Below, in pieces: positions 1-64,000 of a stretch of 64,000 nt of DNA. Each line of letters opens with the position of its first letter. Positions within the stretch are counted from its first letter, which is position 1. Under the pieces are notes generated by a model. That model had not been told where the DNA came from. It was given only the letters and a program-made list of their open reading frames with translations, and did no database searches. The translations under genes were made by a program, and so were the position numbers. The stretch lies in the sequence record MK524178.1. One strand, 5' to 3'. This DNA is from Escherichia phage PHB12.

Positions 1-576
1 ACCTGGCTGGATTTTCATATTAGCCATATTGATTACGAAGTTAAAGTTGTTAGAACCATCATAATCGGTAAGAGTCAAAGAATACTTAGGACGAGTTAGT
101 CCGGAATCTTCAACTTTATTATAGCCATTGATAACAATTTTACCATCTTTATTTGTAATAGCAATTGTATCAATCTGAAGACCACGTGAAACTCGAAGCA
201 ATTGTTGAAGGTCTTCAGCTTTAATTTCAGTAATCACAGAAGCCACTGGGAATTGAATTGGCTTATTAGGAAAAACAATGGTGCTCTTGTCAGCGGCAGG
301 CCAATAAACCGTGGAACGTGTATCTGCAATTTTAATATTGCCATCGGTGTGCATTGAAATTTCAGCATCATCAGACACTAGACTCAAAATGCTTAAGAAG
401 CTATTCAAATCATAAAGTGCTACGTCAAAATCAATTTCATCAGAGATATTTGCTTCCGCATAAGTGGTGCCGTTAACTGCACGAGTCATAATAAATTTAC
501 CTTGACTCAGCAGAATGCCGGAGTTAATAGAGGCAAAGTTTTTCAGAATAGCGATAGTATCTTTAGACAGTTTCAT
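1..576 (-). CDS. 45: DNA polymerase sliding clamp gp45 (partial; C-terminal end lies beyond window edge)
   Basis: Minus-strand reading frame open to position 1 with ATG at 574-576; N-terminus MKLSKDTIAILKNF...TRAVNGTTYAEANISD matches T4 gp45 as recalled; position next to rpbA and gene 46. Confidence 0.85.
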   Translation of the reverse strand, partial: MKLSKDTIAILKNFASINSGILLSQGKFIMTRAVNGTTYAEANISDEIDFDVALYDLNSFLSILSLVSDDAEISMHTDGNIKIADTRSTVYWPAADKSTIVFPNKPIQFPVASVITEIKAEDLQQLLRVSRGLQIDTIAITNKDGKIVINGYNKVEDSGLTRPKYSLTLTDYDGSNNFNFVINMANMKIQPG

Positions 577-618
577 TTTATTTCCTTTCAAGACAATTCA
601 AAGTTTATAACAAATTTA

Positions 619-1035
619 TTATGCAGCAACCATCTGCTTTTTAATAGCTTCAGGCAGTGATTCAATATATTCTGGAATTTTGGAAGCAACAATTTCGCCA
701 GCTGCAATTAGTTGTTCGTCGGCATCAACACAATAGAAATCTTCCAGACGCTCAGAACCGTCTTTATCAAGAACGATTTTTCCGCCGGCTTCAATAGAAT
801 CTTTATAGTGCTTACGCATCAGATGAATCCACATATCAGATACATCGTTATCAATAAAACCATAAATCATAAAACGAGTTTCTTGTGGCAAAGATTGGAG
901 TTTTTTAGCACTTGCGTCATCACAATGCAGGACCCATGCTTTACGAACACGATTATGGTTATGTGGGTTAGCGTCAGTACGGATAGAAGTAACTTTCAGA
1001 TCAGCAGCAGTGAAACCTTTAGCAGTAGTAAACAT
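619..1035 (-). CDS. rpbA: RNA polymerase-binding protein RpbA-like
   Basis: 138 aa ORF between genes 45 and 46, the T4 position of rpbA; size close to T4 RpbA. Call is positional plus size. Confidence 0.5.
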   Translation of the reverse strand: MFTTAKGFTAADLKVTSIRTDANPHNHNRVRKAWVLHCDDASAKKLQSLPQETRFMIYGFIDNDVSDMWIHLMRKHYKDSIEAGGKIVLDKDGSERLEDFYCVDADEQLIAAGEIVASKIPEYIESLPEAIKKQMVAA

Positions 1036-1047
1036 ATTATTTCTCTC

Positions 1048-1248
1048 TTATTCGTAGAAGTCGGTAACTGTCCATGCGGAATTGCGATTAGACATTATTT
1101 TATTATACTCATCTTTAAAAGCAGATTTGAGCATTTGTTCAGTAACAATATGTTCTTCACCTGAAAACGTATTGGTCAAAACATATTTTTTAATTTCAGG
1201 GACAACGAGAAGATGTTGGCCAGTTGAATACTCCATGTTGTTCTCCAT
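1048..1248 (-). CDS. hypothetical protein (T4 45.2 position)
   Basis: 66 aa ORF between rpbA and gene 46; no recognisable motif. Confidence 0.4.
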   Translation of the reverse strand: MENNMEYSTGQHLLVVPEIKKYVLTNTFSGEEHIVTEQMLKSAFKDEYNKIMSNRNSAWTVTDFYE

Positions 1249-1290
1249 TTAATTTGATGTGGTCATTATAACCACATCGTGTTAAAGCGT

Positions 1291-2979
1291 TTATGAAACA
1301 GTCATTACAGTAAATCGTCCAACTTTGCTCATTTGAAGATGTTGTCCATAAGCTTGTGGGTCATGGTCTCTGTGACTAATTATAAACACGTTTGCATCGG
1401 TTAGAGAGTTAAGAATTGTTGAAATAGCTTTAATACCTTCAGAATCAGTCGCGGAATCCATGACTTCGTCCATAATTAATGTATTGATTCTAACACCAGA
1501 GACCTTTTCAGCAATATCTCGCCATGTAAACAACAATGCGATATCGATACGCGCTTTTTCGCCTTGACTAAATGAAGCATAACTGAACTCTTCACGGCCA
1601 CGTGATTTTATAGATTCATTGAATTCTTCGTCAATAGAAAACACGTAATCAGCTTCCATGATTTTAAGATAATGGTTAATCTGCTTGTTGAACAGAGGCA
1701 CATATTTTTTAATGATAGCACCTTTAATACCAGAATCTTTTAACATATCTGTGATAATACCACGATGGTATTTTTCAAGAACGATATCTGATTTTGTTTT
1801 AATGATTTTATCAAGTTCTTTTTGAAGCAAAGCTATCTCATCGGCATGGTCGATAAATTCAGCTGAGGCTTGTTCTATTGCAGCTTTAACTTTCTTAGCT
1901 TTATCAATAGTGGCAATCATTGCTTGTTTCTTGGTACGAATATCAGATGCAAGGTCCTGTTTAGTCTTAACATTAGCTCTATATTCGTCCACTAGGACAC
2001 TCAGATTATCTCTGTGACATGTAAGTTGCTCGAATGAGTGATTACATTCTTGAAGCTTATTGGTAATCTTAGAGACAATAGGATCACCCTGGTGCAACTG
2101 TGATGCACAAGTAGGACATGTACCACCGTCATGATACATCTTAATAACTTTGTTATATGAGTCGATTTTAGATTTAATCAAGAATGCTTCTTGTCCGATC
2201 TTGTTGAATGCCTCAGTAGGGTCTTCGTCAAGAACGATATTAAGTAGTCGCTCATTAGCTTCTTCGATTTCTGCTTTTAATGAACGAGCTTCTTTGGCTA
2301 GGTCGTCATACATATTCTGTAGACGCGCTACATTATCACCAGATAATTTCTTTTGACGTTCGATATTCTCGTTATAAATCTTAATTTGTTGGATAATACC
2401 ATCTTTCTTGGCATCGAGAACTTGTCCTTGGGAATTAAGTTCTCGAACTTGAGACTTATTGATTTTATCCATTTCAGCGAGTGTGCCGACTTCTAAAAGG
2501 TCTTCGACAAGTTTTCTACGAGCAGGGGTGCTAAGAGCCATGAAAGGGGTATACCCTGCCGTCCCAAGCACAACGATTTGTTTAAAAGACGAGTATGACA
2601 TTCCGATGCTACGTTCAAATTCTTCTTGGAAGTCCCGACTGCTGGCAGATTCATCAAGACGAACACCGTCAACGGAGATTTCGAAAATATTGGGCTTTTG
2701 GCCACGTTTAATGAAGTATTTTTTATCATCGAATTCCATCCAAAGCTCAACTAAGAGCTCTTTCTTGTTCGTGCTATTAATGATTTGTCCTTTCTTAACA
2801 TCACGAAATGGTTTACCGAAAAGTCCGAAAGTAATGGCTTCTAACATCGTAGATTTACCACCGCCATTTTTACCAGTGATTAATGTCTTTTGGACTTTAT
2901 CTAATTGGATATCAATAGGATTCCCACCTACTGACATGATGTTTTGATAACGAACACGATTTAATTTAAATGATTTCAT
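1291..2979 (-). CDS. 46: recombination endonuclease subunit gp46 (Rad50/SbcC-like ATPase)
   Basis: 562 aa; N-terminal Walker A GKNGGGKST, long central coiled coil with CxxC hook (CPTC), C-terminal ATPase signature region; same size and position as T4 gp46. Confidence 0.9.
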   Translation of the reverse strand: MKSFKLNRVRYQNIMSVGGNPIDIQLDKVQKTLITGKNGGGKSTMLEAITFGLFGKPFRDVKKGQIINSTNKKELLVELWMEFDDKKYFIKRGQKPNIFEISVDGVRLDESASSRDFQEEFERSIGMSYSSFKQIVVLGTAGYTPFMALSTPARRKLVEDLLEVGTLAEMDKINKSQVRELNSQGQVLDAKKDGIIQQIKIYNENIERQKKLSGDNVARLQNMYDDLAKEARSLKAEIEEANERLLNIVLDEDPTEAFNKIGQEAFLIKSKIDSYNKVIKMYHDGGTCPTCASQLHQGDPIVSKITNKLQECNHSFEQLTCHRDNLSVLVDEYRANVKTKQDLASDIRTKKQAMIATIDKAKKVKAAIEQASAEFIDHADEIALLQKELDKIIKTKSDIVLEKYHRGIITDMLKDSGIKGAIIKKYVPLFNKQINHYLKIMEADYVFSIDEEFNESIKSRGREEFSYASFSQGEKARIDIALLFTWRDIAEKVSGVRINTLIMDEVMDSATDSEGIKAISTILNSLTDANVFIISHRDHDPQAYGQHLQMSKVGRFTVMTVS

Positions 2980-3230
2980 ATGTATTCTCTTCGAATGAAG
3001 TCCTCTACATATTTTAACATGTCATCTCTATCAGCAAAATATTCATCTAGTTCTGCATACATAACAACACCTGGTGCGTACTCACAGGTAACATACATTG
3101 TTCCAAAGAAACGAGGAGTTGATTCCTCGCAATTCTCAGTCCATTCAACGATACCAATATAACCGTCACCAATACTAAATTCATGACGATGGATTTCATA
3201 ATCAGTCTTCGTCATTATACGCATCCTCAA
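2976..3230 (-). CDS. hypothetical protein (T4 46.1 position)
   Basis: 84 aa ORF between genes 46 and 47; overlaps neighbours by a few codons. Confidence 0.4.
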   Translation of the reverse strand: MRMRIMTKTDYEIHRHEFSIGDGYIGIVEWTENCEESTPRFFGTMYVTCEYAPGVVMYAELDEYFADRDDMLKYVEDFIRREYI

Positions 3231-3459
3231 TACACGCTTCAGCCATTTTAAGAATAGAGCCAGGAGTATCGTTGTCCATTATATTAAAGCTAAATTCAAT
3301 AGCCCAGTCGGTACAAACATGAACAGCTTTAACTTCATTGCCTTCAACACGTAATGGTTCAATCCAATACGTGATAGTGTTCTCGAATCCATCATCATCT
3401 TTAACGTCCATTTCAACTTCAAGCCCGAGCCCAGCATTGTTAAATTCATCTAAAGTCAT
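3202..3459 (-). CDS. hypothetical protein (T4 46.2 position)
   Basis: 85 aa acidic ORF between genes 46 and 47. Confidence 0.4.
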   Translation of the reverse strand: MTLDEFNNAGLGLEVEMDVKDDDGFENTITYWIEPLRVEGNEVKAVHVCTDWAIEFSFNIMDNDTPGSILKMAEACIEDAYNDED

Positions 3460-4475
3460 TGTGTTGCCTCAATATAAAGTTCGTTGGAATATTTGACCAG
3501 TGCTTCTCTGTCTTCGTCTGAGATATCTGGAATCGCGTCAATATATTCTTTAATGATATCTTGAAGTGATTTAATCTCGATTTCCTGGTCGTCATCAGAT
3601 TCAACACTGTTATCAACTTTAGAAACCATACGAAGAGAGTGAACTACTTTTTCAAGTTCAGATTCAAACTTAGTCAACTCTGAATCAATTTCTGATACTA
3701 TAACACGTAAGGCTAGATTAGTATAATCAGAATAATTGATTTTGCCTTTAAACGGATAAGTGATTCGTCGATGCCATGTTGTTTCATTAGGAATAAATTC
3801 CATACGTTCAACATCAGTGTCAAATACCCAGAATCCGCGCGGGTCGTTCTCATCACCCGCAGTAAGGGTCCATGGTGTCCCAATATATTTGACGTTAGCA
3901 GCTTCAGAGATTGTGTGGAAGTGGCCGGACCAGACTTGTTTATAGGTCTTTAAGAAATCAGGTTCAAGCCCATGAGACTTCATTCCTTTATAGAAATAAA
4001 AGCCGTTCAGTTCCCAGTGCCCAACACAATACGCTGCAGAAGAAGTCTTGATGTGCTCTAAGATTTCACCTGTATTTTCTTCACACATCCATGGAACGAT
4101 ATCAATCAGACATCCGTCAAAATCTACAGTAGTTGGATGTTCGTAAATAGTAAAGTTTTCAAATTGAGTTAACAATTCAGAAACAGTGTTAGGTGTTATT
4201 GTATTCTTAAACGCCATGTCATGGTTTCCTATCGTGACATGAACGTGAATGCCTGCTTTAGAAATCATATCAACGATTTCACGATTGAATTCCATTGTAC
4301 GATGTGTAATTGCTTTACGGACGTCAAACCAATCACCATACTGAATCCAAGTTTTAATCCCGTGTTTCTTAGAGTATTCAATTGCTTGACGAATACCATC
4401 ACGTTGAATATCTTGGACCCATGGGTCGTCTTGTTTGACTCCGATATGGAAGTCGCCTAAGTGCAAAATTTTCAT
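3456..4475 (-). CDS. 47: recombination endonuclease subunit gp47 (Mre11/SbcD-like)
   Basis: 339 aa; calcineurin-like phosphoesterase motifs (GDFH, GDWFD, GNHD, GHWE, GHFH); same length as T4 gp47; 4-nt overlap with upstream ORF. Confidence 0.9.
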   Translation of the reverse strand: MKILHLGDFHIGVKQDDPWVQDIQRDGIRQAIEYSKKHGIKTWIQYGDWFDVRKAITHRTMEFNREIVDMISKAGIHVHVTIGNHDMAFKNTITPNTVSELLTQFENFTIYEHPTTVDFDGCLIDIVPWMCEENTGEILEHIKTSSAAYCVGHWELNGFYFYKGMKSHGLEPDFLKTYKQVWSGHFHTISEAANVKYIGTPWTLTAGDENDPRGFWVFDTDVERMEFIPNETTWHRRITYPFKGKINYSDYTNLALRVIVSEIDSELTKFESELEKVVHSLRMVSKVDNSVESDDDQEIEIKSLQDIIKEYIDAIPDISDEDREALVKYSNELYIEATQ

Positions 4476-4520
4476 ATTATTTCCTCATTAGTTAATTCAT
4501 TCTATCATCCGTTTATAAAG

Positions 4521-4546
4521 CAAAAAAGGAACTCCGAAGAGTTCCT
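4521..4546 (-). terminator. rho-independent terminator candidate (stem AGGAACTC/GAGTTCCT, UUCG loop, U-run on minus strand)
   Basis: Perfect 8-bp inverted repeat 4527-4546 preceded on plus strand by AAAAAA (4521-4526), giving hairpin plus U6 on the minus-strand transcript. Confidence 0.6.
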
Positions 4547-4718
4547 ATCCACATAGTACACCGTACAGAGGCTCATTTGAACTTTTAAATCGAATGGGCT
4601 TGTACGTAATAGTTCCTTCGGCTTTAGCTTTATCATAAGACTCTTTAAAACGTCTCATTCTTTCTGCTTTGCCTTTACGGATTTTATCGAAATTTTCAGA
4701 AGTCGGGATGTTCGTCAT
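4545..4718 (-). CDS. small hypothetical protein (57 aa, basic)
   Basis: ATG at 4716-4718 preceded by GAGAGG; ORF MTNIPTSENFDKIRKGKAERMRRFKESYDKAKAEG...; below the ORF-track size cutoff; ends inside the terminator hairpin. Confidence 0.3.
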   Translation of the reverse strand: MTNIPTSENFDKIRKGKAERMRRFKESYDKAKAEGTITYKPIRFKSSNEPLYGVLCG

Positions 4719-4757
4719 GCATAAGCACCTCTCAGAAAATGCCTAAATCGATTTCTC

Positions 4758-4979
4758 TCATCGTTTCCACCATTTCTTAACTTGAAATGAATCAACCCAC
4801 ACGAGTTGTTTTGGGTCTGCCTTTACAATAGGCGGACAAATTTCTGTAATAGAACCGTCGTGATATTCCTTTTCGGAAATTTTAACACAAAGAGGACCAC
4901 CCAATTTAACGGTGAACCCTGCGTTCAGCTTCAGACGTTTAAACTTTGTTTGAACTAGCGCCATTAATGATGTCCTCAA
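4758..4979 (-). CDS. hypothetical protein
   Basis: 73 aa ORF in the 47-55 interval (where T4 carries alpha-gt and small ORFs). Confidence 0.35.
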   Translation of the reverse strand: MRTSLMALVQTKFKRLKLNAGFTVKLGGPLCVKISEKEYHDGSITEICPPIVKADPKQLVWVDSFQVKKWWKR

Positions 4980-5262
4980 TAGCCTGACGAGTAGTAACCC
5001 ACTGGATTTTAATTAACTTGTCATTATACGGTTGTCGTAGAATACCCCGAGATTTCTTAATAGCATATTCGTAAGCTTCGAAGTTGTTTTGAATTGCTGC
5101 TTCTTGAGCATGTGCATAAAGACGGTTTAGTTCAAAACGATTCTTTTTAAGAATCTTTTCGGATTTTTTACGTGCTTCAGCTTCATTTTTCTTTTGGATT
5201 TCTTGTAGCATTTTAGCTACTGCATCTTCTGCTTCTTTATTTTCAATAATCTCGGTAGTCAT
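4939..5262 (-). CDS. hypothetical protein (charged, helical)
   Basis: 107 aa ORF; lysine/glutamate-rich. Confidence 0.4.
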   Translation of the reverse strand: MTTEIIENKEAEDAVAKMLQEIQKKNEAEARKKSEKILKKNRFELNRLYAHAQEAAIQNNFEAYEYAIKKSRGILRQPYNDKLIKIQWVTTRQAIEDIINGASSNKV

Positions 5263-5263
5263 A

Positions 5264-5473
5264 TTATCTCATTAAATTAAAATAAAAACGTCCGTCCTCT
5301 TCAATGCAGAACTCGTACTCAACCGGAGTCCCATTTATCGAAAATGACACGTCGTGTGGGTTCAAAGGATCGATGTCAAAATTAATTTTAAATTCTCGAC
5401 CCAACAGTTTTACCAAATAAGGGATTGCTTCGTCAAAAGGTTCTTCTAAGTAGTTAGAGATATCAATTGTCAT
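5264..5473 (-). CDS. hypothetical protein
   Basis: ORF track gives 5264..5557; trimmed to an internal Met ([11 protein letters not shown]...) because the N-terminal part overlaps the gp55 coding end in another frame. Confidence 0.35.
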
Positions 5474-6020
5474 CCTCATATAAAAAATCCAAACTAGGCG
5501 AATCGCTAACAACTTCCTTCTTTTCAGCCCCAGGAGCTTTATAAGCGGATTCTTCATAATGCGTCATTTTATCGTAGATGTCTTGAATAAACGTTTCATC
5601 TACCAACGCTACCATATCATCGTCATGACTGTCGTAGACATTATGAACGAAGTAACTATATTTCTTTGCAACTTCCTTACGTTCTTTTTTGATACGTTGG
5701 ACAAAAGCATTAAAACAAGCTCGAGTTATGTATGCATGTGGGTTATTGTACTTAGTTTCGTCGAAATTATGAAGTCCCTTAATAGAGGCTTCAATCCCAT
5801 CTGCGATCATCTCCTGCTTCCAAGACTGGGTGTATCCTGAAAAGTTGAAACGTTTGGACAGGCCTTCGGCGATAAGCATAATTGCTAAACCGATGGTATC
5901 ATTCTGACGAATAATTTTGTTTGGGTCTTTATTATTTAAGAGCTCCTTTTTCCACTCGATTATAGCGGCGAGAAGCTCTTTATTATTCACATAGTTATTT
6001 TTAGGTTTTTGTTCAGTCAT
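5463..6020 (-). CDS. 55: late-transcription sigma factor gp55
   Basis: 185 aa; near-identical along its length to T4 gp55 as recalled ([17 protein letters not shown]...[31 protein letters not shown]...). Confidence 0.9.
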
Positions 6021-6041
6021 AAGTACCTCTTAGCTCAATTC

Positions 6042-6076
6042 ATAGGTCTATTATATCATAATATTTAGAGACCTAT
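6042..6076 (-). promoter_or_regulatory. stem-loop with TATAAT in loop upstream of gene 55 (promoter-associated hairpin)
   Basis: Inverted repeat ATAGGTCT(6042-6049)/AGACCTAT(6069-6076); minus-strand loop carries TATAAT; TGCTTT (MotA-box-like) just upstream on minus strand. Confidence 0.4.
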
Positions 6077-6175
6077 CTTAAAGCACGAGATACTATCAAA
6101 GATACATAACTTTCATAAAGTTGTTGACTTAAAATTCACCAAACTTTTCTTCAGTTATACTGATTCGAGTTAATT

Positions 6176-6403
6176 TCATTCTAGTTCCTTTGCTGCTTCA
6201 AGAGCAGCATCCAGCGAATCAAATTGGTCAACGAAATCAATATTCAACGCATCGTCAACCGTAGCATATAACCACCATTGTTTGAATTCATATTCTAGGA
6301 TAAATCCAGGCCCTTCAATCTGAGGAAGACCTAGGCTATTTGTACCAACTTCGTAACCAGCTAGACGCAGGTCATTAATCAAAGTTTCTGTTAATACGCT
6401 CAT
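6176..6403 (-). CDS. hypothetical protein
   Basis: 75 aa acidic ORF; 4-nt overlap with the upstream ORF. Confidence 0.4.
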   Translation of the reverse strand: MSVLTETLINDLRLAGYEVGTNSLGLPQIEGPGFILEYEFKQWWLYATVDDALNIDFVDQFDSLDAALEAAKELE

Positions 6404-6762
6404 TTTACCGCCTTAACAATTTTCAGGTCAACGAATTTTTTCTTACGTTGATTTTTCATACGACGGATAGTCTTTTCAGAGATTTCATGTTTCTGATAAG
6501 CTTTAGATTCAACACCAAATGCAGCAACGTCAAATTCAGAAAGAATATATTGTACTAGAATTTCGCGAATAGAATTACGTCCAATTTTCTGGCCATGTTT
6601 TTGCATGATTTCATAAAGACGGAATTCCCACGCGTCAAGAACTTGAGGAGTAACAATATTGCCGGATTCCAGAAGAGCAACAACTTTATCGAAAGCGAAA
6701 GAATTAACTACGTTTTTGATTTTAGTAGACATATTATTTTCCTCGGTTATTTTATTATCCAA
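6400..6762 (-). CDS. hypothetical protein
   Basis: 120 aa ORF with basic C-terminal tail (RRMKNQRKKKF). Confidence 0.45.
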   Translation of the reverse strand: MDNKITEENNMSTKIKNVVNSFAFDKVVALLESGNIVTPQVLDAWEFRLYEIMQKHGQKIGRNSIREILVQYILSEFDVAAFGVESKAYQKHEISEKTIRRMKNQRKKKFVDLKIVKAVK

Positions 6763-6764
6763 CT

Positions 6765-6800
6765 AGAGAATTATACTCATCTCTCAAGAGTTGTATATTA
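6765..6800 (-). promoter_or_regulatory. early-type promoter with embedded hairpin (CTCTTGAGAG...GAGTATAAT cassette)
   Basis: Minus strand reads ACAACTCTTGAGAGATGAGTATAATTCTCTAGTTGG; closely related copy at 37090-37118. Confidence 0.5.
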
Positions 6801-7037
6801 TTTTTTAAGCATGAAAAGTAAGTAATTTGTATCACGTGGAGTGATATCAACACCCATATCAAAGATGCCTTTATAGATTGGGTATTTGTTTTCGGTTGTA
6901 TCGAAGCTGAAACTATTTCCATCACAACTAACAGTAATAGCATCTGTTAAAATGTCATACTCAATCCTAACAATTGAATCCCCAATTTTAACGTCGAGGT
7001 GTTTTTTGAATTTGATAAAATCTAATTCTTGGGCCAT
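6798..7037 (-). CDS. hypothetical protein
   Basis: 79 aa ORF. Confidence 0.4.
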   Translation of the reverse strand: MAQELDFIKFKKHLDVKIGDSIVRIEYDILTDAITVSCDGNSFSFDTTENKYPIYKGIFDMGVDITPRDTNYLLFMLKK

Positions 7038-7100
7038 GATATTTTCCTCATTTTAAGACGATAGGAAGATAATAACATGTCTTCCTATCGTTGTACATTA

Positions 7101-7301
7101 TTAACCGAACTTTTTAGCGCCTTTCCAGCCTTCGTACATAACTGCACAAGTCAGTAGTACAGCGTGCTGGAATTCTTTGTATTTGTAAATCCAGAACCAA
7201 CGTAAGAAGTCTTCATCCTCAACGCCGTTGAGTTTCATATTGGCAAAGAATTCTGCACGTTCTTCACGAAGTTGCCATGACACAATATTTTCAGGATTCA
7301 T
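7101..7301 (-). CDS. hypothetical protein
   Basis: 66 aa ORF, Trp-rich. Confidence 0.4.
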   Translation of the reverse strand: MNPENIVSWQLREERAEFFANMKLNGVEDEDFLRWFWIYKYKEFQHAVLLTCAVMYEGWKGAKKFG

Positions 7302-7433
7302 TTAAATTTTCCAGTTACCGTTTTCATCAATAAATTTAATCCAGTCATTTACTGACCACTTAGTTGTATCGCCTTTTGGAGCAGAATTTAAAGTGTAGAA
7401 CCCTTGCTTAAAAAGCCAGCGTTTGATATTCAT
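7302..7433 (-). CDS. small hypothetical protein
   Basis: ORF track 7302..7526 trimmed to internal Met (MNIKRWLFKQGF...) to avoid overlap with the 7441..7761 ORF. Confidence 0.25.
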   Translation of the reverse strand: MNIKRWLFKQGFYTLNSAPKGDTTKWSVNDWIKFIDENGNWKI

Positions 7434-7440
7434 AATTTCC

Positions 7441-7761
7441 TCAACTGTAACGATAACATTCGTTAGCTTTACGTTTGGCTTCAGTATGAGAAGTATTATA
7501 ATCATAATCTTCTTTACTGTAAACATCTTTTTTCAACTTACGAACTTCTTTGCGGAGTTGTCGATTCATTTCGTTCTTGACTTCAGAATCAACACCTTTC
7601 ATACGTTTCCATTTATCTGAGCGGAAGATGTTTTCAACCATGTCTTTGTGGCTAACACCGTCAGGAGCTTTACGCTTACCAAAATAGTCGTAATCGCGAA
7701 CTTTCAAATCTTTACGACGATATGTTTTACCCATAAGTACCTCAGAGGTTGATTGATACAA
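7441..7761 (-). CDS. hypothetical basic protein (possible nucleic-acid binding)
   Basis: 106 aa, very rich in Lys/Arg with acidic patches. Confidence 0.4.
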   Translation of the reverse strand: MYQSTSEVLMGKTYRRKDLKVRDYDYFGKRKAPDGVSHKDMVENIFRSDKWKRMKGVDSEVKNEMNRQLRKEVRKLKKDVYSKEDYDYNTSHTEAKRKANECYRYS

Positions 7762-7990
7762 TGCGTTTGATAAAATTCACTTCACTTACTGAAAGGTCTT
7801 TAAGACCGATTGATTCTAAACGCTGAGTAAGCGTCAACATTGGGATATAGTCCCAATGAGTTTTATTTGCTTGATAAGTACGAACGCCATTAGCAATTTC
7901 AACATGCAAATCGGAAATGGTAATGAATACCGGATGCTCGTCATTAACTTTAAGGGTTAGAACAACCTTCTTTGAATCTAAACTAATCAT
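7742..7990 (-). CDS. hypothetical protein
   Basis: 82 aa ORF. Confidence 0.4.
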   Translation of the reverse strand: MISLDSKKVVLTLKVNDEHPVFITISDLHVEIANGVRTYQANKTHWDYIPMLTLTQRLESIGLKDLSVSEVNFIKRIVSINL

Positions 7991-8169
7991 GGCTTAATTT
8001 CCTTCGCAATTGAACAGAAGATACTACGGTCACAAAGCATTTCACCAATTTCTGGATATTTGATTGAACGGTACCAAACATCCAGGCTTGAAACTCCGGT
8101 TATCTGTACTGCGTTACCGTTGACAGAATAGTACTGGTCAACCTTAATTTCTTTATCTTCAATTGTCAT
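7987..8169 (-). CDS. hypothetical protein
   Basis: ORF track 7987..8331 trimmed to internal ATG (MTIEDKEIKV...) preceded by GAGGAA; upstream part is low-complexity and overlaps a promoter/terminator region. Confidence 0.35.
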   Translation of the reverse strand: MTIEDKEIKVDQYYSVNGNAVQITGVSSLDVWYRSIKYPEIGEMLCDRSIFCSIAKEIKP

Positions 8170-8201
8170 TTTGTTTTCCTCTATAGCAGTTGGTTTAATC
8201 T

Positions 8202-8226
8202 TAACACATCTATCGAGGATGTAAAC
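8202..8226 (-). promoter_or_regulatory. early-type promoter candidate (GTTTAC -35, weak -10)
   Basis: Minus strand GTTTAC (rc of 8221-8226) with 17-nt spacer to TAAGAT; upstream of the 7987..8169 ORF. Confidence 0.3.
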
Positions 8227-8318
8227 TGTTTTATGAAAAATATTTTTGATTTGAGAGGGGCACAAGGAGATAGTGAAGTGAAGATTCCAATGGATTATAT
8301 TAGAAATGAGATAAAGAA

Positions 8319-8337
8319 GACCAGGCGGCACCTGGTC
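8319..8337 (-). terminator. hairpin terminator candidate after the nrdH-like gene
   Basis: Inverted repeat GACCAGG/CCTGGTC with 5-nt loop, followed on the minus strand by a T-rich run. Confidence 0.45.
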
Positions 8338-8659
8338 AATCTTCTATGATATCAGAGTCGTATCCTAATGAAATCAAGGACTTTTTAAACTCTGCAATAT
8401 TCTTTTGTTTCTTATCATTTAAAAATATGACAGGATAACGAATATTAAGTGAAGTGAATCCTGCACGTTTAGCAAGAGATACAATTAAAGGACGGTCGTA
8501 TTCAATCTTACCATTATTAGTGAGGACTTTATAAAATGTATAAGGAGCATTGAGCTCCTTTAAAAGTTTTGTAACAGTATAACATCCCGGACAACGTCCT
8601 ACTTCTTCAGGGATGCCATAGATTTCAATCTTGTTCTTTAAGTTCGAGTTTTGTTCCAC
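8336..8659 (-). CDS. nrdH: glutaredoxin-like protein (NrdH-like), probable GTG start
   Basis: CPGC redox motif in ...KIEIYGIPEEVGRCPGCYTVTKLL...; sits next to nrdG/nrdD as in T4; N-terminal 44 residues of the track ORF look like out-of-frame sequence of the overlapping 8625..8942 ORF, so start set at GTG 8657-8659 (AAGGA upstream). Confidence 0.55.
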   Translation of the reverse strand: MEQNSNLKNKIEIYGIPEEVGRCPGCYTVTKLLKELNAPYTFYKVLTNNGKIEYDRPLIVSLAKRAGFTSLNIRYPVIFLNDKKQKNIAEFKKSLISLGYDSDIIED

Positions 8660-8942
8660 GAGAAATAATTCCTTGGTAAGCCCAATAAGGAGGATTAACA
8701 GAATCCTCACCCGAGTTTTCTTCAGGAAAATAAACCTGGATAACGAAGCCGGATTCATCAAATGTAAAATAAACTGTAGGCAGTTCACCTAACAATTCGG
8801 CACGAGCATTAATTTCTTCGAGATCTCGTTCACGTCCAGCCCAAAAACTAGGATTTAGATTACATTCGTAAAAATAATAGTCATTACCGAACATATCAAA
8901 CCCATTCCAACTCTCTACCACGTACCGCTCAAAACTAATCAT
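8625..8942 (-). CDS. hypothetical protein
   Basis: 105 aa acidic, aromatic-rich ORF. Confidence 0.4.
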   Translation of the reverse strand: MISFERYVVESWNGFDMFGNDYYFYECNLNPSFWAGRERDLEEINARAELLGELPTVYFTFDESGFVIQVYFPEENSGEDSVNPPYWAYQGIISRGTKLELKEQD

Positions 8943-8944
8943 AA

Positions 8945-9160
8945 TTAAGCCTTTTTATCAAGAACAGAATTCAGTTTGTTAGTAATTTTGTCCAAACGTT
9001 CATTGAATTCGCTGGAGGATAATCCCTTTTCCGGAGAAATTAAACTAATCACGAAAAATACAACAGTAAAAGGAATAAGAAAAATAGCTCCAACTGCCAT
9101 AAACAGAAAGAATGTTACAGTTGTAAGAAAATCAGCTAAACCTTTACGAAATTTATACAT
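8945..9160 (-). CDS. small membrane protein
   Basis: 71 aa; one strongly hydrophobic segment (TVTFFLFMAVGAIFLIPFTVVFFVISLI). Confidence 0.4.
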   Translation of the reverse strand: MYKFRKGLADFLTTVTFFLFMAVGAIFLIPFTVVFFVISLISPEKGLSSSEFNERLDKITNKLNSVLDKKA

Positions 9161-9274
9161 ATTTTACCCTAATTGATTAACCAAGCATTGATAAGCACTA
9201 AACTATACTGCGAATAAAATTCTGGACCAAAATGAAAAATCATATCATTTATAGTATCCATAATATAATTCAAT

Positions 9275-9745
9275 TTAATCATGTTTCCACACCCCATCGG
9301 TATTTGACCAAAGTCGCTGATTATCTGATCCTCGCCACAGTTTTTTGGTCGGAAAATTTTTCTCATACTTCCCATCAATAATAACATCAACATATTTAAG
9401 CATTTCTAGTTGTTTAATATCTTCAAACTTATATCCTGTCCACAACCAAATGCTTTTATTGGGATAAAGATTTTTTACTGTTTGAGCAATGCAATGAACA
9501 ACATCTCTGTTATCAGGATAGAGAGGGTCTCCTCCAGTTATAGTTAATCCTTCTATATAATCATTATTCAAACATTCAATTAATTGTTCTAGCGTTTCAT
9601 CCGTGAATGGAATACCATTTCTAGCATTCCATGTTGATTTATTATAACACCCTTCACATTTATGCAAACAACCTGTAACGAAAAGAACGACCCTGCATCC
9701 AGGGCCATTCACAAAATCGCAGGGATAAAATCTATCATAATTCAT
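9275..9745 (-). CDS. nrdG: anaerobic ribonucleotide reductase activating protein NrdG (radical SAM)
   Basis: 156 aa; CxxxCxxC cluster (CLHKCEGCYN); immediately downstream of nrdD with 4-nt overlap. Confidence 0.85.
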   Translation of the reverse strand: MNYDRFYPCDFVNGPGCRVVLFVTGCLHKCEGCYNKSTWNARNGIPFTDETLEQLIECLNNDYIEGLTITGGDPLYPDNRDVVHCIAQTVKNLYPNKSIWLWTGYKFEDIKQLEMLKYVDVIIDGKYEKNFPTKKLWRGSDNQRLWSNTDGVWKHD

Positions 9746-11559
9746 TGGTGTTTAACCCTATGCATGATTTCTTTATTTTTACCGAGATTAAATCCGCGTT
9801 CGTTCGGATTTCCAAGATAACCGCATGTTCTTCTTATGGTGTTCATCTTTTTAGGATCAGTTTCTCCACAAACTGAACAAACAAATCCGTTTTCAGTAGG
9901 AGTCATTTCATGGGTACTTCCGCATGTAAAACATTTATCTACTGGCATGTTAACACCAAAATAATCTAAATGTTGCGCAGCATAATCCCATACGGCCTCA
10001 AGTCCTTTTAAGTTATTTTTCATATCAGGAAGTTCAACATAAGAAATGTGTCCGCCGGTCGCAATGAAATGATATGGTGCTTCGCGAGAAATCTTTTCAA
10101 ACGGAGTAATATTTTCTTCTACCGAAACGTGGAAACTATTAGTGTACCAGCCTTTATCAGTAACATCTTTTACACTTCCATATTTCTCAGTATCAAGTTT
10201 ACAGAAGCGATAGCACAGGTTTTCAGCGGGTGTAGAATACAAGCTAAAAGCAAAACCAGTTCTTTCGGTCCACTGCTTAAGACGAGCATTCATTTTAGTT
10301 AAAATTTCTTGTCCAATATCACGACCGACAAGAATATTCAATTCGTGAATACCAATGTATCCTAAGGACACCGAACTTCTACCGTTTTTAAATAACTCAA
10401 TTATATCATCGTCAGGTTTCAGACGAACCCCAAATGCACCTTCTTGGTAAAGAATAGGAGCAACTGTTGCTTTAACTCCTTTTAATGAACTAATTCTACA
10501 CATCAATGCTTCAAAACACAGATCCATTCGTTCATTAAATAGCTCAACAAATTTCTGTTCATTGAATTGTGTTCCAATATAAGAATCTAACGCAATACGA
10601 GGAAGATTCAGTGTTACAACACCAAGATTATTACGTCCATCAAGAATTTCATTACCAGTCGAATCTTTCCATACACTCAAGAAACTACGACAACCCATTG
10701 GAGAAACAGGAATAGATGAACCAGTGATAGCTTTATTGTTCTTAACTGAAATAATATCAGGATACATTCTTTTGCTTGCACACTCTAGAGCAAGCTGCTT
10801 AATATCATAGTTCGGGTCGTCTTTATAAAGATTGACACCCTCTTCAACGAACATAACAAGTTTAGGGAAAATAGGAGTTATTCCATCACGACCAAGGCCT
10901 TTAATGCGGTTTTTAAGAATTGCCTTCTGAATCATTCGTTCAGTCCAATCGGTTCCCGTACCAAATGTAATTGTTACAAAAGGCGTTTGTCCGTTTGAAC
11001 TAAAGAGAGTATTTACTTCATATTCATAAGCTTGGAATGCATCGTATACGTCTTTTTCTGTTTTAGATTGGGCATAATTCAACGCATCAGCGATTTGCCA
11101 TTTTTCTGCATCCTCAATATGTTTTGCATAGGTGCGTTTAACATAAGGAGAAAGTACTTTATCTACATTCGCAAAAGTCGTTCCGCCATATTGATGGGAA
11201 GCGACCTGTGCAGTAATTTGTGCCATAATTGCAGTAGCAACACCGATCGATTTAGGCGTTTCAATTTGAGCATTACCTAGCTTAAATCCGTTCTCAAGCA
11301 TTCCTTTTAAATCTACTAAACAGCAATTAGTAAACGGAAGAGCAGGAGAATAATCAATATCATGGAAATGGATAATTCCGCTTTCATGTGCTTTCATAAT
11401 AAAAGACGGGACCATATTTTTGGCAATGTGCTTAGACACAATACCAGCCATAAGGTCCCGTTGAGTTGGAAAAACACGAGAATCTTTATTAGCATTCTCG
11501 TTCAAAAGATCTTTATTAGTTTTATGAATTAATCCTTCAATTTCTTTTTCAATTTTCAT
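9742..11559 (-). CDS. nrdD: anaerobic ribonucleoside-triphosphate reductase NrdD (class III)
   Basis: 605 aa, continuous (no intron); C-terminal glycyl-radical motif RRTCGYLG and Zn-binding CxxC...CxxC; same length as T4 NrdD. Confidence 0.9.
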   Translation of the reverse strand: MKIEKEIEGLIHKTNKDLLNENANKDSRVFPTQRDLMAGIVSKHIAKNMVPSFIMKAHESGIIHFHDIDYSPALPFTNCCLVDLKGMLENGFKLGNAQIETPKSIGVATAIMAQITAQVASHQYGGTTFANVDKVLSPYVKRTYAKHIEDAEKWQIADALNYAQSKTEKDVYDAFQAYEYEVNTLFSSNGQTPFVTITFGTGTDWTERMIQKAILKNRIKGLGRDGITPIFPKLVMFVEEGVNLYKDDPNYDIKQLALECASKRMYPDIISVKNNKAITGSSIPVSPMGCRSFLSVWKDSTGNEILDGRNNLGVVTLNLPRIALDSYIGTQFNEQKFVELFNERMDLCFEALMCRISSLKGVKATVAPILYQEGAFGVRLKPDDDIIELFKNGRSSVSLGYIGIHELNILVGRDIGQEILTKMNARLKQWTERTGFAFSLYSTPAENLCYRFCKLDTEKYGSVKDVTDKGWYTNSFHVSVEENITPFEKISREAPYHFIATGGHISYVELPDMKNNLKGLEAVWDYAAQHLDYFGVNMPVDKCFTCGSTHEMTPTENGFVCSVCGETDPKKMNTIRRTCGYLGNPNERGFNLGKNKEIMHRVKHQ

Positions 11560-12029
11560 TTTAAACTCTTTCTAAGCTGCTTTTTGAATGAAGCTATTAA
11601 TTGTGTTTTGGTATCAGATTCATTATATTCAAATCCTCTTTGAAGCATCTCAGCCATCATTTCCTCTTTACCTAGTCTTGAGAACTCTTTAGTTTTGTCT
11701 GGAACAAAATTAGGATGGATATTATTATCAGAATAATCTTGTTTCAAATAAGCAAGAAGAGCTTCAAGCCATTCTAAGTAGTCAACGTTTTGTCCTTTCA
11801 AACCGGAACGGTTGAACTTATGCTTCATTTGGCCTTCTGCTGCGTTGCACAGATTACAGAGTAACCCACGAACTCTACCTGCTTTTGGCCCGTTTAATTC
11901 GTGGTCGTGGTCAAGATGGTTACCTTGAACATCAGGGTCTAATTCACGGTGGCAAATAGGACACTTACCATTCTGTGCATCATAAAATTTTTGTTTTTCT
12001 TCTTTATATTTTGCGCCTGATAATAACAT
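11556..12029 (-). CDS. 49: endonuclease VII (Holliday junction resolvase) gp49
   Basis: 157 aa; MLLSGAKYKEEKQKFYDAQNGKCPICHRELDPDVQGNHLDHDHELNGPKAG... closely matches T4 gp49 as recalled. Confidence 0.85.
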   Translation of the reverse strand: MLLSGAKYKEEKQKFYDAQNGKCPICHRELDPDVQGNHLDHDHELNGPKAGRVRGLLCNLCNAAEGQMKHKFNRSGLKGQNVDYLEWLEALLAYLKQDYSDNNIHPNFVPDKTKEFSRLGKEEMMAEMLQRGFEYNESDTKTQLIASFKKQLRKSLK

Positions 12030-12036
12030 GATAAAC

Positions 12037-12077
12037 CCTTACCTTAAATAGATAAGGGTATTTATAATTTAGTAAAC
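12037..12077 (-). promoter_or_regulatory. gene 49 leader: late promoter TATAAATA plus upstream GTTTAC, followed by hairpin covering the RBS region
   Basis: Minus strand GTTTAC-TAAAT-TATAAATA (rc of 12059-12077), then imperfect inverted repeat AACCCTTA...TAAGGGT (12037-12062) immediately before the ATG. Confidence 0.5.
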
Positions 12078-12266
12078 GTTATAAAAGTTACGATGAGAAC
12101 GTTTAGCTTTGCGAAGCTGACGTTTAGTAGGACGAACTGTAAATGGTTGTCCAGAGAAAAAATTCGGATCGGTTTTAATAAGCAAATACCAATCATGCTT
12201 GCCATTTTTTAATAAACGGTACAATAATTTAACTTGCATAATAATCTCTTCCCATTTCCATATCAA
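12069..12266 (-). CDS. hypothetical basic protein
   Basis: 65 aa ORF with basic C-terminus. Confidence 0.35.
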   Translation of the reverse strand: MIWKWEEIIMQVKLLYRLLKNGKHDWYLLIKTDPNFFSGQPFTVRPTKRQLRKAKRSHRNFYNVY

Positions 12267-12367
12267 TTAATTCATTTATTGAAGGCTCATCATAACATGT
12301 TTCTTCGTCGTTGTAAACTGTTTCGACGTCTGGCTCAACAGTCTCCCATCGAGCCGAATACCACGGT

Positions 12368-12703
12368 TTAACCGCGGAGCTTATTGAGCTCTTCATAATA
12401 AATCCAGGATTCTAGCCCAGACGGCAAATCAGATTCAACATTCCACAGAAGCTCTTCGATGGCTTGTAGGCGATTATATTCTTCAACAGTAATAGTAACC
12501 ATTGTTTCAGGCTTTTTAACCATCATGTCATTCATCAGAATGTACAGGTCTTCACAAACAGCCGGGTCGTCCCATGTCCATATTTCAGCATCTCGAACCA
12601 ATGAAGTCGGAATCGAATTTAAAACTTCAAGCTTAGTAGGAGCGTCAGGGCCGAGAAGAGTTGCTACAAATTTATATGCTTTGGCGAAATCAATATCGTT
12701 CAT
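12368..12703 (-). CDS. hypothetical protein
   Basis: 111 aa acidic ORF; 4-nt overlap with nrdC. Confidence 0.4.
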   Translation of the reverse strand: MNDIDFAKAYKFVATLLGPDAPTKLEVLNSIPTSLVRDAEIWTWDDPAVCEDLYILMNDMMVKKPETMVTITVEEYNRLQAIEELLWNVESDLPSGLESWIYYEELNKLRG

Positions 12704-12963
12704 TTAAAATATTCTCGCAGTTGGTCGAATCCACCAATATGACTTCCGTCAGGAGCAAACACTTGAGGCATAGTCAATCCGACTTGTGATTCACGTCCAA
12801 GCTTAACCAGAAGCTCAGCAATTTTCTCATCATCAAAAACACCCTTTTCTGGCATAACATTAATGAATTCGAATGGCTGTTTCTTAACAGTCAGCAATCG
12901 TTTCGCATTATCGCAATAAATGCATTTATGAATAGTAGAGTCGTACCCGTACACTTTAAACAT
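12700..12963 (-). CDS. nrdC: glutaredoxin/thioredoxin NrdC
   Basis: MFKVYGYDSTIHKCIYCDNAKRLL... with CxYC motif; 87 aa from internal ATG at 12961-12963, as in T4 NrdC. Confidence 0.8.
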   Translation of the reverse strand: MFKVYGYDSTIHKCIYCDNAKRLLTVKKQPFEFINVMPEKGVFDDEKIAELLVKLGRESQVGLTMPQVFAPDGSHIGGFDQLREYFK

Positions 12964-13369
12964 TATTTTTCCTTTCATCAATTAAATATGCAACGCCAAA
13001 TACAATACATGTAATAAAACCTGTGATACAGATAGAAACCAACAACACTGTACCAAAGAACCAAATCAAGTTATCTTTAGTAGTTTGTTTGATATCCATC
13101 TCACGAATTTCTATAGCTATCGTATCACCTTTATTCAGAAGCGTATAAAACGATGGCGATACACGCCTGTCAAAAACTCGACCTTGTTCATCTTTATAAA
13201 CTGCAATAAATTCCAATTTAGAATATTTTCCTGTAGATTGTCCTGAAATTAATTCCACTACCTCTACAGGAATTACTTTAGTTTCCATGTAAGTATTCTG
13301 GCTGTTCCAAATGAATGGAATGATGGCAAAAACTAAAGCTGCAATAAAACAACGAAGGCTATATCTCAT
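12956..13369 (-). CDS. membrane protein (two predicted transmembrane segments)
   Basis: 137 aa; hydrophobic N-terminal and C-terminal segments. Confidence 0.4.
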   Translation of the reverse strand: MRYSLRCFIAALVFAIIPFIWNSQNTYMETKVIPVEVVELISGQSTGKYSKLEFIAVYKDEQGRVFDRRVSPSFYTLLNKGDTIAIEIREMDIKQTTKDNLIWFFGTVLLVSICITGFITCIVFGVAYLIDERKNNV

Positions 13370-13674
13370 TATAATGTTCTCTCAAATTTGTGGAAGCATT
13401 TACGGCATTTCAATTTCAAGTTATCAGTGGTCCAGTTAACCAGTTGGACTTGGATAGTTCCACATTCCGGGCATGGATGTTTTGCTGCCGATTTGGCAGC
13501 ATTTTCACGTCGTTCAACCATTTTCATTATTTCGTTCCATGCCGGAGGAACGAACTCTTCTTCACCGTGGATTTTATCTCGCTGAACAAATTCAATCTTT
13601 GAACTATCGTCAATAAACTTAACCAAGCCATGATTAGTGCTCATATCAATATCCTCTAAAAGACGTAGTTTCAT
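13369..13674 (-). CDS. zinc-ribbon protein
   Basis: 101 aa; CPECG...CRKC four-cysteine cluster at C-terminus. Confidence 0.4.
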   Translation of the reverse strand: MKLRLLEDIDMSTNHGLVKFIDDSSKIEFVQRDKIHGEEEFVPPAWNEIMKMVERRENAAKSAAKHPCPECGTIQVQLVNWTTDNLKLKCRKCFHKFERTL

Positions 13675-14624
13675 TATAAAACCTCAATAGCATTTCGTAA
13701 ACCATCAGCTTTTGCATTCAGAGCTTTTAATGATTTAGTTTGTTCTGCAATCTGGGCTTCGACTTCTTTCAGACGAGATTTGAGATATTCGCGTTCTTCT
13801 CTTAAATTATCAACTTTTTCTACTTTAGTCTCTTTAATAGGCTTAGGTTTATACTCGTTAGGGTTCTTCAACTTAATTTGAATGCGAGAACTGTATAACA
13901 TTGAACCATTATCTTCAGTTTCATCATACATTTCTACCACGTCCATAGTCTGTAACATCATACGAAGTTTATAAGACAGCGAACGAACGGTTTTGTTGCG
14001 CTTATTAATTTCTTCGGCTTTCATGGTACCGAGATTACGTGAGTAGTAATAAGGAACCTGGATATCAATTGATAACGATGCAGCGCCATTACCGGTTGGT
14101 TTGAATACTGCAGTAACCCAATCTTTAACATGAACTTTATTTGTACGACCATCACCGCCTGTGAATAATTTACGTGAATGTTTAAAAAGCATATTCACTT
14201 GGTTATTGAATTCACAAGCAAATTTATCAGCAAATTTAGTTTCAGGAATGGTAGATAACCAATCAGCCAAATGAGTCTTTTTAACATCGTTAATAATAGT
14301 AAATTCAACCAAATCAGTTTTAGATGTCACAGATTTAATAAAGCTCGGCTTCATAAAGTTTTTAATGTTATCTCGAGCTACAGTAGAAGATAATAAACGA
14401 GAACGTTTGAACCATTGAAGCAGTGTCCCTAATGAATGAGAATACGCATTCTGAGTATCTTTACAGATATGATTTTCTTGGCCTGTGTATGTACCAAAAT
14501 CGCGAAGAATGCCACTTACTACAACTCGGTGTGGAACATCAAATCCTAATAAACCAGAAGCACGTTGGGCATGAACGTTAGCGATAAGACCTGCAAAATA
14601 ATCAACATAATGTGAACGTGTCAT
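13674..14624 (-). CDS. hypothetical protein with C-terminal coiled coil (first of three consecutive similar-architecture genes)
   Basis: 316 aa; C-terminal about 60 aa heptad-like (EEREYLKSRLKEVEAQIAEQTKSLKALNAKADGLRNAIEVL). Confidence 0.5.
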   Translation of the reverse strand: MTRSHYVDYFAGLIANVHAQRASGLLGFDVPHRVVVSGILRDFGTYTGQENHICKDTQNAYSHSLGTLLQWFKRSRLLSSTVARDNIKNFMKPSFIKSVTSKTDLVEFTIINDVKKTHLADWLSTIPETKFADKFACEFNNQVNMLFKHSRKLFTGGDGRTNKVHVKDWVTAVFKPTGNGAASLSIDIQVPYYYSRNLGTMKAEEINKRNKTVRSLSYKLRMMLQTMDVVEMYDETEDNGSMLYSSRIQIKLKNPNEYKPKPIKETKVEKVDNLREEREYLKSRLKEVEAQIAEQTKSLKALNAKADGLRNAIEVL

Positions 14625-14653
14625 AATATTTTCCTCTCGTTAAGATAGAAAGA

Positions 14654-14682
14654 TTATACTCCAACCATCCTTGGTTGTAAAC
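14654..14682 (-). promoter_or_regulatory. early promoter (GTTTAC-17-TATAAT) with hairpin in spacer
   Basis: Minus strand GTTTACAACCAAGGATGGTTGGAGTATAAT; spacer carries inverted repeat CAACCA/TGGTTG; near-identical copy at 15643-15671. Confidence 0.6.
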
Positions 14683-14686
14683 TGAT

Positions 14687-15616
14687 TTATGATTTTAATG
14701 CATTCATTGCATTAAAAAGTTTAGAGTATTGCAACTGGAGTTTGGTAACTACTTGTTGAGCATCACGAAGCTTAGCTTGTGCTTTGTCAAGTTCAACAGA
14801 CAGTTGGTCCACAGTGGCTTTGATTTGATTATAATAGTAATCTTCGGCAGGAAGAAGACCGTTAGAGATTTCCAGTTTAGTCGACGGTGTGCCGTTAAAC
14901 ATAACAGGTTGTGCTGAAGCTGCATTAATCTTACCGATAGTCGGGGCGACAATAATTGACGCTTCGAACGTTGCATTTTCCTTTTTAAGATTTTGATAGT
15001 ATTCAGAGTCTTTGTGCCACCATGGCGCAGGAACCTTTTTACCAATAGATACACGAGCCTGGATAGCGATATGGCCCTTATTCTTGATAACGTCGATAAT
15101 ATTAAGCTCACGAGAATAAATTGCTTTAATCTGGTGGATATTATCACCTAACACTTCCAACGCTTGGTGGAATACACGAGCAACGTTATCATTCTTAGGT
15201 TTATACGTAAGAGTGAACTCGTTCTCACTGATAACCATGATTTCTAACTTATCGTAAGTATATTTCAAATGTTTCATGTTAATTGCTTGAGGACGAATAC
15301 GAGAAGCAATGGCCATCAGATTGTTAAGGTTATTCCGGAACTGCTTAGCGAAATATTGTCCTTCACCGCCAATACAAAAATTACGAAGTTTCTGTTTGGC
15401 TAATAAACGGCTGAACTCACCATTTTTAATGAACTCTTTAACGGGTGTGTTAGTAACGCATTCAAATTGAGTAAACTTACGAGAAGTAATCCCATAATAT
15501 GAACAGATTTCCTCAATCTCTTCAGGAGTCTTTACAGGCATACGGATAGGATTAGGACCTGGGGTATATGCGTTAGAGGTAAATTCTTTGATAAGTTCTC
15601 TACGTGTAATAGCCAT
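14687..15616 (-). CDS. hypothetical protein with C-terminal coiled coil (second of three)
   Basis: 309 aa; C-terminal coiled coil (DQLSVELDKAQAKLRDAQQVVTKLQLQYSKLFNAMNALKS). Confidence 0.5.
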   Translation of the reverse strand: MAITRRELIKEFTSNAYTPGPNPIRMPVKTPEEIEEICSYYGITSRKFTQFECVTNTPVKEFIKNGEFSRLLAKQKLRNFCIGGEGQYFAKQFRNNLNNLMAIASRIRPQAINMKHLKYTYDKLEIMVISENEFTLTYKPKNDNVARVFHQALEVLGDNIHQIKAIYSRELNIIDVIKNKGHIAIQARVSIGKKVPAPWWHKDSEYYQNLKKENATFEASIIVAPTIGKINAASAQPVMFNGTPSTKLEISNGLLPAEDYYYNQIKATVDQLSVELDKAQAKLRDAQQVVTKLQLQYSKLFNAMNALKS

Positions 15617-15642
15617 TTTATATTCCTCATGTTGAAAAATTT

Positions 15643-15671
15643 ATTATACTCCAACCATCCTTGGTTGTACA
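15643..15671 (-). promoter_or_regulatory. early promoter with hairpin in spacer (copy of the 14654-14682 cassette)
   Basis: Shares TTATACTCCAACCATCCTTGGTTGTA with the 14654 copy. Confidence 0.55.
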
Positions 15672-16667
15672 TCATTCCTTAAGAAGTTTTACTACTTGAA
15701 TAAGATTAGCTCGTTCTGTTTTATTTTTACTGTTTAAGCCTGCTAATCGTGAGATTTCATCATCAGTCTGTTGAATAGTTACATTAAGTTCGCTAATCAA
15801 AGCTTCAAAGTATTTGATTTGCTCAGCATGTTTTGATTCAAATTTCTGAACCGGAATAACGTCCTGGTTTAGTTCATCAATAAGGTCTTTAAGAGCATCT
15901 TCTTGATTGATATCATATTCAACTTCTTTTATTTCTTCAACGAGCTCGTCTTTATATCTAACGTCTTTTAGTCCTGGTGATGGTCCTGAAATCTCTTCTT
16001 TAAGAGTACAAACATATCCAATACGGTATCCAATGCCGTCTCGCTTGATATCAACTTCGTCAATAAATCCACAATGTTTAAGACCAGAGCCGATTAGGTC
16101 AAAATATCCTTGACGTCGTCCTTCAAACGTTACACGAACTACTAAGACAGTTTTACCTGCAACCTTTTGAAGCTCACATTTATAAAAGTCTGTTGAACCT
16201 GAATAACGTGGATGAGTTTTAAAGTTCATCTGACGATCTAGGCCCATTTGTAAGCGTGCTGATACGGCCATAAAACGTGTTTGGTTCTCGTTAAGATGAG
16301 CAACAATCCATTTCAAAGGCATTTTACACTGTTCACGACCGAACAAATCAGTACGTCCTAGATTACGCAGGATGTTGTTAGAGTTAATCATCGACAGAAC
16401 GTTAAGTTTATTCAGCGCGCTGAAGATTCCATCGGCCATTGATTTTCCGTAACCTTTACACGCTTTAATAAGCGCTCGCGGTAGATTAGTATAAATTTCA
16501 GACGGCATATGAAAATCAAATTTACTAGTCAGTAATTGATGAACTTGGATAGCAATTTGCTCATAATTAAGTGCTCTGCGATCATTATGGTCTTTAAACC
16601 ACACTTTAATCTGTGAAGCACATAAACCGTTAATTTCATGTTTTACCGCATCAGATGTAATGCTCAT
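15672..16667 (-). CDS. hypothetical protein with C-terminal coiled coil (third of three)
   Basis: 331 aa; acidic linker then coiled coil (AEQIKYFEALISELNVTIQQTDDEISRLAGL...). Confidence 0.5.
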   Translation of the reverse strand: MSITSDAVKHEINGLCASQIKVWFKDHNDRRALNYEQIAIQVHQLLTSKFDFHMPSEIYTNLPRALIKACKGYGKSMADGIFSALNKLNVLSMINSNNILRNLGRTDLFGREQCKMPLKWIVAHLNENQTRFMAVSARLQMGLDRQMNFKTHPRYSGSTDFYKCELQKVAGKTVLVVRVTFEGRRQGYFDLIGSGLKHCGFIDEVDIKRDGIGYRIGYVCTLKEEISGPSPGLKDVRYKDELVEEIKEVEYDINQEDALKDLIDELNQDVIPVQKFESKHAEQIKYFEALISELNVTIQQTDDEISRLAGLNSKNKTERANLIQVVKLLKE

Positions 16668-16702
16668 AACTATTTCCTCAGATTGAATTGGAACTCAAAA
16701 CC

Positions 16703-16726
16703 ATTATAACCCGTCCTTGGGTAAAG
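16703..16726 (-). promoter_or_regulatory. degenerate copy of the CCAAGGA(T/C)GG promoter cassette
   Basis: CCATTATAACCCGTCCTTGGGTAAAG resembles the 14654/15643 cassettes but the spacer is shortened. Confidence 0.25.
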
Positions 16727-16729
16727 CGT

Positions 16730-17257
16730 TTATGCGTGAACCGTCTTTAAACGTTCTTCAAATTTCCGAAGAGTACTAATACGTTCTGCTTTCTGTTTTG
16801 TATAGTTTGCAATACGTTCTGAAGTGAGAGCGTATCGTTCGTTTACTGTTTCTTTCATGAAGTCAGGGATTTCACGAGAAGCTTTAATTTCATCAAACTT
16901 ATCGAGTACTGCCTGGTCTTCAGCGATTAAATTTTCGTACATCTCGATATCTTTCTTGATAAACTCGATATCTTCCTGGGTTACTTTGGATAAACGAGAT
17001 GCTTTATCCTTTTTGTACTGCTCGTTAGTTTCACGAGACCAGAATAATGTACGTTTTTTGTTAGTGTTTTTGTAGACTTCCACAATTCCAACTGAATCGA
17101 TGATAGCAATCCAATTCCAGTGAGATTTGAAAATCTGACCTCCGTCCACGGTAATCTCGTTACCATAAGCAACGTCATTAAAGAACTTGCTTTGTGCTTC
17201 AGATTTAAATTTACCGTCGTTATAATTTACCAGGTTGAAAATATCTTTAGCGTTCAT
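16730..17257 (-). CDS. hypothetical protein
   Basis: 175 aa; charged C-terminal half; GGAGG RBS upstream. Confidence 0.45.
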   Translation of the reverse strand: MNAKDIFNLVNYNDGKFKSEAQSKFFNDVAYGNEITVDGGQIFKSHWNWIAIIDSVGIVEVYKNTNKKRTLFWSRETNEQYKKDKASRLSKVTQEDIEFIKKDIEMYENLIAEDQAVLDKFDEIKASREIPDFMKETVNERYALTSERIANYTKQKAERISTLRKFEERLKTVHA

Positions 17258-17276
17258 GTTTTACCTCCAGTAGTTG

Positions 17277-17313
17277 ATAGGTCTATAATAACATAACCAT
17301 AGACCTTGTAAAC
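17277..17313 (-). promoter_or_regulatory. promoter-early stem-loop cassette (GTTTAC ... TATTAT with hairpin AGGTCTAT/ATAGACCT)
   Basis: Perfect 8-bp inverted repeat flanking the -10 region; GTTTAC at rc of 17308-17313. Confidence 0.55.
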
Positions 17314-17315
17314 AA

Positions 17316-17657
17316 CTAAAAGAAACTTTTTTCGGTATTTTTTCCACTGAACCAAGCGGATTGGGTAGTATTTTTCCGTTGGTGTTCGATACGAATGCGA
17401 TATTCATTCCTGATGGCGCAGAGTTCACCTCGGAAGTCGCCTGCCAACTTTACCTGCTTTCGGTCTAGATTTATTAAGGCCTGAGTCTTCGCGGCCAAGA
17501 GCAGTCTCTTGTAGTCTCCTTCTTCACAATCGGTTTTATAAACTCTATTGGTATATCCGTTGATAACTTCTTTATCATAGTCCTCGACGGATTGTTTCAT
17601 AGCTTTGGAAAAAGTCTGACCTGCGTTATAAAGATTGTAAATAAATTGTTCAAACAT
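17316..17657 (-). CDS. hypothetical protein
   Basis: 113 aa ORF. Confidence 0.4.
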   Translation of the reverse strand: MFEQFIYNLYNAGQTFSKAMKQSVEDYDKEVINGYTNRVYKTDCEEGDYKRLLLAAKTQALINLDRKQVKLAGDFRGELCAIRNEYRIRIEHQRKNTTQSAWFSGKNTEKSFF

Positions 17658-17667
17658 AATTTCACCT

Positions 17668-18669
17668 TTATTTCAGAAGTGTAACTTCAGAGATTTCCTC
17701 CCAACCGTCTTTATCAGTTGAAATAAAATCTGCTACATAAAGAGCCGTACGTAATGATACATTGCGAAGACGAGATACGTTAGCCTTCATCCAGGACAAT
17801 GCTTTATACGTTTCTGCATCTGTCAGACCACGTTTCTGCATCATGTCAGTAGATAATATTACATCTTCAACTCGAACCATAATCTCTTCATTAGAGTGTA
17901 CTCCAAGGTCGAGATACACTGAACGAGATACTAAAGCTTGAAGGTGCGGGGCAAGCTTCGAACCGCGTTCTAACTCTTTATCGATATCAACGTTTGTAAT
18001 GAAAACGATAGTACCTTCAAACACAAATTCTTTATCAATACCCTTATCATCGAGATAAGACGACGCAGTGCTCCAGCAAACTTTGCGTTTATCTCCAGTA
18101 TCTAATGCTGCTTTAAGAAGGTTCAAGATGTCCATATCCGAGAATACGTCAACGTCGTCGATTAAGAGAACGCTGTCTGCATCACGGTTGAGCCAAAGTT
18201 GTTCGTAAAGGCCTATACCAGAGATTTTACCATTAATGCTTTTGTATTTGATGAAACCGTTATCATTAGCATTATTAAGCGCTTTATCCAGAGAATACGT
18301 CTTACCAATACCTGCTGCACCTGAAATAATGAGTGAACGAATTTTGCCATCGATAATGCCATTCGTCATCATGTTCATTACTTTAAAGCGTTTGTTGATA
18401 CGAGTTTTCATATCTTCACTGCTTTCAACAACTGCAACTGGTGATGTCTCAGCTCCTTCCATTACGATGTCTGATTTGAAGACCCATACTCCACGTTCAG
18501 AACCATCAATCATAACGAAAATTTTACCATCACCTAAGTGGGAACATTCAGGATTAAGCTTTGCCGGGAACCATGTCTTTGTGGCAACATAAGAACCAGA
18601 GATTTCGTTATTACGATAGATACCTTTTTTGATTTGAACGTTGAACATTTTATTCTCCAATTTACTCAT
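17668..18669 (-). CDS. P-loop NTPase (Walker A/B) of unknown function
   Basis: 333 aa; Walker A GAAGIGKT and Walker B VLLIDDVD; about 100 aa N-terminal extension. Confidence 0.5.
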   Translation of the reverse strand: MSKLENKMFNVQIKKGIYRNNEISGSYVATKTWFPAKLNPECSHLGDGKIFVMIDGSERGVWVFKSDIVMEGAETSPVAVVESSEDMKTRINKRFKVMNMMTNGIIDGKIRSLIISGAAGIGKTYSLDKALNNANDNGFIKYKSINGKISGIGLYEQLWLNRDADSVLLIDDVDVFSDMDILNLLKAALDTGDKRKVCWSTASSYLDDKGIDKEFVFEGTIVFITNVDIDKELERGSKLAPHLQALVSRSVYLDLGVHSNEEIMVRVEDVILSTDMMQKRGLTDAETYKALSWMKANVSRLRNVSLRTALYVADFISTDKDGWEEISEVTLLK

Positions 18670-18679
18670 TTCGTTTCGA

Positions 18680-18715
18680 TAGGTCTATAATAACATGTTT
18701 AAAGCAAAAGTAAAC
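18680..18715 (-). promoter_or_regulatory. early promoter (GTTTAC-17-TATTAT), half-cassette
   Basis: ATAGGTCTATAATAACAT motif without the second hairpin arm; GTTTAC at rc of 18710-18715. Confidence 0.45.
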
Positions 18716-18717
18716 AA

Positions 18718-18936
18718 TTATTTGCGACGAGATTTTTTGGTAAGAGGTTGAAAGAACACTGCTTTACCTGCAGGAGTCAAAGTAACTCGTAATGCATTAC
18801 CGATTCCCAAGGATGCTTTAACAAGACCTTTAGATTTCAGTTCACCGAATGCTTGACGTTGGTCTGCATCACGAGTGTTAACCATAAGACCTTTATCACC
18901 AGCTTCACGAATCATTTCTAACATTTTGGTTTTCAT
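18718..18936 (-). CDS. small hypothetical protein (possible winged-helix fold)
   Basis: Track ORF 18718..18996 trimmed to the ATG preceded by GAGGAG (MKTKMLEMIREAGDKGLMVNTRD...); 72 aa. Confidence 0.4.
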   Translation of the reverse strand: MKTKMLEMIREAGDKGLMVNTRDADQRQAFGELKSKGLVKASLGIGNALRVTLTPAGKAVFFQPLTKKSRRK

Positions 18937-18964
18937 TTTGTTCTCCTCTTGTTTTGATAGGTCT

Positions 18965-18993
18965 ATAATAACATATCCTAAAAGCATGTACAC
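18965..18993 (-). promoter_or_regulatory. early promoter (TGTACA-17-TATTAT) with ATAGGTCTATAATAACAT motif
   Basis: Same cassette sequence family as 17277 and 18680. Confidence 0.45.
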
Positions 18994-19021
18994 CACTTTT
19001 TAAAAATATTTTGACCCCCTA

Positions 19022-19039
19022 AAGGGCCCGAAGGCCCTT
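19022..19039 (-). terminator. hairpin terminator candidate (GGGCC-UUCG-GGCCC on minus transcript)
   Basis: Inverted repeat 19024-19037 directly after the stop of the nucleotidyltransferase gene; short U-run. Confidence 0.45.
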
Positions 19040-19040
19040 A

Positions 19041-20030
19041 TCATTTATAGTACGAATTGTGGTTTTCTAAGTAGACTTGCTCAAGGAAATCATCCCAGAA
19101 ACTCATATCTACTTTTTGTTGCATACCGTTCTTGGCAGCTTGTTCTGATGCTTGTTCAACTTTGTCAACGATATCTTCTAGGAATTCTTGTACAGTTTTA
19201 AACGTATGTTTACCAAGCTTAACATCTAGAATAAATGGAGCATCCCGAAGTGGGTAAACCAGGTCGCCGGTTTTATAAATTTCTAATAGTTGAAGTCCAC
19301 CACGACATGCATGACTCAATGCTTTCCAGTCAATACCTTCGTTAGCTTCTGCCTTACGAGCACGTTCGCCATAGTTCTCTTCCAGTTTAACCAGGATGGC
19401 ATTGAACTCTTTATTGGTTAATGTGTCTTGGAATTTACGGTCTAACAGATTATAGAACGTTTGCTTACCTGTTTTCTCGTTTTCGGTTTCAACCCACGAA
19501 GCAAATTCACCTACGGGCAGAACATTCTTCATATGTGATAAACGAATTACTGCACCATTATCAAAGTATTGTCCCCATTCGTTAGAACGTTTAAGGGCTT
19601 GTCGAAGAACAGCCAGTCGAGAACCCTTGACACCATATTTAGAAGCTTGCTTACGGACATACCCTAAATAAGATTTCATGTTAGTAGTATAGAAACGAGA
19701 CCTGTTGTCTTGAATATACTTCCACACGTCAGGCAAATCAGATTTAACTACTAGACTTTGCGGAGTGTGAAGCATATCTAATGCGACAGTTTCACCATCC
19801 ATAGCTAGTTTAAAGAAATATTTGAGACTATACAACTCGTGGTCCACGTCGTCTTTTGTGTTCTTAGAAGATGTGTTATTCGTGTTCTTGCTCATGTGTT
19901 CTTTAACGTTACCAGTCAAGATATCACGAGCATGAGGGACATAAATTTCTTTAAAATCGACGTCAGATTCAGGAGTAGACGTTCCATAAAGGTGACTACC
20001 AAAGTAGCCTTTCATAATTGTTTTCATCAT
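19041..20030 (-). CDS. predicted Pol-beta-superfamily nucleotidyltransferase
   Basis: 329 aa; N-terminal motif GYFGSHLYGTSTPESDVDF (hG[GS]-x9-SDxD); 4-nt overlap with the upstream membrane-protein gene. Confidence 0.5.
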   Translation of the reverse strand: MMKTIMKGYFGSHLYGTSTPESDVDFKEIYVPHARDILTGNVKEHMSKNTNNTSSKNTKDDVDHELYSLKYFFKLAMDGETVALDMLHTPQSLVVKSDLPDVWKYIQDNRSRFYTTNMKSYLGYVRKQASKYGVKGSRLAVLRQALKRSNEWGQYFDNGAVIRLSHMKNVLPVGEFASWVETENEKTGKQTFYNLLDRKFQDTLTNKEFNAILVKLEENYGERARKAEANEGIDWKALSHACRGGLQLLEIYKTGDLVYPLRDAPFILDVKLGKHTFKTVQEFLEDIVDKVEQASEQAAKNGMQQKVDMSFWDDFLEQVYLENHNSYYK

Positions 20031-20500
20031 TTAGCCTTATATTCAAGAGTAGGACAGACTTTTTCTTTACGAGCTTTAAGGTATTCACCTATTAATGATT
20101 TCTTACGTTCAATAGGCTCAAGTCCATTTTTAATTCGTTCTTGGTTTTTCGCAATGAGCTCGATTTCTTTATAATATTTTCTGTCGTTATATTTGTCTAA
20201 CAACCAAGACGGACCAATTATCAACCCGGCAGCAATAAAAGCCATGACTGCTACTATTAAAATGCCTACGCCAATTGAGGCTGGAACTAATGTCCATAGA
20301 CTGCTAAAAACAAAGAATTTAGTTAAAATTTCCTGGCCAATGATTACGACTGCTGCTAAAATCGCAAATCCGATAATTGAAACAGACAATACCGGGATTA
20401 ACGTTTTCCAAAAATAAGCACACAACGTTTTCGGGCGATTCCATGTACTATTGAACGCGGCATAAATTTTAAAGTGCCAAGAGTTTTCATTGATAATCAT
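20027..20500 (-). CDS. membrane protein (2-3 transmembrane segments) coupled to nucleotidyltransferase
   Basis: 157 aa; hydrophobic segments LIPVLSVSIIGFAILAAVVIIG and VPASIGVGILIVAVMAFIAAGLIIG; charged C-terminal tail. Confidence 0.45.
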   Translation of the reverse strand: MIINENSWHFKIYAAFNSTWNRPKTLCAYFWKTLIPVLSVSIIGFAILAAVVIIGQEILTKFFVFSSLWTLVPASIGVGILIVAVMAFIAAGLIIGPSWLLDKYNDRKYYKEIELIAKNQERIKNGLEPIERKKSLIGEYLKARKEKVCPTLEYKAK

Positions 20501-20509
20501 AATAATTCC

Positions 20510-21040
20510 TTATTTCAAAGTCGGGATAATAGAATCAAGATAAGCTTTAAGAGCAACTGCTTCATCTTTGTCTAATGTAATGATATGTTGACGAAGGTCA
20601 TCAATTTGACGAATAACTACGACATCACCATCTTCATAAGAAGGATTAACGCCTAAGACCGTTGTAGAGTCAGAGTTGGCCGGATTTGTAATAAAAGCAT
20701 TACGGCATTTAGCCCATTGAAGTTTGGCCTTTTTGGCTGTTTCAGATTCCACGAATTCTTTCACCTTAGTGACGAATGTTTTCCAATTATTAATAGAAAA
20801 ACATTCGTCTTCAGTTTCGATATTAACCCCACTATAAAGTCCATGATAAAAACGAACTTGAAGGTCTTCGTCAATGTTAATTACAGATGCATGGCCCGGT
20901 GGATTGAGTTTCAAAATCTTGTCCAGTTCCATAGGAAGAATAGTAACCGCATCATCTTCTTGTGTCAGAACGTAAGCACAACCACGTTTTTCTATACATA
21001 AATCACCAAACAACTCAGTCGTTTCAATTACCGTTTTCAT
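20510..21040 (-). CDS. hypothetical protein
   Basis: Track ORF begins at a TTG; ATG at 21038-21040 (MKTVIETTELFG...) taken as start; about 176 aa. Confidence 0.45.
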   Translation of the reverse strand: MKTVIETTELFGDLCIEKRGCAYVLTQEDDAVTILPMELDKILKLNPPGHASVINIDEDLQVRFYHGLYSGVNIETEDECFSINNWKTFVTKVKEFVESETAKKAKLQWAKCRNAFITNPANSDSTTVLGVNPSYEDGDVVVIRQIDDLRQHIITLDKDEAVALKAYLDSIIPTLK

Positions 21041-21041
21041 A

Positions 21042-21221
21042 TTATTCACCAATTAAAGTTTCAACAAAATTCACTAAATCATTCTGACAAGCATCAACCT
21101 GATTTTCATAAAAATCTCCGTTATCATTTACCGCGTGATAAGCTACATCATTCAAATCTGAATCGGCTTCACGTAAGTCACGGATAAGGTCCATCAATTT
21201 ATTAGCTTGTTCACGGGTCAT
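21042..21221 (-). CDS. small hypothetical protein (59 aa)
   Basis: ATG at 21219-21221 (MTREQANKLMDLIRDLREADSDLND...); stop abuts the start of the downstream gene; below ORF-track cutoff. Confidence 0.3.
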   Translation of the reverse strand: MTREQANKLMDLIRDLREADSDLNDVAYHAVNDNGDFYENQVDACQNDLVNFVETLIGE

Positions 21222-21347
21222 TTTACCATACTCGTTTCAATAAGATTCACTATGCCGTTTACCATGTTATAAGTAAACATCGGATAATTGTATTGTACTA
21301 CAACATAAGCGATAAGCAAAAGTTTCATTTTGTTCTCCATTTGTTTT

Positions 21348-21386
21348 GGTAGGATTACTATATCATAGTCCTACCAAGACGTAAAC
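21348..21386 (-). promoter_or_regulatory. promoter-early stem-loop cassette
   Basis: GGTAGGATTACTATATCATAGTCCTACC inverted repeat with GTTTAC at rc of 21381-21386. Confidence 0.5.
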
Positions 21387-21619
21387 TACCGATTGTGTTT
21401 TAAATGTTGATAAAGCTCTTCAACTTGTTTAGGGTCCAAAACAATTAAGTCATTTTCTTGGCGAAGATAAATCCATCCCTTATCCCCAGGACCATTTTTA
21501 CAAAACATCACCACCGTATCATCATCTTCAGCGCTTTCAGGTAAAAGTTCAAGTACACCGTCTTCAGATTTTCCAGTATAATCGTAAAGCATAATGACCT
21601 CACATAATCTCGTTAACAT
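21386..21619 (-). CDS. hypothetical protein
   Basis: 77 aa acidic ORF. Confidence 0.4.
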   Translation of the reverse strand: MLTRLCEVIMLYDYTGKSEDGVLELLPESAEDDDTVVMFCKNGPGDKGWIYLRQENDLIVLDPKQVEELYQHLKHNR

Positions 21620-21779
21620 ACATTTGCAATTCGGTGTGGGCAGATGCCATCTTTTTCATTGCCTTATTGATATCGATATCACCGTCTTCACACCCGTGGG
21701 CATTTTCCCAATCGGATACAGCGTTAGCGTACTCTTCAATCAAAAACATTAACTTAGAAATTTTTTCTTTACGTGACAT
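21600..21779 (-). CDS. hypothetical protein
   Basis: Track ORF 21600..21818 trimmed to ATG 21777-21779 (MSRKEKISKLMF...) preceded by GAGGAG. Confidence 0.4.
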   Translation of the reverse strand: MSRKEKISKLMFLIEEYANAVSDWENAHGCEDGDIDINKAMKKMASAHTELQMYVNEIM

Positions 21780-21806
21780 AACGTTCTCCTCTAGTAAGTA
21801 AGGTCT

Positions 21807-21835
21807 ACTATAACACAACCTGAGGAGAAGTAAAC
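21807..21835 (-). promoter_or_regulatory. early promoter GTTTAC-17-TATAGT
   Basis: Minus strand GTTTACTTCTCCTCAGGTTGTGTTATAGT; shares the ACTATAACA core with the other cassettes. Confidence 0.55.
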
Positions 21836-21844
21836 TGCTAAATG

Positions 21845-21874
21845 CAAAAAAAGCCCCAACCTTTCGGAAGGGGC
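21845..21874 (-). terminator. rho-independent terminator (GCCCC...GGGGC stem, GAAA-type loop, U7)
   Basis: GCCCCAACCTTTCGGAAGGGGC at 21853-21874 preceded on plus strand by A7; same stem sequence recurs at 22476 and 37655. Confidence 0.7.
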
Positions 21875-21879
21875 TTTGA

Positions 21880-22437
21880 TTAGTTTTTGTAATATCGTAA
21901 AGGGTTGATATGGAATGAAAGCATTGCGCGTGGAATAGGACGACTCAAAAGACTCTTAAGTTTCCAACCACAATAAACACGCAGATAAAATGTAATACCA
22001 CCAACCTTAAGATAAGGTATAGCAGCGAATAATCCCCATGCAGACTCGTTCCAAACTAAAAGATATCCATGATGTGCCGGATCAGGAGATCCAGATTTAG
22101 TTTCGGCGTTGCCTTTATAGTGCCATTCTGATGAAGCTTCGCGACCTAAAACATGATACGAAAAATTATATGCTTTGTTGCGCCATAGCCAAGCTACGCG
22201 TTGAGCATATTTACCTATAACAGGAATTTTACGTATTTTAGACCAACGTTCAACATGGCCGCGGTCACCATCGATAGGATTATCGTAAGTCATCATCCAG
22301 TCAAAGCCATAAGGTAGTTTACCGGTTTTTTCACTATGGAATGGAACTACAAATGGTGCTAGAATAATTGCTAAAATCGCTGCGATCCAATCTATAGGAA
22401 CAAGAACAACCCAACTTATATATTTTAAAAATTTCAT
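21880..22437 (-). CDS. membrane protein, apparently late-expressed
   Basis: 185 aa; N-terminal hydrophobic region (YISWVVLVPIDWIAAILAIILAPFVVPF); late-promoter match directly upstream. Confidence 0.45.
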   Translation of the reverse strand: MKFLKYISWVVLVPIDWIAAILAIILAPFVVPFHSEKTGKLPYGFDWMMTYDNPIDGDRGHVERWSKIRKIPVIGKYAQRVAWLWRNKAYNFSYHVLGREASSEWHYKGNAETKSGSPDPAHHGYLLVWNESAWGLFAAIPYLKVGGITFYLRVYCGWKLKSLLSRPIPRAMLSFHINPLRYYKN

Positions 22438-22461
22438 ATATCCTCTCTTAGTTTACAAGGA

Positions 22462-22469
22462 TATTTATA
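22462..22469 (-). promoter_or_regulatory. T4-type late promoter TATAAATA (minus strand)
   Basis: Plus-strand TATTTATA at 22462-22469, exact reverse complement of the late consensus, about 25 nt upstream of the 21880..22437 start. Confidence 0.55.
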
Positions 22470-22470
22470 C

Positions 22471-22497
22471 AAAAAGCCCCAACCTTTCGGAAGGGGC
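22471..22497 (-). terminator. rho-independent terminator after rI (same GCCCCAACCTTTCGGAAGGGGC hairpin)
   Basis: Hairpin 22476-22497 preceded by A5 on plus strand (U5 on minus transcript). Confidence 0.65.
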
Positions 22498-22504
22498 AGG
22501 TAAA

Positions 22505-22807
22505 TTAGATAGATGTAGGCTCTAATTTTATTTTCATGAACTCGGCAAATTGTCTGGCAGTTTTTATGCCTTGTTCATGACATTCAAATGCATCATCACA
22601 GGGGCTATTTTTGTAATGCTTTACCATATACTTATAGAATTTTTCAGAATTCTCGACATTTTGAATTTCAAACAAAGTATATACGTTTTTAATCCCTGAT
22701 TCCATAAAGTTATCAAAATATGGGTCGGTATACGCAGTGCCAACGATAGGAGTTGTTGCTGCAAAAAACCCCAGCATCGCCACAATGGCTATCGCTCTTA
22801 AGGCCAT
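22505..22807 (-). CDS. rI: lysis inhibition regulator rI
   Basis: 100 aa; MALRAIAIVAMLGFFAATTPIVG... signal-anchor plus DPYFDNFMESGI and CxxxxxC pattern resembling T4 rI as recalled; lies upstream of tk as in T4. Confidence 0.65.
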   Translation of the reverse strand: MALRAIAIVAMLGFFAATTPIVGTAYTDPYFDNFMESGIKNVYTLFEIQNVENSEKFYKYMVKHYKNSPCDDAFECHEQGIKTARQFAEFMKIKLEPTSI

Positions 22808-22819
22808 ATAGGCCTCCTG

Positions 22820-23032
22820 TTAATTTTGGCCAGTATTTATTTTTCGCCTTTGGACGGCCTTAACATCTGCGAGGTATTTTTCCAGCTTACGCTTACGAGT
22901 ATAATCTGCTTTAGAACCGGTTTGACGGATATCCTCATTTAAATGAGAAATAGAATGTCCTAATTCTCTTCGGATTTCATCCAATTGGGTTACAGTAAGA
23001 TTACGAAGTTGTCTTTCGTTTAATTGCTGCAT
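22820..23032 (-). CDS. hypothetical protein
   Basis: 70 aa charged ORF. Confidence 0.4.
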
Positions 23033-23056
23033 ATATACCTCTTGGTTAGATATTAG

Positions 23057-23064
23057 TATTTATA
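23057..23064 (-). promoter_or_regulatory. T4-type late promoter TATAAATA (minus strand)
   Basis: Plus-strand TATTTATA at 23057-23064, overlapping the 3' end of tk. Confidence 0.4.
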
Positions 23065-23641
23065 ACAACCCTGTCAAATCATTCCAATGCTTCCGGCATA
23101 ATGACACATATCTATCGGTGTCACCAATTTCAATTTGACTGCCATCTGTAATTGGAAGTCCGTCTTCAGTGACTCTAGCTACCATTGTGGCCTTTTTACC
23201 ACAATGACAGACACCTTTAAGTTCAACAAGCTTATCGGCAATAGCCATTAATGCTTGAGAACCTTCAAATAGATTACCTTTAAAATCTGTTCGTAGTCCA
23301 TATGCCATTACCGGCACATTGTATACGTCAACAATACGACTAAGTTGATACACCTTTTCAGTAGTTAAGAACTGAGCTTCGTCAACAAATACACAATGAA
23401 TATCCTTTTGTGCTGCAGCCCATTTATAGAATTCAAAGATATCCATGTCTTTTGTAATTATATTGGCGTCCTGACGAATACCAATACGAGAGACTATTTC
23501 ACCTTTTGAATCGCGAGTATCAATAGCCGGTTTAAGAACTAATACACCCATGCCACGTTCTTTATAGTTATGTGCGGCAGTAAGTAATGAAGCAGACTTA
23601 CCAGCGTTCATAGCGGCATATGTAAAAATTAAACTAGCCAT
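23060..23641 (-). CDS. tk: thymidine kinase
   Basis: 193 aa; P-loop YAAMNAGKS and C-terminal zinc-ribbon cysteines; same length as T4 Tk. Confidence 0.9.
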   Translation of the reverse strand: MASLIFTYAAMNAGKSASLLTAAHNYKERGMGVLVLKPAIDTRDSKGEIVSRIGIRQDANIITKDMDIFEFYKWAAAQKDIHCVFVDEAQFLTTEKVYQLSRIVDVYNVPVMAYGLRTDFKGNLFEGSQALMAIADKLVELKGVCHCGKKATMVARVTEDGLPITDGSQIEIGDTDRYVSLCRKHWNDLTGLL

Positions 23642-23831
23642 AAGAGTCCTTAGTTAAATTTTCTAAATATGTTTCTAAATCATTTTCAGCTTTATCGATA
23701 GATTTTACTAATTCGTAGTATGTTTCAGCATCTCCATAATCCGAAGCCAATTCAAAAGATAAATCTCGTTCTAAACCAATAATTTCGCTGATTAAAAATC
23801 GTATTTCATTCTTTTGTTCGCGAGTAATCAT
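23634..23831 (-). CDS. hypothetical protein
   Basis: 65 aa acidic ORF upstream of tk; overlapping stop/start. Confidence 0.4.
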   Translation of the reverse strand: MITREQKNEIRFLISEIIGLERDLSFELASDYGDAETYYELVKSIDKAENDLETYLENLTKDSYG

Positions 23832-24019
23832 AAGGAATTTATATAATCAATAAGTTCTTGTTCTTTATCGTCGAAATCTTTACACAGTTCTTCATATTCA
23901 TCGGTATTAAAAGGACCGCATTCATCACAAACTTTTTCCAATTCATTGTTTTTATCCATAACTTCATGAATAAGAGAAAACAGTCTGTCTTTTTGTTCTT
24001 TGCTTAAACTCATAACCAT
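23828..24019 (-). CDS. hypothetical protein
   Basis: 63 aa acidic ORF. Confidence 0.4.
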   Translation of the reverse strand: MVMSLSKEQKDRLFSLIHEVMDKNNELEKVCDECGPFNTDEYEELCKDFDDKEQELIDYINSL

Positions 24020-24237
24020 GTCACCTTTAAGCAGTATTCTTCTACATGTTGTTTACGACCTTTCTTATCAATAAAGGTATATTCAACGAATGTTCCAATG
24101 TAGTCTTTATCTACATCATGTGGACTATTAATTGGGCATTTAGTACGACAAATGCGTTCCCATTGACGAATAATTACTGCCTTATTCTTTGGGTCGTATG
24201 GATGTGGATAATGTATATTCATAATAATGGTTCCCAA
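24010..24237 (-). CDS. hypothetical protein
   Basis: 75 aa ORF. Confidence 0.4.
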   Translation of the reverse strand: MGTIIMNIHYPHPYDPKNKAVIIRQWERICRTKCPINSPHDVDKDYIGTFVEYTFIDKKGRKQHVEEYCLKVTWL

Positions 24238-24716
24238 TCAACAATCACAATTTCTAGTTTAGTGGAATACGTATCTAAAATCTCTTCGATGACAACCCAG
24301 TTTCCACCACCGATACCTGCACCAATTCTTGGCATATAAATTACAGGCTTTGTTATCTTATTCTTTCCGAATTCATTTAATTCTATTATACAATTCATTA
24401 AAGCAAAGTACTCAAAATTAGGTCCCGGCTCAAACTGTGTATAAAGATTAAAGCAATAAGCTTTATGGGTCTTAAAATATTTTTCATAAACCGAATAAGT
24501 CCCGAGTTTAGACTCGTCTCCGAATTCGGTTTGAAGTTTATCGGCTTCTAAAATTTTTGGATAAGCCTTTGCTAATTGTCCTGCCACACCAGCGCCCATT
24601 GTATGAAAACAATTACACCCATGAGCAATATTATTACCTTTAGAAAACAGGGCGACAATATCGCCCTTGATATAGTTTTTAATCACTTGCTGCAAGTCCT
24701 CTAGTATAAGAGTCAA
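24219..24716 (-). CDS. macro-domain protein (predicted ADP-ribose binding/hydrolase)
   Basis: 165 aa; glycine-rich loops GAGVAGQLAKAYP and GAGIGGGNW typical of macro domains. Confidence 0.6.
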   Translation of the reverse strand: MTLILEDLQQVIKNYIKGDIVALFSKGNNIAHGCNCFHTMGAGVAGQLAKAYPKILEADKLQTEFGDESKLGTYSVYEKYFKTHKAYCFNLYTQFEPGPNFEYFALMNCIIELNEFGKNKITKPVIYMPRIGAGIGGGNWVVIEEILDTYSTKLEIVIVDWEPLL

Positions 24717-25026
24717 CTAGACGGTCCACCATAGAATTGCATGCTGCCTTATCTTTAGGTTCCGCCACCGAGCATTCTAATATTTGCCATTTTTTATGAT
24801 ATCGTTTAATTAAGGTAGACGCCTTGAACCTACTAGACGCCCCATCTTTTTCTCCGTCTTTATATGCGTATAACAATTTTTGTGAAAAATCTACTTTACA
24901 CTCTTGACTTTTACCACAATAATCAGATGCCGTTCTGTTTGTATACTCCGTTACATCAGTATATGTAGTATTAGCAAGAGCGTTAAATGAAACCAAGCCA
25001 ACTATTAAAGCCAACATTTTGGTCAT
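24679..25026 (-). CDS. secreted/periplasmic protein
   Basis: 115 aa; N-terminal signal peptide MTKMLALIVGLVSFNALA; four cysteines. Confidence 0.4.
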   Translation of the reverse strand: MTKMLALIVGLVSFNALANTTYTDVTEYTNRTASDYCGKSQECKVDFSQKLLYAYKDGEKDGASSRFKASTLIKRYHKKWQILECSVAEPKDKAACNSMVDRLVDSYTRGLAASD

Positions 25027-25565
25027 TCTTTTATTTCCAGTAGTTTATTTGATTTAAGGTAATTAGCCTTTTCTAGGACTTCAGAAGCATATTTACTTCC
25101 AGCACTTGTCTTCCATCCCGCATTATATGAGGATATAGCTTTTCTTATATCCCCGTTATGTATATTTAACCAATAAGAAAATTCGATATAAGCCCATCTG
25201 GCTGAATTAGACCGCTTAGATAGCATTTTCTTAATTTGGGCATCAGTCATATTATAACCAAGCTGGTTAATTCTTGCCCTCATTGTCGGTAGATAATTTT
25301 GGAACATTCCATACGCATGGTGACCTTTCTTATCTTTAAGATTAATACCGGCAGATGATTCCTGCCATAGTATTGCGGCCATTATGTATCCAAGTCCTTT
25401 CTTATGCATATTTTCATGCGTTTTAAATTTTCCATCCTTAGAAAACTGTTCCCCAAACTGATAAGCATAATTCAAGTTATCGAGTTGGACATTACTAAAA
25501 GTATGCTCGGAGCTATGTGCTGATAACGAAAGAGCAAATAGACCAGCGAGTAGTGCTTTTCTCAT
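25023..25565 (-). CDS. soluble lytic transglycosylase-like protein (SLT domain) with signal peptide
   Basis: 180 aa; signal peptide MRKALLAGLFALSLSA; catalytic-region signature ...AAILWQESSAG...GMFQ...; T4 carries a comparable gene between tk and regB. Confidence 0.65.
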   Translation of the reverse strand: MRKALLAGLFALSLSAHSSEHTFSNVQLDNLNYAYQFGEQFSKDGKFKTHENMHKKGLGYIMAAILWQESSAGINLKDKKGHHAYGMFQNYLPTMRARINQLGYNMTDAQIKKMLSKRSNSARWAYIEFSYWLNIHNGDIRKAISSYNAGWKTSAGSKYASEVLEKANYLKSNKLLEIKE

Positions 25566-25573
25566 GTTTACCT

Positions 25574-26032
25574 CTAGATTTTAATCACTGCTTTAGAAGC
25601 TTTTCCTGGTAGTCGTTTATTGTTAATAATAGCCATTCTGCATTGAAGAGTCTTCATTTTGAATGCTGGATTTTCACGACAAACTGTAAGTCCTAACCAA
25701 AGATTTCCATCAGTTATTTCTAAACGGCCTGGGCGATATTCGACACCTTCGACAAAATCTTCATCAACATCTGGACGGGCCGGCATTGATAAAAATTCTG
25801 CAACTTCTTTAACATGATTTTTTACTTTACGAAATAATTCAAAAACGTAGTTCTCATCTATTTCTCTCTGGATGGCACGATCTAAGAGATGTTGAGAATA
25901 CTTGATATGAAAGCCTGGTAGTCCAAGAGACTTTGCAGCATCTTTTATACCGGCATTTATTTTGCGGAACTCCGTTTCAAAGATTCGACGGAGTTTATTA
26001 CGGCGGATAAAAACGTCTGAATTGATAGTCAT
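25574..26032 (-). CDS. regB: RegB site-specific endoribonuclease
   Basis: 152 aa; MTINSDVFIRRNKLRRIFETEFRKIN...KYSQHLLDRAIQREIDE... matches T4 RegB as recalled. Confidence 0.85.
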   Translation of the reverse strand: MTINSDVFIRRNKLRRIFETEFRKINAGIKDAAKSLGLPGFHIKYSQHLLDRAIQREIDENYVFELFRKVKNHVKEVAEFLSMPARPDVDEDFVEGVEYRPGRLEITDGNLWLGLTVCRENPAFKMKTLQCRMAIINNKRLPGKASKAVIKI

Positions 26033-26060
26033 TTTGATTTCTCCTCTAGTTGACAGGTCT

Positions 26061-26089
26061 ATAGTAACACAACTAGAGGAGAAGTAAAC
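26061..26089 (-). promoter_or_regulatory. early promoter GTTTAC-17-TACTAT upstream of regB
   Basis: Minus strand GTTTACTTCTCCTCTAGTTGTGTTACTAT; GAGGAG RBS follows. Confidence 0.55.
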
Positions 26090-26093
26090 TACT

Positions 26094-26309
26094 TTATTGA
26101 TAAAATGGAGTTAAAGCCCAAGATTCTTTAGATACCATGTTGGCGAAATGCCTCATCTCTTCGATTTGGCGACGACGCTGGTCAGCATAGTCTTCTTCGC
26201 CTTCTTCCTTACAATCTTCAAGGTCTTCTTCAAGATACTTTAAGTATTCACTACAAATTTTGTTGACCTTTTCTTGAAAGTCCAATAACCCAGTAATAGT
26301 AGAAGCCAT
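26094..26309 (-). CDS. hypothetical protein
   Basis: 71 aa acidic ORF. Confidence 0.4.
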   Translation of the reverse strand: MASTITGLLDFQEKVNKICSEYLKYLEEDLEDCKEEGEEDYADQRRRQIEEMRHFANMVSKESWALTPFYQ

Positions 26310-26577
26310 TAGTATTTTTCCTCAGGTCGAAATACTGCACGACATGCCCACATGCTGGCTTCTTTTAGATGTTGCTTAGCATACTTAAGAGCCTGCACTG
26401 CATCCATATCTTCTTTGGTTTGTTGCTCTGATTCATTTTCTTTCAAGATATATGCTTCTTCAATCAGAGCATCAAACATCAATCCAAGACGGACTTCTGC
26501 ATCTTTAATAGCGTTCACTTTACTGATTTTATCATCGGTATGCGGCTTGTAGCCTTTGATGTCTTCAATCGACATAA
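26309..26577 (-). CDS. small protein at the T4 vs.4 (Acb2) position, tentative anti-CBASS sponge
   Basis: Track ORF trimmed to internal ATG (MSIEDIKGYKPHTDDKISKVNAIKDAEVRLGL...), 88 aa; call rests on position between regB and the GrcA-like gene and on size only. Confidence 0.35.
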
Positions 26578-26789
26578 GGAATTTCCTCATCGGTGGCAAG
26601 GTCATATTCGACCAATTGGATAGGCTCGTTAATACCATATCCACGTACAGTGATATCGGTTGTCGGATATTTTCCAGTAATATCACCCATTCTAAATGCT
26701 TCAGTGAATGATTGCTCGCCTGAGCAACTAAACCAGGCGGCAAAACATTTTAAAACATCTTCAGACCCTTCTATAATCAATTTAGCCAT
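26565..26789 (-). CDS. hypothetical protein
   Basis: 74 aa ORF. Confidence 0.4.
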   Translation of the reverse strand: MAKLIIEGSEDVLKCFAAWFSCSGEQSFTEAFRMGDITGKYPTTDITVRGYGINEPIQLVEYDLATDEEIPYVD

Positions 26790-27151
26790 TATAGACTCTC
26801 AGTAAAGGTACGAGCGATAACGTCGCGTTGCTGTTCTGGAGTCAGAGAGTTAAAGCGAACTGCATAACCGGATACACGGATGGTCAGCTGTGGATATTTT
26901 TCCGGATGCTTAACTGCATCTTCCAGAGTTTCACGACGCAGAACGTTAACGTTCAGATGTTGACCACCTTCAATTTTAACTTTAGGTTGATGTTCAATTT
27001 CAATTTCACGGGCATTCAAACCGTAGAAAATTTCCGGGTCTACAATAGCGTCTTCTTTAAAAGTCTTAGAGACGATAATCCGGGCTTGAGTACCGTCTTC
27101 AAAATAAATAGTGCCTTTATGTGCACCTTCAAGAATTTGATATGCTTTCAT
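26789..27151 (-). CDS. autonomous glycyl-radical cofactor (GrcA/YfiD-like)
   Basis: 120 aa; C-terminal glycyl radical motif [25 protein letters not shown], as in pyruvate formate-lyase C-terminus. Confidence 0.8.
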
Positions 27152-27157
27152 ATAACC

Positions 27158-27466
27158 TCAATTAGAAAATAAATTTATCCAAGATTTTTCTTTAATCAAA
27201 AATGGGTCGGAATTAAACGCCATTAAACTTTGAGTGATTAATCCCTTAAATGGCCCATCAATAAATTCCATTTTGAAATGTGGAATACTAGTCATCAACC
27301 GTGCATTAGGAGCAGTACAAAGAACGTGCTGCCCTGCGAACGGACCTTTAGTCAAACGATATCGTTTAGGTTTAAAATGGTAAATCTCGTAATTTTCTAC
27401 AAGAGCCCTTTTATTGCATACTGGGCTGTTATAACAATACTCAAAAACTTCAATAGTGGTCATCAT
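27158..27466 (-). CDS. hypothetical protein
   Basis: Track ORF trimmed to internal ATG (MMTTIEVFEY...) giving ATGA overlap with the upstream gene. Confidence 0.4.
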   Translation of the reverse strand: MMTTIEVFEYCYNSPVCNKRALVENYEIYHFKPKRYRLTKGPFAGQHVLCTAPNARLMTSIPHFKMEFIDGPFKGLITQSLMAFNSDPFLIKEKSWINLFSN

Positions 27467-28002
27467 TGCATTCCAATCACAAAAAATTGAGGACGAGCAA
27501 TACCGCCGATGCAATATTTGCTTTTGCAGCAGTGCTGTACTGATTTAATATGGACATTGTAAATCTTATCCATATCAGGAGCTTTAATAGGCTCGTCAAT
27601 TATATACAGAATACGAGAAAGCGTTAATCCACGGAATTTAGAACCTTCATTGCCAATAAAACTACGGACAGAATCAGTAAATAAACGGAATCGAATATCA
27701 TCGCTAGAATAACGAGAAAATTCTTTTTTAATGTTGCCAACAGAAATTTTAGCATAAGCTGAAGTATTAGAAAGAACAATAACTGTTCCACCGTCGTACA
27801 GCCAATTAACAGCAAAATTAGTTACTGCGGTCGATTTACCTGATTGTCTGCCGCCGTCTAAACGAAGTGTACAGTACTGCTTGAGTACGTCTTCAAATGG
27901 CGGGATATAACCATTCTTACAAATTTCTTCTACTCTAGCATCAGAATGGTGTGTAAAAGCATTCATCAGGGATAGATAAGGTCCGGTTAAAAATGTTCTC
28001 AT
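27463..28002 (-). CDS. hypothetical protein with P-loop-like motif
   Basis: 179 aa; GGRQSGKSTA resembles Walker A. Confidence 0.4.
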   Translation of the reverse strand: MRTFLTGPYLSLMNAFTHHSDARVEEICKNGYIPPFEDVLKQYCTLRLDGGRQSGKSTAVTNFAVNWLYDGGTVIVLSNTSAYAKISVGNIKKEFSRYSSDDIRFRLFTDSVRSFIGNEGSKFRGLTLSRILYIIDEPIKAPDMDKIYNVHIKSVQHCCKSKYCIGGIARPQFFVIGMQ

Positions 28003-28243
28003 TTAGTTTCTCTTTTAGGTTGGGCTGTTCCGTGGCACATGAATTGTCCATTTCTGTATTTACCCATTACCGCACTTGGGCTCGACCTTATTACAGGTTG
28101 GCGGGAATCCCTCATAGAATCATGAGGTCCAGGTTGTTCCCATGTTATTTGAATGTAAATATTTTTGCCTTAATACTTATACCAGTGTGGCTTCATTAAA
28201 ATTTTTTCATCGAGTCATTTTACCTCTCCAAGTAATTATGAAT

Positions 28244-28273
28244 ATACTATCACAATTTTAGGAGAAAGTAAAC
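28244..28273 (-). promoter_or_regulatory. early promoter GTTTAC-18-TAGTAT with long structured leader
   Basis: GTTTAC at rc of 28268-28273; the nearest downstream minus-strand gene start is at 28002, implying a leader of about 230 nt. Confidence 0.45.
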
Positions 28274-28275
28274 TG

Positions 28276-28578
28276 TTATTTACCTTTAATTACTTTAGCT
28301 GCTTCGATAGCCGCTTGCTGAAGGTCGTCCATAGACATACCGAATTTAGAAGCAAAGTTATCAATTTTCTTTTCGACAGCATTCAAAGGCTTGGCCTGTT
28401 TACCTTCATTAGCGCCAGGAAGAGCGAGAATACGCTCTTTGTCAATATAAAGGCTTACAAGTTTCTTACGGTCTTTATCGGATAAATCATGAAATGAATG
28501 GGCCTTTTTATTTATAGCGGCTTCTAATTTACCTGCACTCACTCGCGCTTCAGTAATAAATTCTTGATATGTTTTCAT
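28276..28578 (-). CDS. ipI: internal protein I (IPI) precursor
   Basis: 100 aa; N-terminal capsid-targeting leader MKTYQEFITEA and body (KLEAAINKKAHSFHDLSDKDRKKLVSLYIDKERILALPGANEGKQAKPLNAVEKKIDNFASKFGMSMDDLQQAAIEAAK) closely match T4 IPI as recalled. Confidence 0.8.
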   Translation of the reverse strand: MKTYQEFITEARVSAGKLEAAINKKAHSFHDLSDKDRKKLVSLYIDKERILALPGANEGKQAKPLNAVEKKIDNFASKFGMSMDDLQQAAIEAAKVIKGK

Positions 28579-28599
28579 ATGTTTCCTTTAAATGTAAAT

Positions 28600-28617
28600 A
28601 GGCCTAAGTATCGGCCT
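28600..28617 (-). other. intergenic hairpin (AGGCC/GGCCT stem) between two internal-protein genes
   Basis: Inverted repeat AGGCCTAAGTATCGGCCT; no U-run, so more likely a processing/attenuation structure than an intrinsic terminator. Confidence 0.35.
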
Positions 28618-28619
28618 TA

Positions 28620-29198
28620 TTAATTACCACGGGCTGCATTAGCAACGGCATAAGCGTACTGAACATTAGCGTCTTTAAACGTACCTTTAGAGGTGTCTAT
28701 TTCTGCCTTAAAGCCGCCTTTAGCCATAACATCGGCAAATTCTTTACGGAAGGCCATTGCATCAAGACCCTTCCATGATGATTTATGCTTGGCAAATTCA
28801 AGACCTGCGAAGTTGACAGCTTTAGCCAATTTATTATCAATGACCCATTTACCGGCTTTAGGCACAAACTTCGGGCCTTTTTGTTTAGAGAACAGTTTTA
28901 AATTCCAGCGACGAAGATCACTGTCGGCTTTAACAAAAGCTGCGTCTAAGTTACTAGCAACAACATCTTCAATATGAGCAAATTTAAGTCCGTCAACTTC
29001 AATATTTAGATCGTTACGCCAGCGAAGTCCTTCCCAAGCGAAGGCTTTAAAATCAGAAGCTTTTGTGGCTAGATATCGTTCAAGTGGAGCAGTTTTAGGG
29101 TCGAAGCCGTTTCCACCACGATAAGTCCACTCGTCCTTATTAATGCCTTGAGCTTTTCCTGCAAAGGCCTCGGCGATAAATTCTTTATATGTTTTCAT
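28620..29198 (-). CDS. internal-protein-like protein with capsid-targeting leader (IPIII-sized)
   Basis: 192 aa; begins MKTYKEFIAEA (T4 internal-protein leader), then a basic Lys/Ala-rich body. Confidence 0.6.
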   Translation of the reverse strand: MKTYKEFIAEAFAGKAQGINKDEWTYRGGNGFDPKTAPLERYLATKASDFKAFAWEGLRWRNDLNIEVDGLKFAHIEDVVASNLDAAFVKADSDLRRWNLKLFSKQKGPKFVPKAGKWVIDNKLAKAVNFAGLEFAKHKSSWKGLDAMAFRKEFADVMAKGGFKAEIDTSKGTFKDANVQYAYAVANAARGN

Positions 29199-29228
29199 TT
29201 TTGTTTCCTTGTTTGTTTTGATAGAGTA

Positions 29229-29258
29229 ATTATACCATATTAATACTTAAGCGTAAAC
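29229..29258 (-). promoter_or_regulatory. early promoter GTTTAC-18-TATAAT
   Basis: Minus strand GTTTACGCTTAAGTATTAATATGGTATAAT upstream of the 28620..29198 gene. Confidence 0.55.
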
Positions 29259-29261
29259 TGT

Positions 29262-29522
29262 TTAAGCTTTACCGCCGGAAATAATTCCGAAGTTGTTAAA
29301 ATCGTATCCAATATCGTCGACATCTACTTTAGGGCTTGCTACAACATAAGCAATTTCACTACGTTTTGCATAGGTGTTGATTTCTTTACCATCGCCACCT
29401 AAGAAAGAATACCCATTACGTTTTAATGAGCCAAAGTCTTCCGCATCACCAATGAAAGCTTTAACTTTAAATTTGGGGTCTTTGGCATCTGCTTCAATGA
29501 TAAATTCTTGATACATTTTCAT
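29262..29522 (-). CDS. internal-protein-like protein with capsid-targeting leader
   Basis: 86 aa; begins MKMYQEFIIEA. Confidence 0.55.
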   Translation of the reverse strand: MKMYQEFIIEADAKDPKFKVKAFIGDAEDFGSLKRNGYSFLGGDGKEINTYAKRSEIAYVVASPKVDVDDIGYDFNNFGIISGGKA

Positions 29523-29530
29523 TTTTTTCC

Positions 29531-29944
29531 TTAGTAAATTGATTTACCATAGTATTTGTACCAAGTCGGACGTTGAGCAATTTTTTCATCTAAGCGTGCT
29601 TGACTTATCGCAATGGACGCTTCGGACGGGACGTAATTATTACGAAATTCTACAGGAATGTCGGAAATATCCTGGACTGTCGTGTCCTTGATTTTGAAAC
29701 CACGTTTCAAACATTCGGTGATTAGCTCGATTTGACGTAAACGTAAAAATTCGAGTTTGTCGTAAAAGAATGTTACGTGACCTGTGCCTAAGATAAATGT
29801 TGGAGAGATTTTAAAATCTTTTACACGTTTACCGTTTTGAACATGTTTACGGACTGCACCAAATACGCGTGGTAATTCACGATACTCAGCCATAAGATGT
29901 TGGTCGGTCAGTTCGGAAACGAGTGTTAAATTGATACGAGTCAT
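29531..29944 (-). CDS. denV: endonuclease V (pyrimidine dimer DNA glycosylase) DenV
   Basis: From ATG 29942-29944: [34 protein letters not shown]... near-identical to T4 DenV as recalled; 137 aa. Confidence 0.85.
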
Positions 29945-29971
29945 AATTTCCTCCAAGTAGTTGATGAATGT

Positions 29972-30001
29972 ATAGTATCAAAGTCCTTGGAGGAAGTAAA
30001 C
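29972..30001 (-). promoter_or_regulatory. early promoter GTTTAC-18-TACTAT upstream of denV
   Basis: GTTTAC at rc of 29996-30001; GGAGG RBS before denV ATG. Confidence 0.5.
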
Positions 30002-30002
30002 A

Positions 30003-30284
30003 CTATTTTTCTGAAGCGCCCGAAATATATTTTTCAAGACGTTGTTTCATCAGCGAGCCGTTCTTAGCGATTTCTTCCGGTTTATCGCACATACGCAACA
30101 AGGCTTCAAGCTTAACGATATCACTGGTACGTTCAAATTTGCGAGTATCTATCTTACTAGCAAGTTCAGAAATACGTGCTAATAGACTTTCAGCTTCAAC
30201 CAAAGCTGCACCTAGCTTAGTTGCAAATGTGTCAGTAGCTTCGTTAAGAATAGATTCTGATAAAAATTCACTATATGTTTTCAT
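30003..30284 (-). CDS. internal-protein-like protein with capsid-targeting leader
   Basis: Start at ATG 30282-30284 ([11 protein letters not shown]...), ATGA overlap with the stop of e; 93 aa. Confidence 0.5.
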
Positions 30285-30769
30285 ATATACGCTTTCCAAG
30301 TTCCTGTTTTAAATGTTGAGATTACGCGTTTCGCGCGATTAGGTGTCTGACGATACCATTTAGATTGGGCTAGATTTACTGCCGCTTCGTCCCAACGTTT
30401 CTGTTGAAGCATACGAAGAGAATTAGTAAAACCAGCGACGCCTGCTACACCCATTTGGAAGACCATATTGACCAATGCACATCGACGAACTGCATCTAAA
30501 GAATCATATACCGGTTTAAGTTTAGCATTACCCAAGATTCCGCGAACGGCTTTATCAACGTCTTCATTAAATAGCTTTTCAGCCTCATCAAGGGTAATTG
30601 TACCGTTGCATTTACGTCCGATCATTCTGTCAAGTTCAGCTTTAGCTACGGCTAAAGACGGGTTCTTTGTTACTAAATGGCCTATGCCAATCGTCCAAAA
30701 GCCTTCAGTGTCTTTGTATAAAGACAGTCTAAGACCTTCGTCATTACGAAGCATTTCAAATATATTCAT
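30281..30769 (-). CDS. e: lysozyme (endolysin) e
   Basis: From ATG 30767-30769: [32 protein letters not shown]... matches T4 lysozyme as recalled; about 162 aa. Confidence 0.9.
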
Positions 30770-30771
30770 AA

Positions 30772-30795
30772 TACCTCCCACGTTTATAGGAGGTA
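30772..30795 (-). promoter_or_regulatory. gene e leader hairpin sequestering the Shine-Dalgarno, with late-promoter-like TATAAACG inside
   Basis: Inverted repeat TACCTCC/GGAGGTA (30772-30795); minus strand reads TACCTCC-TATAAACG-TGGGAGGTA-TT-ATG. Confidence 0.55.
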
Positions 30796-30803
30796 TTTAT
30801 TAC

Positions 30804-31262
30804 TTATAAGAGGGTAGTGAGCACCTTATATAATGATTTGCCCATTACATATTCCCATTGAGAAGGTTTAATTAAAGCGAATGCATCAAATTCAGGAATC
30901 TGTCGTCCATCCGGGAACGTATGATAGGAATTACAAACACTGTTTCTGAATTGCTCGTGCTCTACAGGGATGGTATATAAGAACAGATGAATATTCTTAT
31001 TGTCTGAGTAATGATGTTCACCTAGGTCTTTCAGGAAGGCAGGGTCATATTGTGTAAACCCAGTTTCTTCTTCGCATTCACGAATAGCGGCTTCGATAGG
31101 AGATTCACCGGGCTCGACACGACCTTTAGGAATATCCCACCGATGAGCTAATGCACCTTTAGGACGAGAACCAGTTACACGGCCCATGAATAACTCTTTA
31201 TCTTCGGTAAGGAAAATAATACCGGCTGATAGTTCTTTCACTTTATTTTTCTTACTCATCAT
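30804..31262 (-). CDS. nudE: Nudix hydrolase NudE
   Basis: 152 aa; Nudix box GRVEPGESPIEAAIRECEEETG; adjacent to e as in T4 (e.1). Confidence 0.8.
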   Translation of the reverse strand: MMSKKNKVKELSAGIIFLTEDKELFMGRVTGSRPKGALAHRWDIPKGRVEPGESPIEAAIRECEEETGFTQYDPAFLKDLGEHHYSDNKNIHLFLYTIPVEHEQFRNSVCNSYHTFPDGRQIPEFDAFALIKPSQWEYVMGKSLYKVLTTLL

Positions 31263-31503
31263 CTCGGTCCCATGATTTGGCCATTAATTCGGACATAAAT
31301 TCTTCAATGCGCGTTTCTTTAGATGGACTTTCACTATTAGAGACCGCAAGTTTGTAATCTGCAATAGGACAGAACATATCAAGGTCCATATTAAGGTCGT
31401 CTTTGATTTTTTCTTCTGACACATCTTTATCGTATGTGTACAGATAACTATCACATGATTCTGATTTAATGTAAATTGCTATACTCATCTCAAATTCCTG
31501 CAT
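31252..31503 (-). CDS. hypothetical protein
   Basis: 83 aa acidic ORF. Confidence 0.4.
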   Translation of the reverse strand: MQEFEMSIAIYIKSESCDSYLYTYDKDVSEEKIKDDLNMDLDMFCPIADYKLAVSNSESPSKETRIEEFMSELMAKSWDRDDE

Positions 31504-31964
31504 TCGGTAATAAAACGTTCAACTTCATTATTCTTGGCTTTTATCTTGTCTTTATGTTCTTGTAAACTACTTTTAATAAGATTAATAATGATGGCGGCGG
31601 TACCGCCGCCAATGATGCCACCAACAACGCTTATGATACTAGATGCTAATAAGATAGCAATAATATCAACAAAACCGAAAGAACTCACCTTAGTACTGAA
31701 AAACCATATAGATGGTACAAATATAATCCATCCTGTTATCCATTGGCACTTATTGAAAAACTTTTCAAGCTCAGCTTGAGTTGTTCGTATTACTTCATCG
31801 ATAGGTTGATATCCATTAATGTATCTGTTCACGATAATACCTGCTGGCTGGTCGATTTTAAATTCTTGGCAAATATGTTTCACTAAGTAGGATGGACATC
31901 CTGTCCAATCTACTGAATAGTATGAAATACCTTCATTGCCATCGTCTATATTATTGTTAATCAT
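31485..31964 (-). CDS. membrane protein
   Basis: 159 aa; two hydrophobic segments including a glycine-zipper-like IISVVGGIIGGGTAAIIINLI. Confidence 0.4.
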   Translation of the reverse strand: MINNNIDDGNEGISYYSVDWTGCPSYLVKHICQEFKIDQPAGIIVNRYINGYQPIDEVIRTTQAELEKFFNKCQWITGWIIFVPSIWFFSTKVSSFGFVDIIAILLASSIISVVGGIIGGGTAAIIINLIKSSLQEHKDKIKAKNNEVERFITECRNLR

Positions 31965-32650
31965 TACCAGCCTTCCATAGGGAATTCCAGATAAACTTGA
32001 GCATTGACACGAATTTCATTGGTAATCTTTTTAACTCGGTCTGTATTACGAGATACACGTCCGAACCAACGCCATCCATTACTAATTGCACGAGAACCAG
32101 TGTGCCATGTTTGCCAATCAAACTGAAGAAGAGTACGATCTGGAGCTTCCCATTTCTCTAGTTCACCTTTTTCAATTTTTTCGAGGACTTCTTTGTGCCA
32201 CTGACGATAGATAAGTTCGCCATCAGGAATCTGACTGAACTCTGCAGTTCCTGTTGCAAAATGAGTAGGACACACGTCAGCGTTAACAAGACCAAGAATA
32301 TGTTCAGACAAATAGCGAGGATTGTCATAATCAGGTTGTCCTGCAGTAATAAAATGTTGTCCTGTTGGAATATCTGGGCGTGGTACGTCATCATGGTGAT
32401 ATCCAGGAATAGCAGGGTACCAACCAGGCATCAGCATGTGGACTCGTGAATCAAATACTACATCCGAGTCTTTCCAATCGTCAGGAAGATTTTGGATAAA
32501 GCTACGAGTAATTGGGCCGCCATTATCAAAAGCAAAATTCAAATCGCAGTTAAAGAACATAGGCTCGTTTTTAATCTGGTCGTTTTTAATCGCATGAGCA
32601 AAACCGCCTACTGCACGAGCTTGACTATTAAACACTTTAGAACTATTCAT
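31964..32650 (-). CDS. hypothetical protein
   Basis: 228 aa; His/Asp/Trp-rich, no motif recognised. Confidence 0.45.
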   Translation of the reverse strand: MNSSKVFNSQARAVGGFAHAIKNDQIKNEPMFFNCDLNFAFDNGGPITRSFIQNLPDDWKDSDVVFDSRVHMLMPGWYPAIPGYHHDDVPRPDIPTGQHFITAGQPDYDNPRYLSEHILGLVNADVCPTHFATGTAEFSQIPDGELIYRQWHKEVLEKIEKGELEKWEAPDRTLLQFDWQTWHTGSRAISNGWRWFGRVSRNTDRVKKITNEIRVNAQVYLEFPMEGW

Positions 32651-32651
32651 A

Positions 32652-32957
32652 TTATTTTCCTCGACATTCTTTAATGAAATTTTCTAGATTGGTAGATTCA
32701 ATAGCTTTTTTACGAGCTTCTGCGTGTTCTTCTTCGGACAATTTACATTTATAATTGACCCAGACATTATGGTCGAAACTAGTCGTAGCATATAATAACA
32801 ATGCTCCAACGAATAGCAAAAACGGCGATAAGAATACAAAACCAGGAACACCATCCATATCGTAAGCCTTTTGTAATACTGCAACAGAAAGGGCTGCGTA
32901 AAAAGGTGATGCAAATATTGTTAAAAGACCAATTCGGTTGGTTTCGCCTAATTTCAT
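32652..32957 (-). CDS. membrane protein
   Basis: 101 aa with two hydrophobic segments. Confidence 0.4.
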   Translation of the reverse strand: MKLGETNRIGLLTIFASPFYAALSVAVLQKAYDMDGVPGFVFLSPFLLFVGALLLYATTSFDHNVWVNYKCKLSEEEHAEARKKAIESTNLENFIKECRGK

Positions 32958-32974
32958 AATATTCTCCTCATGTT

Positions 32975-33016
32975 TTAATAGGACTACTATAACATAGTCC
33001 CTATAATTGTGTAAAC
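32975..33016 (-). promoter_or_regulatory. promoter-early stem-loop cassette (ATAGGACTACTATAACATAGTCCCTAT + GTTTAC)
   Basis: Inverted repeat around the -10 region; GTTTAC at rc of 33011-33016. Confidence 0.5.
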
Positions 33017-33028
33017 AGTTTTGTGAAG

Positions 33029-33985
33029 TTATTTGAAAGGTTTTACCATATGGAAATTTTGTTTGAAACGTTTGACGTAATCATCATGTCCTAAGCTTTG
33101 GTACATACTTACTACTTTGCTGTAGTTTTCCCAGGCGTATTCACGGAACCAACCGGAGGTGATGCTTGTACAGACTTTTTCCAATGCCATCATGAAACTG
33201 GCTTCAGGGTTAATTTTAAAGTCATTAGGAATCTGAGAACGTTCTAATGCTAGTACACATGATTCTTCGTATACACCGGCCAACTTGACCATTTCTGGTA
33301 ATGATTCGAACTTCTCGCGTGAGGTCATGACTTCAGAACCATCTTTCATATAAAATGTATACGCTGGACGGTCTGTTAGCGCAATGGCTTCATGAATAGT
33401 ATCATGGTCATATGTATAGATGCCATCTTTAAAGAACGCACTTTTAGAAGTGTCAAGAACTGGGTGAACATAGTTCAAGGTTTCTTTCTGGCGTTTCAGC
33501 ATAATTTCAGTAAGTTCATCGTTCAGTGTAACACCTTTACCACGAAGATACTGAATATGGTTCATAGTCTTTAAAAAGAACGGATTATTTTTCTTGAAAC
33601 GATGAGACATCTTAATTGCAAGACATATCTCAGGAGTCGCCCAGTAAAACCCGTTCAAACGGTCTTTAGTCAAATTTTTCTTGGCGTATTTTAAAAGGTC
33701 ATAAGAAGACGTGAAATCTTCAGGAGTGAGTTCACCGACTAATTCACGGGCATTAGTGATTGCCGGAACAATATATGCTTCAAAATGAGTTTCGCGTCCA
33801 TTATGGAAGCATTTGAAAACTTGGACATCAGGGTTATCTTGATGAACATATACACCCATCATTTGATTTTTGAACGCATTCCAAGAACATTGGTCTGCAA
33901 TAAAGTCCCAATCACTATTTTTGATAGCGCTAGAATCAATAAGACCGTGATAGTGAAGTGCACGAGAACCAATAACTAACATCAT
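33029..33985 (-). CDS. hypothetical protein
   Basis: 318 aa; N-terminal VIGSRALHYHGLIDSSAIKNSDWDF loosely resembles a nucleotidyltransferase motif but spacing is atypical. Confidence 0.45.
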   Translation of the reverse strand: MMLVIGSRALHYHGLIDSSAIKNSDWDFIADQCSWNAFKNQMMGVYVHQDNPDVQVFKCFHNGRETHFEAYIVPAITNARELVGELTPEDFTSSYDLLKYAKKNLTKDRLNGFYWATPEICLAIKMSHRFKKNNPFFLKTMNHIQYLRGKGVTLNDELTEIMLKRQKETLNYVHPVLDTSKSAFFKDGIYTYDHDTIHEAIALTDRPAYTFYMKDGSEVMTSREKFESLPEMVKLAGVYEESCVLALERSQIPNDFKINPEASFMMALEKVCTSITSGWFREYAWENYSKVVSMYQSLGHDDYVKRFKQNFHMVKPFK

Positions 33986-34013
33986 AATATTTTCCTCGGA
34001 TTAATTCATTAAC

Positions 34014-34253
34014 TTAAATTTCACGACATGCGATATCATATTCATCCCAGAGGTCATCGTGTGAAGCCTCTACTAATGGAACGATTGTACCATTTATGTC
34101 TTCATTATAAGGGCAAATTGTACAGTGCGCATCTTCGAATCGGATGCCTTTGTGTTCAGATTTTTTATAACGCATATCGAATATCTTTGCAAACTTTTCA
34201 CGAGTAATGGTTTTAGCAACCACTTTGGTTCCAATACTTTCATAATAAATCAT
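34014..34253 (-). CDS. hypothetical protein (possible Zn-binding, CxxC...H...C)
   Basis: 79 aa ORF. Confidence 0.4.
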   Translation of the reverse strand: MIYYESIGTKVVAKTITREKFAKIFDMRYKKSEHKGIRFEDAHCTICPYNEDINGTIVPLVEASHDDLWDEYDIACREI

Positions 34254-34271
34254 TGTGGACTCCGTTTAATT

Positions 34272-34310
34272 TGATAGGACTACTATAACATAGCCCTATC
34301 TTGTTGTAAA
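34272..34310 (-). promoter_or_regulatory. promoter-early stem-loop cassette
   Basis: TGATAGGACTACTATAACATAGCCCTATC with GTTTAC at rc of 34305-34310. Confidence 0.5.
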
Positions 34311-34315
34311 CTGTT

Positions 34316-34513
34316 TTAGCAAGAATAACTAGATGATACCCAGCCTTGAACAGTGATACTATTGTGGGATAATGAGATCGCGTCCTGGAGATTCAGACCT
34401 GCGTTATCTTCAATCCATAACGTAACTTCTTCGCTTTCTTCTGTTGCAATTTGGAACAGGTTTTCCAGAGCAGCTACTGCCGTACGTACAGCACAATCTA
34501 ATTCACGAGACAT
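34316..34513 (-). CDS. small protein, member 1 of tandem family ending GW(I/V)xSSxxC
   Basis: 65 aa; C-terminus ...VQGWVSSSYSC. Confidence 0.45.
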   Translation of the reverse strand: MSRELDCAVRTAVAALENLFQIATEESEEVTLWIEDNAGLNLQDAISLSHNSITVQGWVSSSYSC

Positions 34514-34522
34514 ATGGTTTCC

Positions 34523-34795
34523 TTAGCAAGTGTGAGAAGATGCGATCCAACCACCAGTTTCGAGGCTTAGGTTGTAGTCGTATTGGTAAACGTCGGCCCA
34601 TTCAGCATAGCCGTTTTTTGTACAACGTTCAAGGTCGGCTTTAAGCTGTCCGGGTGAATGATATGTTCCACCCATACCATAAGCTGGATACAAGTCGAAT
34701 GTTGTGTTTTGTTTATCAGCAATTTCTTTGGCAGCCTCAATAGCTGCATAGATTTTTGCTACAGCTTCAGCCAGTTCGGTTTGTTCTTTAGACAT
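34523..34795 (-). CDS. small protein, member 2 of tandem family ending GW(I/V)xSSxxC
   Basis: 90 aa; C-terminus ...ETGGWIASSHTC. Confidence 0.45.
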   Translation of the reverse strand: MSKEQTELAEAVAKIYAAIEAAKEIADKQNTTFDLYPAYGMGGTYHSPGQLKADLERCTKNGYAEWADVYQYDYNLSLETGGWIASSHTC

Positions 34796-34804
34796 AATGA
34801 TTCC

Positions 34805-35110
34805 TTAGCACAACGCAGAAGACGAAACCCAAGCACCTTCAGTAATAACGTAACCATTACCTTCACGCTTAACATCGCCACCATTATTTTCAATTTCATC
34901 TTTCATCCACTGGGATACGATTTCACCCTTAGGATAATAAGTACGACCGCTACCATAATCACCTACAGAAAATGATACGGCATATTGGTCTGCGATCTTT
35001 GTTGCTTCTTCTTCGATACGTTCAGCTTGGTTCAGAAGTTTATAAATTGCATCTGAAGCGGATTTGGCATCATTAAACTCTGGTACTTTAATTTCAATAA
35101 TCTTACTCAT
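34805..35110 (-). CDS. small protein, member 3 of tandem family ending GW(I/V)xSSxxC
   Basis: 101 aa; C-terminus ...TEGAWVSSSALC. Confidence 0.45.
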   Translation of the reverse strand: MSKIIEIKVPEFNDAKSASDAIYKLLNQAERIEEEATKIADQYAVSFSVGDYGSGRTYYPKGEIVSQWMKDEIENNGGDVKREGNGYVITEGAWVSSSALC

Positions 35111-35466
35111 TTTCTACATTCCTTAATAAAGTTTTCTATTGTTTCATTTTCACGTCTAGCTAGGAGTTCATTATAACTAATCATTTGAGAAGCGTAAACT
35201 TTTTTATTTTTCTTGTTATGGTTTATAAAATCGTAGTAAAAATAGACTACAGTACAAAAGGATGCGATGGATGCAAAGGCTTGGGTATACCGTAAGTCCT
35301 GCCATTGGTCTGTGAATCCACCAGAGTTCCCTATAAATCCTAACACAACGCCGTCAATAAGAAATCCAACTAATCCAAAGGCAAATCCCATGCCAATACT
35401 CATAATAAAAATTAGAATGTTCTCACCAAGAGAAGGCCATACGGTTAAGAGTTGAGGCTTTTGCAT
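35107..35466 (-). CDS. membrane protein
   Basis: 119 aa; three hydrophobic segments. Confidence 0.4.
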   Translation of the reverse strand: MQKPQLLTVWPSLGENILIFIMSIGMGFAFGLVGFLIDGVVLGFIGNSGGFTDQWQDLRYTQAFASIASFCTVVYFYYDFINHNKKNKKVYASQMISYNELLARRENETIENFIKECRK

Positions 35467-35870
35467 CTTATTTCCTTAACGAATTCCATAGCTTCTTCAT
35501 ATTCATACTTTTTAACAGCTTCATCATACTGAGCTTGGGCTTTTGCGCACTGAACTTTCCACTCACGAACTCGAGCTCTGTGATGACGGCCTTGGTGCCA
35601 ATATCCTACCCAGTTAATAGGCATTAATAAAAATGGTACAATAAGTGGTGCGACGAACATTAATGAAAATGCTGCATCAGACGATATAACTTCACTAGAA
35701 TCTAAAACAGCTCCTATAATCATAAAGATTAAAAATGCTAAAGCTAAAATAGGGCCAAATAGTACTTCGTTTGGGATTAATTTACGTTTGTATTCATACG
35801 CCCAAGGCTTAATTGGCATGTATAGGGTTGGCTTTGACATATTCTCTACATTCCATAATAAATTGCTCAA
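35445..35870 (-). CDS. membrane protein
   Basis: 141 aa; two hydrophobic segments; true start may be an internal Met because the N-terminus overlaps the upstream ORF. Confidence 0.4.
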   Translation of the reverse strand: MSNLLWNVENMSKPTLYMPIKPWAYEYKRKLIPNEVLFGPILALAFLIFMIIGAVLDSSEVISSDAAFSLMFVAPLIVPFLLMPINWVGYWHQGRHHRARVREWKVQCAKAQAQYDEAVKKYEYEEAMEFVKEIRCKSLNS

Positions 35871-36426
35871 GGATTAAATTGTTAGTGAAATTAGGACTAA
35901 CAACCATAGTTTCATAAAGCGCATCAATAGCACTTAAAGCATCAACTCTTTTAAGCAAAGGCTTGCCTTCATACATAGTTTCAGAATCGACGATTAACGT
36001 AAAGTAGTATTTTTTATTATCGACTAGAACTTCTGTATCGATATAAAACATATTAGACCTCAGAAGCTTATCTCTAAAACCATAATAATCTTCAGAGCGT
36101 TCGCTGATATATTCCAATTCAGTGTTTAAACAACAAACAGACCACGTAGGAGCAACGAAATCAGTGAATCTAATATCATGGTCTGCAACTAGTTTAGCAA
36201 TAGCTCCGATATCATTAATCATGATACCTGGGGCTAATAAAGATTTTCGGTTATTTGCATATTCAGTTGTCTCATAAGAAGCTGACCAGTACCATTTACG
36301 TCCGGTTGCAACATATCGTAATGAATCGACTAAAGACGTAGGTGGATTTACCTTATCTCGGAACTCTTCGAACATTGAGTCAATATCATTATTTTGGTTT
36401 CGCATGTTAACTCCTTTATTATCCAA
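35809..36426 (-). CDS. hypothetical protein
   Basis: 205 aa ORF. Confidence 0.45.
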   Translation of the reverse strand: MDNKGVNMRNQNNDIDSMFEEFRDKVNPPTSLVDSLRYVATGRKWYWSASYETTEYANNRKSLLAPGIMINDIGAIAKLVADHDIRFTDFVAPTWSVCCLNTELEYISERSEDYYGFRDKLLRSNMFYIDTEVLVDNKKYYFTLIVDSETMYEGKPLLKRVDALSAIDALYETMVVSPNFTNNLILEQFIMECREYVKANPIHAN

Positions 36427-36428
36427 AA

Positions 36429-36446
36429 GGAGGACCGGAGTCCTCC
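36429..36446 (-). terminator. hairpin terminator (GGAGGAC-CGGA-GTCCTCC), possibly bidirectional
   Basis: Perfect 7-bp stem; followed by T-rich sequence on both strands (TTTTGG on minus). Confidence 0.55.
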
Positions 36447-36454
36447 GTATTATT

Positions 36455-37048
36455 TTATTTCAAAGAGTTAATATATTCTTGTACATCAGCAGAAGTGGTT
36501 TCGACACCGGCTGGAGTGCCGTTGAACGTTTCAACACGAGTCAGAGTGTCTTCGATATCAACCTTAGTCAGTGCAGCAATTTCAATCACATCATCAGCCG
36601 TAGAGATACCAAGAGCATTGGCTGCTCGAGTTTCACGAATGTATTCGAGTTTGATTGCCAGATTCTGACGAGCGTCATCAAGTTCAACCACCTTACGAGC
36701 AATTTCAATTCGCATAGCGGCGTACCCGTCAGCTTTTGTATTAAGTTGTTCGGCAGTTCGACGATACAGAAGACCAAGCTTAGCATGCATGGTAACATCT
36801 TGTCCTTCAGCCAAGAGCTTACGAATTTCACGTTCCTTAGAAGCGGCTTGCTTGTTCTTTTCATTAACAAGTTCGCGAATACGTTTTTCTTCATTAATAG
36901 ATTTAATAGAAGCCGTTTTTAGTTCTTTGATTTGGGTAATCAACTTATCTGCAGCTGCGTTATACTGTTCTTCGACAGTCAGATTTTTAGCCATAGCAGT
37001 ACCCAGTTTAGTGCGGATGAATTCAACAAGTTTCTTCAGTGTGTTCAT
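36455..37048 (-). CDS. coiled-coil protein
   Basis: Start set at ATG 37046-37048 ([10 protein letters not shown]...); about 197 aa predicted helical/coiled coil throughout. Confidence 0.45.
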
Positions 37049-37089
37049 ATTATTACCTTTCAATTGGTGGTTTATTATCCAATGAGAGC

Positions 37090-37118
37090 ATTATACTCTG
37101 CTCTCAAGAGTTTGTAAA
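37090..37118 (-). promoter_or_regulatory. early promoter TTTACA-17-TATAAT with -10 inside hairpin loop (copy of the 6765-6800 cassette)
   Basis: Minus strand TTTACAAACTCTTGAGAGCAGAGTATAATGCTCTCATTGG; inverted repeat TGAGAGCA/TGCTCTCA. Confidence 0.6.
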
Positions 37119-37346
37119 TTATTTTTTAATCAAATTGACATAAAATTCTGCATCTTCAGGGTGCATGCCTTCGCAGTATTCTTCAACCATGAACTTCTTA
37201 ACAGCTTCATAAGGGCCACTCAGATTAAGCTTGGTTGTCCAGAACTTGGAATCTTGGGCTGAATCGATACGAACTTCAGGGTGACGGTTGCGAATAACTT
37301 CTTCAGTGTATTCATAATCAACGACATCAATACTAACTGTAGCCAT
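37119..37346 (-). CDS. hypothetical protein
   Basis: 75 aa acidic ORF. Confidence 0.4.
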   Translation of the reverse strand: MATVSIDVVDYEYTEEVIRNRHPEVRIDSAQDSKFWTTKLNLSGPYEAVKKFMVEEYCEGMHPEDAEFYVNLIKK

Positions 37347-37392
37347 TTTGTTTTCCTCTTGATTTGATGTGATTACTATAACATAAACTTAC

Positions 37393-37557
37393 TTAGATGT
37401 AAATTATTTCAACGTCACCTTTAGCTGCTTTATAACCTTCAGCCCAAGATACAACAGAGTTTTTATCCGAGGATTCAAATTCAGGCATTGGACTTTCACC
37501 GATATTCACACAGTATGTTTCTTCATTTTCATCGAACCAAATAATTAAAGTAGTCAT
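37393..37557 (-). CDS. small hypothetical protein (54 aa)
   Basis: ATG at 37555-37557 preceded by GAGGAG; below the ORF-track cutoff. Confidence 0.35.
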   Translation of the reverse strand: MTTLIIWFDENEETYCVNIGESPMPEFESSDKNSVVSWAEGYKAAKGDVEIIYI

Positions 37558-37587
37558 TTTGTTTACTCCTCTGTAGTTGATAAGTCT

Positions 37588-37616
37588 ATAGTATCATGTC
37601 CTTAGAAGAAGTAAAC
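37588..37616 (-). promoter_or_regulatory. early promoter GTTTAC-17-TACTAT
   Basis: GTTTAC at rc of 37611-37616; ATAAGTCTATAGTATCA motif of the cassette family. Confidence 0.5.
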
Positions 37617-37647
37617 ATCTTTATGAAATATTTTTATGCCCTAGATA

Positions 37648-37676
37648 CCAAAAGGCCCCAACCATAAGGAAGGGGC
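37648..37676 (-). terminator. rho-independent terminator closing the tRNA/stable-RNA transcription unit (third copy of GCCCCAACC...GGAAGGGGC)
   Basis: Hairpin 37655-37676 followed on minus transcript by CUUUUGG. Confidence 0.6.
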
Positions 37677-37728
37677 TAAGCCTTGCGGCAACCTTGTCGG
37701 GGTTCCACCTGCTAAGGCAAGTGTTTGT

Positions 37729-37820
37729 ACGAAACGCCGGGATTCGAACCCGGTTATTAAGCAGTTGACGCTACTCAATATTTTTAAAAGGCCATATCTC
37801 GACCATATCCGAACGTTCCG
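37729..37820 (-). ncRNA. tRNA-like element (canonical T-arm and acceptor stem, non-canonical core); possible stable small RNA or degenerate long-arm tRNA
   Basis: Minus strand has CCGGG-TTCGAAT-CCCGG T-arm followed by CGTTTCG, which pairs with CGGAACG about 85 nt upstream; D and anticodon regions are AT-rich and do not fold canonically. Confidence 0.3.
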
Positions 37821-37988
37821 TCAAAAACGCTACTCGGCTTATAGCAAAGATATTTCCTCGAATCGATAATTCGGTGCGCCGTTTCTGCTGTGATGTAAGG
37901 GGATATTAACGAATCATAAAGATTTATTAAGACCAGTCCTTACACAGGGAACATCAGTCCGACGACTTGCCGGTAGCGACCCGGCTTC

Positions 37989-38333
37989 TTATTTTGGCAT
38001 ATTATCAATTTGCTCTCGACGCCGACGCCATAGATTAATCGCTTCATTAACACATTCGGCGTTTAGTATATGACGGCAATAATATAATGATTCGCGTTTC
38101 TGAAACCGATGTTGCAATGGGATTTCGTTTAAAAGGTCTTTGCGATCAAAGTATTCAAAACTAGTTAACCCGGAACGGTTTTTAATGAACTTCCAATGAC
38201 CAAATTCATTTTGGAAATAAACGTAATCAGCGTGTTGATATAACGAATTAATCAACCGGTCGGAAATAACTGTATCCTGTTCGTTAAAATAAAACGTTAA
38301 ATCATGAACTACCAGATAAACATTGCCTTTCAT
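37989..38333 (-). CDS. hypothetical protein within the tRNA region
   Basis: Track ORF 37989..38381 trimmed to ATG 38331-38333 (MKGNVYLVVHD...) because the upstream part overlaps tRNA-Arg. Confidence 0.4.
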   Translation of the reverse strand: MKGNVYLVVHDLTFYFNEQDTVISDRLINSLYQHADYVYFQNEFGHWKFIKNRSGLTSFEYFDRKDLLNEIPLQHRFQKRESLYYCRHILNAECVNEAINLWRRRREQIDNMPK

Positions 38334-38349
38334 ATTTTCCTCACTTAAA

Positions 38350-38426
<77 letters not shown>

Positions 38427-38432
38427 CGAATA

Positions 38433-38506
38433 TATGACCCAGACCAGATTCGAACTGGTAACCTTTCCCTTATGAGGGGACTGCTGCTAACCGTTGAGCT
38501 ACAGGG
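38433..38506 (-). tRNA. tRNA with CAT anticodon (Met or lysidine-type Ile)
   Basis: Hand-folded: acceptor GGCCCTG/CTGGGTC (one mismatch), anticodon loop CTCATAA, T-arm ACCAG-TTCGAAT-CTGGT; D-stem has one C-C mismatch. Confidence 0.6.
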
Positions 38507-38587
38507 CCTAAATAACTTTCTATTATGAAAGGCACTTTAGAGCACCTTTGGTAATAGAGGGTATGAATTAATAATAACACATAATTC

Positions 38588-39103
38588 TTAAAGCAAATCA
38601 ACCATTTTAACGGTTGGCAAAACAATTTCTTTTTCAATATAAGCAAATTCGACACGTTCAACTACACGCAAGAAATCGTAATCATAGTATTCAGAAGCAT
38701 AGCCAAGAATATCAATAAGTCCTTGAGATATCTCATCGCCTTTCACAAAGAACAGGTCGAATACGCGGGCTTCGTCTTCTTCAGATTTATCACCAAGGTC
38801 GACTTCAATATCAAAGACCTTTTTAATAAATTCCGGTTGGAGTTGGTCTGAGAACAGTCCTTCAACCAGATATTCGTAGATAATAAGCGAGCAACGTCCG
38901 AATGGTGTATTACCGCAATAACGTTCGGCTTTAGTGCTAGAATGACGGCTCTTAAATTTCTTAAAGAGATATTTAAACTGTTGGAGCTCATGCTCTTCCA
39001 CTTCAAACAATGTTTTGGTTTTATAGTTGTCACCATCACTTTCATATGTAGTGACATCAATTACGTAGCCCTTAGGAATTGTACTGCCTAAACGAATATT
39101 CAT
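38588..39103 (-). CDS. hypothetical protein
   Basis: 171 aa acidic ORF. Confidence 0.45.
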   Translation of the reverse strand: MNIRLGSTIPKGYVIDVTTYESDGDNYKTKTLFEVEEHELQQFKYLFKKFKSRHSSTKAERYCGNTPFGRCSLIIYEYLVEGLFSDQLQPEFIKKVFDIEVDLGDKSEEDEARVFDLFFVKGDEISQGLIDILGYASEYYDYDFLRVVERVEFAYIEKEIVLPTVKMVDLL

Positions 39104-39107
39104 TTAA

Positions 39108-39398
39108 TCACCATACCATATTAATGTAAGTATACTCAATACATTCAAGATTTAAAGGATTCTTGAAAATATCATATTCAAGAGGGCCTTTTTCTGTTTC
39201 AATAAAGAAATCAAAGTTAACTGTGTTAAATTTATCGTCTTCGCAGAGTAATTTAACCTGTGAAGACGAACGGTCGATATAAACCTTTTCAACCTCAAAG
39301 TTAGTCAGAATACCGTAGTCATCGACTAGTGCTTTAGCTGCACGTTGGTCGCTTTCATATCCATTCTCAACGGATTTTACCTTAGCATAAAGAATCAT
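39108..39398 (-). CDS. hypothetical protein
   Basis: 96 aa ORF. Confidence 0.4.
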   Translation of the reverse strand: MILYAKVKSVENGYESDQRAAKALVDDYGILTNFEVEKVYIDRSSSQVKLLCEDDKFNTVNFDFFIETEKGPLEYDIFKNPLNLECIEYTYINMVW

Positions 39399-39757
39399 GA
39401 ATGTTCCACCACTTCAAAGGTATGAGCATCAACAATATGGTACCAGTCAAAATTTTCTTCTGCGTTTTTATAAATTTCGCGAAGAGCTTCAACAGTTTTT
39501 CCTGTAGCAACAAGATCATCAATACCACCAAGAGGATAACAGTCATAACCAGCAAACAGAAGGAAATTAATAGTTTCTGTAGGTTCTGGATGCAGAACAC
39601 CGTTATCATCTACCACTTCAAAGAAAGTGTAAGAAGGAGTACAAGTTTTAATCCAAGCCCATGCTTGAGCCGCTGAATCAAATGGTCTGCGTATCAAACG
39701 ACAATCCGGGTCTTTAGAAGGATTTGCTTCAAAATCCGCATATACGTGATATTTCAT
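39395..39757 (-). CDS. hypothetical protein
   Basis: Start set at internal ATG (MKYHVYADFEANPSKD...); about 120 aa. Confidence 0.4.
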   Translation of the reverse strand: MKYHVYADFEANPSKDPDCRLIRRPFDSAAQAWAWIKTCTPSYTFFEVVDDNGVLHPEPTETINFLLFAGYDCYPLGGIDDLVATGKTVEALREIYKNAEENFDWYHIVDAHTFEVVEHS

Positions 39758-39758
39758 T

Positions 39759-39944
39759 TTACTCACCTTTTGCAATTTTATCCATAACGATAGCGATTAA
39801 GCCGATTAGAAATGCTACTACCAATGAGATAGAGTTTTCGGTTGTTGTCAGTAGTCCACAAATGAATCCTACAAACATCGAAAAACTAAAAGCCATTGAA
39901 GCAATTACTACAGCAACATTACGAATCAGTTCAGCGCGTTTCAT
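39759..39944 (-). CDS. small membrane protein
   Basis: Start at ATG after GGAGA (MKRAELIRNVAVVIASMAF...); two hydrophobic segments; about 61 aa. Confidence 0.35.
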   Translation of the reverse strand: MKRAELIRNVAVVIASMAFSFSMFVGFICGLLTTTENSISLVVAFLIGLIAIVMDKIAKGE

Positions 39945-39971
39945 TTTATTCTCCATTTACTCATTTGTTTT

Positions 39972-40010
39972 GATAGGACTACTATAACATAGTCCTATAG
40001 GCTTGTATAC
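39972..40010 (-). promoter_or_regulatory. promoter-early stem-loop cassette (ATAGGACTACTATAACATAGTCCTAT)
   Basis: 9-bp inverted repeat ATAGGACTA/TAGTCCTAT enclosing the -10 region; -35-like GTATAC. Confidence 0.55.
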
Positions 40011-40012
40011 CT

Positions 40013-40276
40013 TTATTTCAAATATATTGCGTATTTTTTATAGCCACCAGGCTCGTGTCGAAGACCTTTATCATTCGCAAAACGTTGAATGTTATTGAAC
40101 TGGTTTTCATCAAGTTCGGATGTGTCAAATACGAAAAAGTTTCGTTTGTTACCAAGCGTGATATGCGGAGTTAAGTCAATGTTATACAAATTAAGAATAT
40201 CAGCAATAACCTGATTAACCGCTTTGTTAATTTTCACACCAGATGATTCTGAGATGAATTCGTTGAAAGTTTTCAT
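40013..40276 (-). CDS. internal-protein-like protein with capsid-targeting leader
   Basis: Start at ATG 40274-40276 (MKTFNEFISES...); 87 aa. Confidence 0.5.
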   Translation of the reverse strand: MKTFNEFISESSGVKINKAVNQVIADILNLYNIDLTPHITLGNKRNFFVFDTSELDENQFNNIQRFANDKGLRHEPGGYKKYAIYLK

Positions 40277-40300
40277 TTTAGGTTCCATTTGGTTGTTTTG

Positions 40301-40337
40301 ATAGGACTACTATAACATAGTCCTATCATGTTGTAAA
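40301..40337 (-). promoter_or_regulatory. promoter-early stem-loop cassette (same 26-nt hairpin as 39972)
   Basis: ATAGGACTACTATAACATAGTCCTATC followed by TTTACA at rc of 40332-40337 (17-nt spacer to TATAGT). Confidence 0.55.
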
Positions 40338-40649
40338 TTATTTTATGCCTTTAGAAGAAATGGTATTTTGGCGTTTGACCCCTGTTTGTGAAAAATCGTG
40401 GTTATCGATTTGGTCAACTCGCATAACACCAAATGCGGATTTAATTTTGGCTTTTGAACCTTTTTTGATACTAATTACCATATAAGTATCATTTTTCTTA
40501 TATTCGAAATTTGTTACTTCAACGCCTTGATTAGAAATTGACTTAATAATAGCATTAGCGTATTCATCATCTAACGGACCGTTAGTGTTAATAATAAAAT
40601 TTTTATCCGCTTTAGTAGCTTCCGCGATGAATTCTTGATAGGTTTTCAT
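40338..40649 (-). CDS. internal-protein-like protein with capsid-targeting leader
   Basis: 103 aa; begins MKTYQEFIAEA. Confidence 0.55.
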   Translation of the reverse strand: MKTYQEFIAEATKADKNFIINTNGPLDDEYANAIIKSISNQGVEVTNFEYKKNDTYMVISIKKGSKAKIKSAFGVMRVDQIDNHDFSQTGVKRQNTISSKGIK

Positions 40650-40676
40650 TTTATTTCCTTGAGGTTGTTTATTTGA

Positions 40677-40713
40677 TAGGATGATAGTAACACACCATCA
40701 TCCTTATGTAAAC
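40677..40713 (-). promoter_or_regulatory. promoter-early stem-loop cassette variant (AGGATGAT/ATCATCCT stem)
   Basis: 8-bp inverted repeat around TAGTAACAC; GTTTAC at rc of 40708-40713. Confidence 0.5.
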
Positions 40714-40726
40714 TGTTTTGTGAAAA

Positions 40727-41412
<686 letters not shown>

Positions 41413-41416
41413 TTTA

Positions 41417-42151
41417 TCACCTTAAGATTTTTTCAATTTTAGAATAAAGCTCTTCTAACGAGCCGTCGTTTGTAATAACTAAGTCGCCTTCTTCAATAGG
41501 CAACCCAGCTTCTGTAATATGTTTATCAGTGGATTCCGTACCAGAACGAACCACATGAATAACTGTAGCACCCATCGCTCTAGCGGTTTCCATTTCATGG
41601 ACTTGGCGTGTATCGGTCACAACGTAGTAATCGAAATCACTTCCAATATAATCCATATAGTTTAATGCAAAAAGCTTAACCCAATACATACGGTCAAATA
41701 AATTAACGACAACATCCGTACCGAGGGCTTGCATAAGACGGCGGATTGACCATGTGTCGTTGATATTATTTATAGCTTCACGCAGGGCTTCATATGGTTT
41801 AATATCTAGATACGAATATCCACCTTCTAACGATGATAACACTTTAACATTATTAATCGGTAAATATTGACTTTGCAAATAAATTAGCGCTTCTTCCATT
41901 AATTCAATAACATCCAATTTATTGAGATTTAATGGTGTTTCACGGTCGTATCCAATGCCTTCAAAGTATTCATATTTCAACTTGGTGAATACATCCGGGT
42001 TTTCGGCGTGTTTACGCTCCCAAGCTATTGCTAGAGCGTCTTTAATTGGATATGCTAATTGATATTTTATGGATTTAAAGTTTGAATTGATGTAATCAGC
42101 AGTAGTGTCTTTACCACTACGTTTGATGCCGCTTAAAAAGATTAGCTCCAT
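41417..42151 (-). CDS. 1: deoxynucleoside monophosphate kinase gp1
   Basis: 244 aa; P-loop LSGIKRSGKDT; conserved ...SIRRLMQALGTDVVVNLFDRMYWVKLFALNY... as in T4 gp1. Confidence 0.9.
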   Translation of the reverse strand: MELIFLSGIKRSGKDTTADYINSNFKSIKYQLAYPIKDALAIAWERKHAENPDVFTKLKYEYFEGIGYDRETPLNLNKLDVIELMEEALIYLQSQYLPINNVKVLSSLEGGYSYLDIKPYEALREAINNINDTWSIRRLMQALGTDVVVNLFDRMYWVKLFALNYMDYIGSDFDYYVVTDTRQVHEMETARAMGATVIHVVRSGTESTDKHITEAGLPIEEGDLVITNDGSLEELYSKIEKILR

Positions 42152-42205
42152 AGGTTTTTCCTCATATAATTTATGAACGATTATAACATATGGAGCTAGA
42201 AGCGA

Positions 42206-42796
42206 TTAGCGCAAGGAAGGGTGTCTAGAAATGGATTTAGATTCGGCAGCCTGACGTGGTTGTTGAGATACAATGACTTCGCCATCCTTTTCTATCGTCA
42301 TATACGCGTAATGAATAGTTGCTACGCAAGTAACGGCAGGGTCAGAGTCTTCAGTGTAACTAAATTCAATTTCGCTCAAATCGGAAATCCATGGTTTATA
42401 GAAATTTGCCGTCAAAACCACTTCAGTCTTATTGTTGTTTAAAATGTGCAAAGTAACAAACTCAGGACCATCGGAGTGGGCCGTATTATGTCCGGTTATA
42501 TAGTTATTAGTGCTGAGCATCCATTTATACATGTTCATCCAGGACGTCATGTCTTCATCAACTATAAATCGTACAATAAAGGGGTCATATTCAAATGTAG
42601 TGCCTGCACGCATTGCACGCCCTAACCCCATTGTGCCTGTCACAGTTTCAACAACAGGAATTCTCACACCTGGCAACGGCGCTGTTTGGGCATTGAGCAC
42701 AAAACCTGAAGTTCGTGTACTATCCGGGATATCCACAACAAAGTTTGTTATATTTGTTTGATTAAAAATCTGTCTCGCTGGACGAGTCATAAGCAC
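42206..42796 (-). CDS. 3: tail completion / sheath stabiliser gp3
   Basis: FVLNAQTAPLPGVRIPVVETVTGTMGLGRAMRAGTTFEYDP... matches T4 gp3 as recalled; between genes 1 and 2; exact start uncertain. Confidence 0.8.
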   Translation of the reverse strand: MLMTRPARQIFNQTNITNFVVDIPDSTRTSGFVLNAQTAPLPGVRIPVVETVTGTMGLGRAMRAGTTFEYDPFIVRFIVDEDMTSWMNMYKWMLSTNNYITGHNTAHSDGPEFVTLHILNNNKTEVVLTANFYKPWISDLSEIEFSYTEDSDPAVTCVATIHYAYMTIEKDGEVIVSQQPRQAAESKSISRHPSLR

Positions 42797-42892
42797 CTCA
42801 AAAACGCTTTAATAAAAATGCAGTATAATGGTTTTAGGTCTCTTCCATTAATCCGGTTCAACAGAATATCAGAAGAACGGAAGAGAATAGAA

Positions 42893-43714
42893 TTAAGATT
42901 TCCAAACAGTATTCGCAGAGAAACGTTTTCCTTTTGACATAAATTGCTGAGTAGGTAACATGATTATGTTAGCCCAGTCTTTAGGAGCTATTTCTGTTAT
43001 TGTTCCTATAATGTGGCCTGGCAGGTATGCTTTAATCATTTTGTCAGCACCTTGAAATCCTTTCACCTTGCTCCAGTCTATCTTCAACTTTGTGTTATTA
43101 GTAATAGTAGTTGTGCTAGCATATTGCTTCAGCAATTCTTCAAGAAACTGTTGACGTGCTTTAGGTGGGATATAGTGCAAGTTTAGCCCATACATCAAAT
43201 TATGTTTACCTAATCCCAAATAAATAATCAAAGGATATCGGTCCCAATACGGCAGAGTATCTTTATGTTTAGCATCATACACGTAAGTATAAATTTTGCC
43301 TGGCGTAGGCTTGACTACTTTATGACCTTTTACACTTTTCTTAATTGTTTCAACAAACCACTTAGATGATTTGTTGTTTACTGCTGCGCCTTCATTTCTA
43401 ATCTTTTCTCGTATTGAACTGCGAAACGAGTTTATCATCAGAAGTTGACGTTCTTGCTTATTGAGTTTATTTTTAGGTTTAGATTCAAGCGTTTCAATTT
43501 TCTGTGCAGTCTTAATAGATGATGCATATCTAGACATTGCAGATGTAAACGACGAGTATTTTATTCCTTTTGATTCTGCAAATGCTTTTGCAGTGATTCC
43601 TTTCTCTTTAGCTTTCTTGTATTCTAATCCTATCTCAATCCATTTTCTTTCATTCATAGACTGAGCAATCTTAGGGGCTTGTACGCCTTCAGATATAATT
43701 TGGAATATGCTCAT
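42893..43714 (-). CDS. 2: DNA end protector protein gp2
   Basis: 273 aa basic protein; T4 gene order 1-3-2-4 and size match gp2. Confidence 0.8.
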
Positions 43715-43716
43715 AA

Positions 43717-44166
43717 TTACCCCTTGTATCCGAGTTTTCTAAGACCATCTTCGGTTAGAACTCGAAATTTTATATTTCTCTTTTCAGCAACAGCTGACGC
43801 CGCTTTCCATTTATCACAGTTCACAGACCAGGTATATATTTCATTCATATAACGTTTCTTTGCTGCAGTAGTAAGATTTGCAGGCTTAATAGGTGGTTGA
43901 GTTTCTTTCTTTGGTTTTATTTCTACAAAGAACTCTTGACCTGATGCATCTTTCATCCATATGTCCATATAGTATCGACGTTTCTTACCTTCAGCATTAC
44001 AAAAATATGGAATTACTGCCGTTTCGCTGCCCCACGCAATAATTTCTGGATTTTTATCCAACCATTCGAAAAAGAATTTTTCCCAGTTTGAACGATACGT
44101 TATTTTGGTATGGTCTCCACGGTATTTTTTTAAATTTTTTGGGACCCATTTACCAGAGTAGGCCAT
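43717..44166 (-). CDS. 4: head completion protein gp4
   Basis: From ATG 44164-44166: [55 protein letters not shown]... matches T4 gp4; 149 aa. Confidence 0.85.
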
Positions 44167-44177
44167 GTTGTCCTCCT

Positions 44178-44200
44178 TATAAATAGTATTATTATTTATA
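44178..44200. promoter_or_regulatory. divergent T4-type late promoters (TATAAATA on each strand)
   Basis: Plus-strand TATAAATA at 44178-44185 (toward gene 53) and TATTTATA at 44193-44200 (rc, toward gene 4). Confidence 0.65.
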
Positions 44201-44227
44201 CCAATTTCATATTGGAAGGAGACTATC

Positions 44228-44803
44228 TTGTTATTTACATTCTTCGACCCAATAGGATATAGTGCTAAAACAGTTAATAAGAACGCACCTACTATTCCTA
44301 TGACAGACATATTTCGTAACTATAAAGAGTACTTTAAGCGTGTTGCTGCCAATTATAGATTACGTTCTTATTATATTAAAGGCTCTCCACGTCCTGAAGA
44401 ACTAGCAAACATAATTTATGGCAACCCTCAATTATACTGGGTCCTTTTGATGTGTAATGACAACTATGATCCGTATTATGGTTGGATTACATCTCAGGAA
44501 GCAGCGTATCAAGCTTCTATTCAGAAATATGCTAATGCTGGCGGCGACCAAATTCTTTATCATATTAACGAAAAACGCGAGAAATTTTATAACTTAGTTT
44601 CATATCCAGATGAGCCATTAGTATGGTATGATAAAGGCGATAAAGCTCGTAAGTATCCACAATATAAAGGACCTTTAGCTGCAGTAGATACTTATGAAGC
44701 GGCAGTATTAGATAATGAAAAACTTCGTAAAATAAAAATTGTTGCAAAAGAAGATATAAACTCGTTTATCACAGATTTGATTCGTGAGATGGAGATTGCA
44801 TAA
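44228..44803 (+). CDS. 53: baseplate wedge protein gp53 (TTG start)
   Basis: 191 aa; MLFTFFDPIGYSAKTVNKNAPTIPMTDIFRNYKEYFKR... matches T4 gp53; first codon is TTG with AAGGAG 7 nt upstream. Confidence 0.85.
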   Translation: MLFTFFDPIGYSAKTVNKNAPTIPMTDIFRNYKEYFKRVAANYRLRSYYIKGSPRPEELANIIYGNPQLYWVLLMCNDNYDPYYGWITSQEAAYQASIQKYANAGGDQILYHINEKREKFYNLVSYPDEPLVWYDKGDKARKYPQYKGPLAAVDTYEAAVLDNEKLRKIKIVAKEDINSFITDLIREMEIA

Positions 44804-46536
44804 TGGAAATGATTAGCAGTAGCCTTAATTGGTTCGTGGGTGTTGTCGAGGACAGAATGGACCCATTAAAACAAGGGCGAGTTCGAGTTCGAGTCGTTGG
44901 TCTTCATCCGGCGCAGAGAACACAAGGTGATGTACAAGGTATTCCTACAGAAAAACTTCCATGGATGACTGTTATTCAGCCTATTACGTCTGCATCAATG
45001 TCAGGTATTGGTGGTTCTGTTACAGGTCCTGTTGAAGGAACTCGAGTATATGGTCATTTCTTAGACAAATGGAAAACAAACGGGATTGTACTTGGTACAT
45101 ATGGCGGAATAGTACGTGAAAAGCCTAATAGACTTGAAGGTTTTTCAGACCCGACAGGCCAGTATCCGCGACGTTTAGGTAATGATACGAACGTATTAAA
45201 CCAAGGTGGTGAAGCTGGTTATTATTCGAACTCTAACGTAATTCAAGATAACAACTTGGATTACGGTATAAACCCAGACGATACAGATTTAGCAAATATC
45301 CCAGAAGATGATGACCCTAATTTTACAATAACAGAAATGTTACGTCGTGATGAAGGTCTTCGTGATAAAGTGTATTGGGACCATCTCGGATATCCTACAG
45401 TAGGTATTGGACACCTTATCGTAATGGAAAAGACCCGAGATATGTCTCGAATTAATAAATTGTTATCTGATCAAGTAGGGCGTGAAGTAACAGGAAATCC
45501 CGGGACTATTACATTAGAAGAAGCAACAGCTCTATTTGAGAAGGACCTTGCTAAGATGCAGAAAGACATTCGTTCTAATTCTAAAGTAGGTCCTGTTTAT
45601 GCTAAAATGAACAGATCTCGCCAAATGGCATTAGAAAACATGTGCTTCCAGATGGGCGTTGGTGGTGTAGCAAAATTCAATACTATGCTTAAAGCAATGG
45701 CCACAGGCGATTGGAAAACCGCATACAAATCCGGACGCGATTCGTTATGGTTCCAACAGACTAAAGGGCGTGCTTCACGTGTAACAACAATTATTTTAAC
45801 CGGTAACATGGAATCATACGGTGTTCCTGTTAAAACACCGCCTTCGCCTGGTGTTGGTGCCGATTTAGTTACTAGAAATACCGATCCAGAAGACCCGGCT
45901 GGTCCTCCTGTTCCGTTAGATTCACGTATCCTTTTTAAAGAACCAGAATCAAGTTATCGTGGTGAGTATCCATACGTTCATGCTATGGAAACAGAAAGCG
46001 GTCATATCCAAGAATTTGACGATACTCCAGGTAATGAACGTTATCGCTTAGTTCATCCAACAGGGTCATATGAGGAAGTTTCTCCGTCTGGGCGTCGTAC
46101 TCGTAAAACTGTAGAAGACCTTTTTGACATCACTAACGGCGATGGGAATTTCCTGGTTTCTGGTGATAAACTTGTTAACGTTGGTGCTAACGAAATATAT
46201 TATAACATGGCAGACCGCCTCCATCAAATAGACGGCAACGACACAATCTTTATTCGTGGCAACCAAGTTAAAACTGTTGAAGGTGATGGAACTCTTTACG
46301 TTAAGGGCAATATCAAAATAGTCGTTGACGGGAATGCAGATATTCTTGTTAAAGGTGATGCTAAAACTCAGGTCGAAGGGAATCATGATTACACCGTCAA
46401 CGGAAACGTTAAATGGACTGTTAATGGTAATGTTGATATGACTGTTGCCGGGGATTGGGCAGAAACAATGTCTACAATGAGCTCGGTAGCTTCAGGACAA
46501 TACACTGTTGACGGATCTCGTATTGATATTGGGTAA
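44803..46536 (+). CDS. 5: baseplate hub subunit and tail lysozyme gp5
   Basis: 577 aa; N-terminal OB domain, central lysozyme domain (ITEMLRRDEGLRDKVYWDHLGYPTVGIGHL), C-terminal beta-helix repeats (VxG repeats). Confidence 0.9.
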   Translation: MEMISSSLNWFVGVVEDRMDPLKQGRVRVRVVGLHPAQRTQGDVQGIPTEKLPWMTVIQPITSASMSGIGGSVTGPVEGTRVYGHFLDKWKTNGIVLGTYGGIVREKPNRLEGFSDPTGQYPRRLGNDTNVLNQGGEAGYYSNSNVIQDNNLDYGINPDDTDLANIPEDDDPNFTITEMLRRDEGLRDKVYWDHLGYPTVGIGHLIVMEKTRDMSRINKLLSDQVGREVTGNPGTITLEEATALFEKDLAKMQKDIRSNSKVGPVYAKMNRSRQMALENMCFQMGVGGVAKFNTMLKAMATGDWKTAYKSGRDSLWFQQTKGRASRVTTIILTGNMESYGVPVKTPPSPGVGADLVTRNTDPEDPAGPPVPLDSRILFKEPESSYRGEYPYVHAMETESGHIQEFDDTPGNERYRLVHPTGSYEEVSPSGRRTRKTVEDLFDITNGDGNFLVSGDKLVNVGANEIYYNMADRLHQIDGNDTIFIRGNQVKTVEGDGTLYVKGNIKIVVDGNADILVKGDAKTQVEGNHDYTVNGNVKWTVNGNVDMTVAGDWAETMSTMSSVASGQYTVDGSRIDIG

Positions 46537-46539
46537 TAT

Positions 46540-47055
46540 ATGGCACAAATACTTCCTTTAAATACCGACTTAGGAGAAGACATGGAAGGGGCGTCTATTG
46601 ACGTCCTTTTTACTCCACAGTTAGAAACAACCGAAACTTTAGTGTCAATAAATATAACAGATTATGAACCAACACAAGGCATTACAGTTGACGGTAATCA
46701 CTTATATGGAATATACGAAAGCGTATTTAGCTTTTCTTCAGATGCATTGAAATACCGATTAAATGATGATTTTGAAACCGCATCTTCATGGGATGATTTA
46801 CCGAAAGATGAATCCACACAGTTATATTTGTGGAGAGCTCCTCAGAATCTTCGTAAAGTGTTTAGTTATACGGTTGAAATGATTTATAACCACCAAGAAG
46901 AAAGTTCATCAGGCGGTTCTAGAAGTGACTCTGCTACAGAACCTCCACCGGCTCCAGTACAAAAAACTCTTACTAAGGTTTATACAAAAACTATAGTAGG
47001 AAATTGGAGCAAATGGGCTCAACAATTACGAAACTATGTTTATGCGAGGCCATAA
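46540..47055 (+). CDS. 5.1: gp5.1-like protein
   Basis: 171 aa ORF directly after gene 5; positional call. Confidence 0.55.
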
Positions 47056-47057
47056 AA

Positions 47058-47351
47058 ATGTCTGGATTAAGTTACGACCAGTGCGTTACAACAGGTCATG
47101 AAGCATGGCCTCCTACAGTAATTAATGCTTCTCAATCTAAAGTATTCACTGGCGGTATTCCTGTTCTTGTGGCAGGAGACCAAATAACACCTCATACAGA
47201 AATTAAAAAACCGTACGAGACTCATGGTGGTGTTACTGAACCTCGTACATCTAAAGTATATGTCACCGGTAAAAAGGCCGTTCAAATGGCTGACCCAATT
47301 TCATGCGGGGATACTGTTTCTCAGGCCTCGTCAAAAGTCTTTATAAAATAG
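47058..47351 (+). CDS. 5.4: PAAR-repeat spike tip protein gp5.4
   Basis: Start at ATG 47058 ([19 protein letters not shown]...); 97 aa; small Cys/His-bearing protein at the T4 gp5.4 position. Confidence 0.7.
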
Positions 47352-47359
47352 GAATTAAA

Positions 47360-49330
47360 ATGGCAAACACTCCTGTAAATTATCAGTTAGTCAGAACGGC
47401 GAATGCTATTCCCGAAATTTTTATCGGGGGCACATTTGCCGAAATCAAACAGAACATTATCGAATGGCTCAATGGGCAGAATGAATTTCTTGATTATGAT
47501 TTTGAAGGTTCGCGTTTAAACGTATTGTGTGACCTTTTAGCATATAACACTCTTTACATCCAACAGTTCAGTAATAGTGCAGTGTATGAAAGTTTTATGC
47601 GTACTGCAAACTTGCGTAGTTCTGTTGTACAAGCGGCTCAAGATAACGGATATCTGCCTTCATCTAAATCAGCAGCACAAACAGAAATTATGCTCACATG
47701 CACGGATGCATTAAATAGAAACTATATCACCATTCCACGTGGCACTCGTTTCTTAGCATACGCTAAAGATACTTCTGTTAACCCGTATAACTTTGTTTCT
47801 ACTGAAGATGTCATTGTAGTTAAAGATAAAAATAATCAATATTTCCCACGTCTTAGGTTAGCTCAGGGACGTATTGTTCGCACTGAATTAACATTTGATA
47901 AATTAAAACCTATCATTATTCGCGATAAGAACATCGATCGTAATTTGGTTAAATTGTATGTTGACGGAGCAGAATGGATTAACTGGACTCGCAAATCGAT
48001 GGTTCATGCTGGTTCTACTTCAACCATTTATTATATGCGAGAAACTGTTGACGGGAACACTGAATTTTATTTTGGTGAAGGTGAAATCTCTATTAACACA
48101 TCAGAAGGTGCTTTAACATCCAACTACATTGGTGGCCTTAAACCTGTCCAGGGTTCTAAAATCGTAATTGAATATATTTCTACTAATGGTGCTGAAGCAA
48201 ATGGTGCAGTAGGATTCTCTTATGCTGATACATTAGCTAATATCACAGTTATTGGAATTAATGAAAACCCGAGTAATAACCCTGACTTCGTTGGTGCGGA
48301 TGGCGGTGGCGACCCTGAAGATATTGAACGTATCCGTGAATTAGGTACAATTAAACGCGAAACTCAACAACGATGTGTGACCGCGACTGATTACGACACA
48401 TTCGTCTCTGAGCGATTTGGTTCTATTATTCAAGCGGTTCAGACATTTACGGATTCATCTAAGCCTGGGTACGCATTTATTGCTGCTAAACCTAAGTCTG
48501 GGTTATATTTGACTTCCGTCCAACGAGACGATATTAAAAATTATCTTAATGAGTATAACTTAGGGACGATAACTCCTGTTGTTATTTCTCCTGATTATTT
48601 GTTTATTAAAATGAATATTCGTGTTACGTATGCATTGAACAAATTACAGGAATCTGAACAATGGTTAGAAGGCCAAATTATTAATAAAATCGACCGTTAT
48701 TATATTGAAGACGTGGAAATTTTTAACTCGTCATTCGCAAAATCTAAAATGTTAACGTATGTCGATGACGCAGATATTTCTATCATTGGTTCGTCTGCGA
48801 CTATTCAAATGGTTCGCGAGGTACAGAACTTCTACAAAACACCTGAAACAGGTATTAAATACAATAACCAGATTAAAGATAGAACATTAGAATCTAACGT
48901 GTTTTCATTTGATAGTTTACGCGTTGACCCTGAAACGGAAGTTACTATTAAATACGACGTTCGCATTGTAGGTTCAGATAGAAATGACCGAGGCATTGGA
49001 CAAGTTATTATTGGCCCGTTTGCGGATGGCGACGTTATAGAAAACGCTTATATTCAACCATATACTGGTGACGATTTTAATAAACTTAATGTTAAGGACG
49101 GAAGAAACAAATATTACTCTATAGGTGAAGTAAATTATCCGGCTGATTCAATTTATTGGAATATAGCTAAAATTGATTTAACTTCTGATAGGTTTGAAGT
49201 TCAAACTATTGAACTCTATTCGGACCCAGCTGATGATGTTATCTTTACTAAAGACGGGTCGTTAATTGTATTTGAAAATGACTTACGTCCGCAATATTTA
49301 ACCATAGATTTGGAGCCTATTTCACAATGA
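47360..49330 (+). CDS. 6: baseplate wedge protein gp6
   Basis: Start at ATG 47360 (MANTPVNYQLVRTANAIPEIFIGGTFAEIKQNIIEWLNGQNEF...), matching the T4 gp6 N-terminus; 656 aa. Confidence 0.9.
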   Translation: MANTPVNYQLVRTANAIPEIFIGGTFAEIKQNIIEWLNGQNEFLDYDFEGSRLNVLCDLLAYNTLYIQQFSNSAVYESFMRTANLRSSVVQAAQDNGYLPSSKSAAQTEIMLTCTDALNRNYITIPRGTRFLAYAKDTSVNPYNFVSTEDVIVVKDKNNQYFPRLRLAQGRIVRTELTFDKLKPIIIRDKNIDRNLVKLYVDGAEWINWTRKSMVHAGSTSTIYYMRETVDGNTEFYFGEGEISINTSEGALTSNYIGGLKPVQGSKIVIEYISTNGAEANGAVGFSYADTLANITVIGINENPSNNPDFVGADGGGDPEDIERIRELGTIKRETQQRCVTATDYDTFVSERFGSIIQAVQTFTDSSKPGYAFIAAKPKSGLYLTSVQRDDIKNYLNEYNLGTITPVVISPDYLFIKMNIRVTYALNKLQESEQWLEGQIINKIDRYYIEDVEIFNSSFAKSKMLTYVDDADISIIGSSATIQMVREVQNFYKTPETGIKYNNQIKDRTLESNVFSFDSLRVDPETEVTIKYDVRIVGSDRNDRGIGQVIIGPFADGDVIENAYIQPYTGDDFNKLNVKDGRNKYYSIGEVNYPADSIYWNIAKIDLTSDRFEVQTIELYSDPADDVIFTKDGSLIVFENDLRPQYLTIDLEPISQ

Positions 49331-52300
49331 CAGTAAAAGCGCCAGCAGTCACGAGTCTCAGATTATCTAAATTGTCCGCAAACCAAGTTCAAATTCGCTG
49401 GGATGAGGTTGGCGCTAATTTCTACTATTTTGTGGAAATAGCTGAGACCAAAACAGCTAATGGGGAAGCAATTCCCCGTAATAGCTATAGATGGACTAAT
49501 TTAGGATATACCGCTGATAACAATTTCTTTGAGTCTGGTTTAAATTCATTAACAACATATATGATGCGTGTGGCTACAGCAGCGGAGGGATTTGAGCAGT
49601 CTGATTGGAGATACACCGAAGAGTTTGAAACATTTGAAATAAACGCTTATACATTCCAACATATGATTGAAATGCAATTAGCTAATGAGTTTATTTCTGA
49701 AAAATTTACAAAAAATAATACCAACTACGTTGATTTTAATAATGACACGATCATGGCAGCACTGATGAGCGAGTCGTTCCAATTTAGTCCTGCATACACC
49801 GATGTGTCATCGATTAGAAATTTTATAATTGGCGAAAATCAGTATCATGAAATCCAGGGGCATATCCAGGACGTATGTAAAGATATAAATCGAGTATATC
49901 TAATGGAATCTGAAGGAATTCTTTACCTTTTTGAAAGATTCCAACCTATTGTAAAAGTGTCTAATGATAAAGGCCAAACATGGAAAGCGGTTAAATTGCT
50001 TAATGACCGTGTAGGATATCCACTTTCACGAACCGTATATTACCAATCAGAATATACGACGTATTTGCTCGGCTATGATAAGATTTTTTACGGGCGTAAA
50101 TCATCCGATATTCGTTGGTCTGCTGATGATGTTCGTTTCAGTTCACAAGATGTAACATTTGCTAAAATCGGGGACCGATTAAATTTAGGTTTTGATGTAG
50201 AGATTTTCGGTACATACGCGTCATTACCAGGAAACGTATCACGTATTGCAGAAGCTATTACTTGTAATGATGACTATGTTTATATTGCGGCCAGAGATAA
50301 AGTTCGCTTCGTTAAAACCAGTAACGCTCCTATTGATTCAGATCCATTATCTCCGACCTATTCCGAACGATTGTTTGAACCTGAGACGTTTACAATAACA
50401 GGCAACCCTAAAGCAGTTTGTTATAAAATGGATTCTGTTGGTGGAAGAATATTCGCTCTTATTATTGGTGAAGTCGAAAACGTTAATGACGACCCAAGAA
50501 CAAAGCCTATTTTGGATTCCGTTGATAAAGGTGTATACGTTTTAGACCATGACGCTGGAACATTTAAAAGGATATTTGGTAATACCGAAGAAGAACGCCG
50601 TCGTATAGAACCGGCTTTCACCAATATGTCTACTGATGGTGTTGAGCTTTATATCTCTTCTAGTAATTTTAAATTTTTAGAATCTGATATTGTTGACGAC
50701 CCAGAAACGCAATCTAAGTATGGACTTTTAGGAGCAGTTAAGTATGAATATCCTAGAGAATGGCTCGCAGATAAACATTACCATATGATGATTTTCGCAT
50801 CAAACGAAGAAAGTAATTGGGAAACTTTTTCACCAACTCCTATGCAGTATTATGCAGAACCTTTCTTTAGTTATTCTAGAAAATCAGGCACACGTTCTTG
50901 GATTAATAACTCTGATAGAGCGGTAGTGATTTATTCTGATTTGCTTTACACAAAGGTAGTGGAAGGCCACCCTAGCACTTCACCTGATCGTAAAGTTCAT
51001 GAATACTGGAACGATGGTGATTGTAAGATTGTTATGCCGAATATAGAATTCACTGGATTTAAAAAATACGCATCTGGTATGTTGTTTTATAAATCATCAG
51101 GTGAAATAATTTCATATTACGATTTTAGTTATCGTGTTAGAGATAACGTTTCTATAATTTGGAAGCCCACTAACGTATTTTTGACCTCCTCATTACAAAA
51201 CCAAGAAAAAGAAACTTCTTGGGTTCCTGTTGAAGAGACAGGTCTAGCTGACCCGGATTTACGCCCATTACTCACTACAATGATGCCAGAGTCTTATCTG
51301 TTGGATAATACAAACTTTGAAGCATTTTGTGAAGCGTATATTCAATATCTTTCTGATGGATACGGGACTCATTATAATAACTTATTGAATTTGATTAAAA
51401 ATAAATACCCACGAGAAGAACACGCATGGGAATATCTTTGGTCTGAAATTTATAAACGGAACATTTATTTGAATGCTGAGAAACGTGATCTAGTTTCTAG
51501 GTTCTTTGAGTCCAGAAGTTACGATTTTTATTCTACTAAAGGAACTGAAGCGTCGTATAAGTTTTTGTTTAAAGTTCTTTATAACGAAGACGTTGAAGTG
51601 GAAATTGAGTCATCTGCTGGAACAGAGTACGATATCATAATTCAATCTGATTCTATAAGTGAAGATTTGGTTGGACAAACTATATACACCGCTACAGGTA
51701 GATGTAATGTTACATATTTAGAAAGAAGCTATTCTAAAGGTAAATTACAATGGACTGTGACTATTCATAACCTTTTAGGTAGGCTTTTAGTCGGTCAAGA
51801 AGTAAAAGCCGAAAGACTAGCAGATTTTGAAGGTGAAATAGTTCGCGGTATTAAAGGTAAAGAACTTGCCCAAAACACTATTGATTATTTTAATCGTGGT
51901 AGAGCTTATTACGTCATGAAAATAAAGTCAAATCTTCCATCCTCTCGTTGGAAATCTGACGTACTACGTTTTGTACATCCGGTAGGATTTGGATTTATTG
52001 CAATAACCTTATTAACAATGTTTATTAATACAGGATTAACGCTTAAACATGTTGAAACTATTATTAATAAATATAAAAATTATAAGTGGGATTCCGGACT
52101 GCCTACGGAATATGCAGACCGCGTCGCTCGTTTAGACCCTCAAGGTAATGTAGAATTCAATCCTGTTACAGGTGAAGTAATTTATGATGCCGGTCCTTAT
52201 GCCGGTATCGAATACCCTTTACCTGCAAATTATAACGAAGAAAATGATAACTCTATTTTCCAAGGACAATTACCGTCCGAACGACGCAAGCCAATGAGCC

Positions 52301-52425
52301 CATTATTTGATGCATCAGGTACAACGTTCTCTAGATTTAGAGAGCTTGTTAATGAAAGATTGTTAGATAACGTGGGAAATCCTAGAGACCCGATTAATCC
52401 ACCACAGGTTAAATTAGATGAATGA
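49327..52425 (+). CDS. 7: baseplate wedge initiator gp7
   Basis: 1032 aa, identical length to T4 gp7; ATGA overlap with gene 6. Confidence 0.9.
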   Translation: MTVKAPAVTSLRLSKLSANQVQIRWDEVGANFYYFVEIAETKTANGEAIPRNSYRWTNLGYTADNNFFESGLNSLTTYMMRVATAAEGFEQSDWRYTEEFETFEINAYTFQHMIEMQLANEFISEKFTKNNTNYVDFNNDTIMAALMSESFQFSPAYTDVSSIRNFIIGENQYHEIQGHIQDVCKDINRVYLMESEGILYLFERFQPIVKVSNDKGQTWKAVKLLNDRVGYPLSRTVYYQSEYTTYLLGYDKIFYGRKSSDIRWSADDVRFSSQDVTFAKIGDRLNLGFDVEIFGTYASLPGNVSRIAEAITCNDDYVYIAARDKVRFVKTSNAPIDSDPLSPTYSERLFEPETFTITGNPKAVCYKMDSVGGRIFALIIGEVENVNDDPRTKPILDSVDKGVYVLDHDAGTFKRIFGNTEEERRRIEPAFTNMSTDGVELYISSSNFKFLESDIVDDPETQSKYGLLGAVKYEYPREWLADKHYHMMIFASNEESNWETFSPTPMQYYAEPFFSYSRKSGTRSWINNSDRAVVIYSDLLYTKVVEGHPSTSPDRKVHEYWNDGDCKIVMPNIEFTGFKKYASGMLFYKSSGEIISYYDFSYRVRDNVSIIWKPTNVFLTSSLQNQEKETSWVPVEETGLADPDLRPLLTTMMPESYLLDNTNFEAFCEAYIQYLSDGYGTHYNNLLNLIKNKYPREEHAWEYLWSEIYKRNIYLNAEKRDLVSRFFESRSYDFYSTKGTEASYKFLFKVLYNEDVEVEIESSAGTEYDIIIQSDSISEDLVGQTIYTATGRCNVTYLERSYSKGKLQWTVTIHNLLGRLLVGQEVKAERLADFEGEIVRGIKGKELAQNTIDYFNRGRAYYVMKIKSNLPSSRWKSDVLRFVHPVGFGFIAITLLTMFINTGLTLKHVETIINKYKNYKWDSGLPTEYADRVARLDPQGNVEFNPVTGEVIYDAGPYAGIEYPLPANYNEENDNSIFQGQLPSERRKPMSPLFDASGTTFSRFRELVNERLLDNVGNPRDPINPPQVKLDE

Positions 52426-53422
52426 TTCAAGTGTTGTCTATCGTGCGATAGTTACTTCAAAATTTAGAACTGAAAAAATGTTGAATTTCTACAATTCAAT
52501 AGGTGATGGTGATAATAAAAACACCATCTTTATAACGTTTGGTCGGTCTGAACCATGGGCTGCTAATGAAAATGAGGTGGGCTTCGCCCCACCATATCCA
52601 ACAGACTCTGTTTTAGGTGTAACAGATATGTGGACTAACATGATGGGTTTAGTTAAAGTTATCCCATCTATGTTAGACTCGGTTATTCCTAGACGTGACT
52701 GGGGAGATATTCGTTATCCAGACCCTTATACATTCAAAATAAATGATATAGTCGTATGTAATACAGCCCCATATAATGCCACTGAAGTCGGGGCCGGATG
52801 GTTAGTATATCGTTGCGTAGATGTTCCTGATGTTGGGATGTGTTCTATTGAGTCTCTCGACAACAAAGAAGAATGTCTTAAATTAGGTGGTAAATGGACT
52901 CCGTCTGTTAGGTCTTTAACCCCTCCTGAAGGCCGTGGAGATGCTGAAGGGATTATCGAAGTTGGTGATGGATATATATGGGAGTATCTTTATGAGATTC
53001 CGCCTGATGTGTCTATAAACCGATGTACTAATGAATATATAGTCGTTCCATGGCCGGAAGAAGTTAAAGAAGACCCTGCTCGTTGGGGATATGAAAACAA
53101 TCTAACCTGGCAGCAAGATGATTTTGGCCTTGTTTATAGAGTTAAAGCAAACATAATTCGTTTTAAAGCCTATTTAGACTCAGTTTATTTCCCTAATGCA
53201 GCACTGCCAGGTAATAAAGGATTTAGACAAATTTCTATTATCACAAACCCCTTGGAAGCTAAACTCCGTCCTAATGACCCTAATATAAAGGCTGAAAAGG
53301 ATTATTATGACCCCAGAGATTTACAGCGTCATTCTGGTGAAATGATTTATATGGAAAACCGTCCACCTATTATTATGGCAATGGATCAAACCGAAGAGAT
53401 CAATATTTTGTTTATGTTCTAA
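52418..53422 (+). CDS. 8: baseplate wedge protein gp8
   Basis: 334 aa, identical length to T4 gp8; follows gene 7 with 8-nt overlap. Confidence 0.9.
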   Translation: MNDSSVVYRAIVTSKFRTEKMLNFYNSIGDGDNKNTIFITFGRSEPWAANENEVGFAPPYPTDSVLGVTDMWTNMMGLVKVIPSMLDSVIPRRDWGDIRYPDPYTFKINDIVVCNTAPYNATEVGAGWLVYRCVDVPDVGMCSIESLDNKEECLKLGGKWTPSVRSLTPPEGRGDAEGIIEVGDGYIWEYLYEIPPDVSINRCTNEYIVVPWPEEVKEDPARWGYENNLTWQQDDFGLVYRVKANIIRFKAYLDSVYFPNAALPGNKGFRQISIITNPLEAKLRPNDPNIKAEKDYYDPRDLQRHSGEMIYMENRPPIIMAMDQTEEINILFMF

Positions 53423-53426
53423 TTTA

Positions 53427-53450
53427 GGGAGACTTCGGTCTCCCTTTCGT
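53427..53450 (+). terminator. rho-independent terminator after gene 8 (GGGAGAC-UUCG-GUCUCCC + U-rich)
   Basis: Perfect 7-bp stem with UUCG loop at 53427-53444 followed by TTTCGTG. Confidence 0.65.
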
Positions 53451-53452
53451 GT

Positions 53453-53460
53453 ATAAATAG
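53453..53460 (+). promoter_or_regulatory. T4-type late promoter TATAAATA for gene 9
   Basis: Exact TATAAATA at 53453-53460, 25 nt upstream of the gene 9 ATG. Confidence 0.7.
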
Positions 53461-53484
53461 TATAAACTATTAAGGATTAGCCAC

Positions 53485-54348
53485 ATGTATATTCAAACTC
53501 CAAAACAATTGATTGACGTTGGCGAAATTGGTAACGCTTCTACAGGCGATATCCTTTTTGACGGCGGTGTTAAAATAAACAATGATATAAATGCTATTTA
53601 CAATGCGTTTGGTGACCAACGAAAAATGGCAACTGCTAATGGGACAGGACCAAATGGACAAATAATCCATGCCACTGGATACTACCAAAAAGGAGGCCCT
53701 ACTGATTATTTCACCCCTGTTCCAGTAGGAAGTAGACACGACATAGATGCTTCTACCGGTGGTGTTATTGTTACTGTTGCTAGAGGTGAACTCGGCGATT
53801 CCGTGGAATTTATAAATTCAAACGGGTCAATTTCTGTAAACAACCCATTAAGTATCCAAGCATTAGATTCTATTAAAGGTGTTGCAGGTAATTTAGTTAT
53901 AACTACACCTTATACTAAAGTTACTCTTCGTTGTATTTCTTCTGGTGCAGGCGGTTCAATATGGGATTATTCTACAGAAAGTATGTTTAGTCATACCGAA
54001 ATTCCTGTAGACGGGACATGGAATATTATTTCAGACTATGTCAATATTCCTCTATTTTATAAAACTGAATATAATGCTGCTAAACTTTTGGTTACATGCC
54101 AATCTGCCAACGGCAGAAAAATTAAATCATGCGAAATAAATATTCTAATAGATACAATTAATTCAAGAGTTATTTCAACCGAATACGCAGTGATGCGCGT
54201 TGGTAATGATAACGAAGAAGATGAAATTGCGAATATTAGTTTTTCGATAATTAACAATTTTGCCACTATGACAGTTTCTTCACATATAAATGGTCTTCGA
54301 GTGGCAGCTAAAGTTATTTCAACTCAGAAAATTAGGGTCGCTCAATAA
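53485..54348 (+). CDS. 9: baseplate wedge / long tail fibre socket protein gp9
   Basis: 287 aa; position and size match T4 gp9. Confidence 0.85.
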   Translation: MYIQTPKQLIDVGEIGNASTGDILFDGGVKINNDINAIYNAFGDQRKMATANGTGPNGQIIHATGYYQKGGPTDYFTPVPVGSRHDIDASTGGVIVTVARGELGDSVEFINSNGSISVNNPLSIQALDSIKGVAGNLVITTPYTKVTLRCISSGAGGSIWDYSTESMFSHTEIPVDGTWNIISDYVNIPLFYKTEYNAAKLLVTCQSANGRKIKSCEINILIDTINSRVISTEYAVMRVGNDNEEDEIANISFSIINNFATMTVSSHINGLRVAAKVISTQKIRVAQ

Positions 54349-56162
54349 TGAAACAAAATATTAAAATTGGGAACGTCGTTGATGACGGACAAGGCGATTA
54401 CCTTCGTCGTGGTGGTGCAAAAATTAATGAAAACTTTGATGAGTTGTATTATGAATTAGGCGATGGCGAAGTTCCGTATTCCGCTGGTGCCTGGAAAACA
54501 TACCATTCTTCAGATGGACTTAATTTAGCTGCTGAATGGGGTAAATCATACGCAATTGATACTTCAACAGGGCGTGTTTCTATAAATTTACCTAAAGGAA
54601 CAGTGGAAGATTATAATAAAGTAATTAGAGCCCGTGATGTATTCGCCACATGGAATATTAACCCTGTAACATTAATTGCTGCCAGTGGTGATACTATTAA
54701 AGGTTCTTCTAGCCCAGTAGAAATCAATGTGCAGTTTTCAGACTTAGAATTAGTTTACTGCTCTCCTGGGCGCTGGGAATACGTTAAAAATAAACAAATA
54801 GACAAAATTACTAGTTCTGATATTAGTAGTGTAGCTCGTAAAGAATTTTTAGTCGAAGTTCAAGGTCAAACTGATTTTCTTGATGTATTTGGGTCTGTTT
54901 CTTATAATGTGAATAATATCCGTGTAAAACATCGTGGTAACGAATTATACTACGGTGATGCGTTCAGTGACAATAGTGACTTTGGTTCTCCAGGAGCTAA
55001 TCCTGGAGAAATCGTTGCATTAGATGGTAAAAACATCCGTTTAAGACAACCATGTAATATTGGCGACACCGTACAAATTGAAACCTTTTTGGATGGGATT
55101 ACACAATTACGCAGTTCTTATTCTCGCCGCCAAATACGTATTTTAGATTCGAAATTAACAACCCGTCCTTCCTTAGAAGGAAGTGTATATGTCGCTGATT
55201 TGTCAACTTTGAAATCTATTCCTTTTTCGGCATTTGGAGTTAATCCTTCAGAACCGGTCAATACCAATTCTTTAGAAGTTCGTTTTAATGGTATTCTTCA
55301 AGAATTAGCTGGTACTGTTGGTTTACCTATGTTCAGATGTGAAGGTGCTGATGCAGAAACTTCTACCGAGTGTTCAGCTTTAGGTGGGACTTGGGTTACA
55401 TCTAACACCGATTATTCTATTGAATATGATGATAACGATGCAACTATTGCACGTGCTTTAGTCTTTGACCGTAAGTTTGAAGACCAAGACATTATTGATA
55501 TTACATGGTTTAATAACGATTTAGGCACTTTATTAAGTATCGATGACATTTTAGATACAACTGATGAAAAGTATGTCGCACAAGGTGCAACCGTAAATGT
55601 GACCGGCGATGTGGCTTTGACCGATTTCAATAATATCGGATGGCCTAATGTAGAATCTGTTCCGGCATATAGCAGGGAATTCTCATCTATTGCAAATATT
55701 TTTAACACTATTTACCCTGTCGGTACTATTTACGAAAATGCAGTGAACCCTAATAACCCAGCCACGTATTTAGGATTTGGTTCTTGGAAATTATGGGGAC
55801 AAGGAAAAGTATTAGTTGGATGGAACGACGATATTAGCGATCCTAATTTTGCATTAAATAATAACGACCTTGATTCTAGCGGGAATCCTACACATACCGC
55901 CGGTGGAACAGTCGGAACAACGTCTAACACACTAACTAATTCTGATTTACCTCCTACTCAAACTGACGAGAAAGTTCTTATTTCCGATGAGAACGGTACA
56001 ATTATTATTGGTGGATGTCAATACGACCCTGATGCAGAAGGTCCTATATACACCAAATACCGTGAAGGCCACGCCACAACGAATAGTACACACATACCGC
56101 CTCAAGCCGTAAATAATATTCAACCGTCAATTACCGTATACCGTTGGGTAAGGATTGCATAA
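54348..56162 (+). CDS. 10: baseplate wedge and tail pin protein gp10
   Basis: 604 aa; position and size match T4 gp10. Confidence 0.85.
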
Positions 56163-56821
56163 TGACAATACTTAATACTAAAGCGGGAGTAATATCCCGC
56201 GAAGCAGATTTTTTAGGATTTAGAAAAAATCCTACTCAAATTGATATTTTAAACAACCAAGGCGTAGGTTCTGTAACCATTTCTCAATTGGCAAAAGGAT
56301 TCTACGATGATAACGTAGAATCTGCAATAAACGATGTTCATAATATTGCTAGAGCAGATGTAGGAACAGTTACAATTAACACCTCAGGTGTATCTCCTGA
56401 AGGAACTTCACAGGTAGATTATTGGTCCTTTAGTGGAAGTGTAACTGACCCTAGTTTGCCCGATGGAAGCCCTGTTATTGTAAAAGTTTACGGGCTTCCT
56501 GTTAATGCTACTGTAGGTATGACAGCCGACGAATTTGTTGTACAATTACGTACTACTCTCCAGAATGCGATTTCCGACCAATTGGCTATTGCAGAGTATA
56601 AAGATGACCCTACTGTTGGGACTAAATTACAAATAACATATTTAGATAACCAAAGACACGTACTCCCAACGTATTCCGCTTATGGTATCACGGTTTCTCA
56701 AGAAATAGTGTCTCAGGCTAAGTCCGGGTACGGCACTTGGAATTTACTAGGTGCGCAAACCCTTACTCTTGACAACCATAATTCACCTACAACCTTTTAT
56801 TATTTTGTGAGAACCGCATGA
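56162..56821 (+). CDS. 11: baseplate wedge and tail pin protein gp11
   Basis: Start at ATG 56162 overlapping gp10 stop (TAATG); [20 protein letters not shown]... matches T4 gp11; 219 aa. Confidence 0.85.
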
Positions 56822-58368
56822 GTAACAATACATATCAACACGTTTCAAACGAATCTGTATATGTTGAATTTGACCCTACCGGGTCAAATTTTGATAGTTC
56901 AATAACCAATGTCCAGGCAGCCTTAGCCTCAATTAGCGCATACGGTGTTAAAGGTGTTCCGGACGCAAGCGAAGCAGAAAAAGGTGTAATTCAATTAGCG
57001 TCAGAACAAGAAGTTCTTGATGGATTTAATAGTACTAAAGCCGTTACACCAGCCACATTAAATGCAAGACTTCAGTATCCGAACGCGTCAGAAACACAGT
57101 ACGGCGTAACTAAATATGCAACACAAGAGGAGGCCATTGCTGGCACTTTAGACACTGTTTCTATTACTCCGCTTAAATTAAACCAAACTATTGATAACAC
57201 TTTCTCTACTCGTTATTCAACAGAAACAACTAACGGTGTTATTAAAATTGCAACTCAAACCGCTGCACTTGCTGGGTCTGATGACACCACAGCAATGACT
57301 CCGCTTAAAACGCAACAATTAACAATAAAATTAATTTCTCAAATAGCTCCTAATAACGACCCGGCTTCAGAATCTATTACCGGTGTTGTGCGTTTAGCTA
57401 CGGTGGCTCAAACACGTCAAGGAACTCTTCGCGAAGGATATGCAATTTCCCCGTATACCTTTATGAATTCTGTTGCAACACAAGAATATAAAGGTGTTAT
57501 ACGTCTAGGAACACAAGCGGAAATTAATAGCAATTTGGGAGATGTTGCTGTAACAGGTGAAACGCTAAATGGTAGAGGAGCTACCGGTTCTATGCGTGGA
57601 GTCGTAAAATTAACGACGCAGGCTGGTATTGCCCCTGAAGGCGATAGCTCTGGAGCATTAGCATGGAACGCAGATGTAATTAATACACGCGGTGGGCAAA
57701 CTATTAATGGTTCTTTAAATTTAGATCACCTCACAGCAAATGGAATTTGGTCGCGTGGCGGAATGTGGAAAAACGGTGACCAGCCAGTTGCAACAGAGAG
57801 ATATGCATCTGAACGTGTTCCTGTTGGAACAATTCAAATGTTCGCAGGTGATAGCGCTCCTCCAGGTTGGGTTTTATGTCATGGTGGGACCATTTCTGGA
57901 GACCAATTTCCGGACTATCGAAATGTGGTTGGAACAAGATTTGGCGGTGATTGGAATAATCCTGGAATTCCGGATATGCGCGGTCTTTTTGTTAGAGGAG
58001 CTGGTACTGGCAGTCATATTTTAAATAATCGGGGCCAAGACGGCTATGGAAAGGATAGATTAGGTGTAGGATGTGACGGCATGCATGTTGGTGGTGTCCA
58101 AGCACAACAAATGTCATATCATAAACATGCCGGTGGATGGGGCGAATATCAACGTCATGAGGCACCGTTCGGAGCATCCGTATATCAAGGTTATTTGGGT
58201 ACTAGAAAATACTCTGATTGGGATAACGCATCATATTTCACAAATGACGGCTTCGAATTAGGTGGTCACCGCGACGCAACAGGCACTCTTAACCGTGAAG
58301 GACTTATCGGATATGAGACTCGTCCATGGAATATATCTTTAAATTATATTATTAAAGTCCATTACTAA
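56818..58368 (+). CDS. 12: short tail fibre protein gp12
   Basis: 516 aa; repetitive N-terminal region ([16 protein letters not shown] repeats) typical of gp12; position after gene 11. Confidence 0.85.
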
Positions 58369-58377
58369 GGGTAAAAA

Positions 58378-59820
58378 ATGATCGAATTAAAAAGTCTACC
58401 ATATGTTGATGGCCCTCCTGATGAGGGTCAAAAACGTTTAAACTGGATTAAAAATTCAGAAGAAATAACTGGCGCTGATACGTTATACGGTTCTGAAGGA
58501 GTAATGAACCGTCCAATAACAGAAGTTCAACGAAATGTAGAAACAATTAACGATAACGTTAAGACTATCGCAGAATCTTTAGATACCGCTAATGCTGATA
58601 TTGTCACAATTAAAAGTATCTTGGATGTTTCTGGTGACGTAGATGCTTTAGCACAAATTGGACATAACACTGATGATATTGAAGTATTAAAACACACTGT
58701 AAATTCACACGGTGTTGATATTTTAAACACTGAAGAAAAACTAGATGATACTATTGCTAATATCGGAGTAGTTAATCCAGAAACAGATTCGGTGTATCGT
58801 ACGGTGCGTAACGACCTTCTTTGGATTAAAACCGAATTAGGGCAATATACTGGACAAGATATTAATGGTGTCCCAACCGAAGGTAATGAAAGCACCGGGA
58901 TGAAACGACGTATTATTACTAACAGTTCAGTGTTGGTTGACCAAGGCGTTCGTTTAACCGAGTTAGAAAATAAATTTGCCGATTCTGATGTTGGGGCTCT
59001 GACAACTGAAGTTGAAAACCTCCGTCAAGAAATAGGTCCTAGACCATCGTTAACAGTACCGGTTTACACTCGTTTATCTGGTATTGATTCATCCATTTCT
59101 ATCCAAACCAGAGATATTGCGGCATTAAAAGATTTTGTTGGATATCCTAATTCAACCGCTATTAAAACTCAAGTCGAGGCCAATCGTCTTTCTATATCAG
59201 CAATAAATTCAGACATTAACTCGCCTGGTGGTATTAAACCACGTTTGACAACGTTAGAAACTACTGTAGGCTCTCCAGATTTACCGACTACTCTTCAGGG
59301 TAAGATCAAATTAAATACCGATTCCATTTCAGGTATTAACACAGTTTTAGGTGTTGATTCTTCTAGTGGTTTACGTTTTAACGTAGCATGGCTTAATCAG
59401 GTGGTTGGCGTTGATTCAAATGGTGGACAACCTGAACCGGCTGGTTCACTTTTATATAGGACTCGTATTCTTGAAACGGGTGTTACTGACCTAGGCAATA
59501 ACATTCAAAACGTTCAAACCGAATTGGGAACTAATTCGTCCGGTATTAAAGGACAAGTGACTAGTTTAAATAAACTTATAAGCGGCACTAACCCAAACGG
59601 TCAAACCATAGAAGAACGTGGTATATTGCCAACAGTTAAAAACCATGACACGACAATTATGGCTTTAACTACGCGTGTTACCACTTTAGAAACAGACCTT
59701 GCTGCAGCAGAAGCAGAAATTCAGGCCCTTAAAGAGGCTGGATATATCGAAGATGCTCCTTCAGACGGTAAATTCTATGTTCGTAAAGATGGTGCTTGGG
59801 TTGAACTTCCTACAGCTTAA
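58378..59820 (+). CDS. wac: fibritin (whisker antigen control) Wac
   Basis: 480 aa; long coiled coil with C-terminal foldon-like ...GYIEDAPSDGKFYVRKDGAWVELPTA. Confidence 0.9.
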   Translation: MIELKSLPYVDGPPDEGQKRLNWIKNSEEITGADTLYGSEGVMNRPITEVQRNVETINDNVKTIAESLDTANADIVTIKSILDVSGDVDALAQIGHNTDDIEVLKHTVNSHGVDILNTEEKLDDTIANIGVVNPETDSVYRTVRNDLLWIKTELGQYTGQDINGVPTEGNESTGMKRRIITNSSVLVDQGVRLTELENKFADSDVGALTTEVENLRQEIGPRPSLTVPVYTRLSGIDSSISIQTRDIAALKDFVGYPNSTAIKTQVEANRLSISAINSDINSPGGIKPRLTTLETTVGSPDLPTTLQGKIKLNTDSISGINTVLGVDSSSGLRFNVAWLNQVVGVDSNGGQPEPAGSLLYRTRILETGVTDLGNNIQNVQTELGTNSSGIKGQVTSLNKLISGTNPNGQTIEERGILPTVKNHDTTIMALTTRVTTLETDLAAAEAEIQALKEAGYIEDAPSDGKFYVRKDGAWVELPTA

Positions 59821-59826
59821 TGAAAA

Positions 59827-59840
59827 GGGCCTTCGGGCCC
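59827..59840 (+). other. stable hairpin after wac (GGGCC-UUCG-GGCCC), terminator candidate without U-run
   Basis: Perfect 5-bp GC stem with UUCG tetraloop directly after the wac stop. Confidence 0.4.
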
Positions 59841-59852
59841 TAAAGGATTTAT

Positions 59853-60779
59853 ATGTCAGGTTATAATGCACAAAACCCTAAAGAATTAAAGGATGTAATA
59901 TTACGTCGTTTAGGCGCTCCTATTGTAAATGTTGAATTAACTACAGATCAAATTTATGATTGTATTTCACGAGCGTTAGAACTTTATGGTGAATACCATT
60001 TTGACGGGTTGAATAAAGGTTTCCATGTATTTTTTGTTGATGACGAAGAAAAATACCGTCACGGCGTATTTGATATGCGTGGTTCTAACGTATTTGCTGT
60101 AACAAGAATTATAAGAACAAACATTGGCTCTATTACTTCAATGGATGGTAATGCAACTTATCCTTGGTTCACTGATTTCCTTTTAGGAATGGCCGGTGTT
60201 TCAGGTGGTATGGGTAGTAATTGTGGTAAATTCTATGGACCGAACGCTTTTGGCGCTGACCTTGGGTATTATTCTCAATTAGTATCTTATATGGGTATGC
60301 TTCAAGATATGATTGCTCCTCTTCCAGATTTTTGGTTTAACTCTGCAAACGAGCAATTAAAAGTAATGGGTAACTTTAGACAGAAAGATGTCATTATTGT
60401 TGAATCGTATGTTCGTTCTTATATTGAGACCCATAAGATGGTAGGAAATACAGTAGGTTATGGGCAGGTCGGTCCTCGTGATTCATGGTCTATTTCTGAA
60501 CGTTATGATAATCCAGACCATAATTTGGTCGGACGACGAGTTGGTGAAGATCCTGCAACTAAACAAGGCGCATATAACAACCGCTGGGTTAAAGATTATG
60601 CAACTGCATTAGCTAAAGAGCTTAATGGGCAAATTCTTGCTAAACATCAAGGTATGATGTTACCGGGTGGCGTCACTGTTGATGGGGTTCGATTAATTGA
60701 AGAAGCTCGTTTAGAGAAAGAAGCTTTACGAGAAGAGTTATATTTACTGGACCCTCCTGCTGGTATTTTGGTAGGTTAA
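59853..60779 (+). CDS. 13: neck protein gp13
   Basis: 308 aa; position and size match T4 gp13. Confidence 0.85.
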
Positions 60780-60780
60780 T

Positions 60781-61545
60781 ATGGCAACTTATGATAAAAA
60801 TCTTTTCGCCAAACTAGAAAATCGCGGTGGGTATTCTCAGACAAATGAGACCGAAATCCTCAATCCATTTGTCAATTTTAATAACTACGAGAATAGTCAG
60901 ACATTAGCCGATGTTCTAGTGGCAGAAAGCATACAGATGCGCGGTATTGAATGTTTTTATGTTCCACGTGAATATGTTGCTGTGGACCTTATCTTTGGTG
61001 AGGACCTTAAAAATAAATTTACTAAAGCATGGAAATTTGCTGCATATCTGAACTCATTTGAAGGTTATGAAGGAGCGAAATCGTTCTTCAGCAACTTCGG
61101 AATGCAAGTTCAAGACGAAGTTACATTATCTATTAACCCAGGTCTTTTCAAACACCAGGTCAACAATCAGGAGCCCAAGGAAGGTGATTTAATATACTTC
61201 CCAATGGACAACAGTTTGTTTGAGATTAACTGGGTTGAACCATATGACCCATTCTATCAAGTAGGTAAAAATGCGATTCGTAAAATTACTGCAGGCAAGT
61301 TTATTTACTCTGGTGAAGAAATCAATCCGGTGCTTCAGAAAAATGAAGGTATCAATATACCTGAATTTAGTGACTTGGAACTTAACCCTGTTAGAAATCT
61401 TGACGGTATCCATGACATTAATATCGATGAATATTCTGAAGTTGAGCAAATCAATTCAGAGGCAAGTGAATACGTTGAGCCGTATGTAGTAGTTAACAAC
61501 CGTGGTAGACAAAATTCACCCTTTGATGACGGATTTATGAATTAA
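60781..61545 (+). CDS. 14: neck protein gp14
   Basis: 254 aa; position and size match T4 gp14. Confidence 0.85.
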
Positions 61546-61567
61546 TAAATAGATAAGATAAAGCAAA

Positions 61568-61585
61568 CACCGGTCGAAAGGCCGG
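61568..61585 (+). other. hairpin with GAAA tetraloop between genes 14 and 15
   Basis: Stem ACCGGTC/GGCCGGT (one G-U pair) with GAAA loop, ending 4 nt before the gene 15 RBS. Confidence 0.4.
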
Positions 61586-61594
61586 TTAGGAGAA

Positions 61595-62419
61595 ATGATG
61601 TTTGGCTATTTTTACAACTCGTCGTTCAGGCGATATATCACAATGATGGGCGATTTGTTTTCAAATATCCAAGTTAACCGTCAATTGTCTACAGGCAATA
61701 AATTAATTAGGGTTCCTATTACGTATGCATCTAAAGAGCACTTTATGATGAAACTTAATAAATGGACCTCTATAAACTCACAAGAAGATGTGGCTAAAGT
61801 CGAAACTATTCTACCACGTATAAATCTCCAAATGGTAGATTTCGTTTATAACCCAACGTTTAAAACGAATATATTGAATAACTCTCTTTTGAGTAAATCG
61901 ACTAAGGATATTGTAGACCAATACAACCCATCACCAATTAAAATGATTTTTGAACTGAGCATCTTTACTCGTTATGAAGATGATATGTTCCAAATCGTTG
62001 AGCAAATTATTCCATATTTTCAGCCGCATTTTAATACGACTATGATTGAGCAATATGGGCAGGATATTCCATTTGAAAGGGATATTAAAGTCGTATGGAT
62101 GTCAGCAGCAATGGATGAACAAATAGACGGTGATAATTTATCCCGTCGACGTTTAGAGTGGTCATTAACATTTGAAGTAAATGGATGGATGTATCCTCCG
62201 GTAGGCGCAGCAGAAGGCCTTATTAAAACGACTTATCTTGATTTTCATGCTAATGAACGAGACCTTCAAACAGCCGCCAGCGTTTTTGAATCAGTTGATA
62301 CAGAAATTAAACCGAGAGACGTTGAAGCACAAGATTGGAATGGCGAAGTTGAACAAACTTATACTCATGATATTCCAATCCCGACTCCACCAACCCCTCC
62401 TGGTCCTAGAAAACAATAA
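61595..62419 (+). CDS. 15: tail sheath stabiliser / tail terminator gp15
   Basis: 274 aa; MFGYFYNSSFRRYITMMGDLFSNIQ... matches T4 gp15 as recalled. Confidence 0.9.
   Translation: MMFGYFYNSSFRRYITMMGDLFSNIQVNRQLSTGNKLIRVPITYASKEHFMMKLNKWTSINSQEDVAKVETILPRINLQMVDFVYNPTFKTNILNNSLLSKSTKDIVDQYNPSPIKMIFELSIFTRYEDDMFQIVEQIIPYFQPHFNTTMIEQYGQDIPFERDIKVVWMSAAMDEQIDGDNLSRRRLEWSLTFEVNGWMYPPVGAAEGLIKTTYLDFHANERDLQTAASVFESVDTEIKPRDVEAQDWNGEVEQTYTHDIPIPTPPTPPGPRKQ

Positions 62420-64000
<1,581 letters not shown>

Follow-up and report, generated by a model that had tools for sequence, protein, structure and literature searches.

The 273-nt gap between the stop codon of an ipII-like gene (28276) and the start codon of a vs.8 homologue (28002) in this T4-type (Tequatrovirus-like) phage proved to be a composite of two unrelated parts, namely, the remains of a dead second copy of denV and a conserved structured RNA. 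Judged by comparison with related phages, the RNA is a previously unannotated and evidently well-supported phage RNA family, and the other part is an ordinary gene remnant. We estimate at about 80% the joint probability that both parts are correctly identified and that the RNA structure is real and under selection. A preliminary description had interpreted the interval as a structured regulatory leader; in our analysis, its structured RNA stood and its promoter remained plausible, whereas its leader peptide, mini-ORFs, attenuator and translational operator were not upheld.

T4 is the best-studied virulent phage, and its own annotation takes the element for protein-coding sequence. If the picture of conservation and covariation presented here holds, the element would provide a genetically tractable entry to RNA-based phage functions.

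Locus setting

Throughout, the window denotes the whole stretch of 64,000 nt that was analyzed. The genes of this region are all located on the minus strand:

30281-30781, minus strand: lysozyme gene e
30003-30299, minus strand: internal-protein gene
29531-29956, minus strand: intact denV
29262-29522, 28620-29198 and 28276-28578, minus strand: three internal-protein genes starting MKxY(Q/K)EF
27463-28002, minus strand: vs.8 homologue (179 aa, P-loop motif GGRQSGKS, phrog_1488)

The gene order continues beyond the vs.8 homologue with vs.7 and a GrcA-like vs.6. The vs.8 homologue, with its SD-like sequence AAGAGA at 28014-28009 (minus strand), is a neighbor of the RNA element and lies outside it. 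The GC-rich stretch reported for 28010-28150 was confirmed: its GC content is 46.1%, compared with 37.4% for the window, which places it in the top 2.8% of windows of the same size. The RNA element itself (28022-28141) reaches 50% GC.

A second denV reduced to a promoter and two stumps

The 5΄ half of the interval contains the following features:

28244-28273, minus strand: T4-type early promoter (TTTACT, a 17-nt spacer with TG, TAGTAT)
28211-28229, minus strand: 5΄ stump of denV, comprising the RBS GGAGAGG (28229-28223) and ATGACTCG (28218-28211), now read as MTR*
28149-28210, minus strand: 3΄ stump of denV, the last ~70 nt (...WYKY*), containing MKKF* and MKPHWYKY*

We compared this half by blastn with phage VIPECOOM01 (L119), which displays the T4 order ipII-denV-element-vs.8. 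Window positions 28300-28211 were 98.9% identical to the end of ipII, the promoter, the RBS and the first 8 nt of denV in that phage, and positions 28219-27950 corresponded to L119 819-1087 (93.3% identity), a block that consists of the last ~70 nt of denV and the downstream sequence. The piece missing from the window is covered by L119 473-889, which is annotated as endonuclease V. Between the two stumps ~338 nt are missing, with a 9-nt overlap at the junction, and this part of the second denV was lost by an internal deletion. In many relatives, the leader matches as two pieces separated by ~350 nt, with denV in the gap, and about ten phages (HX01, NHEP29, SP1 and others) match the deleted arrangement in one piece. 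The comparison shows positions 28142-28275 of the minus strand to be a dead second denV, of which the promoter, the RBS, the first 8 nt and the last ~70 nt survive. The intact denV is located 1.3 kb upstream, amid an expanded set of internal-protein genes.

The GGAGAGG RBS at 28229-28223 and the short ORFs noted earlier, MTR* (28218), MKKF* (28210) and MKPHWYKY* (28196), are all present in the sequence. However, they are leftovers of the deleted gene and not leader peptides, because both blastn blocks flank the annotated endonuclease V of the relative. The gutted denV is accordingly a worked case of the shuffling of the internal-protein region, in which a leftover promoter now feeds another gene.

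The promoter that the preliminary description had placed at 28244-28273 is also present and plausibly real, differing by one base from the T4/PST early-promoter consensus TTTACW-N17-TAYWAT (PMC4122927). The site was not among the promoters listed by a strict, simple promoter scan of the window. Its region resembles the upstream region of the window's own intact denV, and in relatives the promoter is that of denV. In this phage, transcription from that surviving early promoter would run through the denV remnant, the RNA element and vs.8, and the RNA would thus be part of the vs.8 message.

A conserved element between denV and vs.8

The 3΄ half of the interval is occupied by a single element:

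28022-28141, minus strand: conserved structured RNA element of 120 nt; counterpart in T4, NC_000866 64819-64938

In T4, the element (minus strand) begins at the base that follows the stop codon of denV, and among T4-type phages it fills the space from the stop codon of the upstream gene to the RBS of vs.8. The window and T4 copies are identical at 116 of 120 positions (96.7%), compared with identities of 78-92% for the neighboring genes (84.8% for vs.8, with 68% at third codon positions; 79% for denV; 78% for vs.7; 92% for vs.6). On these figures, the element is under what appears to be tighter sequence constraint than the genes that surround it.

We also computed the folding energy of the element relative to shuffled sequences, and it was no better than that of the shuffles: three sense constructs gave z values of –0.05, 0.00 and +0.25, and the antisense strand gave +0.52. 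Thermodynamic stability was accordingly discarded as evidence, z being ~0 on both strands. The interval is special because of its conservation and covariation, not because of its folding energy. The earlier claim of a structured RNA is borne out in this sense: part of the interval is conserved and structured, and covariation among related phages was found. The strand that folds is the sense (transcribed) strand, since G.U pairs are frequent in the closing helix.

Domains of the T4-group copies

The copies of the T4 group consist of a core, described in the next section, flanked by two domains:

28103-28141, minus strand: 5΄ domain, with an outer helix GGGAA (28141-28137)/UUCCC (28107-28103), an internal loop and a hairpin
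28022-28058, minus strand: 3΄ domain, specific to the T4 group, with a hairpin UACA/UGUG + GAA/UUC and a terminal hairpin GCC-ACGGAAC-(A)GC

In an RNAalifold analysis of 25 T4-group copies, each of the five pairs of the 5΄ outer helix displayed 8-12 double changes, and the helix occurs in the variants GGGAA/UUCCC, AAAGG/CCUUU and AAAGC/GCUUU. The hairpin that had been pointed out in the letters is present as CCUCAU-GAUUCU-AUGAGG at 28127-28110, and its arms, CCUCAU (28127-28122) and AUGAGG (28115-28110), form a second helix of the 5΄ domain, enclosed by the outer one. One copy (L035) carries the compensatory variant CCUUAU/AUAAGG; GUGAGG is found in L034, and the loop is shortened in L023.

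The hairpins of the 3΄ domain are conserved yet display no covariation. The first has a conserved loop, AUGGAC (aligned by eye). The terminal hairpin (GCC/GGC) is predicted by RNAalifold, with one C.A mismatch in the window copy, and lacks covariation support because its sequence is invariant.

As a side observation, pairing of the 5΄ internal loop with the 3΄ tail in a pseudoknot looks likely in Vequintavirus (GUGAGGG/CCCUUAC in L016) and in phage Ivi (CUCCGG/CCGGAG); by eye, it did not generalize to the T4-type copies.

A three-way-junction core supported by covariation

The part common to all phage groups is a compact three-way junction:

28058-28106, minus strand: three-way-junction core
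28102-28099 and 28066-28062, minus strand: closing helix, (G)CCA 28102-28099 with U28066, a bulged G28065 and GG(U) 28064-28062
28098-28085, minus strand: first hairpin, ACCU 28098-28095/AGGU 28088-28085, loop GUAAUA
28081-28072, minus strand: mini-hairpin, pairs G28081-C28072 and C28080-G28073
28084-28082 and 28071-28067, minus strand: invariant joiners C-N-A and GGUAA

Across copies, the closing helix carries one bulged base and is directly followed by the 4-bp hairpin ACCU-GURRNA-AGGU, and the mini-hairpin has 2-3 bp (the third pair being optional) and a loop of 3-6 nt. The hexaloop is most commonly GUAAUA, with the variants GUAACA, GUAAAA, GUGAAA, GUAGAA, GUAGCA and GUAGUA. When the window was searched with a covariance model of the element (R1), there was a single match (67.5 bits, E = 3e-21), and the window thus holds one copy.

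In a MAFFT alignment of 47 distinct copies, the inner three pairs of the closing helix were always paired and displayed 2-5 pair types. The covariation score was 0.318, compared with at most 0.073 when the partners were slid, and none of 500 shuffles reached it. A model-based alignment of 50 distinct copies yielded a score of 0.347 (slid controls, at most 0.077; reached by 0 of 500 shuffles), with the inner three pairs formed in 50 of 50 copies. In the same copies, the mini-hairpin was 100% paired, with one double change from C-G to U-A, and so was the first hairpin, whose outer pair is AU in 47 copies and GC in three (A-U to G-C double changes).

The first search patterns had fixed the sequence of this hairpin, and in a rescan its outer pair was left free. 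All of the new genuine copies (L123, L142, L154 and the second L057 copy, L057b) hold the pair as G-C, and they are the copies with compensatory changes in the hairpin; 45 chance loci were rejected. Coding look-alikes were likewise rejected by the model. The copies were gathered with patterns that fixed the invariant bases, so the invariance is partly by construction, and diverged members lie outside the sample. An alternative mini-hairpin proposed by RNAalifold (C-G, G-C, G.U, C-G) was discarded; L056, L073, L076, L069, L021b and L057b fit only G-C/C-G(+1).

Distribution and genomic context

Of 50,697 phage records searched by blastn, 1,111 contain the central part of the element, as a rule without any annotation beneath it. 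The carriers are mostly T4-type phages of Escherichia, Klebsiella, Shigella, Salmonella, Enterobacter, Yersinia, Citrobacter, Pectobacterium and Kosakonia, and because most of these are closely related, the independent lineages are far fewer than the ~1,100 records. The core is also present in Vequintavirus (rV5-like), in the N4-like Klebsiella phage KpCHEMY26 (Schitoviridae), in the 45-kb phage Ivi and in uncultured contigs. Horizontal transfer has evidently carried the core into at least four groups of virulent phages. There was no match in complete E. coli genomes. Among 185,579 bacterial and archaeal species genomes (GTDB, one per species), a strict pattern yielded zero matches, and a loose pattern yielded 24, which is approximately the number expected by chance; all of these scored at most 23 bits, compared with at least 40 for real copies.

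For approximately 40 of 43 distinct T4-group arrangements, a vs.8-type gene lies directly downstream of the element; in L019, L044 and L048, an internal-protein gene takes its place. Some T4-type phages carry tandem double copies (L021, L039 and L057). Separately, VIPECOOM01 may carry a second copy upstream of ipII, where a 56-nt segment matches weakly and in part (78.6%).

Outside the T4 group, no relative of vs.8 was found within 2.5 kb at 25 loci, and the neighbors of the element share no Pfam family. Both an obligate partnership with vs.8 and a common neighboring protein as partner were accordingly discarded. At most of the non-T4 loci, tRNA genes lie on the same strand as the element within 45-720 nt: in L070, the element is located between two tRNAs, and in L073, it lies 45 nt after a tRNA-Ser. 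In KpCHEMY26, it follows seven tRNAs in an unannotated stretch of ~0.9 kb that ends at a strong intrinsic terminator, and a strong sigma-70-type promoter comes immediately after its end in EmilHeitz and Ivi. The non-T4 copies occupy untranslated stretches ending at a promoter or a terminator, and the orientation of the element is always that of the flanking genes and tRNAs. Together with the covariation, these comparisons show a real, selected RNA structure that is apparently independent of vs.8 and has evidently moved among unrelated virulent phages.

A 38-codon ORF and the N-terminus of Vs.8

The frame of roughly 37 codons noted in the preliminary description is present within the element:

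27999-28115, minus strand: 38-codon ORF (MRDSRQPVIRSSPSAVMGKYRNGQFMCHGTAQPKRETK), located inside the RNA element and equal to the annotated N-terminus of T4 Vs.8

The ORF runs from 28115 to 27999 and ends in an ATGA overlap with the start of the gene. The element could simply be coding sequence, either a translated leader peptide or, as the T4 annotation has it, the real N-terminus of Vs.8. The annotated Vs.8 of T4 (NC_000866) and of some relatives has 219 aa, the first 29 of which are those of the ORF in the window, and an ATGA overlap is typical of translational coupling. However, among 43 distinct T4-group arrangements, the long in-frame extension exists in T4 only, and we regard the ORF as non-coding because it is in frame in just one of the 43. 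In the ORF region, the window and T4 differ by a 7-nt indel, which in T4 is part of a tandem CTTATAGAG duplication, and it is this local duplication that puts the ORF in frame with vs.8 and gives rise to the fusion.

Within one subtype, 62, 64, 66 or 71 nt separate the core from the conserved start (M-R/K-T/F-F-L-T...), which covers all three phases, and NHEP29 carries a +2 indel. Neither the start nor the frame is kept: the start codon is ATA in L035 and GTG in L034, and it is absent in other subtypes (B and C). Near-invariant DNA begins 26 nt upstream of the T4 ATG, at the base following the denV stop codon, and the ATG itself lies inside a hairpin arm and has no SD sequence. The substitutions in the helices are compensatory rather than synonymous, and the ORF has no PHROG match. 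A protein-coding element is thus hardly credible, and the leader peptide proposed earlier falls with it. The annotation calls for correction: codon 41 of the T4 record is most probably the start of Vs.8, and hundreds of deposited genomes carry either no annotation or a spurious small ORF under the element.

Possible modes of action

The element is best read as an autonomous functional RNA, a reading drawn from comparison of the copies and their surroundings. The RNA would be a self-contained module and no switch for vs.8. Its invariant junction and its hexaloop would be presented to a protein or to the translation machinery, as a decoy or as a binding site, and the RNA, like those of tRNA clusters, may in addition be set free as a small stable species. 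We rank the binding or decoy mode as the most likely, but offer it specifically as a tentative proposal.

The main alternative to such a binding or decoy module is a role in RNA processing, in which early polycistronic transcripts or those of tRNA operons would be cut where cistrons meet, either by self-cleavage of the element as a ribozyme or by a host endonuclease that recognizes it (RNase P, E or III), and the products would be stabilized. Phage ribozymes that flank tRNAs and the RNase III sites of T7 are precedents for such a module. The location of the element exactly at cistron boundaries in T4-type phages, from stop codon to next RBS, and inside tRNA operons elsewhere is what this role would lead one to expect, as is a small conserved core with invariant junction bases. 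However, the known ribozyme families of Rfam were unmatched even at permissive thresholds, an HDV-like nested fold leaves the would-be P1 strand without a partner (by eye), and the element does not define tRNA ends, because its distance to tRNA genes ranges from 45 to 720 nt. We consider processing unlikely on balance, but somewhat less so than a cis-regulatory leader of vs.8, that is, a riboswitch, attenuator or operator sensing a ligand or protein. The position of the element directly 5΄ of vs.8 in approximately 40 of 43 T4-group arrangements leaves room for a cis role there; moreover, its last hairpin ends ~8 nt ahead of the SD-like AAGAGA, and its invariant junction bases are reminiscent of a pocket that binds a ligand or protein. 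The attenuator or translational operator suggested earlier nevertheless found no support. There is no terminator-like site within 28003-28275, and so none after the element; the SD sequence AAGAGA and the AUG are not sequestered and are unpaired in both the MFE and the centroid folds; and the z-scores are near 0. The spacing to the start codon varies, an internal-protein gene follows the element in L019, L044 and L048, and tandem double copies occur (L021, L039 and L057). No downstream gene is consistent across lineages: vs.8 comes after the element in T4-type phages alone, and where the core occurs without vs.8 (Vequintavirus, Ivi and KpCHEMY26), a promoter or more non-coding RNA follows. Moreover, Rfam contains no riboswitch that matches the element.

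The element could also work as DNA, without any RNA function, either as a PeSL-like cassette or scar left by recombination in the hyperplastic internal-protein region or as a target for homing or recombination. Its location is the part of T4-type genomes most prone to recombination, next to a fresh deletion; some phages have two copies, it has moved between unrelated phages, and PeSL cassettes shuffle regions of this kind (PMC4122927). However, the element lacks a promoter part, differs from a simple terminator hairpin and occurs once in 64 kb, compared with multi-copy PeSLs. Compensatory changes keep its helices, which use G.U pairs (A.C if read from the opposite strand), and its orientation is always that of the flanking genes and tRNAs. 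A purely DNA-level role is therefore quite improbable, although less so than a coding one, and an autonomous RNA remains the preferred reading.

Comparison with known RNAs and cassettes

A search of Rfam 15 returned no relevant match to the element, at E ≤ 10 for a region of 2.5 kb and for 141 nt alone and at E ≤ 1 for seven divergent loci; the sole matches were chance snoRNAs or miRNAs and true tRNAs elsewhere. ARAGORN detected no tRNA or tmRNA at the element in the window or at 25 other loci, its only hits in the window being tRNA-Arg and tRNA-Met at 38352-38508, and there was no match to clan CL00001. The HDV-type models of Rfam did not match the element, and by eye, the would-be P1 strand CGAGCCC has no conserved upstream complement in the T4, Vequintavirus and L073 copies. 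Likenesses to RNase P RNA (GUGCGGUAA), tmRNA PK2, the UGUNR motif of the SRP Alu domain and the HDV ribozyme (CGGUAAUGG) were judged short and non-colinear.

We found no paper that prints the literal sequence of the element; it may figure anonymously among the roughly 10,000 unnamed candidate phage RNAs catalogued in 2023 (PMC10690425). The locus is not mentioned in a T4 omics paper (PMC9697503) or in a T4 review (PMC3014915), and a literature search for vs.8 returned only irrelevant papers. According to the latter review, from 2010, the roles of T4 RNAC and RNAD were unknown, and no T4 riboswitch or trans-acting small RNA had been characterized (PMC3014915). RNAC/RNAD (the species 1 and 2 stable RNAs of the T4 tRNA region), GOLLD and ROOL resemble the element in being phage-encoded, non-coding, conserved, transcribed together with tRNA genes or beside them, and of unknown function. 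However, the T4-type element lies outside the tRNA cluster of RNAC and RNAD, between denV (or an internal-protein gene) and vs.8, and by eye it does not resemble the sequence of the RNAC probe given in PMC9697503. GOLLD and ROOL are much larger than the element.

The PeSL cassettes of T4-type hyperplastic regions (Arbiol et al. 2010; Comeau et al. 2014, PMC4122927) are likewise conserved, intergenic, found in the same kind of region and tied to indels and gene shuffling. A PeSL is a short terminator-like stem-loop followed by an early promoter, with many per genome (PMC4122927), and its promoter consensus is matched by the promoter at 28244-28273. The element itself was rejected as a PeSL cassette: it is a multi-helix structure of 120 nt without a promoter, it occurs once in the window, and it is also found in non-T4 phages. 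Elsewhere in the region, a PeSL-like hairpin followed by TTTACA is located at 28600-28617.

Two likenesses to ribosomal RNA involve the core. The commonest hexaloop, GUAAUA, together with a Watson-Crick stem, equals positions 1093-1098 of 23S rRNA in helix 44 (the 1095 loop of the GTPase-associated center). Such a GUAAUA hairpin occurs once in the E. coli rRNA operon, with an estimated chance frequency of ~0.07 per 5 kb. However, the loop of the element varies, and the order of its helices differs from that of the 58-nt L11-binding domain.

The second likeness is to the apex of helix 18 of 16S rRNA, the 530 loop. The invariant string of the element, C-N-A-G-C-(3-6 nt)-G-C-G-G-U-A-A, equals E. 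coli 16S 518-533 (CCAGC-AGCC-GCGGUAA). These positions are the only place in the rRNA operon where the motif is found, 26 of 3000 shuffles contain it, and the likeness was noticed after the fact. The 2-bp mini-hairpin of the element corresponds to pairs 521-528 and 522-527 of the accepted 16S model, and both hairpins are closed by a helix, whereas the element has an extra hairpin where 16S rRNA has U516-G517. The AGCC loop of 16S rRNA is invariant and forms the 505-507/524-526 pseudoknot; an equivalent is not evident in the element because the loop of its mini-hairpin varies in sequence and length. Model R1 did not score helix 18, and its best score in the rRNA operon was just 6.3 bits. Homology of the whole element to helix 18 was thus rejected, and the likeness is at most partial mimicry, since the whole-element model does not score that helix.

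That the core is a mimic of the 16S 530 loop, possibly with a hexaloop like that of the 23S 1095 loop, and is carried by virulent phages, often amid tRNA genes, as a decoy to bind, titrate or divert a host factor recognizing that rRNA site (S12, RsmG or IF1, for instance) is a speculative suggestion that we consider doubtful. Candidate targets of such a decoy would be toxins or defense nucleases aimed at the ribosome, enzymes that modify or assemble rRNA, and translation factors. If the mimicry of the 530 loop is true, an RNA decoy for host takeover or counter-defense would have been hidden for decades in an annotated ORF of T4.

Gene turnover between denV and the RNA element

The window carries two copies of denV. 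One is intact and has moved into the group of internal-protein genes; the other, at the ancestral T4 position, has lost an internal part, with 9 nt of overlap where the deletion was joined, and still has its promoter and RBS. The genes concerned and the putative cassette that lies among them are as follows.

Window 28142-28275 (-): internally deleted second denV, compared with 29531-30000 (-)
Window 30003-30299, 29262-29522, 28620-29198 and 28276-28578 (-): four internal-protein genes with a shared N-terminus
Window 28600-28617 (-): PeSL-like hairpin and downstream string, AGGCCGATACTTAGGCCT then ATTTACATTT

The denV pair is a fresh case of turnover by duplication and deletion in a hyperplastic region. 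Because four genes open with MKxY(Q/K/S)EF(I/L), a capsid-targeting-type N-terminus, the internal-protein set of the window is expanded, and its order differs from that of T4 (ipIII, ipII, denV). Between two of these genes, the AGGCCGATACTTAGGCCT hairpin followed by ATTTACATTT looks like a terminator/promoter cassette of the PeSL (promoter-early stem-loop) type. The TATTTACATTCAAATAA string of this putative cassette was found again at 28148-28160, just upstream of the conserved RNA element, and is also present in two of the compared phage loci (L022 and L024).

Start codon of vs.8 in T4

T4 (NC_000866) 64792-64912: annotated start region of vs.8

In T4, the annotated vs.8 (219 aa) probably starts 40 codons too early. 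Its ATG is located in one arm of a hairpin in the RNA element and lacks an SD sequence, and the upstream frame was brought in phase with vs.8 by a tandem CTTATAGAG duplication; the conserved start corresponds to codon 41 (64792) and is preceded by GAGAAG.

Tandem copies and a possible diverged copy of the RNA element

In some T4-type phages the RNA element occurs in tandem pairs (L021 9020-9180, L039 362-522 and L057 5092-5251), the second copy having the variant core GGUC-AGCCCGCGGC-GGUAA. A further diverged copy may lie upstream of ipII in VIPECOOM01 (L119 2-57), where blastn gave a weak match of partial length (78.6% over 56 nt); the match runs off the end of the locus, and the covariance model of the core gave it no score.

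Possible neighboring non-coding RNAs, and tRNA genes

L012 10995-11130 and L118 2369-3371: non-coding stretch of the KpCHEMY26 group

In this N4-like group, approximately 0.9-1 kb of unannotated sequence 3΄ of the tRNA cluster contains the RNA element, and approximately 400 nt past the element we obtained sub-threshold matches to tmRNA models (33.7 and 20.8 bits). The stretch may hold additional non-coding RNAs. Downstream of it, KpCHEMY26 encodes a 430-aa protein (L118 3372-4664) that matches the Pfam C-terminal domain of ribosomal protein L7/L12 below threshold (18.9 bits, cutoff 25.9; E 0.0019).

Vequintavirus tRNA clusters include a 97-99-nt gene (L003 2582-2680, also L029 and L068), which ARAGORN calls a tRNA, assigning it an anticodon of four bases (atcc), and which the record annotates as tRNA-Lys; it may be an intron-containing or otherwise unusual tRNA. 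The tRNA genes found in the 64-kb window are limited to a pair at 38352-38508 (-), Arg-TCT and Met-CAT. The T4 cluster comprises eight tRNA genes together with RNAC and RNAD.

Motifs in the hairpins of the RNA element

Window 28044-28051 and 28027-28033, and type-B copies, e.g. L006 1555-1590: GGA motifs of the 3΄ domain, e.g. AUACAUGGAUGA and CCAAGGAAUGG
Type-B and type-C copies, e.g. L006 1455-1490: longer 5΄ hairpin, CCUCAUGAAC...CUCUGAGUGAUGG

An invariant GGA motif occurs twice in hairpin loops of the 3΄ domain of the T4-group element, at a spacing of approximately 18 nt, and KpCHEMY26-type copies have GGAUGAA in the 5΄ hairpin loop. These GGA motifs show an apparent resemblance to the CsrA-binding consensus and are candidates for such sites. 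In type-B and type-C copies, but not in type A, to which the window copy belongs, the 5΄ hairpin is longer and AGUG faces GAA in it, an arrangement that resembles a bulged-G motif of the loop-E/sarcin-ricin type.

Follow-up and report, generated by a model that had tools for sequence, protein, structure and literature searches.

The closest described counterparts of the genes analysed here are the internal protein (IP) genes of phage T4 and of the RB69-like T-even phages. More than 30 IP variants were catalogued earlier (PMC2839356), and the two loci that carry them have been called hypervariable since Repoila et al. 1994, as that work is cited in PMC2839356. In the capsid-targeting leader (CTS) of T4 IPIII, mutagenesis showed targeting to depend on positions 4 and 7 and processing on positions 8 and 10; a CTS brings cargoes of almost every kind into the head, GFP, nucleases and beta-galactosidase among them (PMC9026906). 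T4 Ip1, Ip2 and Ip3 are inhibitors of GmrSD type IV restriction enzymes, each with a different enzyme as its target; that of Ip2 is of the GmrSD-ECOR21/BrxU type and that of Ip3 is GmrS1/GmrSD2-ECOR17, of the two-gene type (PMC12373910). Ip4-10 did not reproducibly inhibit any member of a panel of active GmrSD systems (text and Supplementary Fig. 9 of PMC12373910). Host-expressed IPIII that lacks the CTS still rescues T4 infection of ECOR17 (PMC9391042), so IPIII acts in the cytoplasm. Elements resembling promoter/stem-loop (PeSL) modules have been described at the IP loci of T4-like phages (PMC2839356, PMC4122927), and were noted there by Repoila et al. 1994 as far as that work is reported in PMC2839356.

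The window studied here is a stretch of 64,000 nt from Escherichia phage PHB12 (MK524178.1). It is a segment of a Mosigvirus (RB69-like) genome, and published phages are 96–98% identical to it. A preliminary description of this DNA had drawn attention to six ORFs that begin with a T4-type internal protein leader. These six genes are the known IP genes of an RB69-like T-even phage, and they occupy the canonical IP loci, namely the e/denV region and the interval between 57B and the tRNA genes. The six-gene set is already present in published, annotated Mosigvirus genomes and is thus ordinary and already known. When the published Mosigviruses mogra (MN850579, an Escherichia phage), RPN187, AV112, PTE-Eco05 and SF were compared with the window, only point changes were seen, and mogra carries the same six genes in identical order with near-identical sequences. 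In the phage collection, at least 80% of the first IP locus is covered by 38 records and at least 80% of the second by 31. In some published Mosigvirus records these genes are annotated as 'hypothetical protein'. Taken as a whole, we consider it very probable that these are the two IP loci of a Mosigvirus, encoding six small proteins with CTS leaders of about 10 residues that would be packaged, cleaved, injected, directed against host defences and swapped between phages as cassettes.

Genes and regulatory elements of the two loci

The genes, promoters and hairpins of both loci are on the minus strand. All six proteins match PHROG families labelled as internal head or virion proteins, with E-values from 2.6e-21 to 2e-117. 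Searches of the six against Pfam and NCBIfam, which hold no models for these IP families, returned no significant family, and a sequence search of the PDB gave no significant match for any of them.

The first locus begins with e (30281–30769), which encodes a T4-type lysozyme, is 81% identical to T4 e and is annotated as lysozyme in relatives. Its stop codon overlaps the ATG of ipX (ATGA), and the two genes are translationally coupled. IpX (30003–30284, 93 aa) is the ortholog of RB69 ORF127c and belongs to an Ip5/IpV-like family. It matches phrog_3499 'internal head protein' at 1.2e-46, was found by tblastn in 496 phage records, many of them 100% identical, and is approximately 48% identical to 'ipV' of Yersinia phage PST; the mature protein is near neutral (pI 6.3). 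Next is denV (29531–29944), a conserved non-IP gene that encodes endonuclease V, is 90% identical to T4 DenV and is annotated in mogra and RB69. The interleaving of denV and e with the leader genes, reported in the preliminary description, is thus borne out. IpY (29262–29522, 86 aa) starts 8 nt past the denV stop codon and is an internal protein whose mature form of 76 aa is acidic (pI 5.2). It is the ortholog of RB69 ORF125c (98% identity; RefSeq name 'internal head protein'), has tblastn matches in 217 phage records, and matches both phrog_2667 and phrog_35655.

The last two genes of this locus have T4 orthologs. The protein encoded at 28620–29198 (192 aa; mature 182 aa, pI 9.6) is the ipIII ortholog, with 92% identity to T4 IpIII in an end-to-end alignment and a match to phrog_5341 at 2e-117. 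The gene at 28276–28578 (100 aa; mature 90 aa, pI 9.7) had been called ipI. It is instead ipII: its product is 93% identical to T4 IpII over the full length, it matches phrog_7857 'internal virion protein' at 4.5e-55, and it is named ipII in the mogra annotation. No homolog of T4 IpI, with its IPI* body of 76 aa, was found in the window (best tblastn E-value 0.8; hhalign probability at most 2.4%).

The second locus is flanked by 57B (40727–41182), which is conserved, 85.5% identical to T4 57B and annotated in RB69. Ip7 (40338–40649, 103 aa; mature 93 aa, pI 9.5) is the ortholog of RB69 ORF156c; it matches phrog_2667 at 1.8e-38, is annotated in mogra as 'internal head protein 7', and has database homologs named 'Ip7 protein'. 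Ip9 (40013–40276, 87 aa; mature 77 aa, pI 9.0) takes the place that ipI has in RB69 and T4. It matches phrog_7673 at 4.8e-49 and is called 'Ip9' in the mogra record.

Upstream of e is a hairpin (30770–30808; –18.4 kcal/mol, z –3.1) in which ACCUCC pairs with GGGAGGU, sequestering the e ribosome-binding site in an arrangement that we presume resembles the translational control of T4 e. The same region contains a late-promoter-like TATAA(G/A)TA, with one-mismatch motifs at 30808–30794, and it is likely that late e-ipX transcripts originate at these motifs. An exact canonical late promoter TATAAATA was not found directly upstream of any of the six IP genes, and the single exact TATAAATA match in the region (28509–28516) is within the ipII coding sequence. 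A T4-early-type promoter (29229–29257; TTTACG-N17-TATAAT with a TG extension, 10/12 in the promoter scan) is found upstream of ipIII and is near-identical to the sequence upstream of RB69 ORF124c. A GC-rich stem-loop separates ipIII from ipII (28600–28617; –9.4 kcal/mol, z –3.0) and forms a terminator-like site. Two early-promoter-like elements, one just downstream of ipII (28243–28273; GTTTAC...TAGTAT / TACTAT) and one downstream of ipX and upstream of denV (29971–30001), are direct repeats of 77% identity that make up repeat family D3.

In the second locus, a PeSL-like promoter/stem-loop element upstream of ip9 (40293–40335; TTTACA-N17-TATAGT, hairpin –17.8 kcal/mol, z –5.0) has a second copy immediately downstream of the gene (39965–40007), so that ip9 is bracketed by 43-nt direct repeats of 91% identity. 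A related element upstream of ip7 (40672–40712; TTTACA-N17-TACTAT, hairpin region –16.8 kcal/mol, z –3.4) is the third member of this family, D2. The nearest promoters are of early type, and late expression of the IPs would therefore have to come by read-through, for example from the late region of e.

Leaders and bodies of the six proteins

All six ORFs are present where they had been reported, and all are on the minus strand, which the earlier account had not given. They start MK(T/M)(Y/F)xEF(I/L)xE. A six-frame scan of the whole window with the pattern MK.[YFW].[ED]F[ILVM].E returned exactly these six starts, and the motif had no match in 300 second-order Markov simulations of the window. 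A looser pattern also caught 19041–19679, which was discarded as a false positive that begins at an internal Met of a nucleotidyltransferase (phrog_388). The ORF listing extends two ORFs to upstream TTG/ATG codons (30299 and 40288); the starts that are consistent with the leader are those given in the preliminary description.

With a slash at the predicted site of cleavage, the leaders are MKTYQEFITE/A for ipII (ORF start 28578), MKTYKEFIAE/A for ipIII (29198), MKMYQEFIIE/A for ipY (29522), MKTFNEFISE/S for ip9 (40276) and MKTYQEFIAE/A for ip7 (40649). IpX (30284) has a 10-residue leader that ends in LSE/S and is followed by a second candidate site, ILNE/A. In every leader position 4 is aromatic (Y or F), position 7 is Phe, position 8 is I or L and position 10 is Glu. 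The leaders, whose alignment had been proposed as a means of defining the cleavage site, all carry a candidate gp21 motif, (I/L)xE at positions 8–10, followed by a small residue (ITE/A, IAE/A, IIE/A, LSE/S with the additional LNE/A, ISE/S and IAE/A). In a sample of 130 unique leader-bearing ORFs of related phages, [ILVM]xE occupies positions 8–10 in 120, with Ala next in 73 cases and Ser in 31.

The bodies behind these leaders are unrelated, as had been claimed. BLASTP of the leader-trimmed bodies gave no significant match between them, and in profile-profile comparison of the trimmed bodies by hhalign no pair exceeded a probability of 2.4%. A homology between Ip7 and IpY was considered on account of their common phrog_2667 match and 29–33% identity in a MAFFT alignment, and was rejected as unsupported at a leader-trimmed hhalign probability of 0.7%; their common PHROG match probably reflects the leader. 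An AlphaFold2 model of Ip7, built from a shallow alignment of 8 sequences, has a pLDDT of 67.8, with approximately 85 in the core (residues 13–70). The model is a generic alpha/beta sandwich for which Foldseek found only ACT/RRM-like matches in the PDB (best E-value 0.07, none at or below 0.001); 50 matches were listed, none of them an IPI* entry.

Proposed packaging and injection, and possible targets

By analogy with the work on T4, the six proteins would be packaged, cleaved and injected, and would be active against host defences. Each protein would be docked by its CTS to the prohead scaffolding core, and the prohead protease gp21 would cut after the Glu of (I/L)xE. The mature protein, of 76–182 aa, would remain in the head among the DNA and, in the next round of infection, would be injected along with the genome, so that an IP would be present ahead of any phage gene expression. 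The genes for gp21 and for the gp22 scaffold are placed outside the 64-kb window by synteny with T4; both are, to our knowledge, core genes of all T4-like phages.

The preliminary description had proposed that the prohead protease removes the leader and that the cargoes are candidate injected effectors. Published work is in line with this, and the key residues are conserved in all six leaders, but the set is not a new one, given the IP variants catalogued before. The anti-restriction precedent of IPI, to which it had appealed, is not directly applicable because the window has no IpI, whereas the precedents of Ip2 and Ip3 do apply. By orthology, IpII and IpIII of the window are likely to inhibit two distinct GmrSD-family type IV systems, one of the ECOR21/BrxU type and one of the two-gene ECOR17 type. 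We infer that Ip7, Ip9, the Ip5-like IpX and the ORF125c-like IpY are most likely host-specific inhibitors of defence as well, which makes them sensible candidates for anti-defence screens. The discovery value of the finding is small, as the T-even IPs, the CTS leader, the two hypervariable loci and the anti-restriction role are all established.

It is unlikely that the IPs are mainly structural or physical components of the head, basic proteins that bind DNA, neutralise charge and help with head assembly or DNA packaging rather than inhibit defences. Such a role would suit the four of the six mature proteins that are basic (pI 9.0–9.7), but not IpY and IpX, which are acidic or near neutral (pI 5.2 and 6.3). 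The T4 head contains approximately 1000 IP molecules, and their lysines make contact with DNA phosphates (PMC3012670). Head assembly is slowed in T4 IPIII mutants, whose burst is about 40% of normal (PMC9026906); nevertheless, T4 can do without its IP genes on laboratory hosts, and each of Ip1-3 has a specific defence target. The bodies are also unrelated and freely swapped among close relatives, and the phages sampled carry from 1 to 6 such genes, a pattern that is a poor fit to a fixed structural need. Structural and defence roles of the IPs are not mutually exclusive.

We regard it as improbable that some of the leader ORFs encode injected effectors for host take-over or competition between phages, with targets other than restriction or defence. 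Modification of transcription, as by T4 Alt, and the exclusion of superinfecting phages are examples of such functions. A CTS accepts almost any cargo, the Ip7 model has no informative structural match, and Ip4-10 did not reproducibly inhibit the GmrSD systems tested, all of which is compatible with such effectors. Against this, all three IPs of known function are restriction inhibitors, strain-to-strain replacement of the kind seen here is typical of arms-race loci, and Pfam and NCBIfam detect no catalytic domain.

That at least one of the six is not a functional packaged protein, but a decaying cassette remnant or a protein expressed only early that never enters proheads, is very improbable: only early-type promoters adjoin ipIII, ip7 and ip9, with no exact late promoter, and the scrambled leader of the RB69 IpX ortholog shows that leaders can degrade or be mis-sequenced, but the six ORFs are intact, with canonical leaders and 95–100% identity across tens to hundreds of phage genomes, ipX is coupled translationally to the late-expressed lysozyme gene, and the aligned upstream region of T4 ipIII also lacks TATAAATA and yet T4 IPIII is packaged (PMC9026906).

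Cassette exchange and comparison with RB69, T4 and PeSL modules

The arrangement of the IP genes around denV and e had been said to differ from that of T4. The difference is real, but synteny with T4 and RB69 shows that the order is the normal one for Mosigvirus and RB69. The window shares its scaffold and gene order with RB69, IpX, IpY and Ip7 corresponding to ORF127c, ORF125c and ORF156c, and the flanks of the exchanged segments are 95–98% identical at the nucleotide level. This identity is interrupted only at 28102–29169 (the ipII and ipIII bodies) and at 40011–40249 (the ip9 body). In the first locus ipIII and ipII of the window replace RB69 ORF124c/ORF123c, and in the second ip9 replaces RB69 ipI. 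RB69 ORF127c as deposited also differs from ipX in that its leader is frame-scrambled by paired –1/+1 indels. The breakpoints at 29170 and 40250 are inside leader codons, and that at 40010 is in the downstream promoter/stem-loop repeat, where RB69 homology resumes. The 3' junction of the ipIII/ipII exchange, near 28101–28210, was not traced to any such element.

The ipII and ipIII bodies are 90–91% identical to T4 at the nucleotide level, compared with 71–81% for the flanking genes. As in T4, the two genes are adjacent, in the order ipIII then ipII, and the 10-residue leaders are the same or nearly so. In T4, however, the pair is found between e and denV, whereas in the window it is downstream of denV and IpY, and the promoter, ribosome-binding site and first leader codons of the window ipIII are of RB69 type and not of T4 type. 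RB69-type phages carry arabinosylated 5-hydroxycytosine and not glucosyl-hmC (PMC13326640), so the genus in which IpII and IpIII are found here differs from T4 in its DNA modification. It is possible, though less likely than not, that the ipIII-ipII cassette crossed genera, from a glucosyl-hmC Tequatrovirus-type phage into a Mosigvirus with the expected arabinosylated 5-hydroxycytosine. Such a transfer would imply that the GmrSD subtypes which Ip2 and Ip3 inhibit attack arabinosylated DNA as well, or that the two proteins have a second target. On the same reading, Ip7, Ip9, IpX and IpY, negative against the GmrSD panel as far as it included them, may be injected inhibitors of defences other than GmrSD. 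The presence of T4-type Ip2 and Ip3 in a lineage with differently modified DNA raises a testable question on the substrate range of GmrSD. With T4 IpI/IPI*, the inhibitor of GmrSD-CT596, the window shares the packaging concept. The T4 IpI locus adjoins 57B, where the window has Ip7 and Ip9, and the T4 IpI leader has 19 residues, with cleavage at ITE/A.

Breakpoints in leader codons and in promoter/stem-loop repeats correspond to a shuffling mechanism that has been proposed earlier in the literature. The IP genes would be exchangeable cassettes, with leader codons and early-promoter/stem-loop elements providing the short homologies at which bodies are swapped between phages. Swapping at such homologies would account for both the divergent cargo and the arrangement unlike T4. 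The window offers a clean case of cassette exchange at the level of single bases, with crossovers inside leader codons and promoter/stem-loop repeats.

PeSL modules (Arbiol et al. 2010; Comeau et al. [quoted passage not shown] At ip9, repeats bracket the ORF, the hairpins are stable and the 3' breakpoint is within a repeat. The elements of the window have a T4-type early consensus (TTTAC-N17-TAYWAT) and AT-rich stems, whereas the PeSLs of RB49 have sigma70-like promoters and G/C stems, and the 5' crossover in the window is in the leader codons, unlike in PeSL.

The leader-bearing genes and their products

Six ORFs that a preliminary description of this DNA had noted as beginning with the leader typical of T4 internal proteins (IPs) are present at the coordinates given there, and all are on the minus strand. 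The leaders are MKTYQEFITE↓A (start 28578; the arrow marks cleavage), MKTYKEFIAE↓A (29198), MKMYQEFIIE↓A (29522), MKTFNEFISE↓S (40276), MKTYQEFIAE↓A (40649) and, at start 30284, a 10-residue leader followed by ↓SILNE↓A, with two marked cleavage sites. When all six frames of the 64-kb window were scanned for the motif MK.[YFW].[ED]F[ILVM].E, exactly these six starts matched; 300 second-order Markov simulations of the same sequence gave no match. Among 130 unique leaders from related phages, 120 have the cleavage motif at positions 8-10, and the consensus is M-K-T-Y-(Q/K/N)-E-F-(I/L)-(T/A)-E↓(A/S). The bodies behind the six leaders of the window were said to be unrelated, and this held: the leader-trimmed bodies gave no significant BLASTP match to one another, and in hhalign comparisons of the family profiles no pair exceeded a probability of 2.4%. 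A relationship between two bodies by way of a common PHROG was rejected, as the link was lost once the leaders were trimmed.

All six proteins match PHROG families already named as internal head or virion proteins. The gene at 28276-28578 had been labelled ipI but is actually ipII, its product being 93% identical to T4 IpII, and no homolog of T4 IpI was found in the window. The adjacent ipIII (28620-29198) encodes a protein 92% identical to T4 IpIII. IpY (29262-29522), the ortholog of RB69 ORF125c, bears the RefSeq name 'internal head protein' and is found in 217 phage records, while IpX (30003-30284), the ortholog of RB69 ORF127c, is approximately 48% identical to 'ipV' of Yersinia phage PST and is found in 496. 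At the second locus, Ip9 (40013-40276) was named from the mogra annotation, and Ip7 (40338-40649) from that annotation and database names. Pfam, NCBIfam and PDB sequence searches with the six proteins returned nothing. An AlphaFold2 model of Ip7, built on a shallow alignment, had a pLDDT of 67.8, rising to about 85 in a beta-alpha-beta-beta-beta core; Foldseek gave only generic ACT/RRM-like matches (best E 0.07), with no IPI* entry among the 50 matches listed.

The 5' end of RB69 ORF127c (AY303349; 4145-4220 of the RB69 locus sequence L005, aligned with window 30225-30300) has an odd deposited leader, MKTYMNFYQNLSLNE. Compared with the window and mogra, the RB69 sequence carries two indels (-1/+1), spaced 21 nt apart, that compensate each other; residues 5-12 of the leader are scrambled as a result, and the LNE↓A site downstream is preserved. 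Either the leader is genuinely degenerate or the 2003 record contains a sequencing error.

Gene order and cassette exchange

Judged by its sequence, the window belongs to the genus Mosigvirus (RB69-like T-even phages), and in megablast it is 96-98% identical to RPN187, AV112, mogra, PTE-Eco05, SF and others. In mogra the six genes are all present, their order is unchanged and their products are near-identical. Comparison of gene orders bore out the suggestion that the layout is unlike that of T4. In the direction of transcription, T4 has nudE, e, ipIII, ipII and denV, with ipI adjoining 57B, whereas the window has nudE, e, ipX, denV, ipY, ipIII and ipII, and at its second locus 57B, ip7, ip9 and trna.4. 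RB69 has nudE, e, ORF127c, denV, ORF125c, ORF124c and ORF123c, and 57B, ORF156c (Ip7) and ipI. The window has the usual Mosigvirus scaffold, in which two cassettes have been substituted.

Nucleotide identity to RB69 is 95-98% except at 28102-29169, corresponding to the ipII and ipIII bodies, and 40011-40249, the ip9 body. The promoter, ribosome-binding site and first nine or so leader codons of ipIII are near-identical to those of RB69 ORF124c and unlike those of T4 ipIII; from approximately codon 10 onward the sequence tracks T4 ipIII. When ip9 is compared with RB69 ipI, identity extends across the promoter/stem-loop ahead of the gene and into the first part of the leader, disappears in the body, and returns exactly at the promoter/stem-loop behind the gene. 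At the nucleotide level, the bodies of ipII and ipIII are 90-91% identical to T4 but the flanking genes only 71-81%, a disparity that indicates movement of these bodies between genera.

Direct repeats of 43 nt, 91% identical, flank ip9 on both sides, and in each a T4-early-type promoter (TTTACA-N17-TATAGT) overlaps a stable hairpin. The gene ip7 is preceded by a third, related element, and similar early-promoter elements precede ipIII and follow ipII and ipX. The promoter/stem-loop element TGTTATAGTAGTCCTATCAAAACAA has six copies in the window at no more than 3 mismatches (chance expectation none), all on the minus strand (18949-18973, 21341-21365, 32970-32994, 34266-34290, 39965-39989 and 40293-40317); elements like PeSL, the promoter-early stem-loop shuffling module of T4-like phages, are therefore general to variable regions rather than specific to the IP loci. 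The cassette junctions and elements of the window match published accounts, in which IP genes occupy two hypervariable loci, exist in more than 30 variants, and are accompanied by PeSL-like promoter/stem-loop elements thought to mediate shuffling (PMC2839356; PMC4122927).

At least 80% of the first locus was covered in 38 of the phage records searched, and at least 80% of the second in 31. In 25 IMG/VR T4-like genomes for which both loci were retrieved, a search for leader-bearing ORFs followed by clustering of their bodies gave 29 distinct clusters (one false positive excluded). Leader-bearing genes numbered 1-6 per genome (median 4); as only limited flanks were covered, these are minimum counts. 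The six genes of the window lie at the top of this range, not beyond it, and each of their products falls in a multi-member cluster. In the close relative phage phiE142 (locus sequence L006; megablast coverage 88%) only three leader-bearing ORFs were detected; it apparently has ipIII without ipII in the slot corresponding to window 28276-28578, so that slot content appears to vary even among near-identical Mosigviruses.

Directly after ipII, where RB69 has vs.8, 27463-28002 (minus strand) encodes a 179-aa protein of an unknown-function PHROG; the protein also weakly matches the ATPase region of the terminase large subunit (phrog_2, 1e-6). The label 'endoribonuclease' on its mogra counterpart is apparently a misannotation. 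The tRNA genes at 38352-38508 (minus strand) number only two, Arg-TCT and Met-CAT, the same as in RB69, compared with eight at the equivalent site in T4.

Expression, predicted packaging and possible anti-defence role

None of the six ip genes has an exact late promoter directly upstream. The ipX ATG overlaps the e stop codon (ATGA), ipY begins 8 nt past the denV stop codon, and late ip expression through read-through is plausible. The ORF finder placed the start of e at a GTG (30781), but the true start codon is the ATG at 30769 (MNIFEML). Before it, at 30770-30808 on the minus strand, the Shine-Dalgarno sequence is sequestered in a hairpin (ACCUCC...GGGAGGU, -18.4 kcal/mol) that is surrounded by motifs resembling late promoters. 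This arrangement is similar to the early/late translational control of T4 e.

The first 10 residues of T4 IPIII suffice to direct proteins, foreign ones included, to the core of the prohead; targeting depends on residues 4 and 7, and processing by the prohead protease gp21 on residues 8 and 10. A T4 head holds about 1000 internal-protein molecules, about 300 of each IP, which are ejected with the DNA (PMC9026906; PMC3012670). Because these four critical positions are kept in all six window proteins, each would be expected to be packaged, cleaved and injected. T4 Ip1, Ip2 and Ip3 each inhibit one specific type IV restriction system of the GmrSD family, with no cross-protection (PMC12373910), and T4 IPIII without its capsid-targeting sequence is still active in the cytoplasm (PMC9391042). 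By orthology, the IpII and IpIII copies are predicted to inhibit ECOR21-type and ECOR17-type GmrSD systems, respectively. For Ip7, Ip9, IpX and IpY an anti-defence role may be proposed by analogy only; Ip4-10 gave no reproducible interaction with a panel of active GmrSD systems (PMC12373910, Supplementary Fig. 9). The earlier reading of all six products as candidate anti-defence effectors is essentially textbook, apart from its ipI label, and calls for caution with these four proteins.

DNA modification and comparison with known phages

In RB69-type phages arabinosylated 5-hydroxycytosine replaces cytosine, and the T4 glucosyltransferases are missing (PMC13326640). In T4, a-gt follows gene 47, whereas no ORF of alpha-glucosyltransferase size (approximately 400 aa) was found downstream of gene 47 in window 4476-9000. 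This is consistent with arabinosyl-5-hydroxycytosine chemistry, the modification genes themselves lying outside the window. The T4-type Ip2/Ip3 cassette carried here suggests that those GmrSD subtypes may also threaten arabinosylated DNA, or that these proteins have other targets. The literature already covers these genes, with their leader, loci, variability and mode of shuffling, and all six can be found in public genomes.

Follow-up and report, generated by a model that had tools for sequence, protein, structure and literature searches.

It is likely that the compact cassettes dispersed through the window (the whole 64,000-nt stretch of DNA that was analyzed) represent predicted T4-type early promoters for host sigma-70, that about a third of them carry a stem-loop joining spacer and discriminator that works in read-through RNA, and that the dispersed copies provide short homologies for recombination. 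The window comes from an RB69-like Mosigvirus, which is a T4-type phage; here the early genes are encoded by the minus strand.

Anatomy of the promoter cassettes

The window contains 26 sites that resemble T4-type early promoters, all on the minus strand and each positioned before an SD, an ATG and an ORF. Read along that strand, a cassette consists of an A-rich upstream stretch directly adjoining the previous gene's stop codon (the 25 nt upstream of the 26 sites are 70% A+T), TTTACA, 16-18 nt, TGn (in 18/26), TAnnnT, a leader that is A/C-rich and conserved, SD and ATG. These sites match the T4/PST consensus TTTACW-N17-TAYWAT (PMC4122927) and agree with the early promoters predicted in RB69, which number 57, many of them before novel ORFs (Nolan et al. 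2006, PMC1524935). With the T4 early promoter consensus given in Fig. 2 of Hinton 2010 (PMC2988021) they share an UP-like A-rich region, a GTTTAC-type -35, TGn, the -10 and a preference for C at -3..-1. Nine of the 26 have a strong hairpin, in which the spacer pairs with the discriminator/+1 region (the start being placed by its spacing from the -10) through a stem of 7-13 bp that encloses or includes the -10.

The original prediction placed promoter/stem-loop modules of the PeSL type directly before minus-strand genes; this is borne out here and at equivalent positions in RB69, where cassettes are also found, and all nine of the sites it listed are present. These have TTTACA-like -35 elements, TATAGT, TATTAT or TACTAT as the -10, and mostly TGn, and the -10 hexamer is followed by SD and ATG at a distance of 27-38 nt; the proposed spacing of about 17 nt holds (16-18 nt), but the -35 of the copy at 39973 is weak (TATACA). 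Folded as RNA, they give energies between -10.8 and -17.5 kcal/mol (z-scores between -2.7 and -6.6). A 26-nt core, ATAGGACTACTATAACATAGTCCTAT, occurs at 32978, 34274, 39973 and 40301 with 3, 1, 0 and 0 mismatches, respectively, as compared with no match in 100 dinucleotide shuffles and none expected by chance, and an independent repeat finder gives the same cassette families (D1-D4, D13). These four copies are near-identical, as had been claimed, over the ~30-nt hairpin/-10 core (77-93% identity), but not from -35 to +39 (56-72%). Contrary to the proposal, not every gene downstream is accessory: several are conserved T4 orthologues (e.6, nrdC.8, tRNA.4, internal proteins).

All cassettes described here are on the minus strand. 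Among the core copies, 40297..40337 precedes the internal-head-protein gene 40013-40288 and has -35 TTTACA at 40332-40337, TGT-TATAGT with the -10 at 40309-40314, and a hairpin at 40299-40328 (TGATAGGACTA/TAGTCCTATCA; -17.5 kcal/mol, z -6.6). The copy before the tRNA.4-like gene 39759-39956 (39969..40009) has its weak -35 at 40004-40009, -10 TATAGT at 39981-39986 and a hairpin at 39973-39998. That before gene 34014-34253 (34270..34310; -35 34305-34310, -10 TATAGT 34282-34287) forms a hairpin at 34273-34300 with one sense-strand G.U (-16.0 kcal/mol, z -6.4). In the copy before gene 32652-32957 (32974..33015; -35 33010-33015, -10 32986-32991, hairpin 32980-33001), one additional G makes a bulge in the stem, and the spacer is 18 nt long.

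The three proposed variants, at 17277-17313, 21348-21386 and 40677-40713, are real hairpins. Cassette 40672..40712, with -35 TTTACA 40707-40712 and -10 TACTAT 40684-40689, precedes gene 40338-40649, an internal head protein by PHROG; its arms are AGGATGAT/ATCATCCT, and the hairpin at 40678-40704 (AGGATGATGG.../...CTATCATCCT; -15.4 kcal/mol, z -6.0) is of class II, with the -10 within the 3' arm. The variant TTGGTAGGA.../...TCCTACCAA belongs to cassette 21345..21385 (-35 TTTACG 21380-21385, -10 TATAGT 21357-21362), whose hairpin spans 21346-21377 (TTGGTAGGA.CTA/TA.ATCCTACCAA; -14.4 kcal/mol). Cassette 17273..17312, before the nrdC.8-like gene, has its -35 at 17307-17312, a 16-nt spacer, -10 TATTAT at 17285-17290 and a hairpin at 17279-17306 (AGGTCTAT/ATAGACCT; -13.4 kcal/mol). 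The sites described as half-copies (18680-18715 and 18965-18993) do retain only the 3' arm AGACCTAT: the promoter at 18675..18714 is without a 5' arm, and that at 18953..18992 has a canonical terminator before it at about 19018-19040.

Hairpins are also found beyond the sites listed originally, at 7058-7097, 37083-37118, 6760-6797 (weaker) and 6043-6075, the first three being counted among the nine. Cassette 7057..7097 (-35 TGTACA 7092-7097, -10 TATTAT 7069-7074) has a hairpin at 7058-7091 (ACGATAGGAAGA/TCTTCCTATCGT; -16.7 kcal/mol, z -6.3). Cassette 37078..37118, before the e.6 homologue, has -35 TTTACA 37113-37118 and an unrelated stem, TGAGAGCA/TGCTCTCA, at 37083-37106 (-12.6 kcal/mol), with -10 TATAAT (37090-37095) in the loop; its weaker paralogue at 6758..6797 has GAGAGA/TCTCT (-8.0 kcal/mol), and the RB69 orthologue of the latter has a perfect stem, CGAGAGA/TCTCTCG. 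Before the gene 55 homologue, the hairpin at 6043..6075 (TAGGTCT-19 nt-AGACCTA) has TATAAT in its loop; TTTACA is absent as a -35 and TGCTTTA lies upstream.

Stem pairing and its strand bias

Pairing of the stem is under selection. Perfect stems of 6 bp or more are present at 9/26 window promoters, as compared with 1.1 expected (maximum of 5 in 500 shuffles), and the window has at least five unrelated classes of stem sequence with compensatory changes. Among 75 hairpins from related phages there are 48 distinct 5' arms, and 26% of 291 unique related-phage promoters fold at -10 kcal/mol or lower versus 0.3% with the spacer shuffled, the energies being bimodally distributed (related-phage sequences are not mutually independent). 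In 150 promoters not chosen for pairing, 53.9% of cells are paired in the fixed register versus 48.7% when shuffled (0/500), and 33-45% when the register is slid; the covariation score of this set is 0.237 versus 0.174 (0/500). The T4 ipI, trna.4 and e.7 promoters have the same architecture with other stem sequences.

The pairing favors one strand. Of 77 hairpins, 66 fold more stably as the sense strand and 9 as the antisense, a bias that would fit structure in the non-template DNA strand equally well. Interior non-Watson-Crick pairs are G.T in 21 cases and A.C in 1 (13 versus 1 with relatives clustered, p=0.002), although part of this excess could come from the sense-strand TGn/-10 consensus, which is rich in G and T.

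A double-stranded DNA operator, at which a dimeric phage or host protein over the -10 switches off a subset of early promoters, would give another reason for a palindrome at -10/+1, the classic repressor position, and would bear on the mechanism of early-promoter shut-off, which passages of PMC3014915 and PMC2988021 describe as unexplained and AsiA-independent. Five window copies have the arm (T)AGGACTA in common, and an outer TAGG...CCTA is found in most stem classes. Nevertheless, an operator is very unlikely: the arms of other sites are wholly different (TGAGAGCA, AGGATGAT, GGTCTAT, GGGCTA, GGGTAG and others, in keeping with the many distinct arms counted above), the AGG-to-CCT distance varies from 18 to 24 nt, there are two registers, and a set of non-Watson-Crick pairs made up nearly entirely of G.T on a single strand is meaningless for a duplex site.

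The hairpins nearly always lack a U-tract (only 1/75 has at least five T in the next 8 nt, a stretch that is 58% A), and therefore canonical intrinsic termination at them is unlikely. In the 100 nt before the promoter, a canonical terminator is found at 0/75 hairpin promoters, as compared with 25/215 hairpin-less promoters (p=5e-4), an exclusivity of which the shortage of room in compact junctions may be a partial cause; at 9/9 hairpin promoters of the window, 0-14 nt separate the -35 from the stop codon that ends the previous gene. Just three window promoters follow a terminator, and each of them is a degenerate or half copy.

Could the hairpins be functionless, the cassettes having arisen recently by duplication or gene conversion from a single ancestral promoter that was palindromic by chance, with breakpoints there merely because the sites are intergenic? 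Four copies within 7.4 kb, as similar over the core as noted above, would fit, and breakpoints between genes are expected anyway (6/19 long promoter-less intergenic gaps have them). This explanation is disfavored and improbable, given that unrelated stems sit in the same place with respect to the -10 and their changes are fully compensated, whether paralogues or the orthologues of T4 and RB69-type phages are compared, and given the bimodal energies far from the shuffled-spacer null, the strand asymmetry and the mutual exclusion of hairpins and terminators.

Taken together, the sense-strand G.T bias, the missing U-tract and the terminator exclusivity point to a structure in read-through RNA. 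The cassette's own transcript would begin at the stem's 3' edge, and consequently the whole hairpin would be present only in RNA from upstream promoters. There it may be an intercistronic element without a U-tract that marks the 3' end of the upstream message, either through attenuation or pausing at the hairpin or by blocking 3' exonucleases following RegB/RNase E cleavage in the leader, so that in compact junctions it might substitute for a canonical terminator. The REP/BIME elements of enterobacteria are dispersed, imperfect intercistronic palindromes that likewise act as sense-strand RNA without a U-tract; they shield the upstream message from 3' exonucleases, and rearrangements occur at them as well. 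Unlike the cassettes, REPs are not nested in promoters, and the two have no sequence relationship; a stabilizing role for the phage hairpins is our inference.

Breakpoints and the exchange of ORFs

Indel breakpoints, obtained by comparison with eight relatives and grouped into 53 clusters, are enriched at the cassettes: 20/53 clusters lie in promoter cassette zones, as compared with 4.4 expected (maximum of 14 in 5000), and a breakpoint is found at 16/25 promoter junctions versus 21/70 other junctions (OR 4.1, p=0.004). The proposal that cassettes coincide with boundaries between relatives is thus supported, but with 33 clusters elsewhere (tRNA genes, a duplicated terminator, N-terminal codons of internal-protein genes and other places) it was an overstatement that they delimit most of the variable ORFs. 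Homology with RB69, JN02, AV111, phiEC1 and HX01 stops exactly at 40010, next to the 39969..40009 cassette, and a breakpoint (6097|6099) lies near the 6043..6075 hairpin. JN02 has two additional ORFs, each between two cassettes and with the junction at the -35 hexamer, T(G/T)TACAAAC: one at the 32974..33015 cassette and one at the 37078..37118 cassette (junction 37110-37124). A second homology patch bounding swapped modules is the repeat of SD, ATG and capsid-targeting-sequence codons (MKTYQEF...) at 5-6 internal-protein genes, which the repeat finder places at 40618..40659 (minus strand) and 40248-40286, with breakpoints at 40627 and 40250.

The breakpoint link applies to early-promoter cassettes at large and is not particular to the hairpin: breakpoints touch 7/9 hairpin-bearing and 10/17 hairpin-less promoters, which are similar rates. 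It has been left open for RB49/phi1 PeSLs, from which mini-circles were detected, that recombination is site-specific (Arbiol et al.; PMC2839356; PMC4122927), and the hairpin could be a single-stranded or cruciform DNA structure acted on by endonuclease VII or some unknown recombinase, with ORF mini-circles being excised and integrated there as in an integron. One-strand selection is also seen in folded single-strand sites such as attC, and the JN02 modules do lie between two cassettes. This is very unlikely here: besides the similar rates, crossovers fall in the -35 hexamer or in the leader/N-terminal codons rather than the stem, another insertion is bounded by a plain terminator repeat (D10), and stems of 7-13 bp with loops of 6-8 nt are poor cruciforms, which opposite-strand A.C mismatches would weaken. 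Instead, the dispersed cassettes would act as short homologies, recombination at which deletes, inserts or swaps ORF modules among related phages, and terminator repeats and the common N-terminal codons of internal-protein genes may serve likewise.

Relation to known promoter stem-loops

PeSLs have been described in T4-type phages RB49/phi1 (Arbiol et al. 2010, PMC2839356) and PST/T4 and nt-1/KVP40 (Comeau et al. 2014, PMC4122927); only for RB49/phi1 have experiments demonstrated that they work as promoters and terminators, and also detected mini-circles (PMC2839356). Like PeSLs, the cassettes combine an AT-rich upstream region, -35, N17, -10, stem-loop, SD and start codon; they are likewise scattered over hyperplastic regions, before small ORFs, and coincide with indels and replacements between close relatives. 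As here, the RB49/phi1 stem is mostly between the boxes or overlaps the -10, but the stems here are AT-rich and without polyG/polyC. PST/T4 PeSLs have the same promoter consensus, and their AGNA-loop-TCNT stem type fits; a figure legend puts the PST stem-loops just upstream of the promoter (PMC4122927), whereas the stems here enclose the -10, as do those of the three strong-hairpin promoters (ipI, trna.4, e.7) in the 10-kb stretch of T4 that was scanned.

In the account given by PMC2839356 and PMC4122927, the internal-protein (IP) loci of T-even phages are flanked by promoter/stem-loop homologies (Repoila et al. 1994). The locus is the same (ipI adjoining 57B; another IP locus is close to e), the elements likewise combine T4 early promoters with weak AT-rich stem-loops, and in both cases conserved flanks bracket the IP genes that are exchanged, the flanks here being cassette plus capsid-targeting-sequence codons. 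Unlike those elements, the cassettes also occur far from IP loci (7.1, 17.3, 21.4 and 33-37 kb). In the leader of the T4 lysozyme gene e, according to the legend of Fig. 5 in PMC3014915, a hairpin contains an internal late promoter, so that, as proposed here, upstream transcripts carry the whole hairpin and internal-promoter transcripts are without the 5' arm. There the 3' arm sequesters the ribosome-binding site; in the cassettes it stops about 20 nt before the SD, which is therefore unmasked.

A term search of the Nolan paper (PMC1524935) for 'hairpin', 'stem-loop' and 'palindrom' found none of them, the passages of PMC2988021 returned by search wording aimed elsewhere make no mention of spacer/discriminator complementarity at early promoters, and RB69 and PeSL were not found named together in the literature searched. 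The RB69-like Mosigviruses are a lineage outside the analyses of Repoila 1994, Arbiol 2010 and Comeau 2014, and the cassettes of the window are a good example of the known PeSL phenomenon described there, with its link to gene shuffling, rather than a new one.

Organization of the early promoter cassettes

The 32-41 kb part of the window, which megablast matched to 841 phage records, is the counterpart of e - e.2...e.8 - frd.3 - tRNA - tRNA.2-4 - ipI - 57B in RB69/T4. Escherichia phages SF and RB69 (Mosigvirus) match it best, with 96-97% identity and 97% query coverage. All genes of this part lie on the minus strand, and two tRNAs are located at 38352-38508. Over the window as a whole, early and middle genes occupy the minus strand from 1 to 44.5 kb, and late baseplate genes follow on the plus strand.

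All nine sites listed in the original prediction exist, and when read on the minus strand they align to a common promoter layout: an A-rich upstream region, a -35 element, a spacer, a -10 element, NNNCCTATC, an A/C-rich leader, a Shine-Dalgarno sequence (SD), and an ATG. At these sites the -35 element is TTTACA or one of the variants TATACA, TGTACA, TTTACG, and TTTACT; the spacer is 16-18 nt long, mostly with TGn at its end; and the -10 element is TATAGT, TATTAT, or TACTAT. The hairpin is embedded in this promoter, with its 5' arm in the spacer, its loop containing TGnTATAG, and its 3' arm formed by the discriminator and the predicted +1. A 26-nt core has four matches (32978, 34274, 39973, and 40301) with at most 3 mismatches, and none in shuffled sequence. 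These four copies are 77-93% identical over the approximately 30-nt hairpin/-10 core, but just 56-72% identical from the -35 to +39. Two half-copies (18680-18715 and 18965-18993) have the 3' arm only. A repeat finder, run independently, yielded the same cassette families.

A census of the window and of RB69 1-100 kb scanned for a TTTACA-like -35 separated by 16-18 nt from TAnnnT and required an SD and the start codon of an ORF of at least 30 aa no more than 90 nt away. The window contains 26 such promoters, which span 6.8 to 40.7 kb and are all on the minus strand; 18 of them have TGn. The 25 nt upstream of the promoters are 70% A+T (41% A), compared to 62.6% A+T for the window. Strong spacer/discriminator hairpins are present at 9 of the 26 (-35 starts at 40712, 40337, 40009, 37118, 34310, 33015, 21385, 17312, and 7097, minus strand), and weaker ones at two others (14681 and 6797, minus strand). 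RNA folding of the nine strong hairpins gives energies of -10.8 to -17.5 kcal/mol and z-scores of -2.7 to -6.6. Perfect stems of at least 6 bp occur at 9 of the 26 promoters, and those of at least 7 bp at 7; spacer shuffling predicts 1.1 (maximum 5 in 500) and 0.26, respectively. At all nine hairpin promoters the stop codon of the upstream gene lies 0-14 nt from the -35; the SD and ATG follow 27-41 nt past the -10 and open an ORF of at least 30 aa. There are at least five stem classes in the window, namely (TGAT)AGGACTA, AGGTCTAT, AGGATGAT, ACGATAGGAAGA, and the unrelated TGAGAGCA. An Rfam 15 scan of the whole window at the gathering threshold returned two tRNAs only, and no family for the cassette hairpins.

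Missing from the original list were 7058-7097, 37083-37118, 6760-6797, and a hairpin at 6043-6075 that precedes a homologue of gene 55 (late sigma factor). This last hairpin (TAGGTCT-19 nt-AGACCTA) carries TATAAT in its loop and is without a TTTACA -35, having TGCTTTA further upstream; it may be a middle-promoter counterpart of the early cassettes. RB69, HX01, and JN02 carry an insertion of 184 bp, located 22 nt upstream of this hairpin. Two adjacent genes of about 310 aa in the nrdC.5/nrdC.6 region are preceded by the same 27-nt core promoter sequence (14653-14679 and 15643-15669; minus strand ACCAAGGATGGTTGGAGTATAAT); these promoters have a small hairpin within the spacer rather than across the -10. 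In the late (baseplate) region, a perfect 8-bp palindrome at 56214-56234, TAGGATTT-5 nt-AAATCCTA, flanked by A/T runs, has the TAGG...CCTA ends of the early cassettes but lacks promoter context.

Pairing of the stem and its strand

The expectation that the cassettes would recur at equivalent positions in a relative was borne out by RB69, where they are present with small differences that often preserve pairing. In particular, the RB69 cassette at 42500 pairs CGAGAGA with TCTCTCG where the window cassette at 37118 pairs TGAGAGC with GCTCTCA, so that both the outermost and the innermost pairs are compensated. In T4 (NC_000866) the same layout is found with different stems, unrelated to those of the window, at ipI (73938, -17.4 kcal/mol), trna.4 (73571, -11.6 kcal/mol), and e.7 (70358, -11.7 kcal/mol), and all three hairpins enclose the -10. 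(It should be noted that the e.7 promoter hairpin contains an N in this RefSeq record.) IMG/VR was scanned with the pattern TTTACA-N17-TAYWRT-NNN-CCTATC, in which pairing was not a condition, and gave at least 120 loci. Among the matches listed there were 89 unique 41-mers, about one third of which form hairpins of -10 to -20 kcal/mol; the arms of these listed hairpins are of many different sequences, always compensating at the three free bases and beyond.

When all loci collected were considered (291 unique promoter segments), fold energies were bimodal, with 26% of segments at or below -10 kcal/mol compared to 0.3% when the spacer was shuffled. Register and covariation were examined using 150 promoters with a 17-nt spacer that had not been selected for pairing. 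In the main register 53.9% of cells are paired, compared to 48.7% in shuffled sets (0 of 500 as high) and 33-45% when the register is slid, and the covariation score is 0.237, compared to 0.174 (0 of 500). Two registers are seen: the loop contains the -10 in class I, and the 3' arm includes it in class II.

The pairing is also asymmetric with respect to strand. The sense fold is the more stable in 66 of 77 hairpins and the antisense fold in 9, with 102 G.U pairs in the sense folds and 38 in the antisense. Interior non-Watson-Crick juxtapositions, counted only when two pairs lie on either side, comprise 21 G.T and 1 A.C (13 and 1 when relatives are clustered, p=0.002). Such a bias is not expected of a duplex operator or a cruciform, but is expected of a structure formed by the single sense strand. 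The comparative evidence argues that the stem is selected for pairing on the sense strand; this fits a read-through RNA, and a fold of the sense-strand DNA is also compatible with it. A duplex operator is ruled out by this selection, as it is by the 48 distinct arms, the AGG-to-CCT spacing of 18-24 nt, the two registers, and the G.T/A.C asymmetry, since a palindromic protein operator calls for one half-site, identically spaced, at every site.

The hairpins are also not canonical intrinsic (Rho-independent) terminators because they have no U-tract. At least five T's within the next 8 nt are found after only 1 of 75 hairpins, these 8 nt being 58% A, and a terminator scan had no cassette hairpin among its matches. 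A canonical terminator lies within 100 nt upstream of 25 of 215 hairpin-less promoters compared to 0 of 75 hairpin promoters (p=5e-4), and within the window it is precisely the degenerate or half copies (37615, 21834, and 18992) that have a terminator before them. On this distribution, the hairpin and the canonical terminator appear to substitute for each other where the upstream message ends.

Transcription from the cassette itself is predicted to start at the 3' edge of the stem, so that only RNA arriving from upstream can include the whole hairpin. This, the sense bias, the absence of a U-tract, the mutual exclusion with terminators, and the compact junctions lead us to infer that the stem would be an intercistronic RNA element, marking the end of the upstream message. 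It might do so by attenuation or pausing; alternatively, it might be a barrier to 3' exonucleases following cleavage in the leader. Most leaders contain GGAG, the target of RegB, which RB69 encodes, and an apparent need of T4 delayed-early RNA to be protected from nucleases has been noted in review (PMC2988021). Our literature search found no paper reporting genome-wide mapping of 5' or 3' ends for T4 or RB69.

Gene replacement at the cassettes and at other repeats

The link of the cassettes to gene shuffling was investigated by comparing breakpoints between the window and RB69, phiEC1, HX01, and JN02 over 1-48 kb, and between the window and SF, 348Ecol098PP, ESh27, F27, and AV111 over 30-43 kb. 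A cassette zone was defined as the -35 with 50 nt upstream to 90 nt downstream. Such zones contain 20 of 53 breakpoint clusters, where random placement would give 4.4 (maximum 14 in 5000). Promoter-bearing gene junctions have a breakpoint in 16 of 25 cases and other junctions in 21 of 70 (odds ratio 4.1, p=0.004); among gaps of 40 nt or more that have no promoter, 6 of 19 contain one. For five relatives, homology stops exactly at 40010, on the upstream border of the -35 in the 40009 cassette, and resumes at 40250 or 40627, within conserved N-terminal codons of two internal-head-protein genes. JN02 has two small extra ORFs, at window positions 33010-33016 and 37110-37124, each with a cassette on both sides and with its junction at the -35 hexamer, T(G/T)TACAAAC. 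A good early-promoter match (TTTACG-17-TATAAT) is also located at 35170-35198, within the e.3 coding sequence at its 3' end, and the homology of 348Ecol098PP breaks exactly at its -35 (35199/35450).

Other short repeats are used as well. An intrinsic terminator, AAAAAGCCCCAACCTTTCGGAAGGGGC, forms a perfect 27-nt direct repeat (21848-21874 and 22471-22497) on either side of a 596-bp insertion, which contains a DUF7338 gene (21880-22437) and is missing from RB69, phiEC1, HX01, and JN02; a third copy (37650-37676, 85%) lies at a breakpoint, 37645-37650, that is recurrent in nine relatives. An SD, ATG, and capsid-targeting-sequence codons (MKTYQEF-like) recur in five to six copies (28547-28588, 29167-29208, 29491-29532, 30253-30294, 40248-40286, and 40618-40659) and mark two internal-protein loci, whose genes are assigned to the PHROG category 'internal virion/head protein' (28276-28578, 28620-29198, 40013-40288, and 40338-40649). 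Compared to RB69, both loci have been replaced, with breakpoints inside the codon repeats.

From these alignments, the cassettes appear to be real recombination substrates, acting as short dispersed homologies. The proposed association with gene shuffling therefore stands with respect to breakpoint enrichment but not as a property of the hairpin, since breakpoint rates show no clear difference between hairpin (7 of 9) and hairpin-less (10 of 17) promoters; the recombination link would lie with the cassette as a repeat, as with any other short repeat. The claim that the cassettes delimit most of the variable ORFs was too strong, given that 20 of 53 clusters fall in their zones and that other repeats are used too. 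A more radical idea is that the hairpins are folded single-strand DNA recombination sites like integron attC, at which a structure-specific phage enzyme excises or captures ORF mini-circles. Although selection on one strand is compatible with such sites, the junctions lie at the -35 or in the leader rather than in the stem, and hairpin-less promoters are used equally, making this idea very improbable. Were it true, T4-type phages would possess a dedicated gene-cassette system, beyond mere short-repeat recombination.

Relation to described promoter-early stem-loops

Promoter-early stem-loop (PeSL) elements were defined in RB49/phi1 by an AT-rich region, σ70-like boxes, a stem-loop, an SD, and a start codon, the usual place of the stem-loop being between the boxes or over the -10 (Arbiol 2010, PMC2839356). 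The RB49/phi1 elements have promoter activity, which has been shown to be strong in vivo, by lacZ fusions, for these elements only, as well as terminator activity, and they yield mini-circles (PMC2839356). According to the discussion in that paper, Repoila 1994 observed PeSL-like elements at two T-even IP loci; these have T4 early promoters and weaker AT-rich stem-loops, and are considered analogues, not homologues, of the RB49 PeSLs (PMC2839356). PeSLs were later extended to PST/T4 (TTTACW-N17-TAYWAT, with stems AGNA-loop-TCNT) and nt-1/KVP40 (Comeau 2014, PMC4122927). In RB69, 57 early promoters have been predicted, with a C preference at -3 to -1 (Nolan 2006, PMC1524935); the terms 'hairpin', 'stem-loop', and 'palindrom' are absent from that paper, and our literature search found no paper naming both RB69 and PeSL.

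The window cassettes have a σ70/T4-early-type -35 and -10 about 17 nt apart, an A+T-rich upstream region, a stable stem-loop in or next to the promoter, and an SD and start codon that close the element on its 3' side. They also lie preferentially in hyperplastic regions, near indels and replacements between close relatives, although this is not confined to hairpin-bearing promoters. At the level of sequence, then, every defining feature of a PeSL is present, and the original identification of early-promoter/stem-loop cassettes of the T4-type kind was essentially right: the cassettes are of the PeSL kind already described, now in the RB69/Mosigvirus lineage.

What is added here is the documentation of these elements in RB69/Mosigvirus and of the same arrangement, with the hairpin embedded in the promoter, at three early promoters of T4. 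The incremental new points are the selection for pairing on the sense strand, the exclusivity with terminators, the two registers, and a recombination link that follows the repeat rather than the hairpin. The broader picture has already been published: each small early gene receives its own expression unit from its cassette, and the cassettes serve as short repeats for the loss, gain, and swap of accessory genes in T4-type phages, including genes for injected internal proteins that counter host defences.
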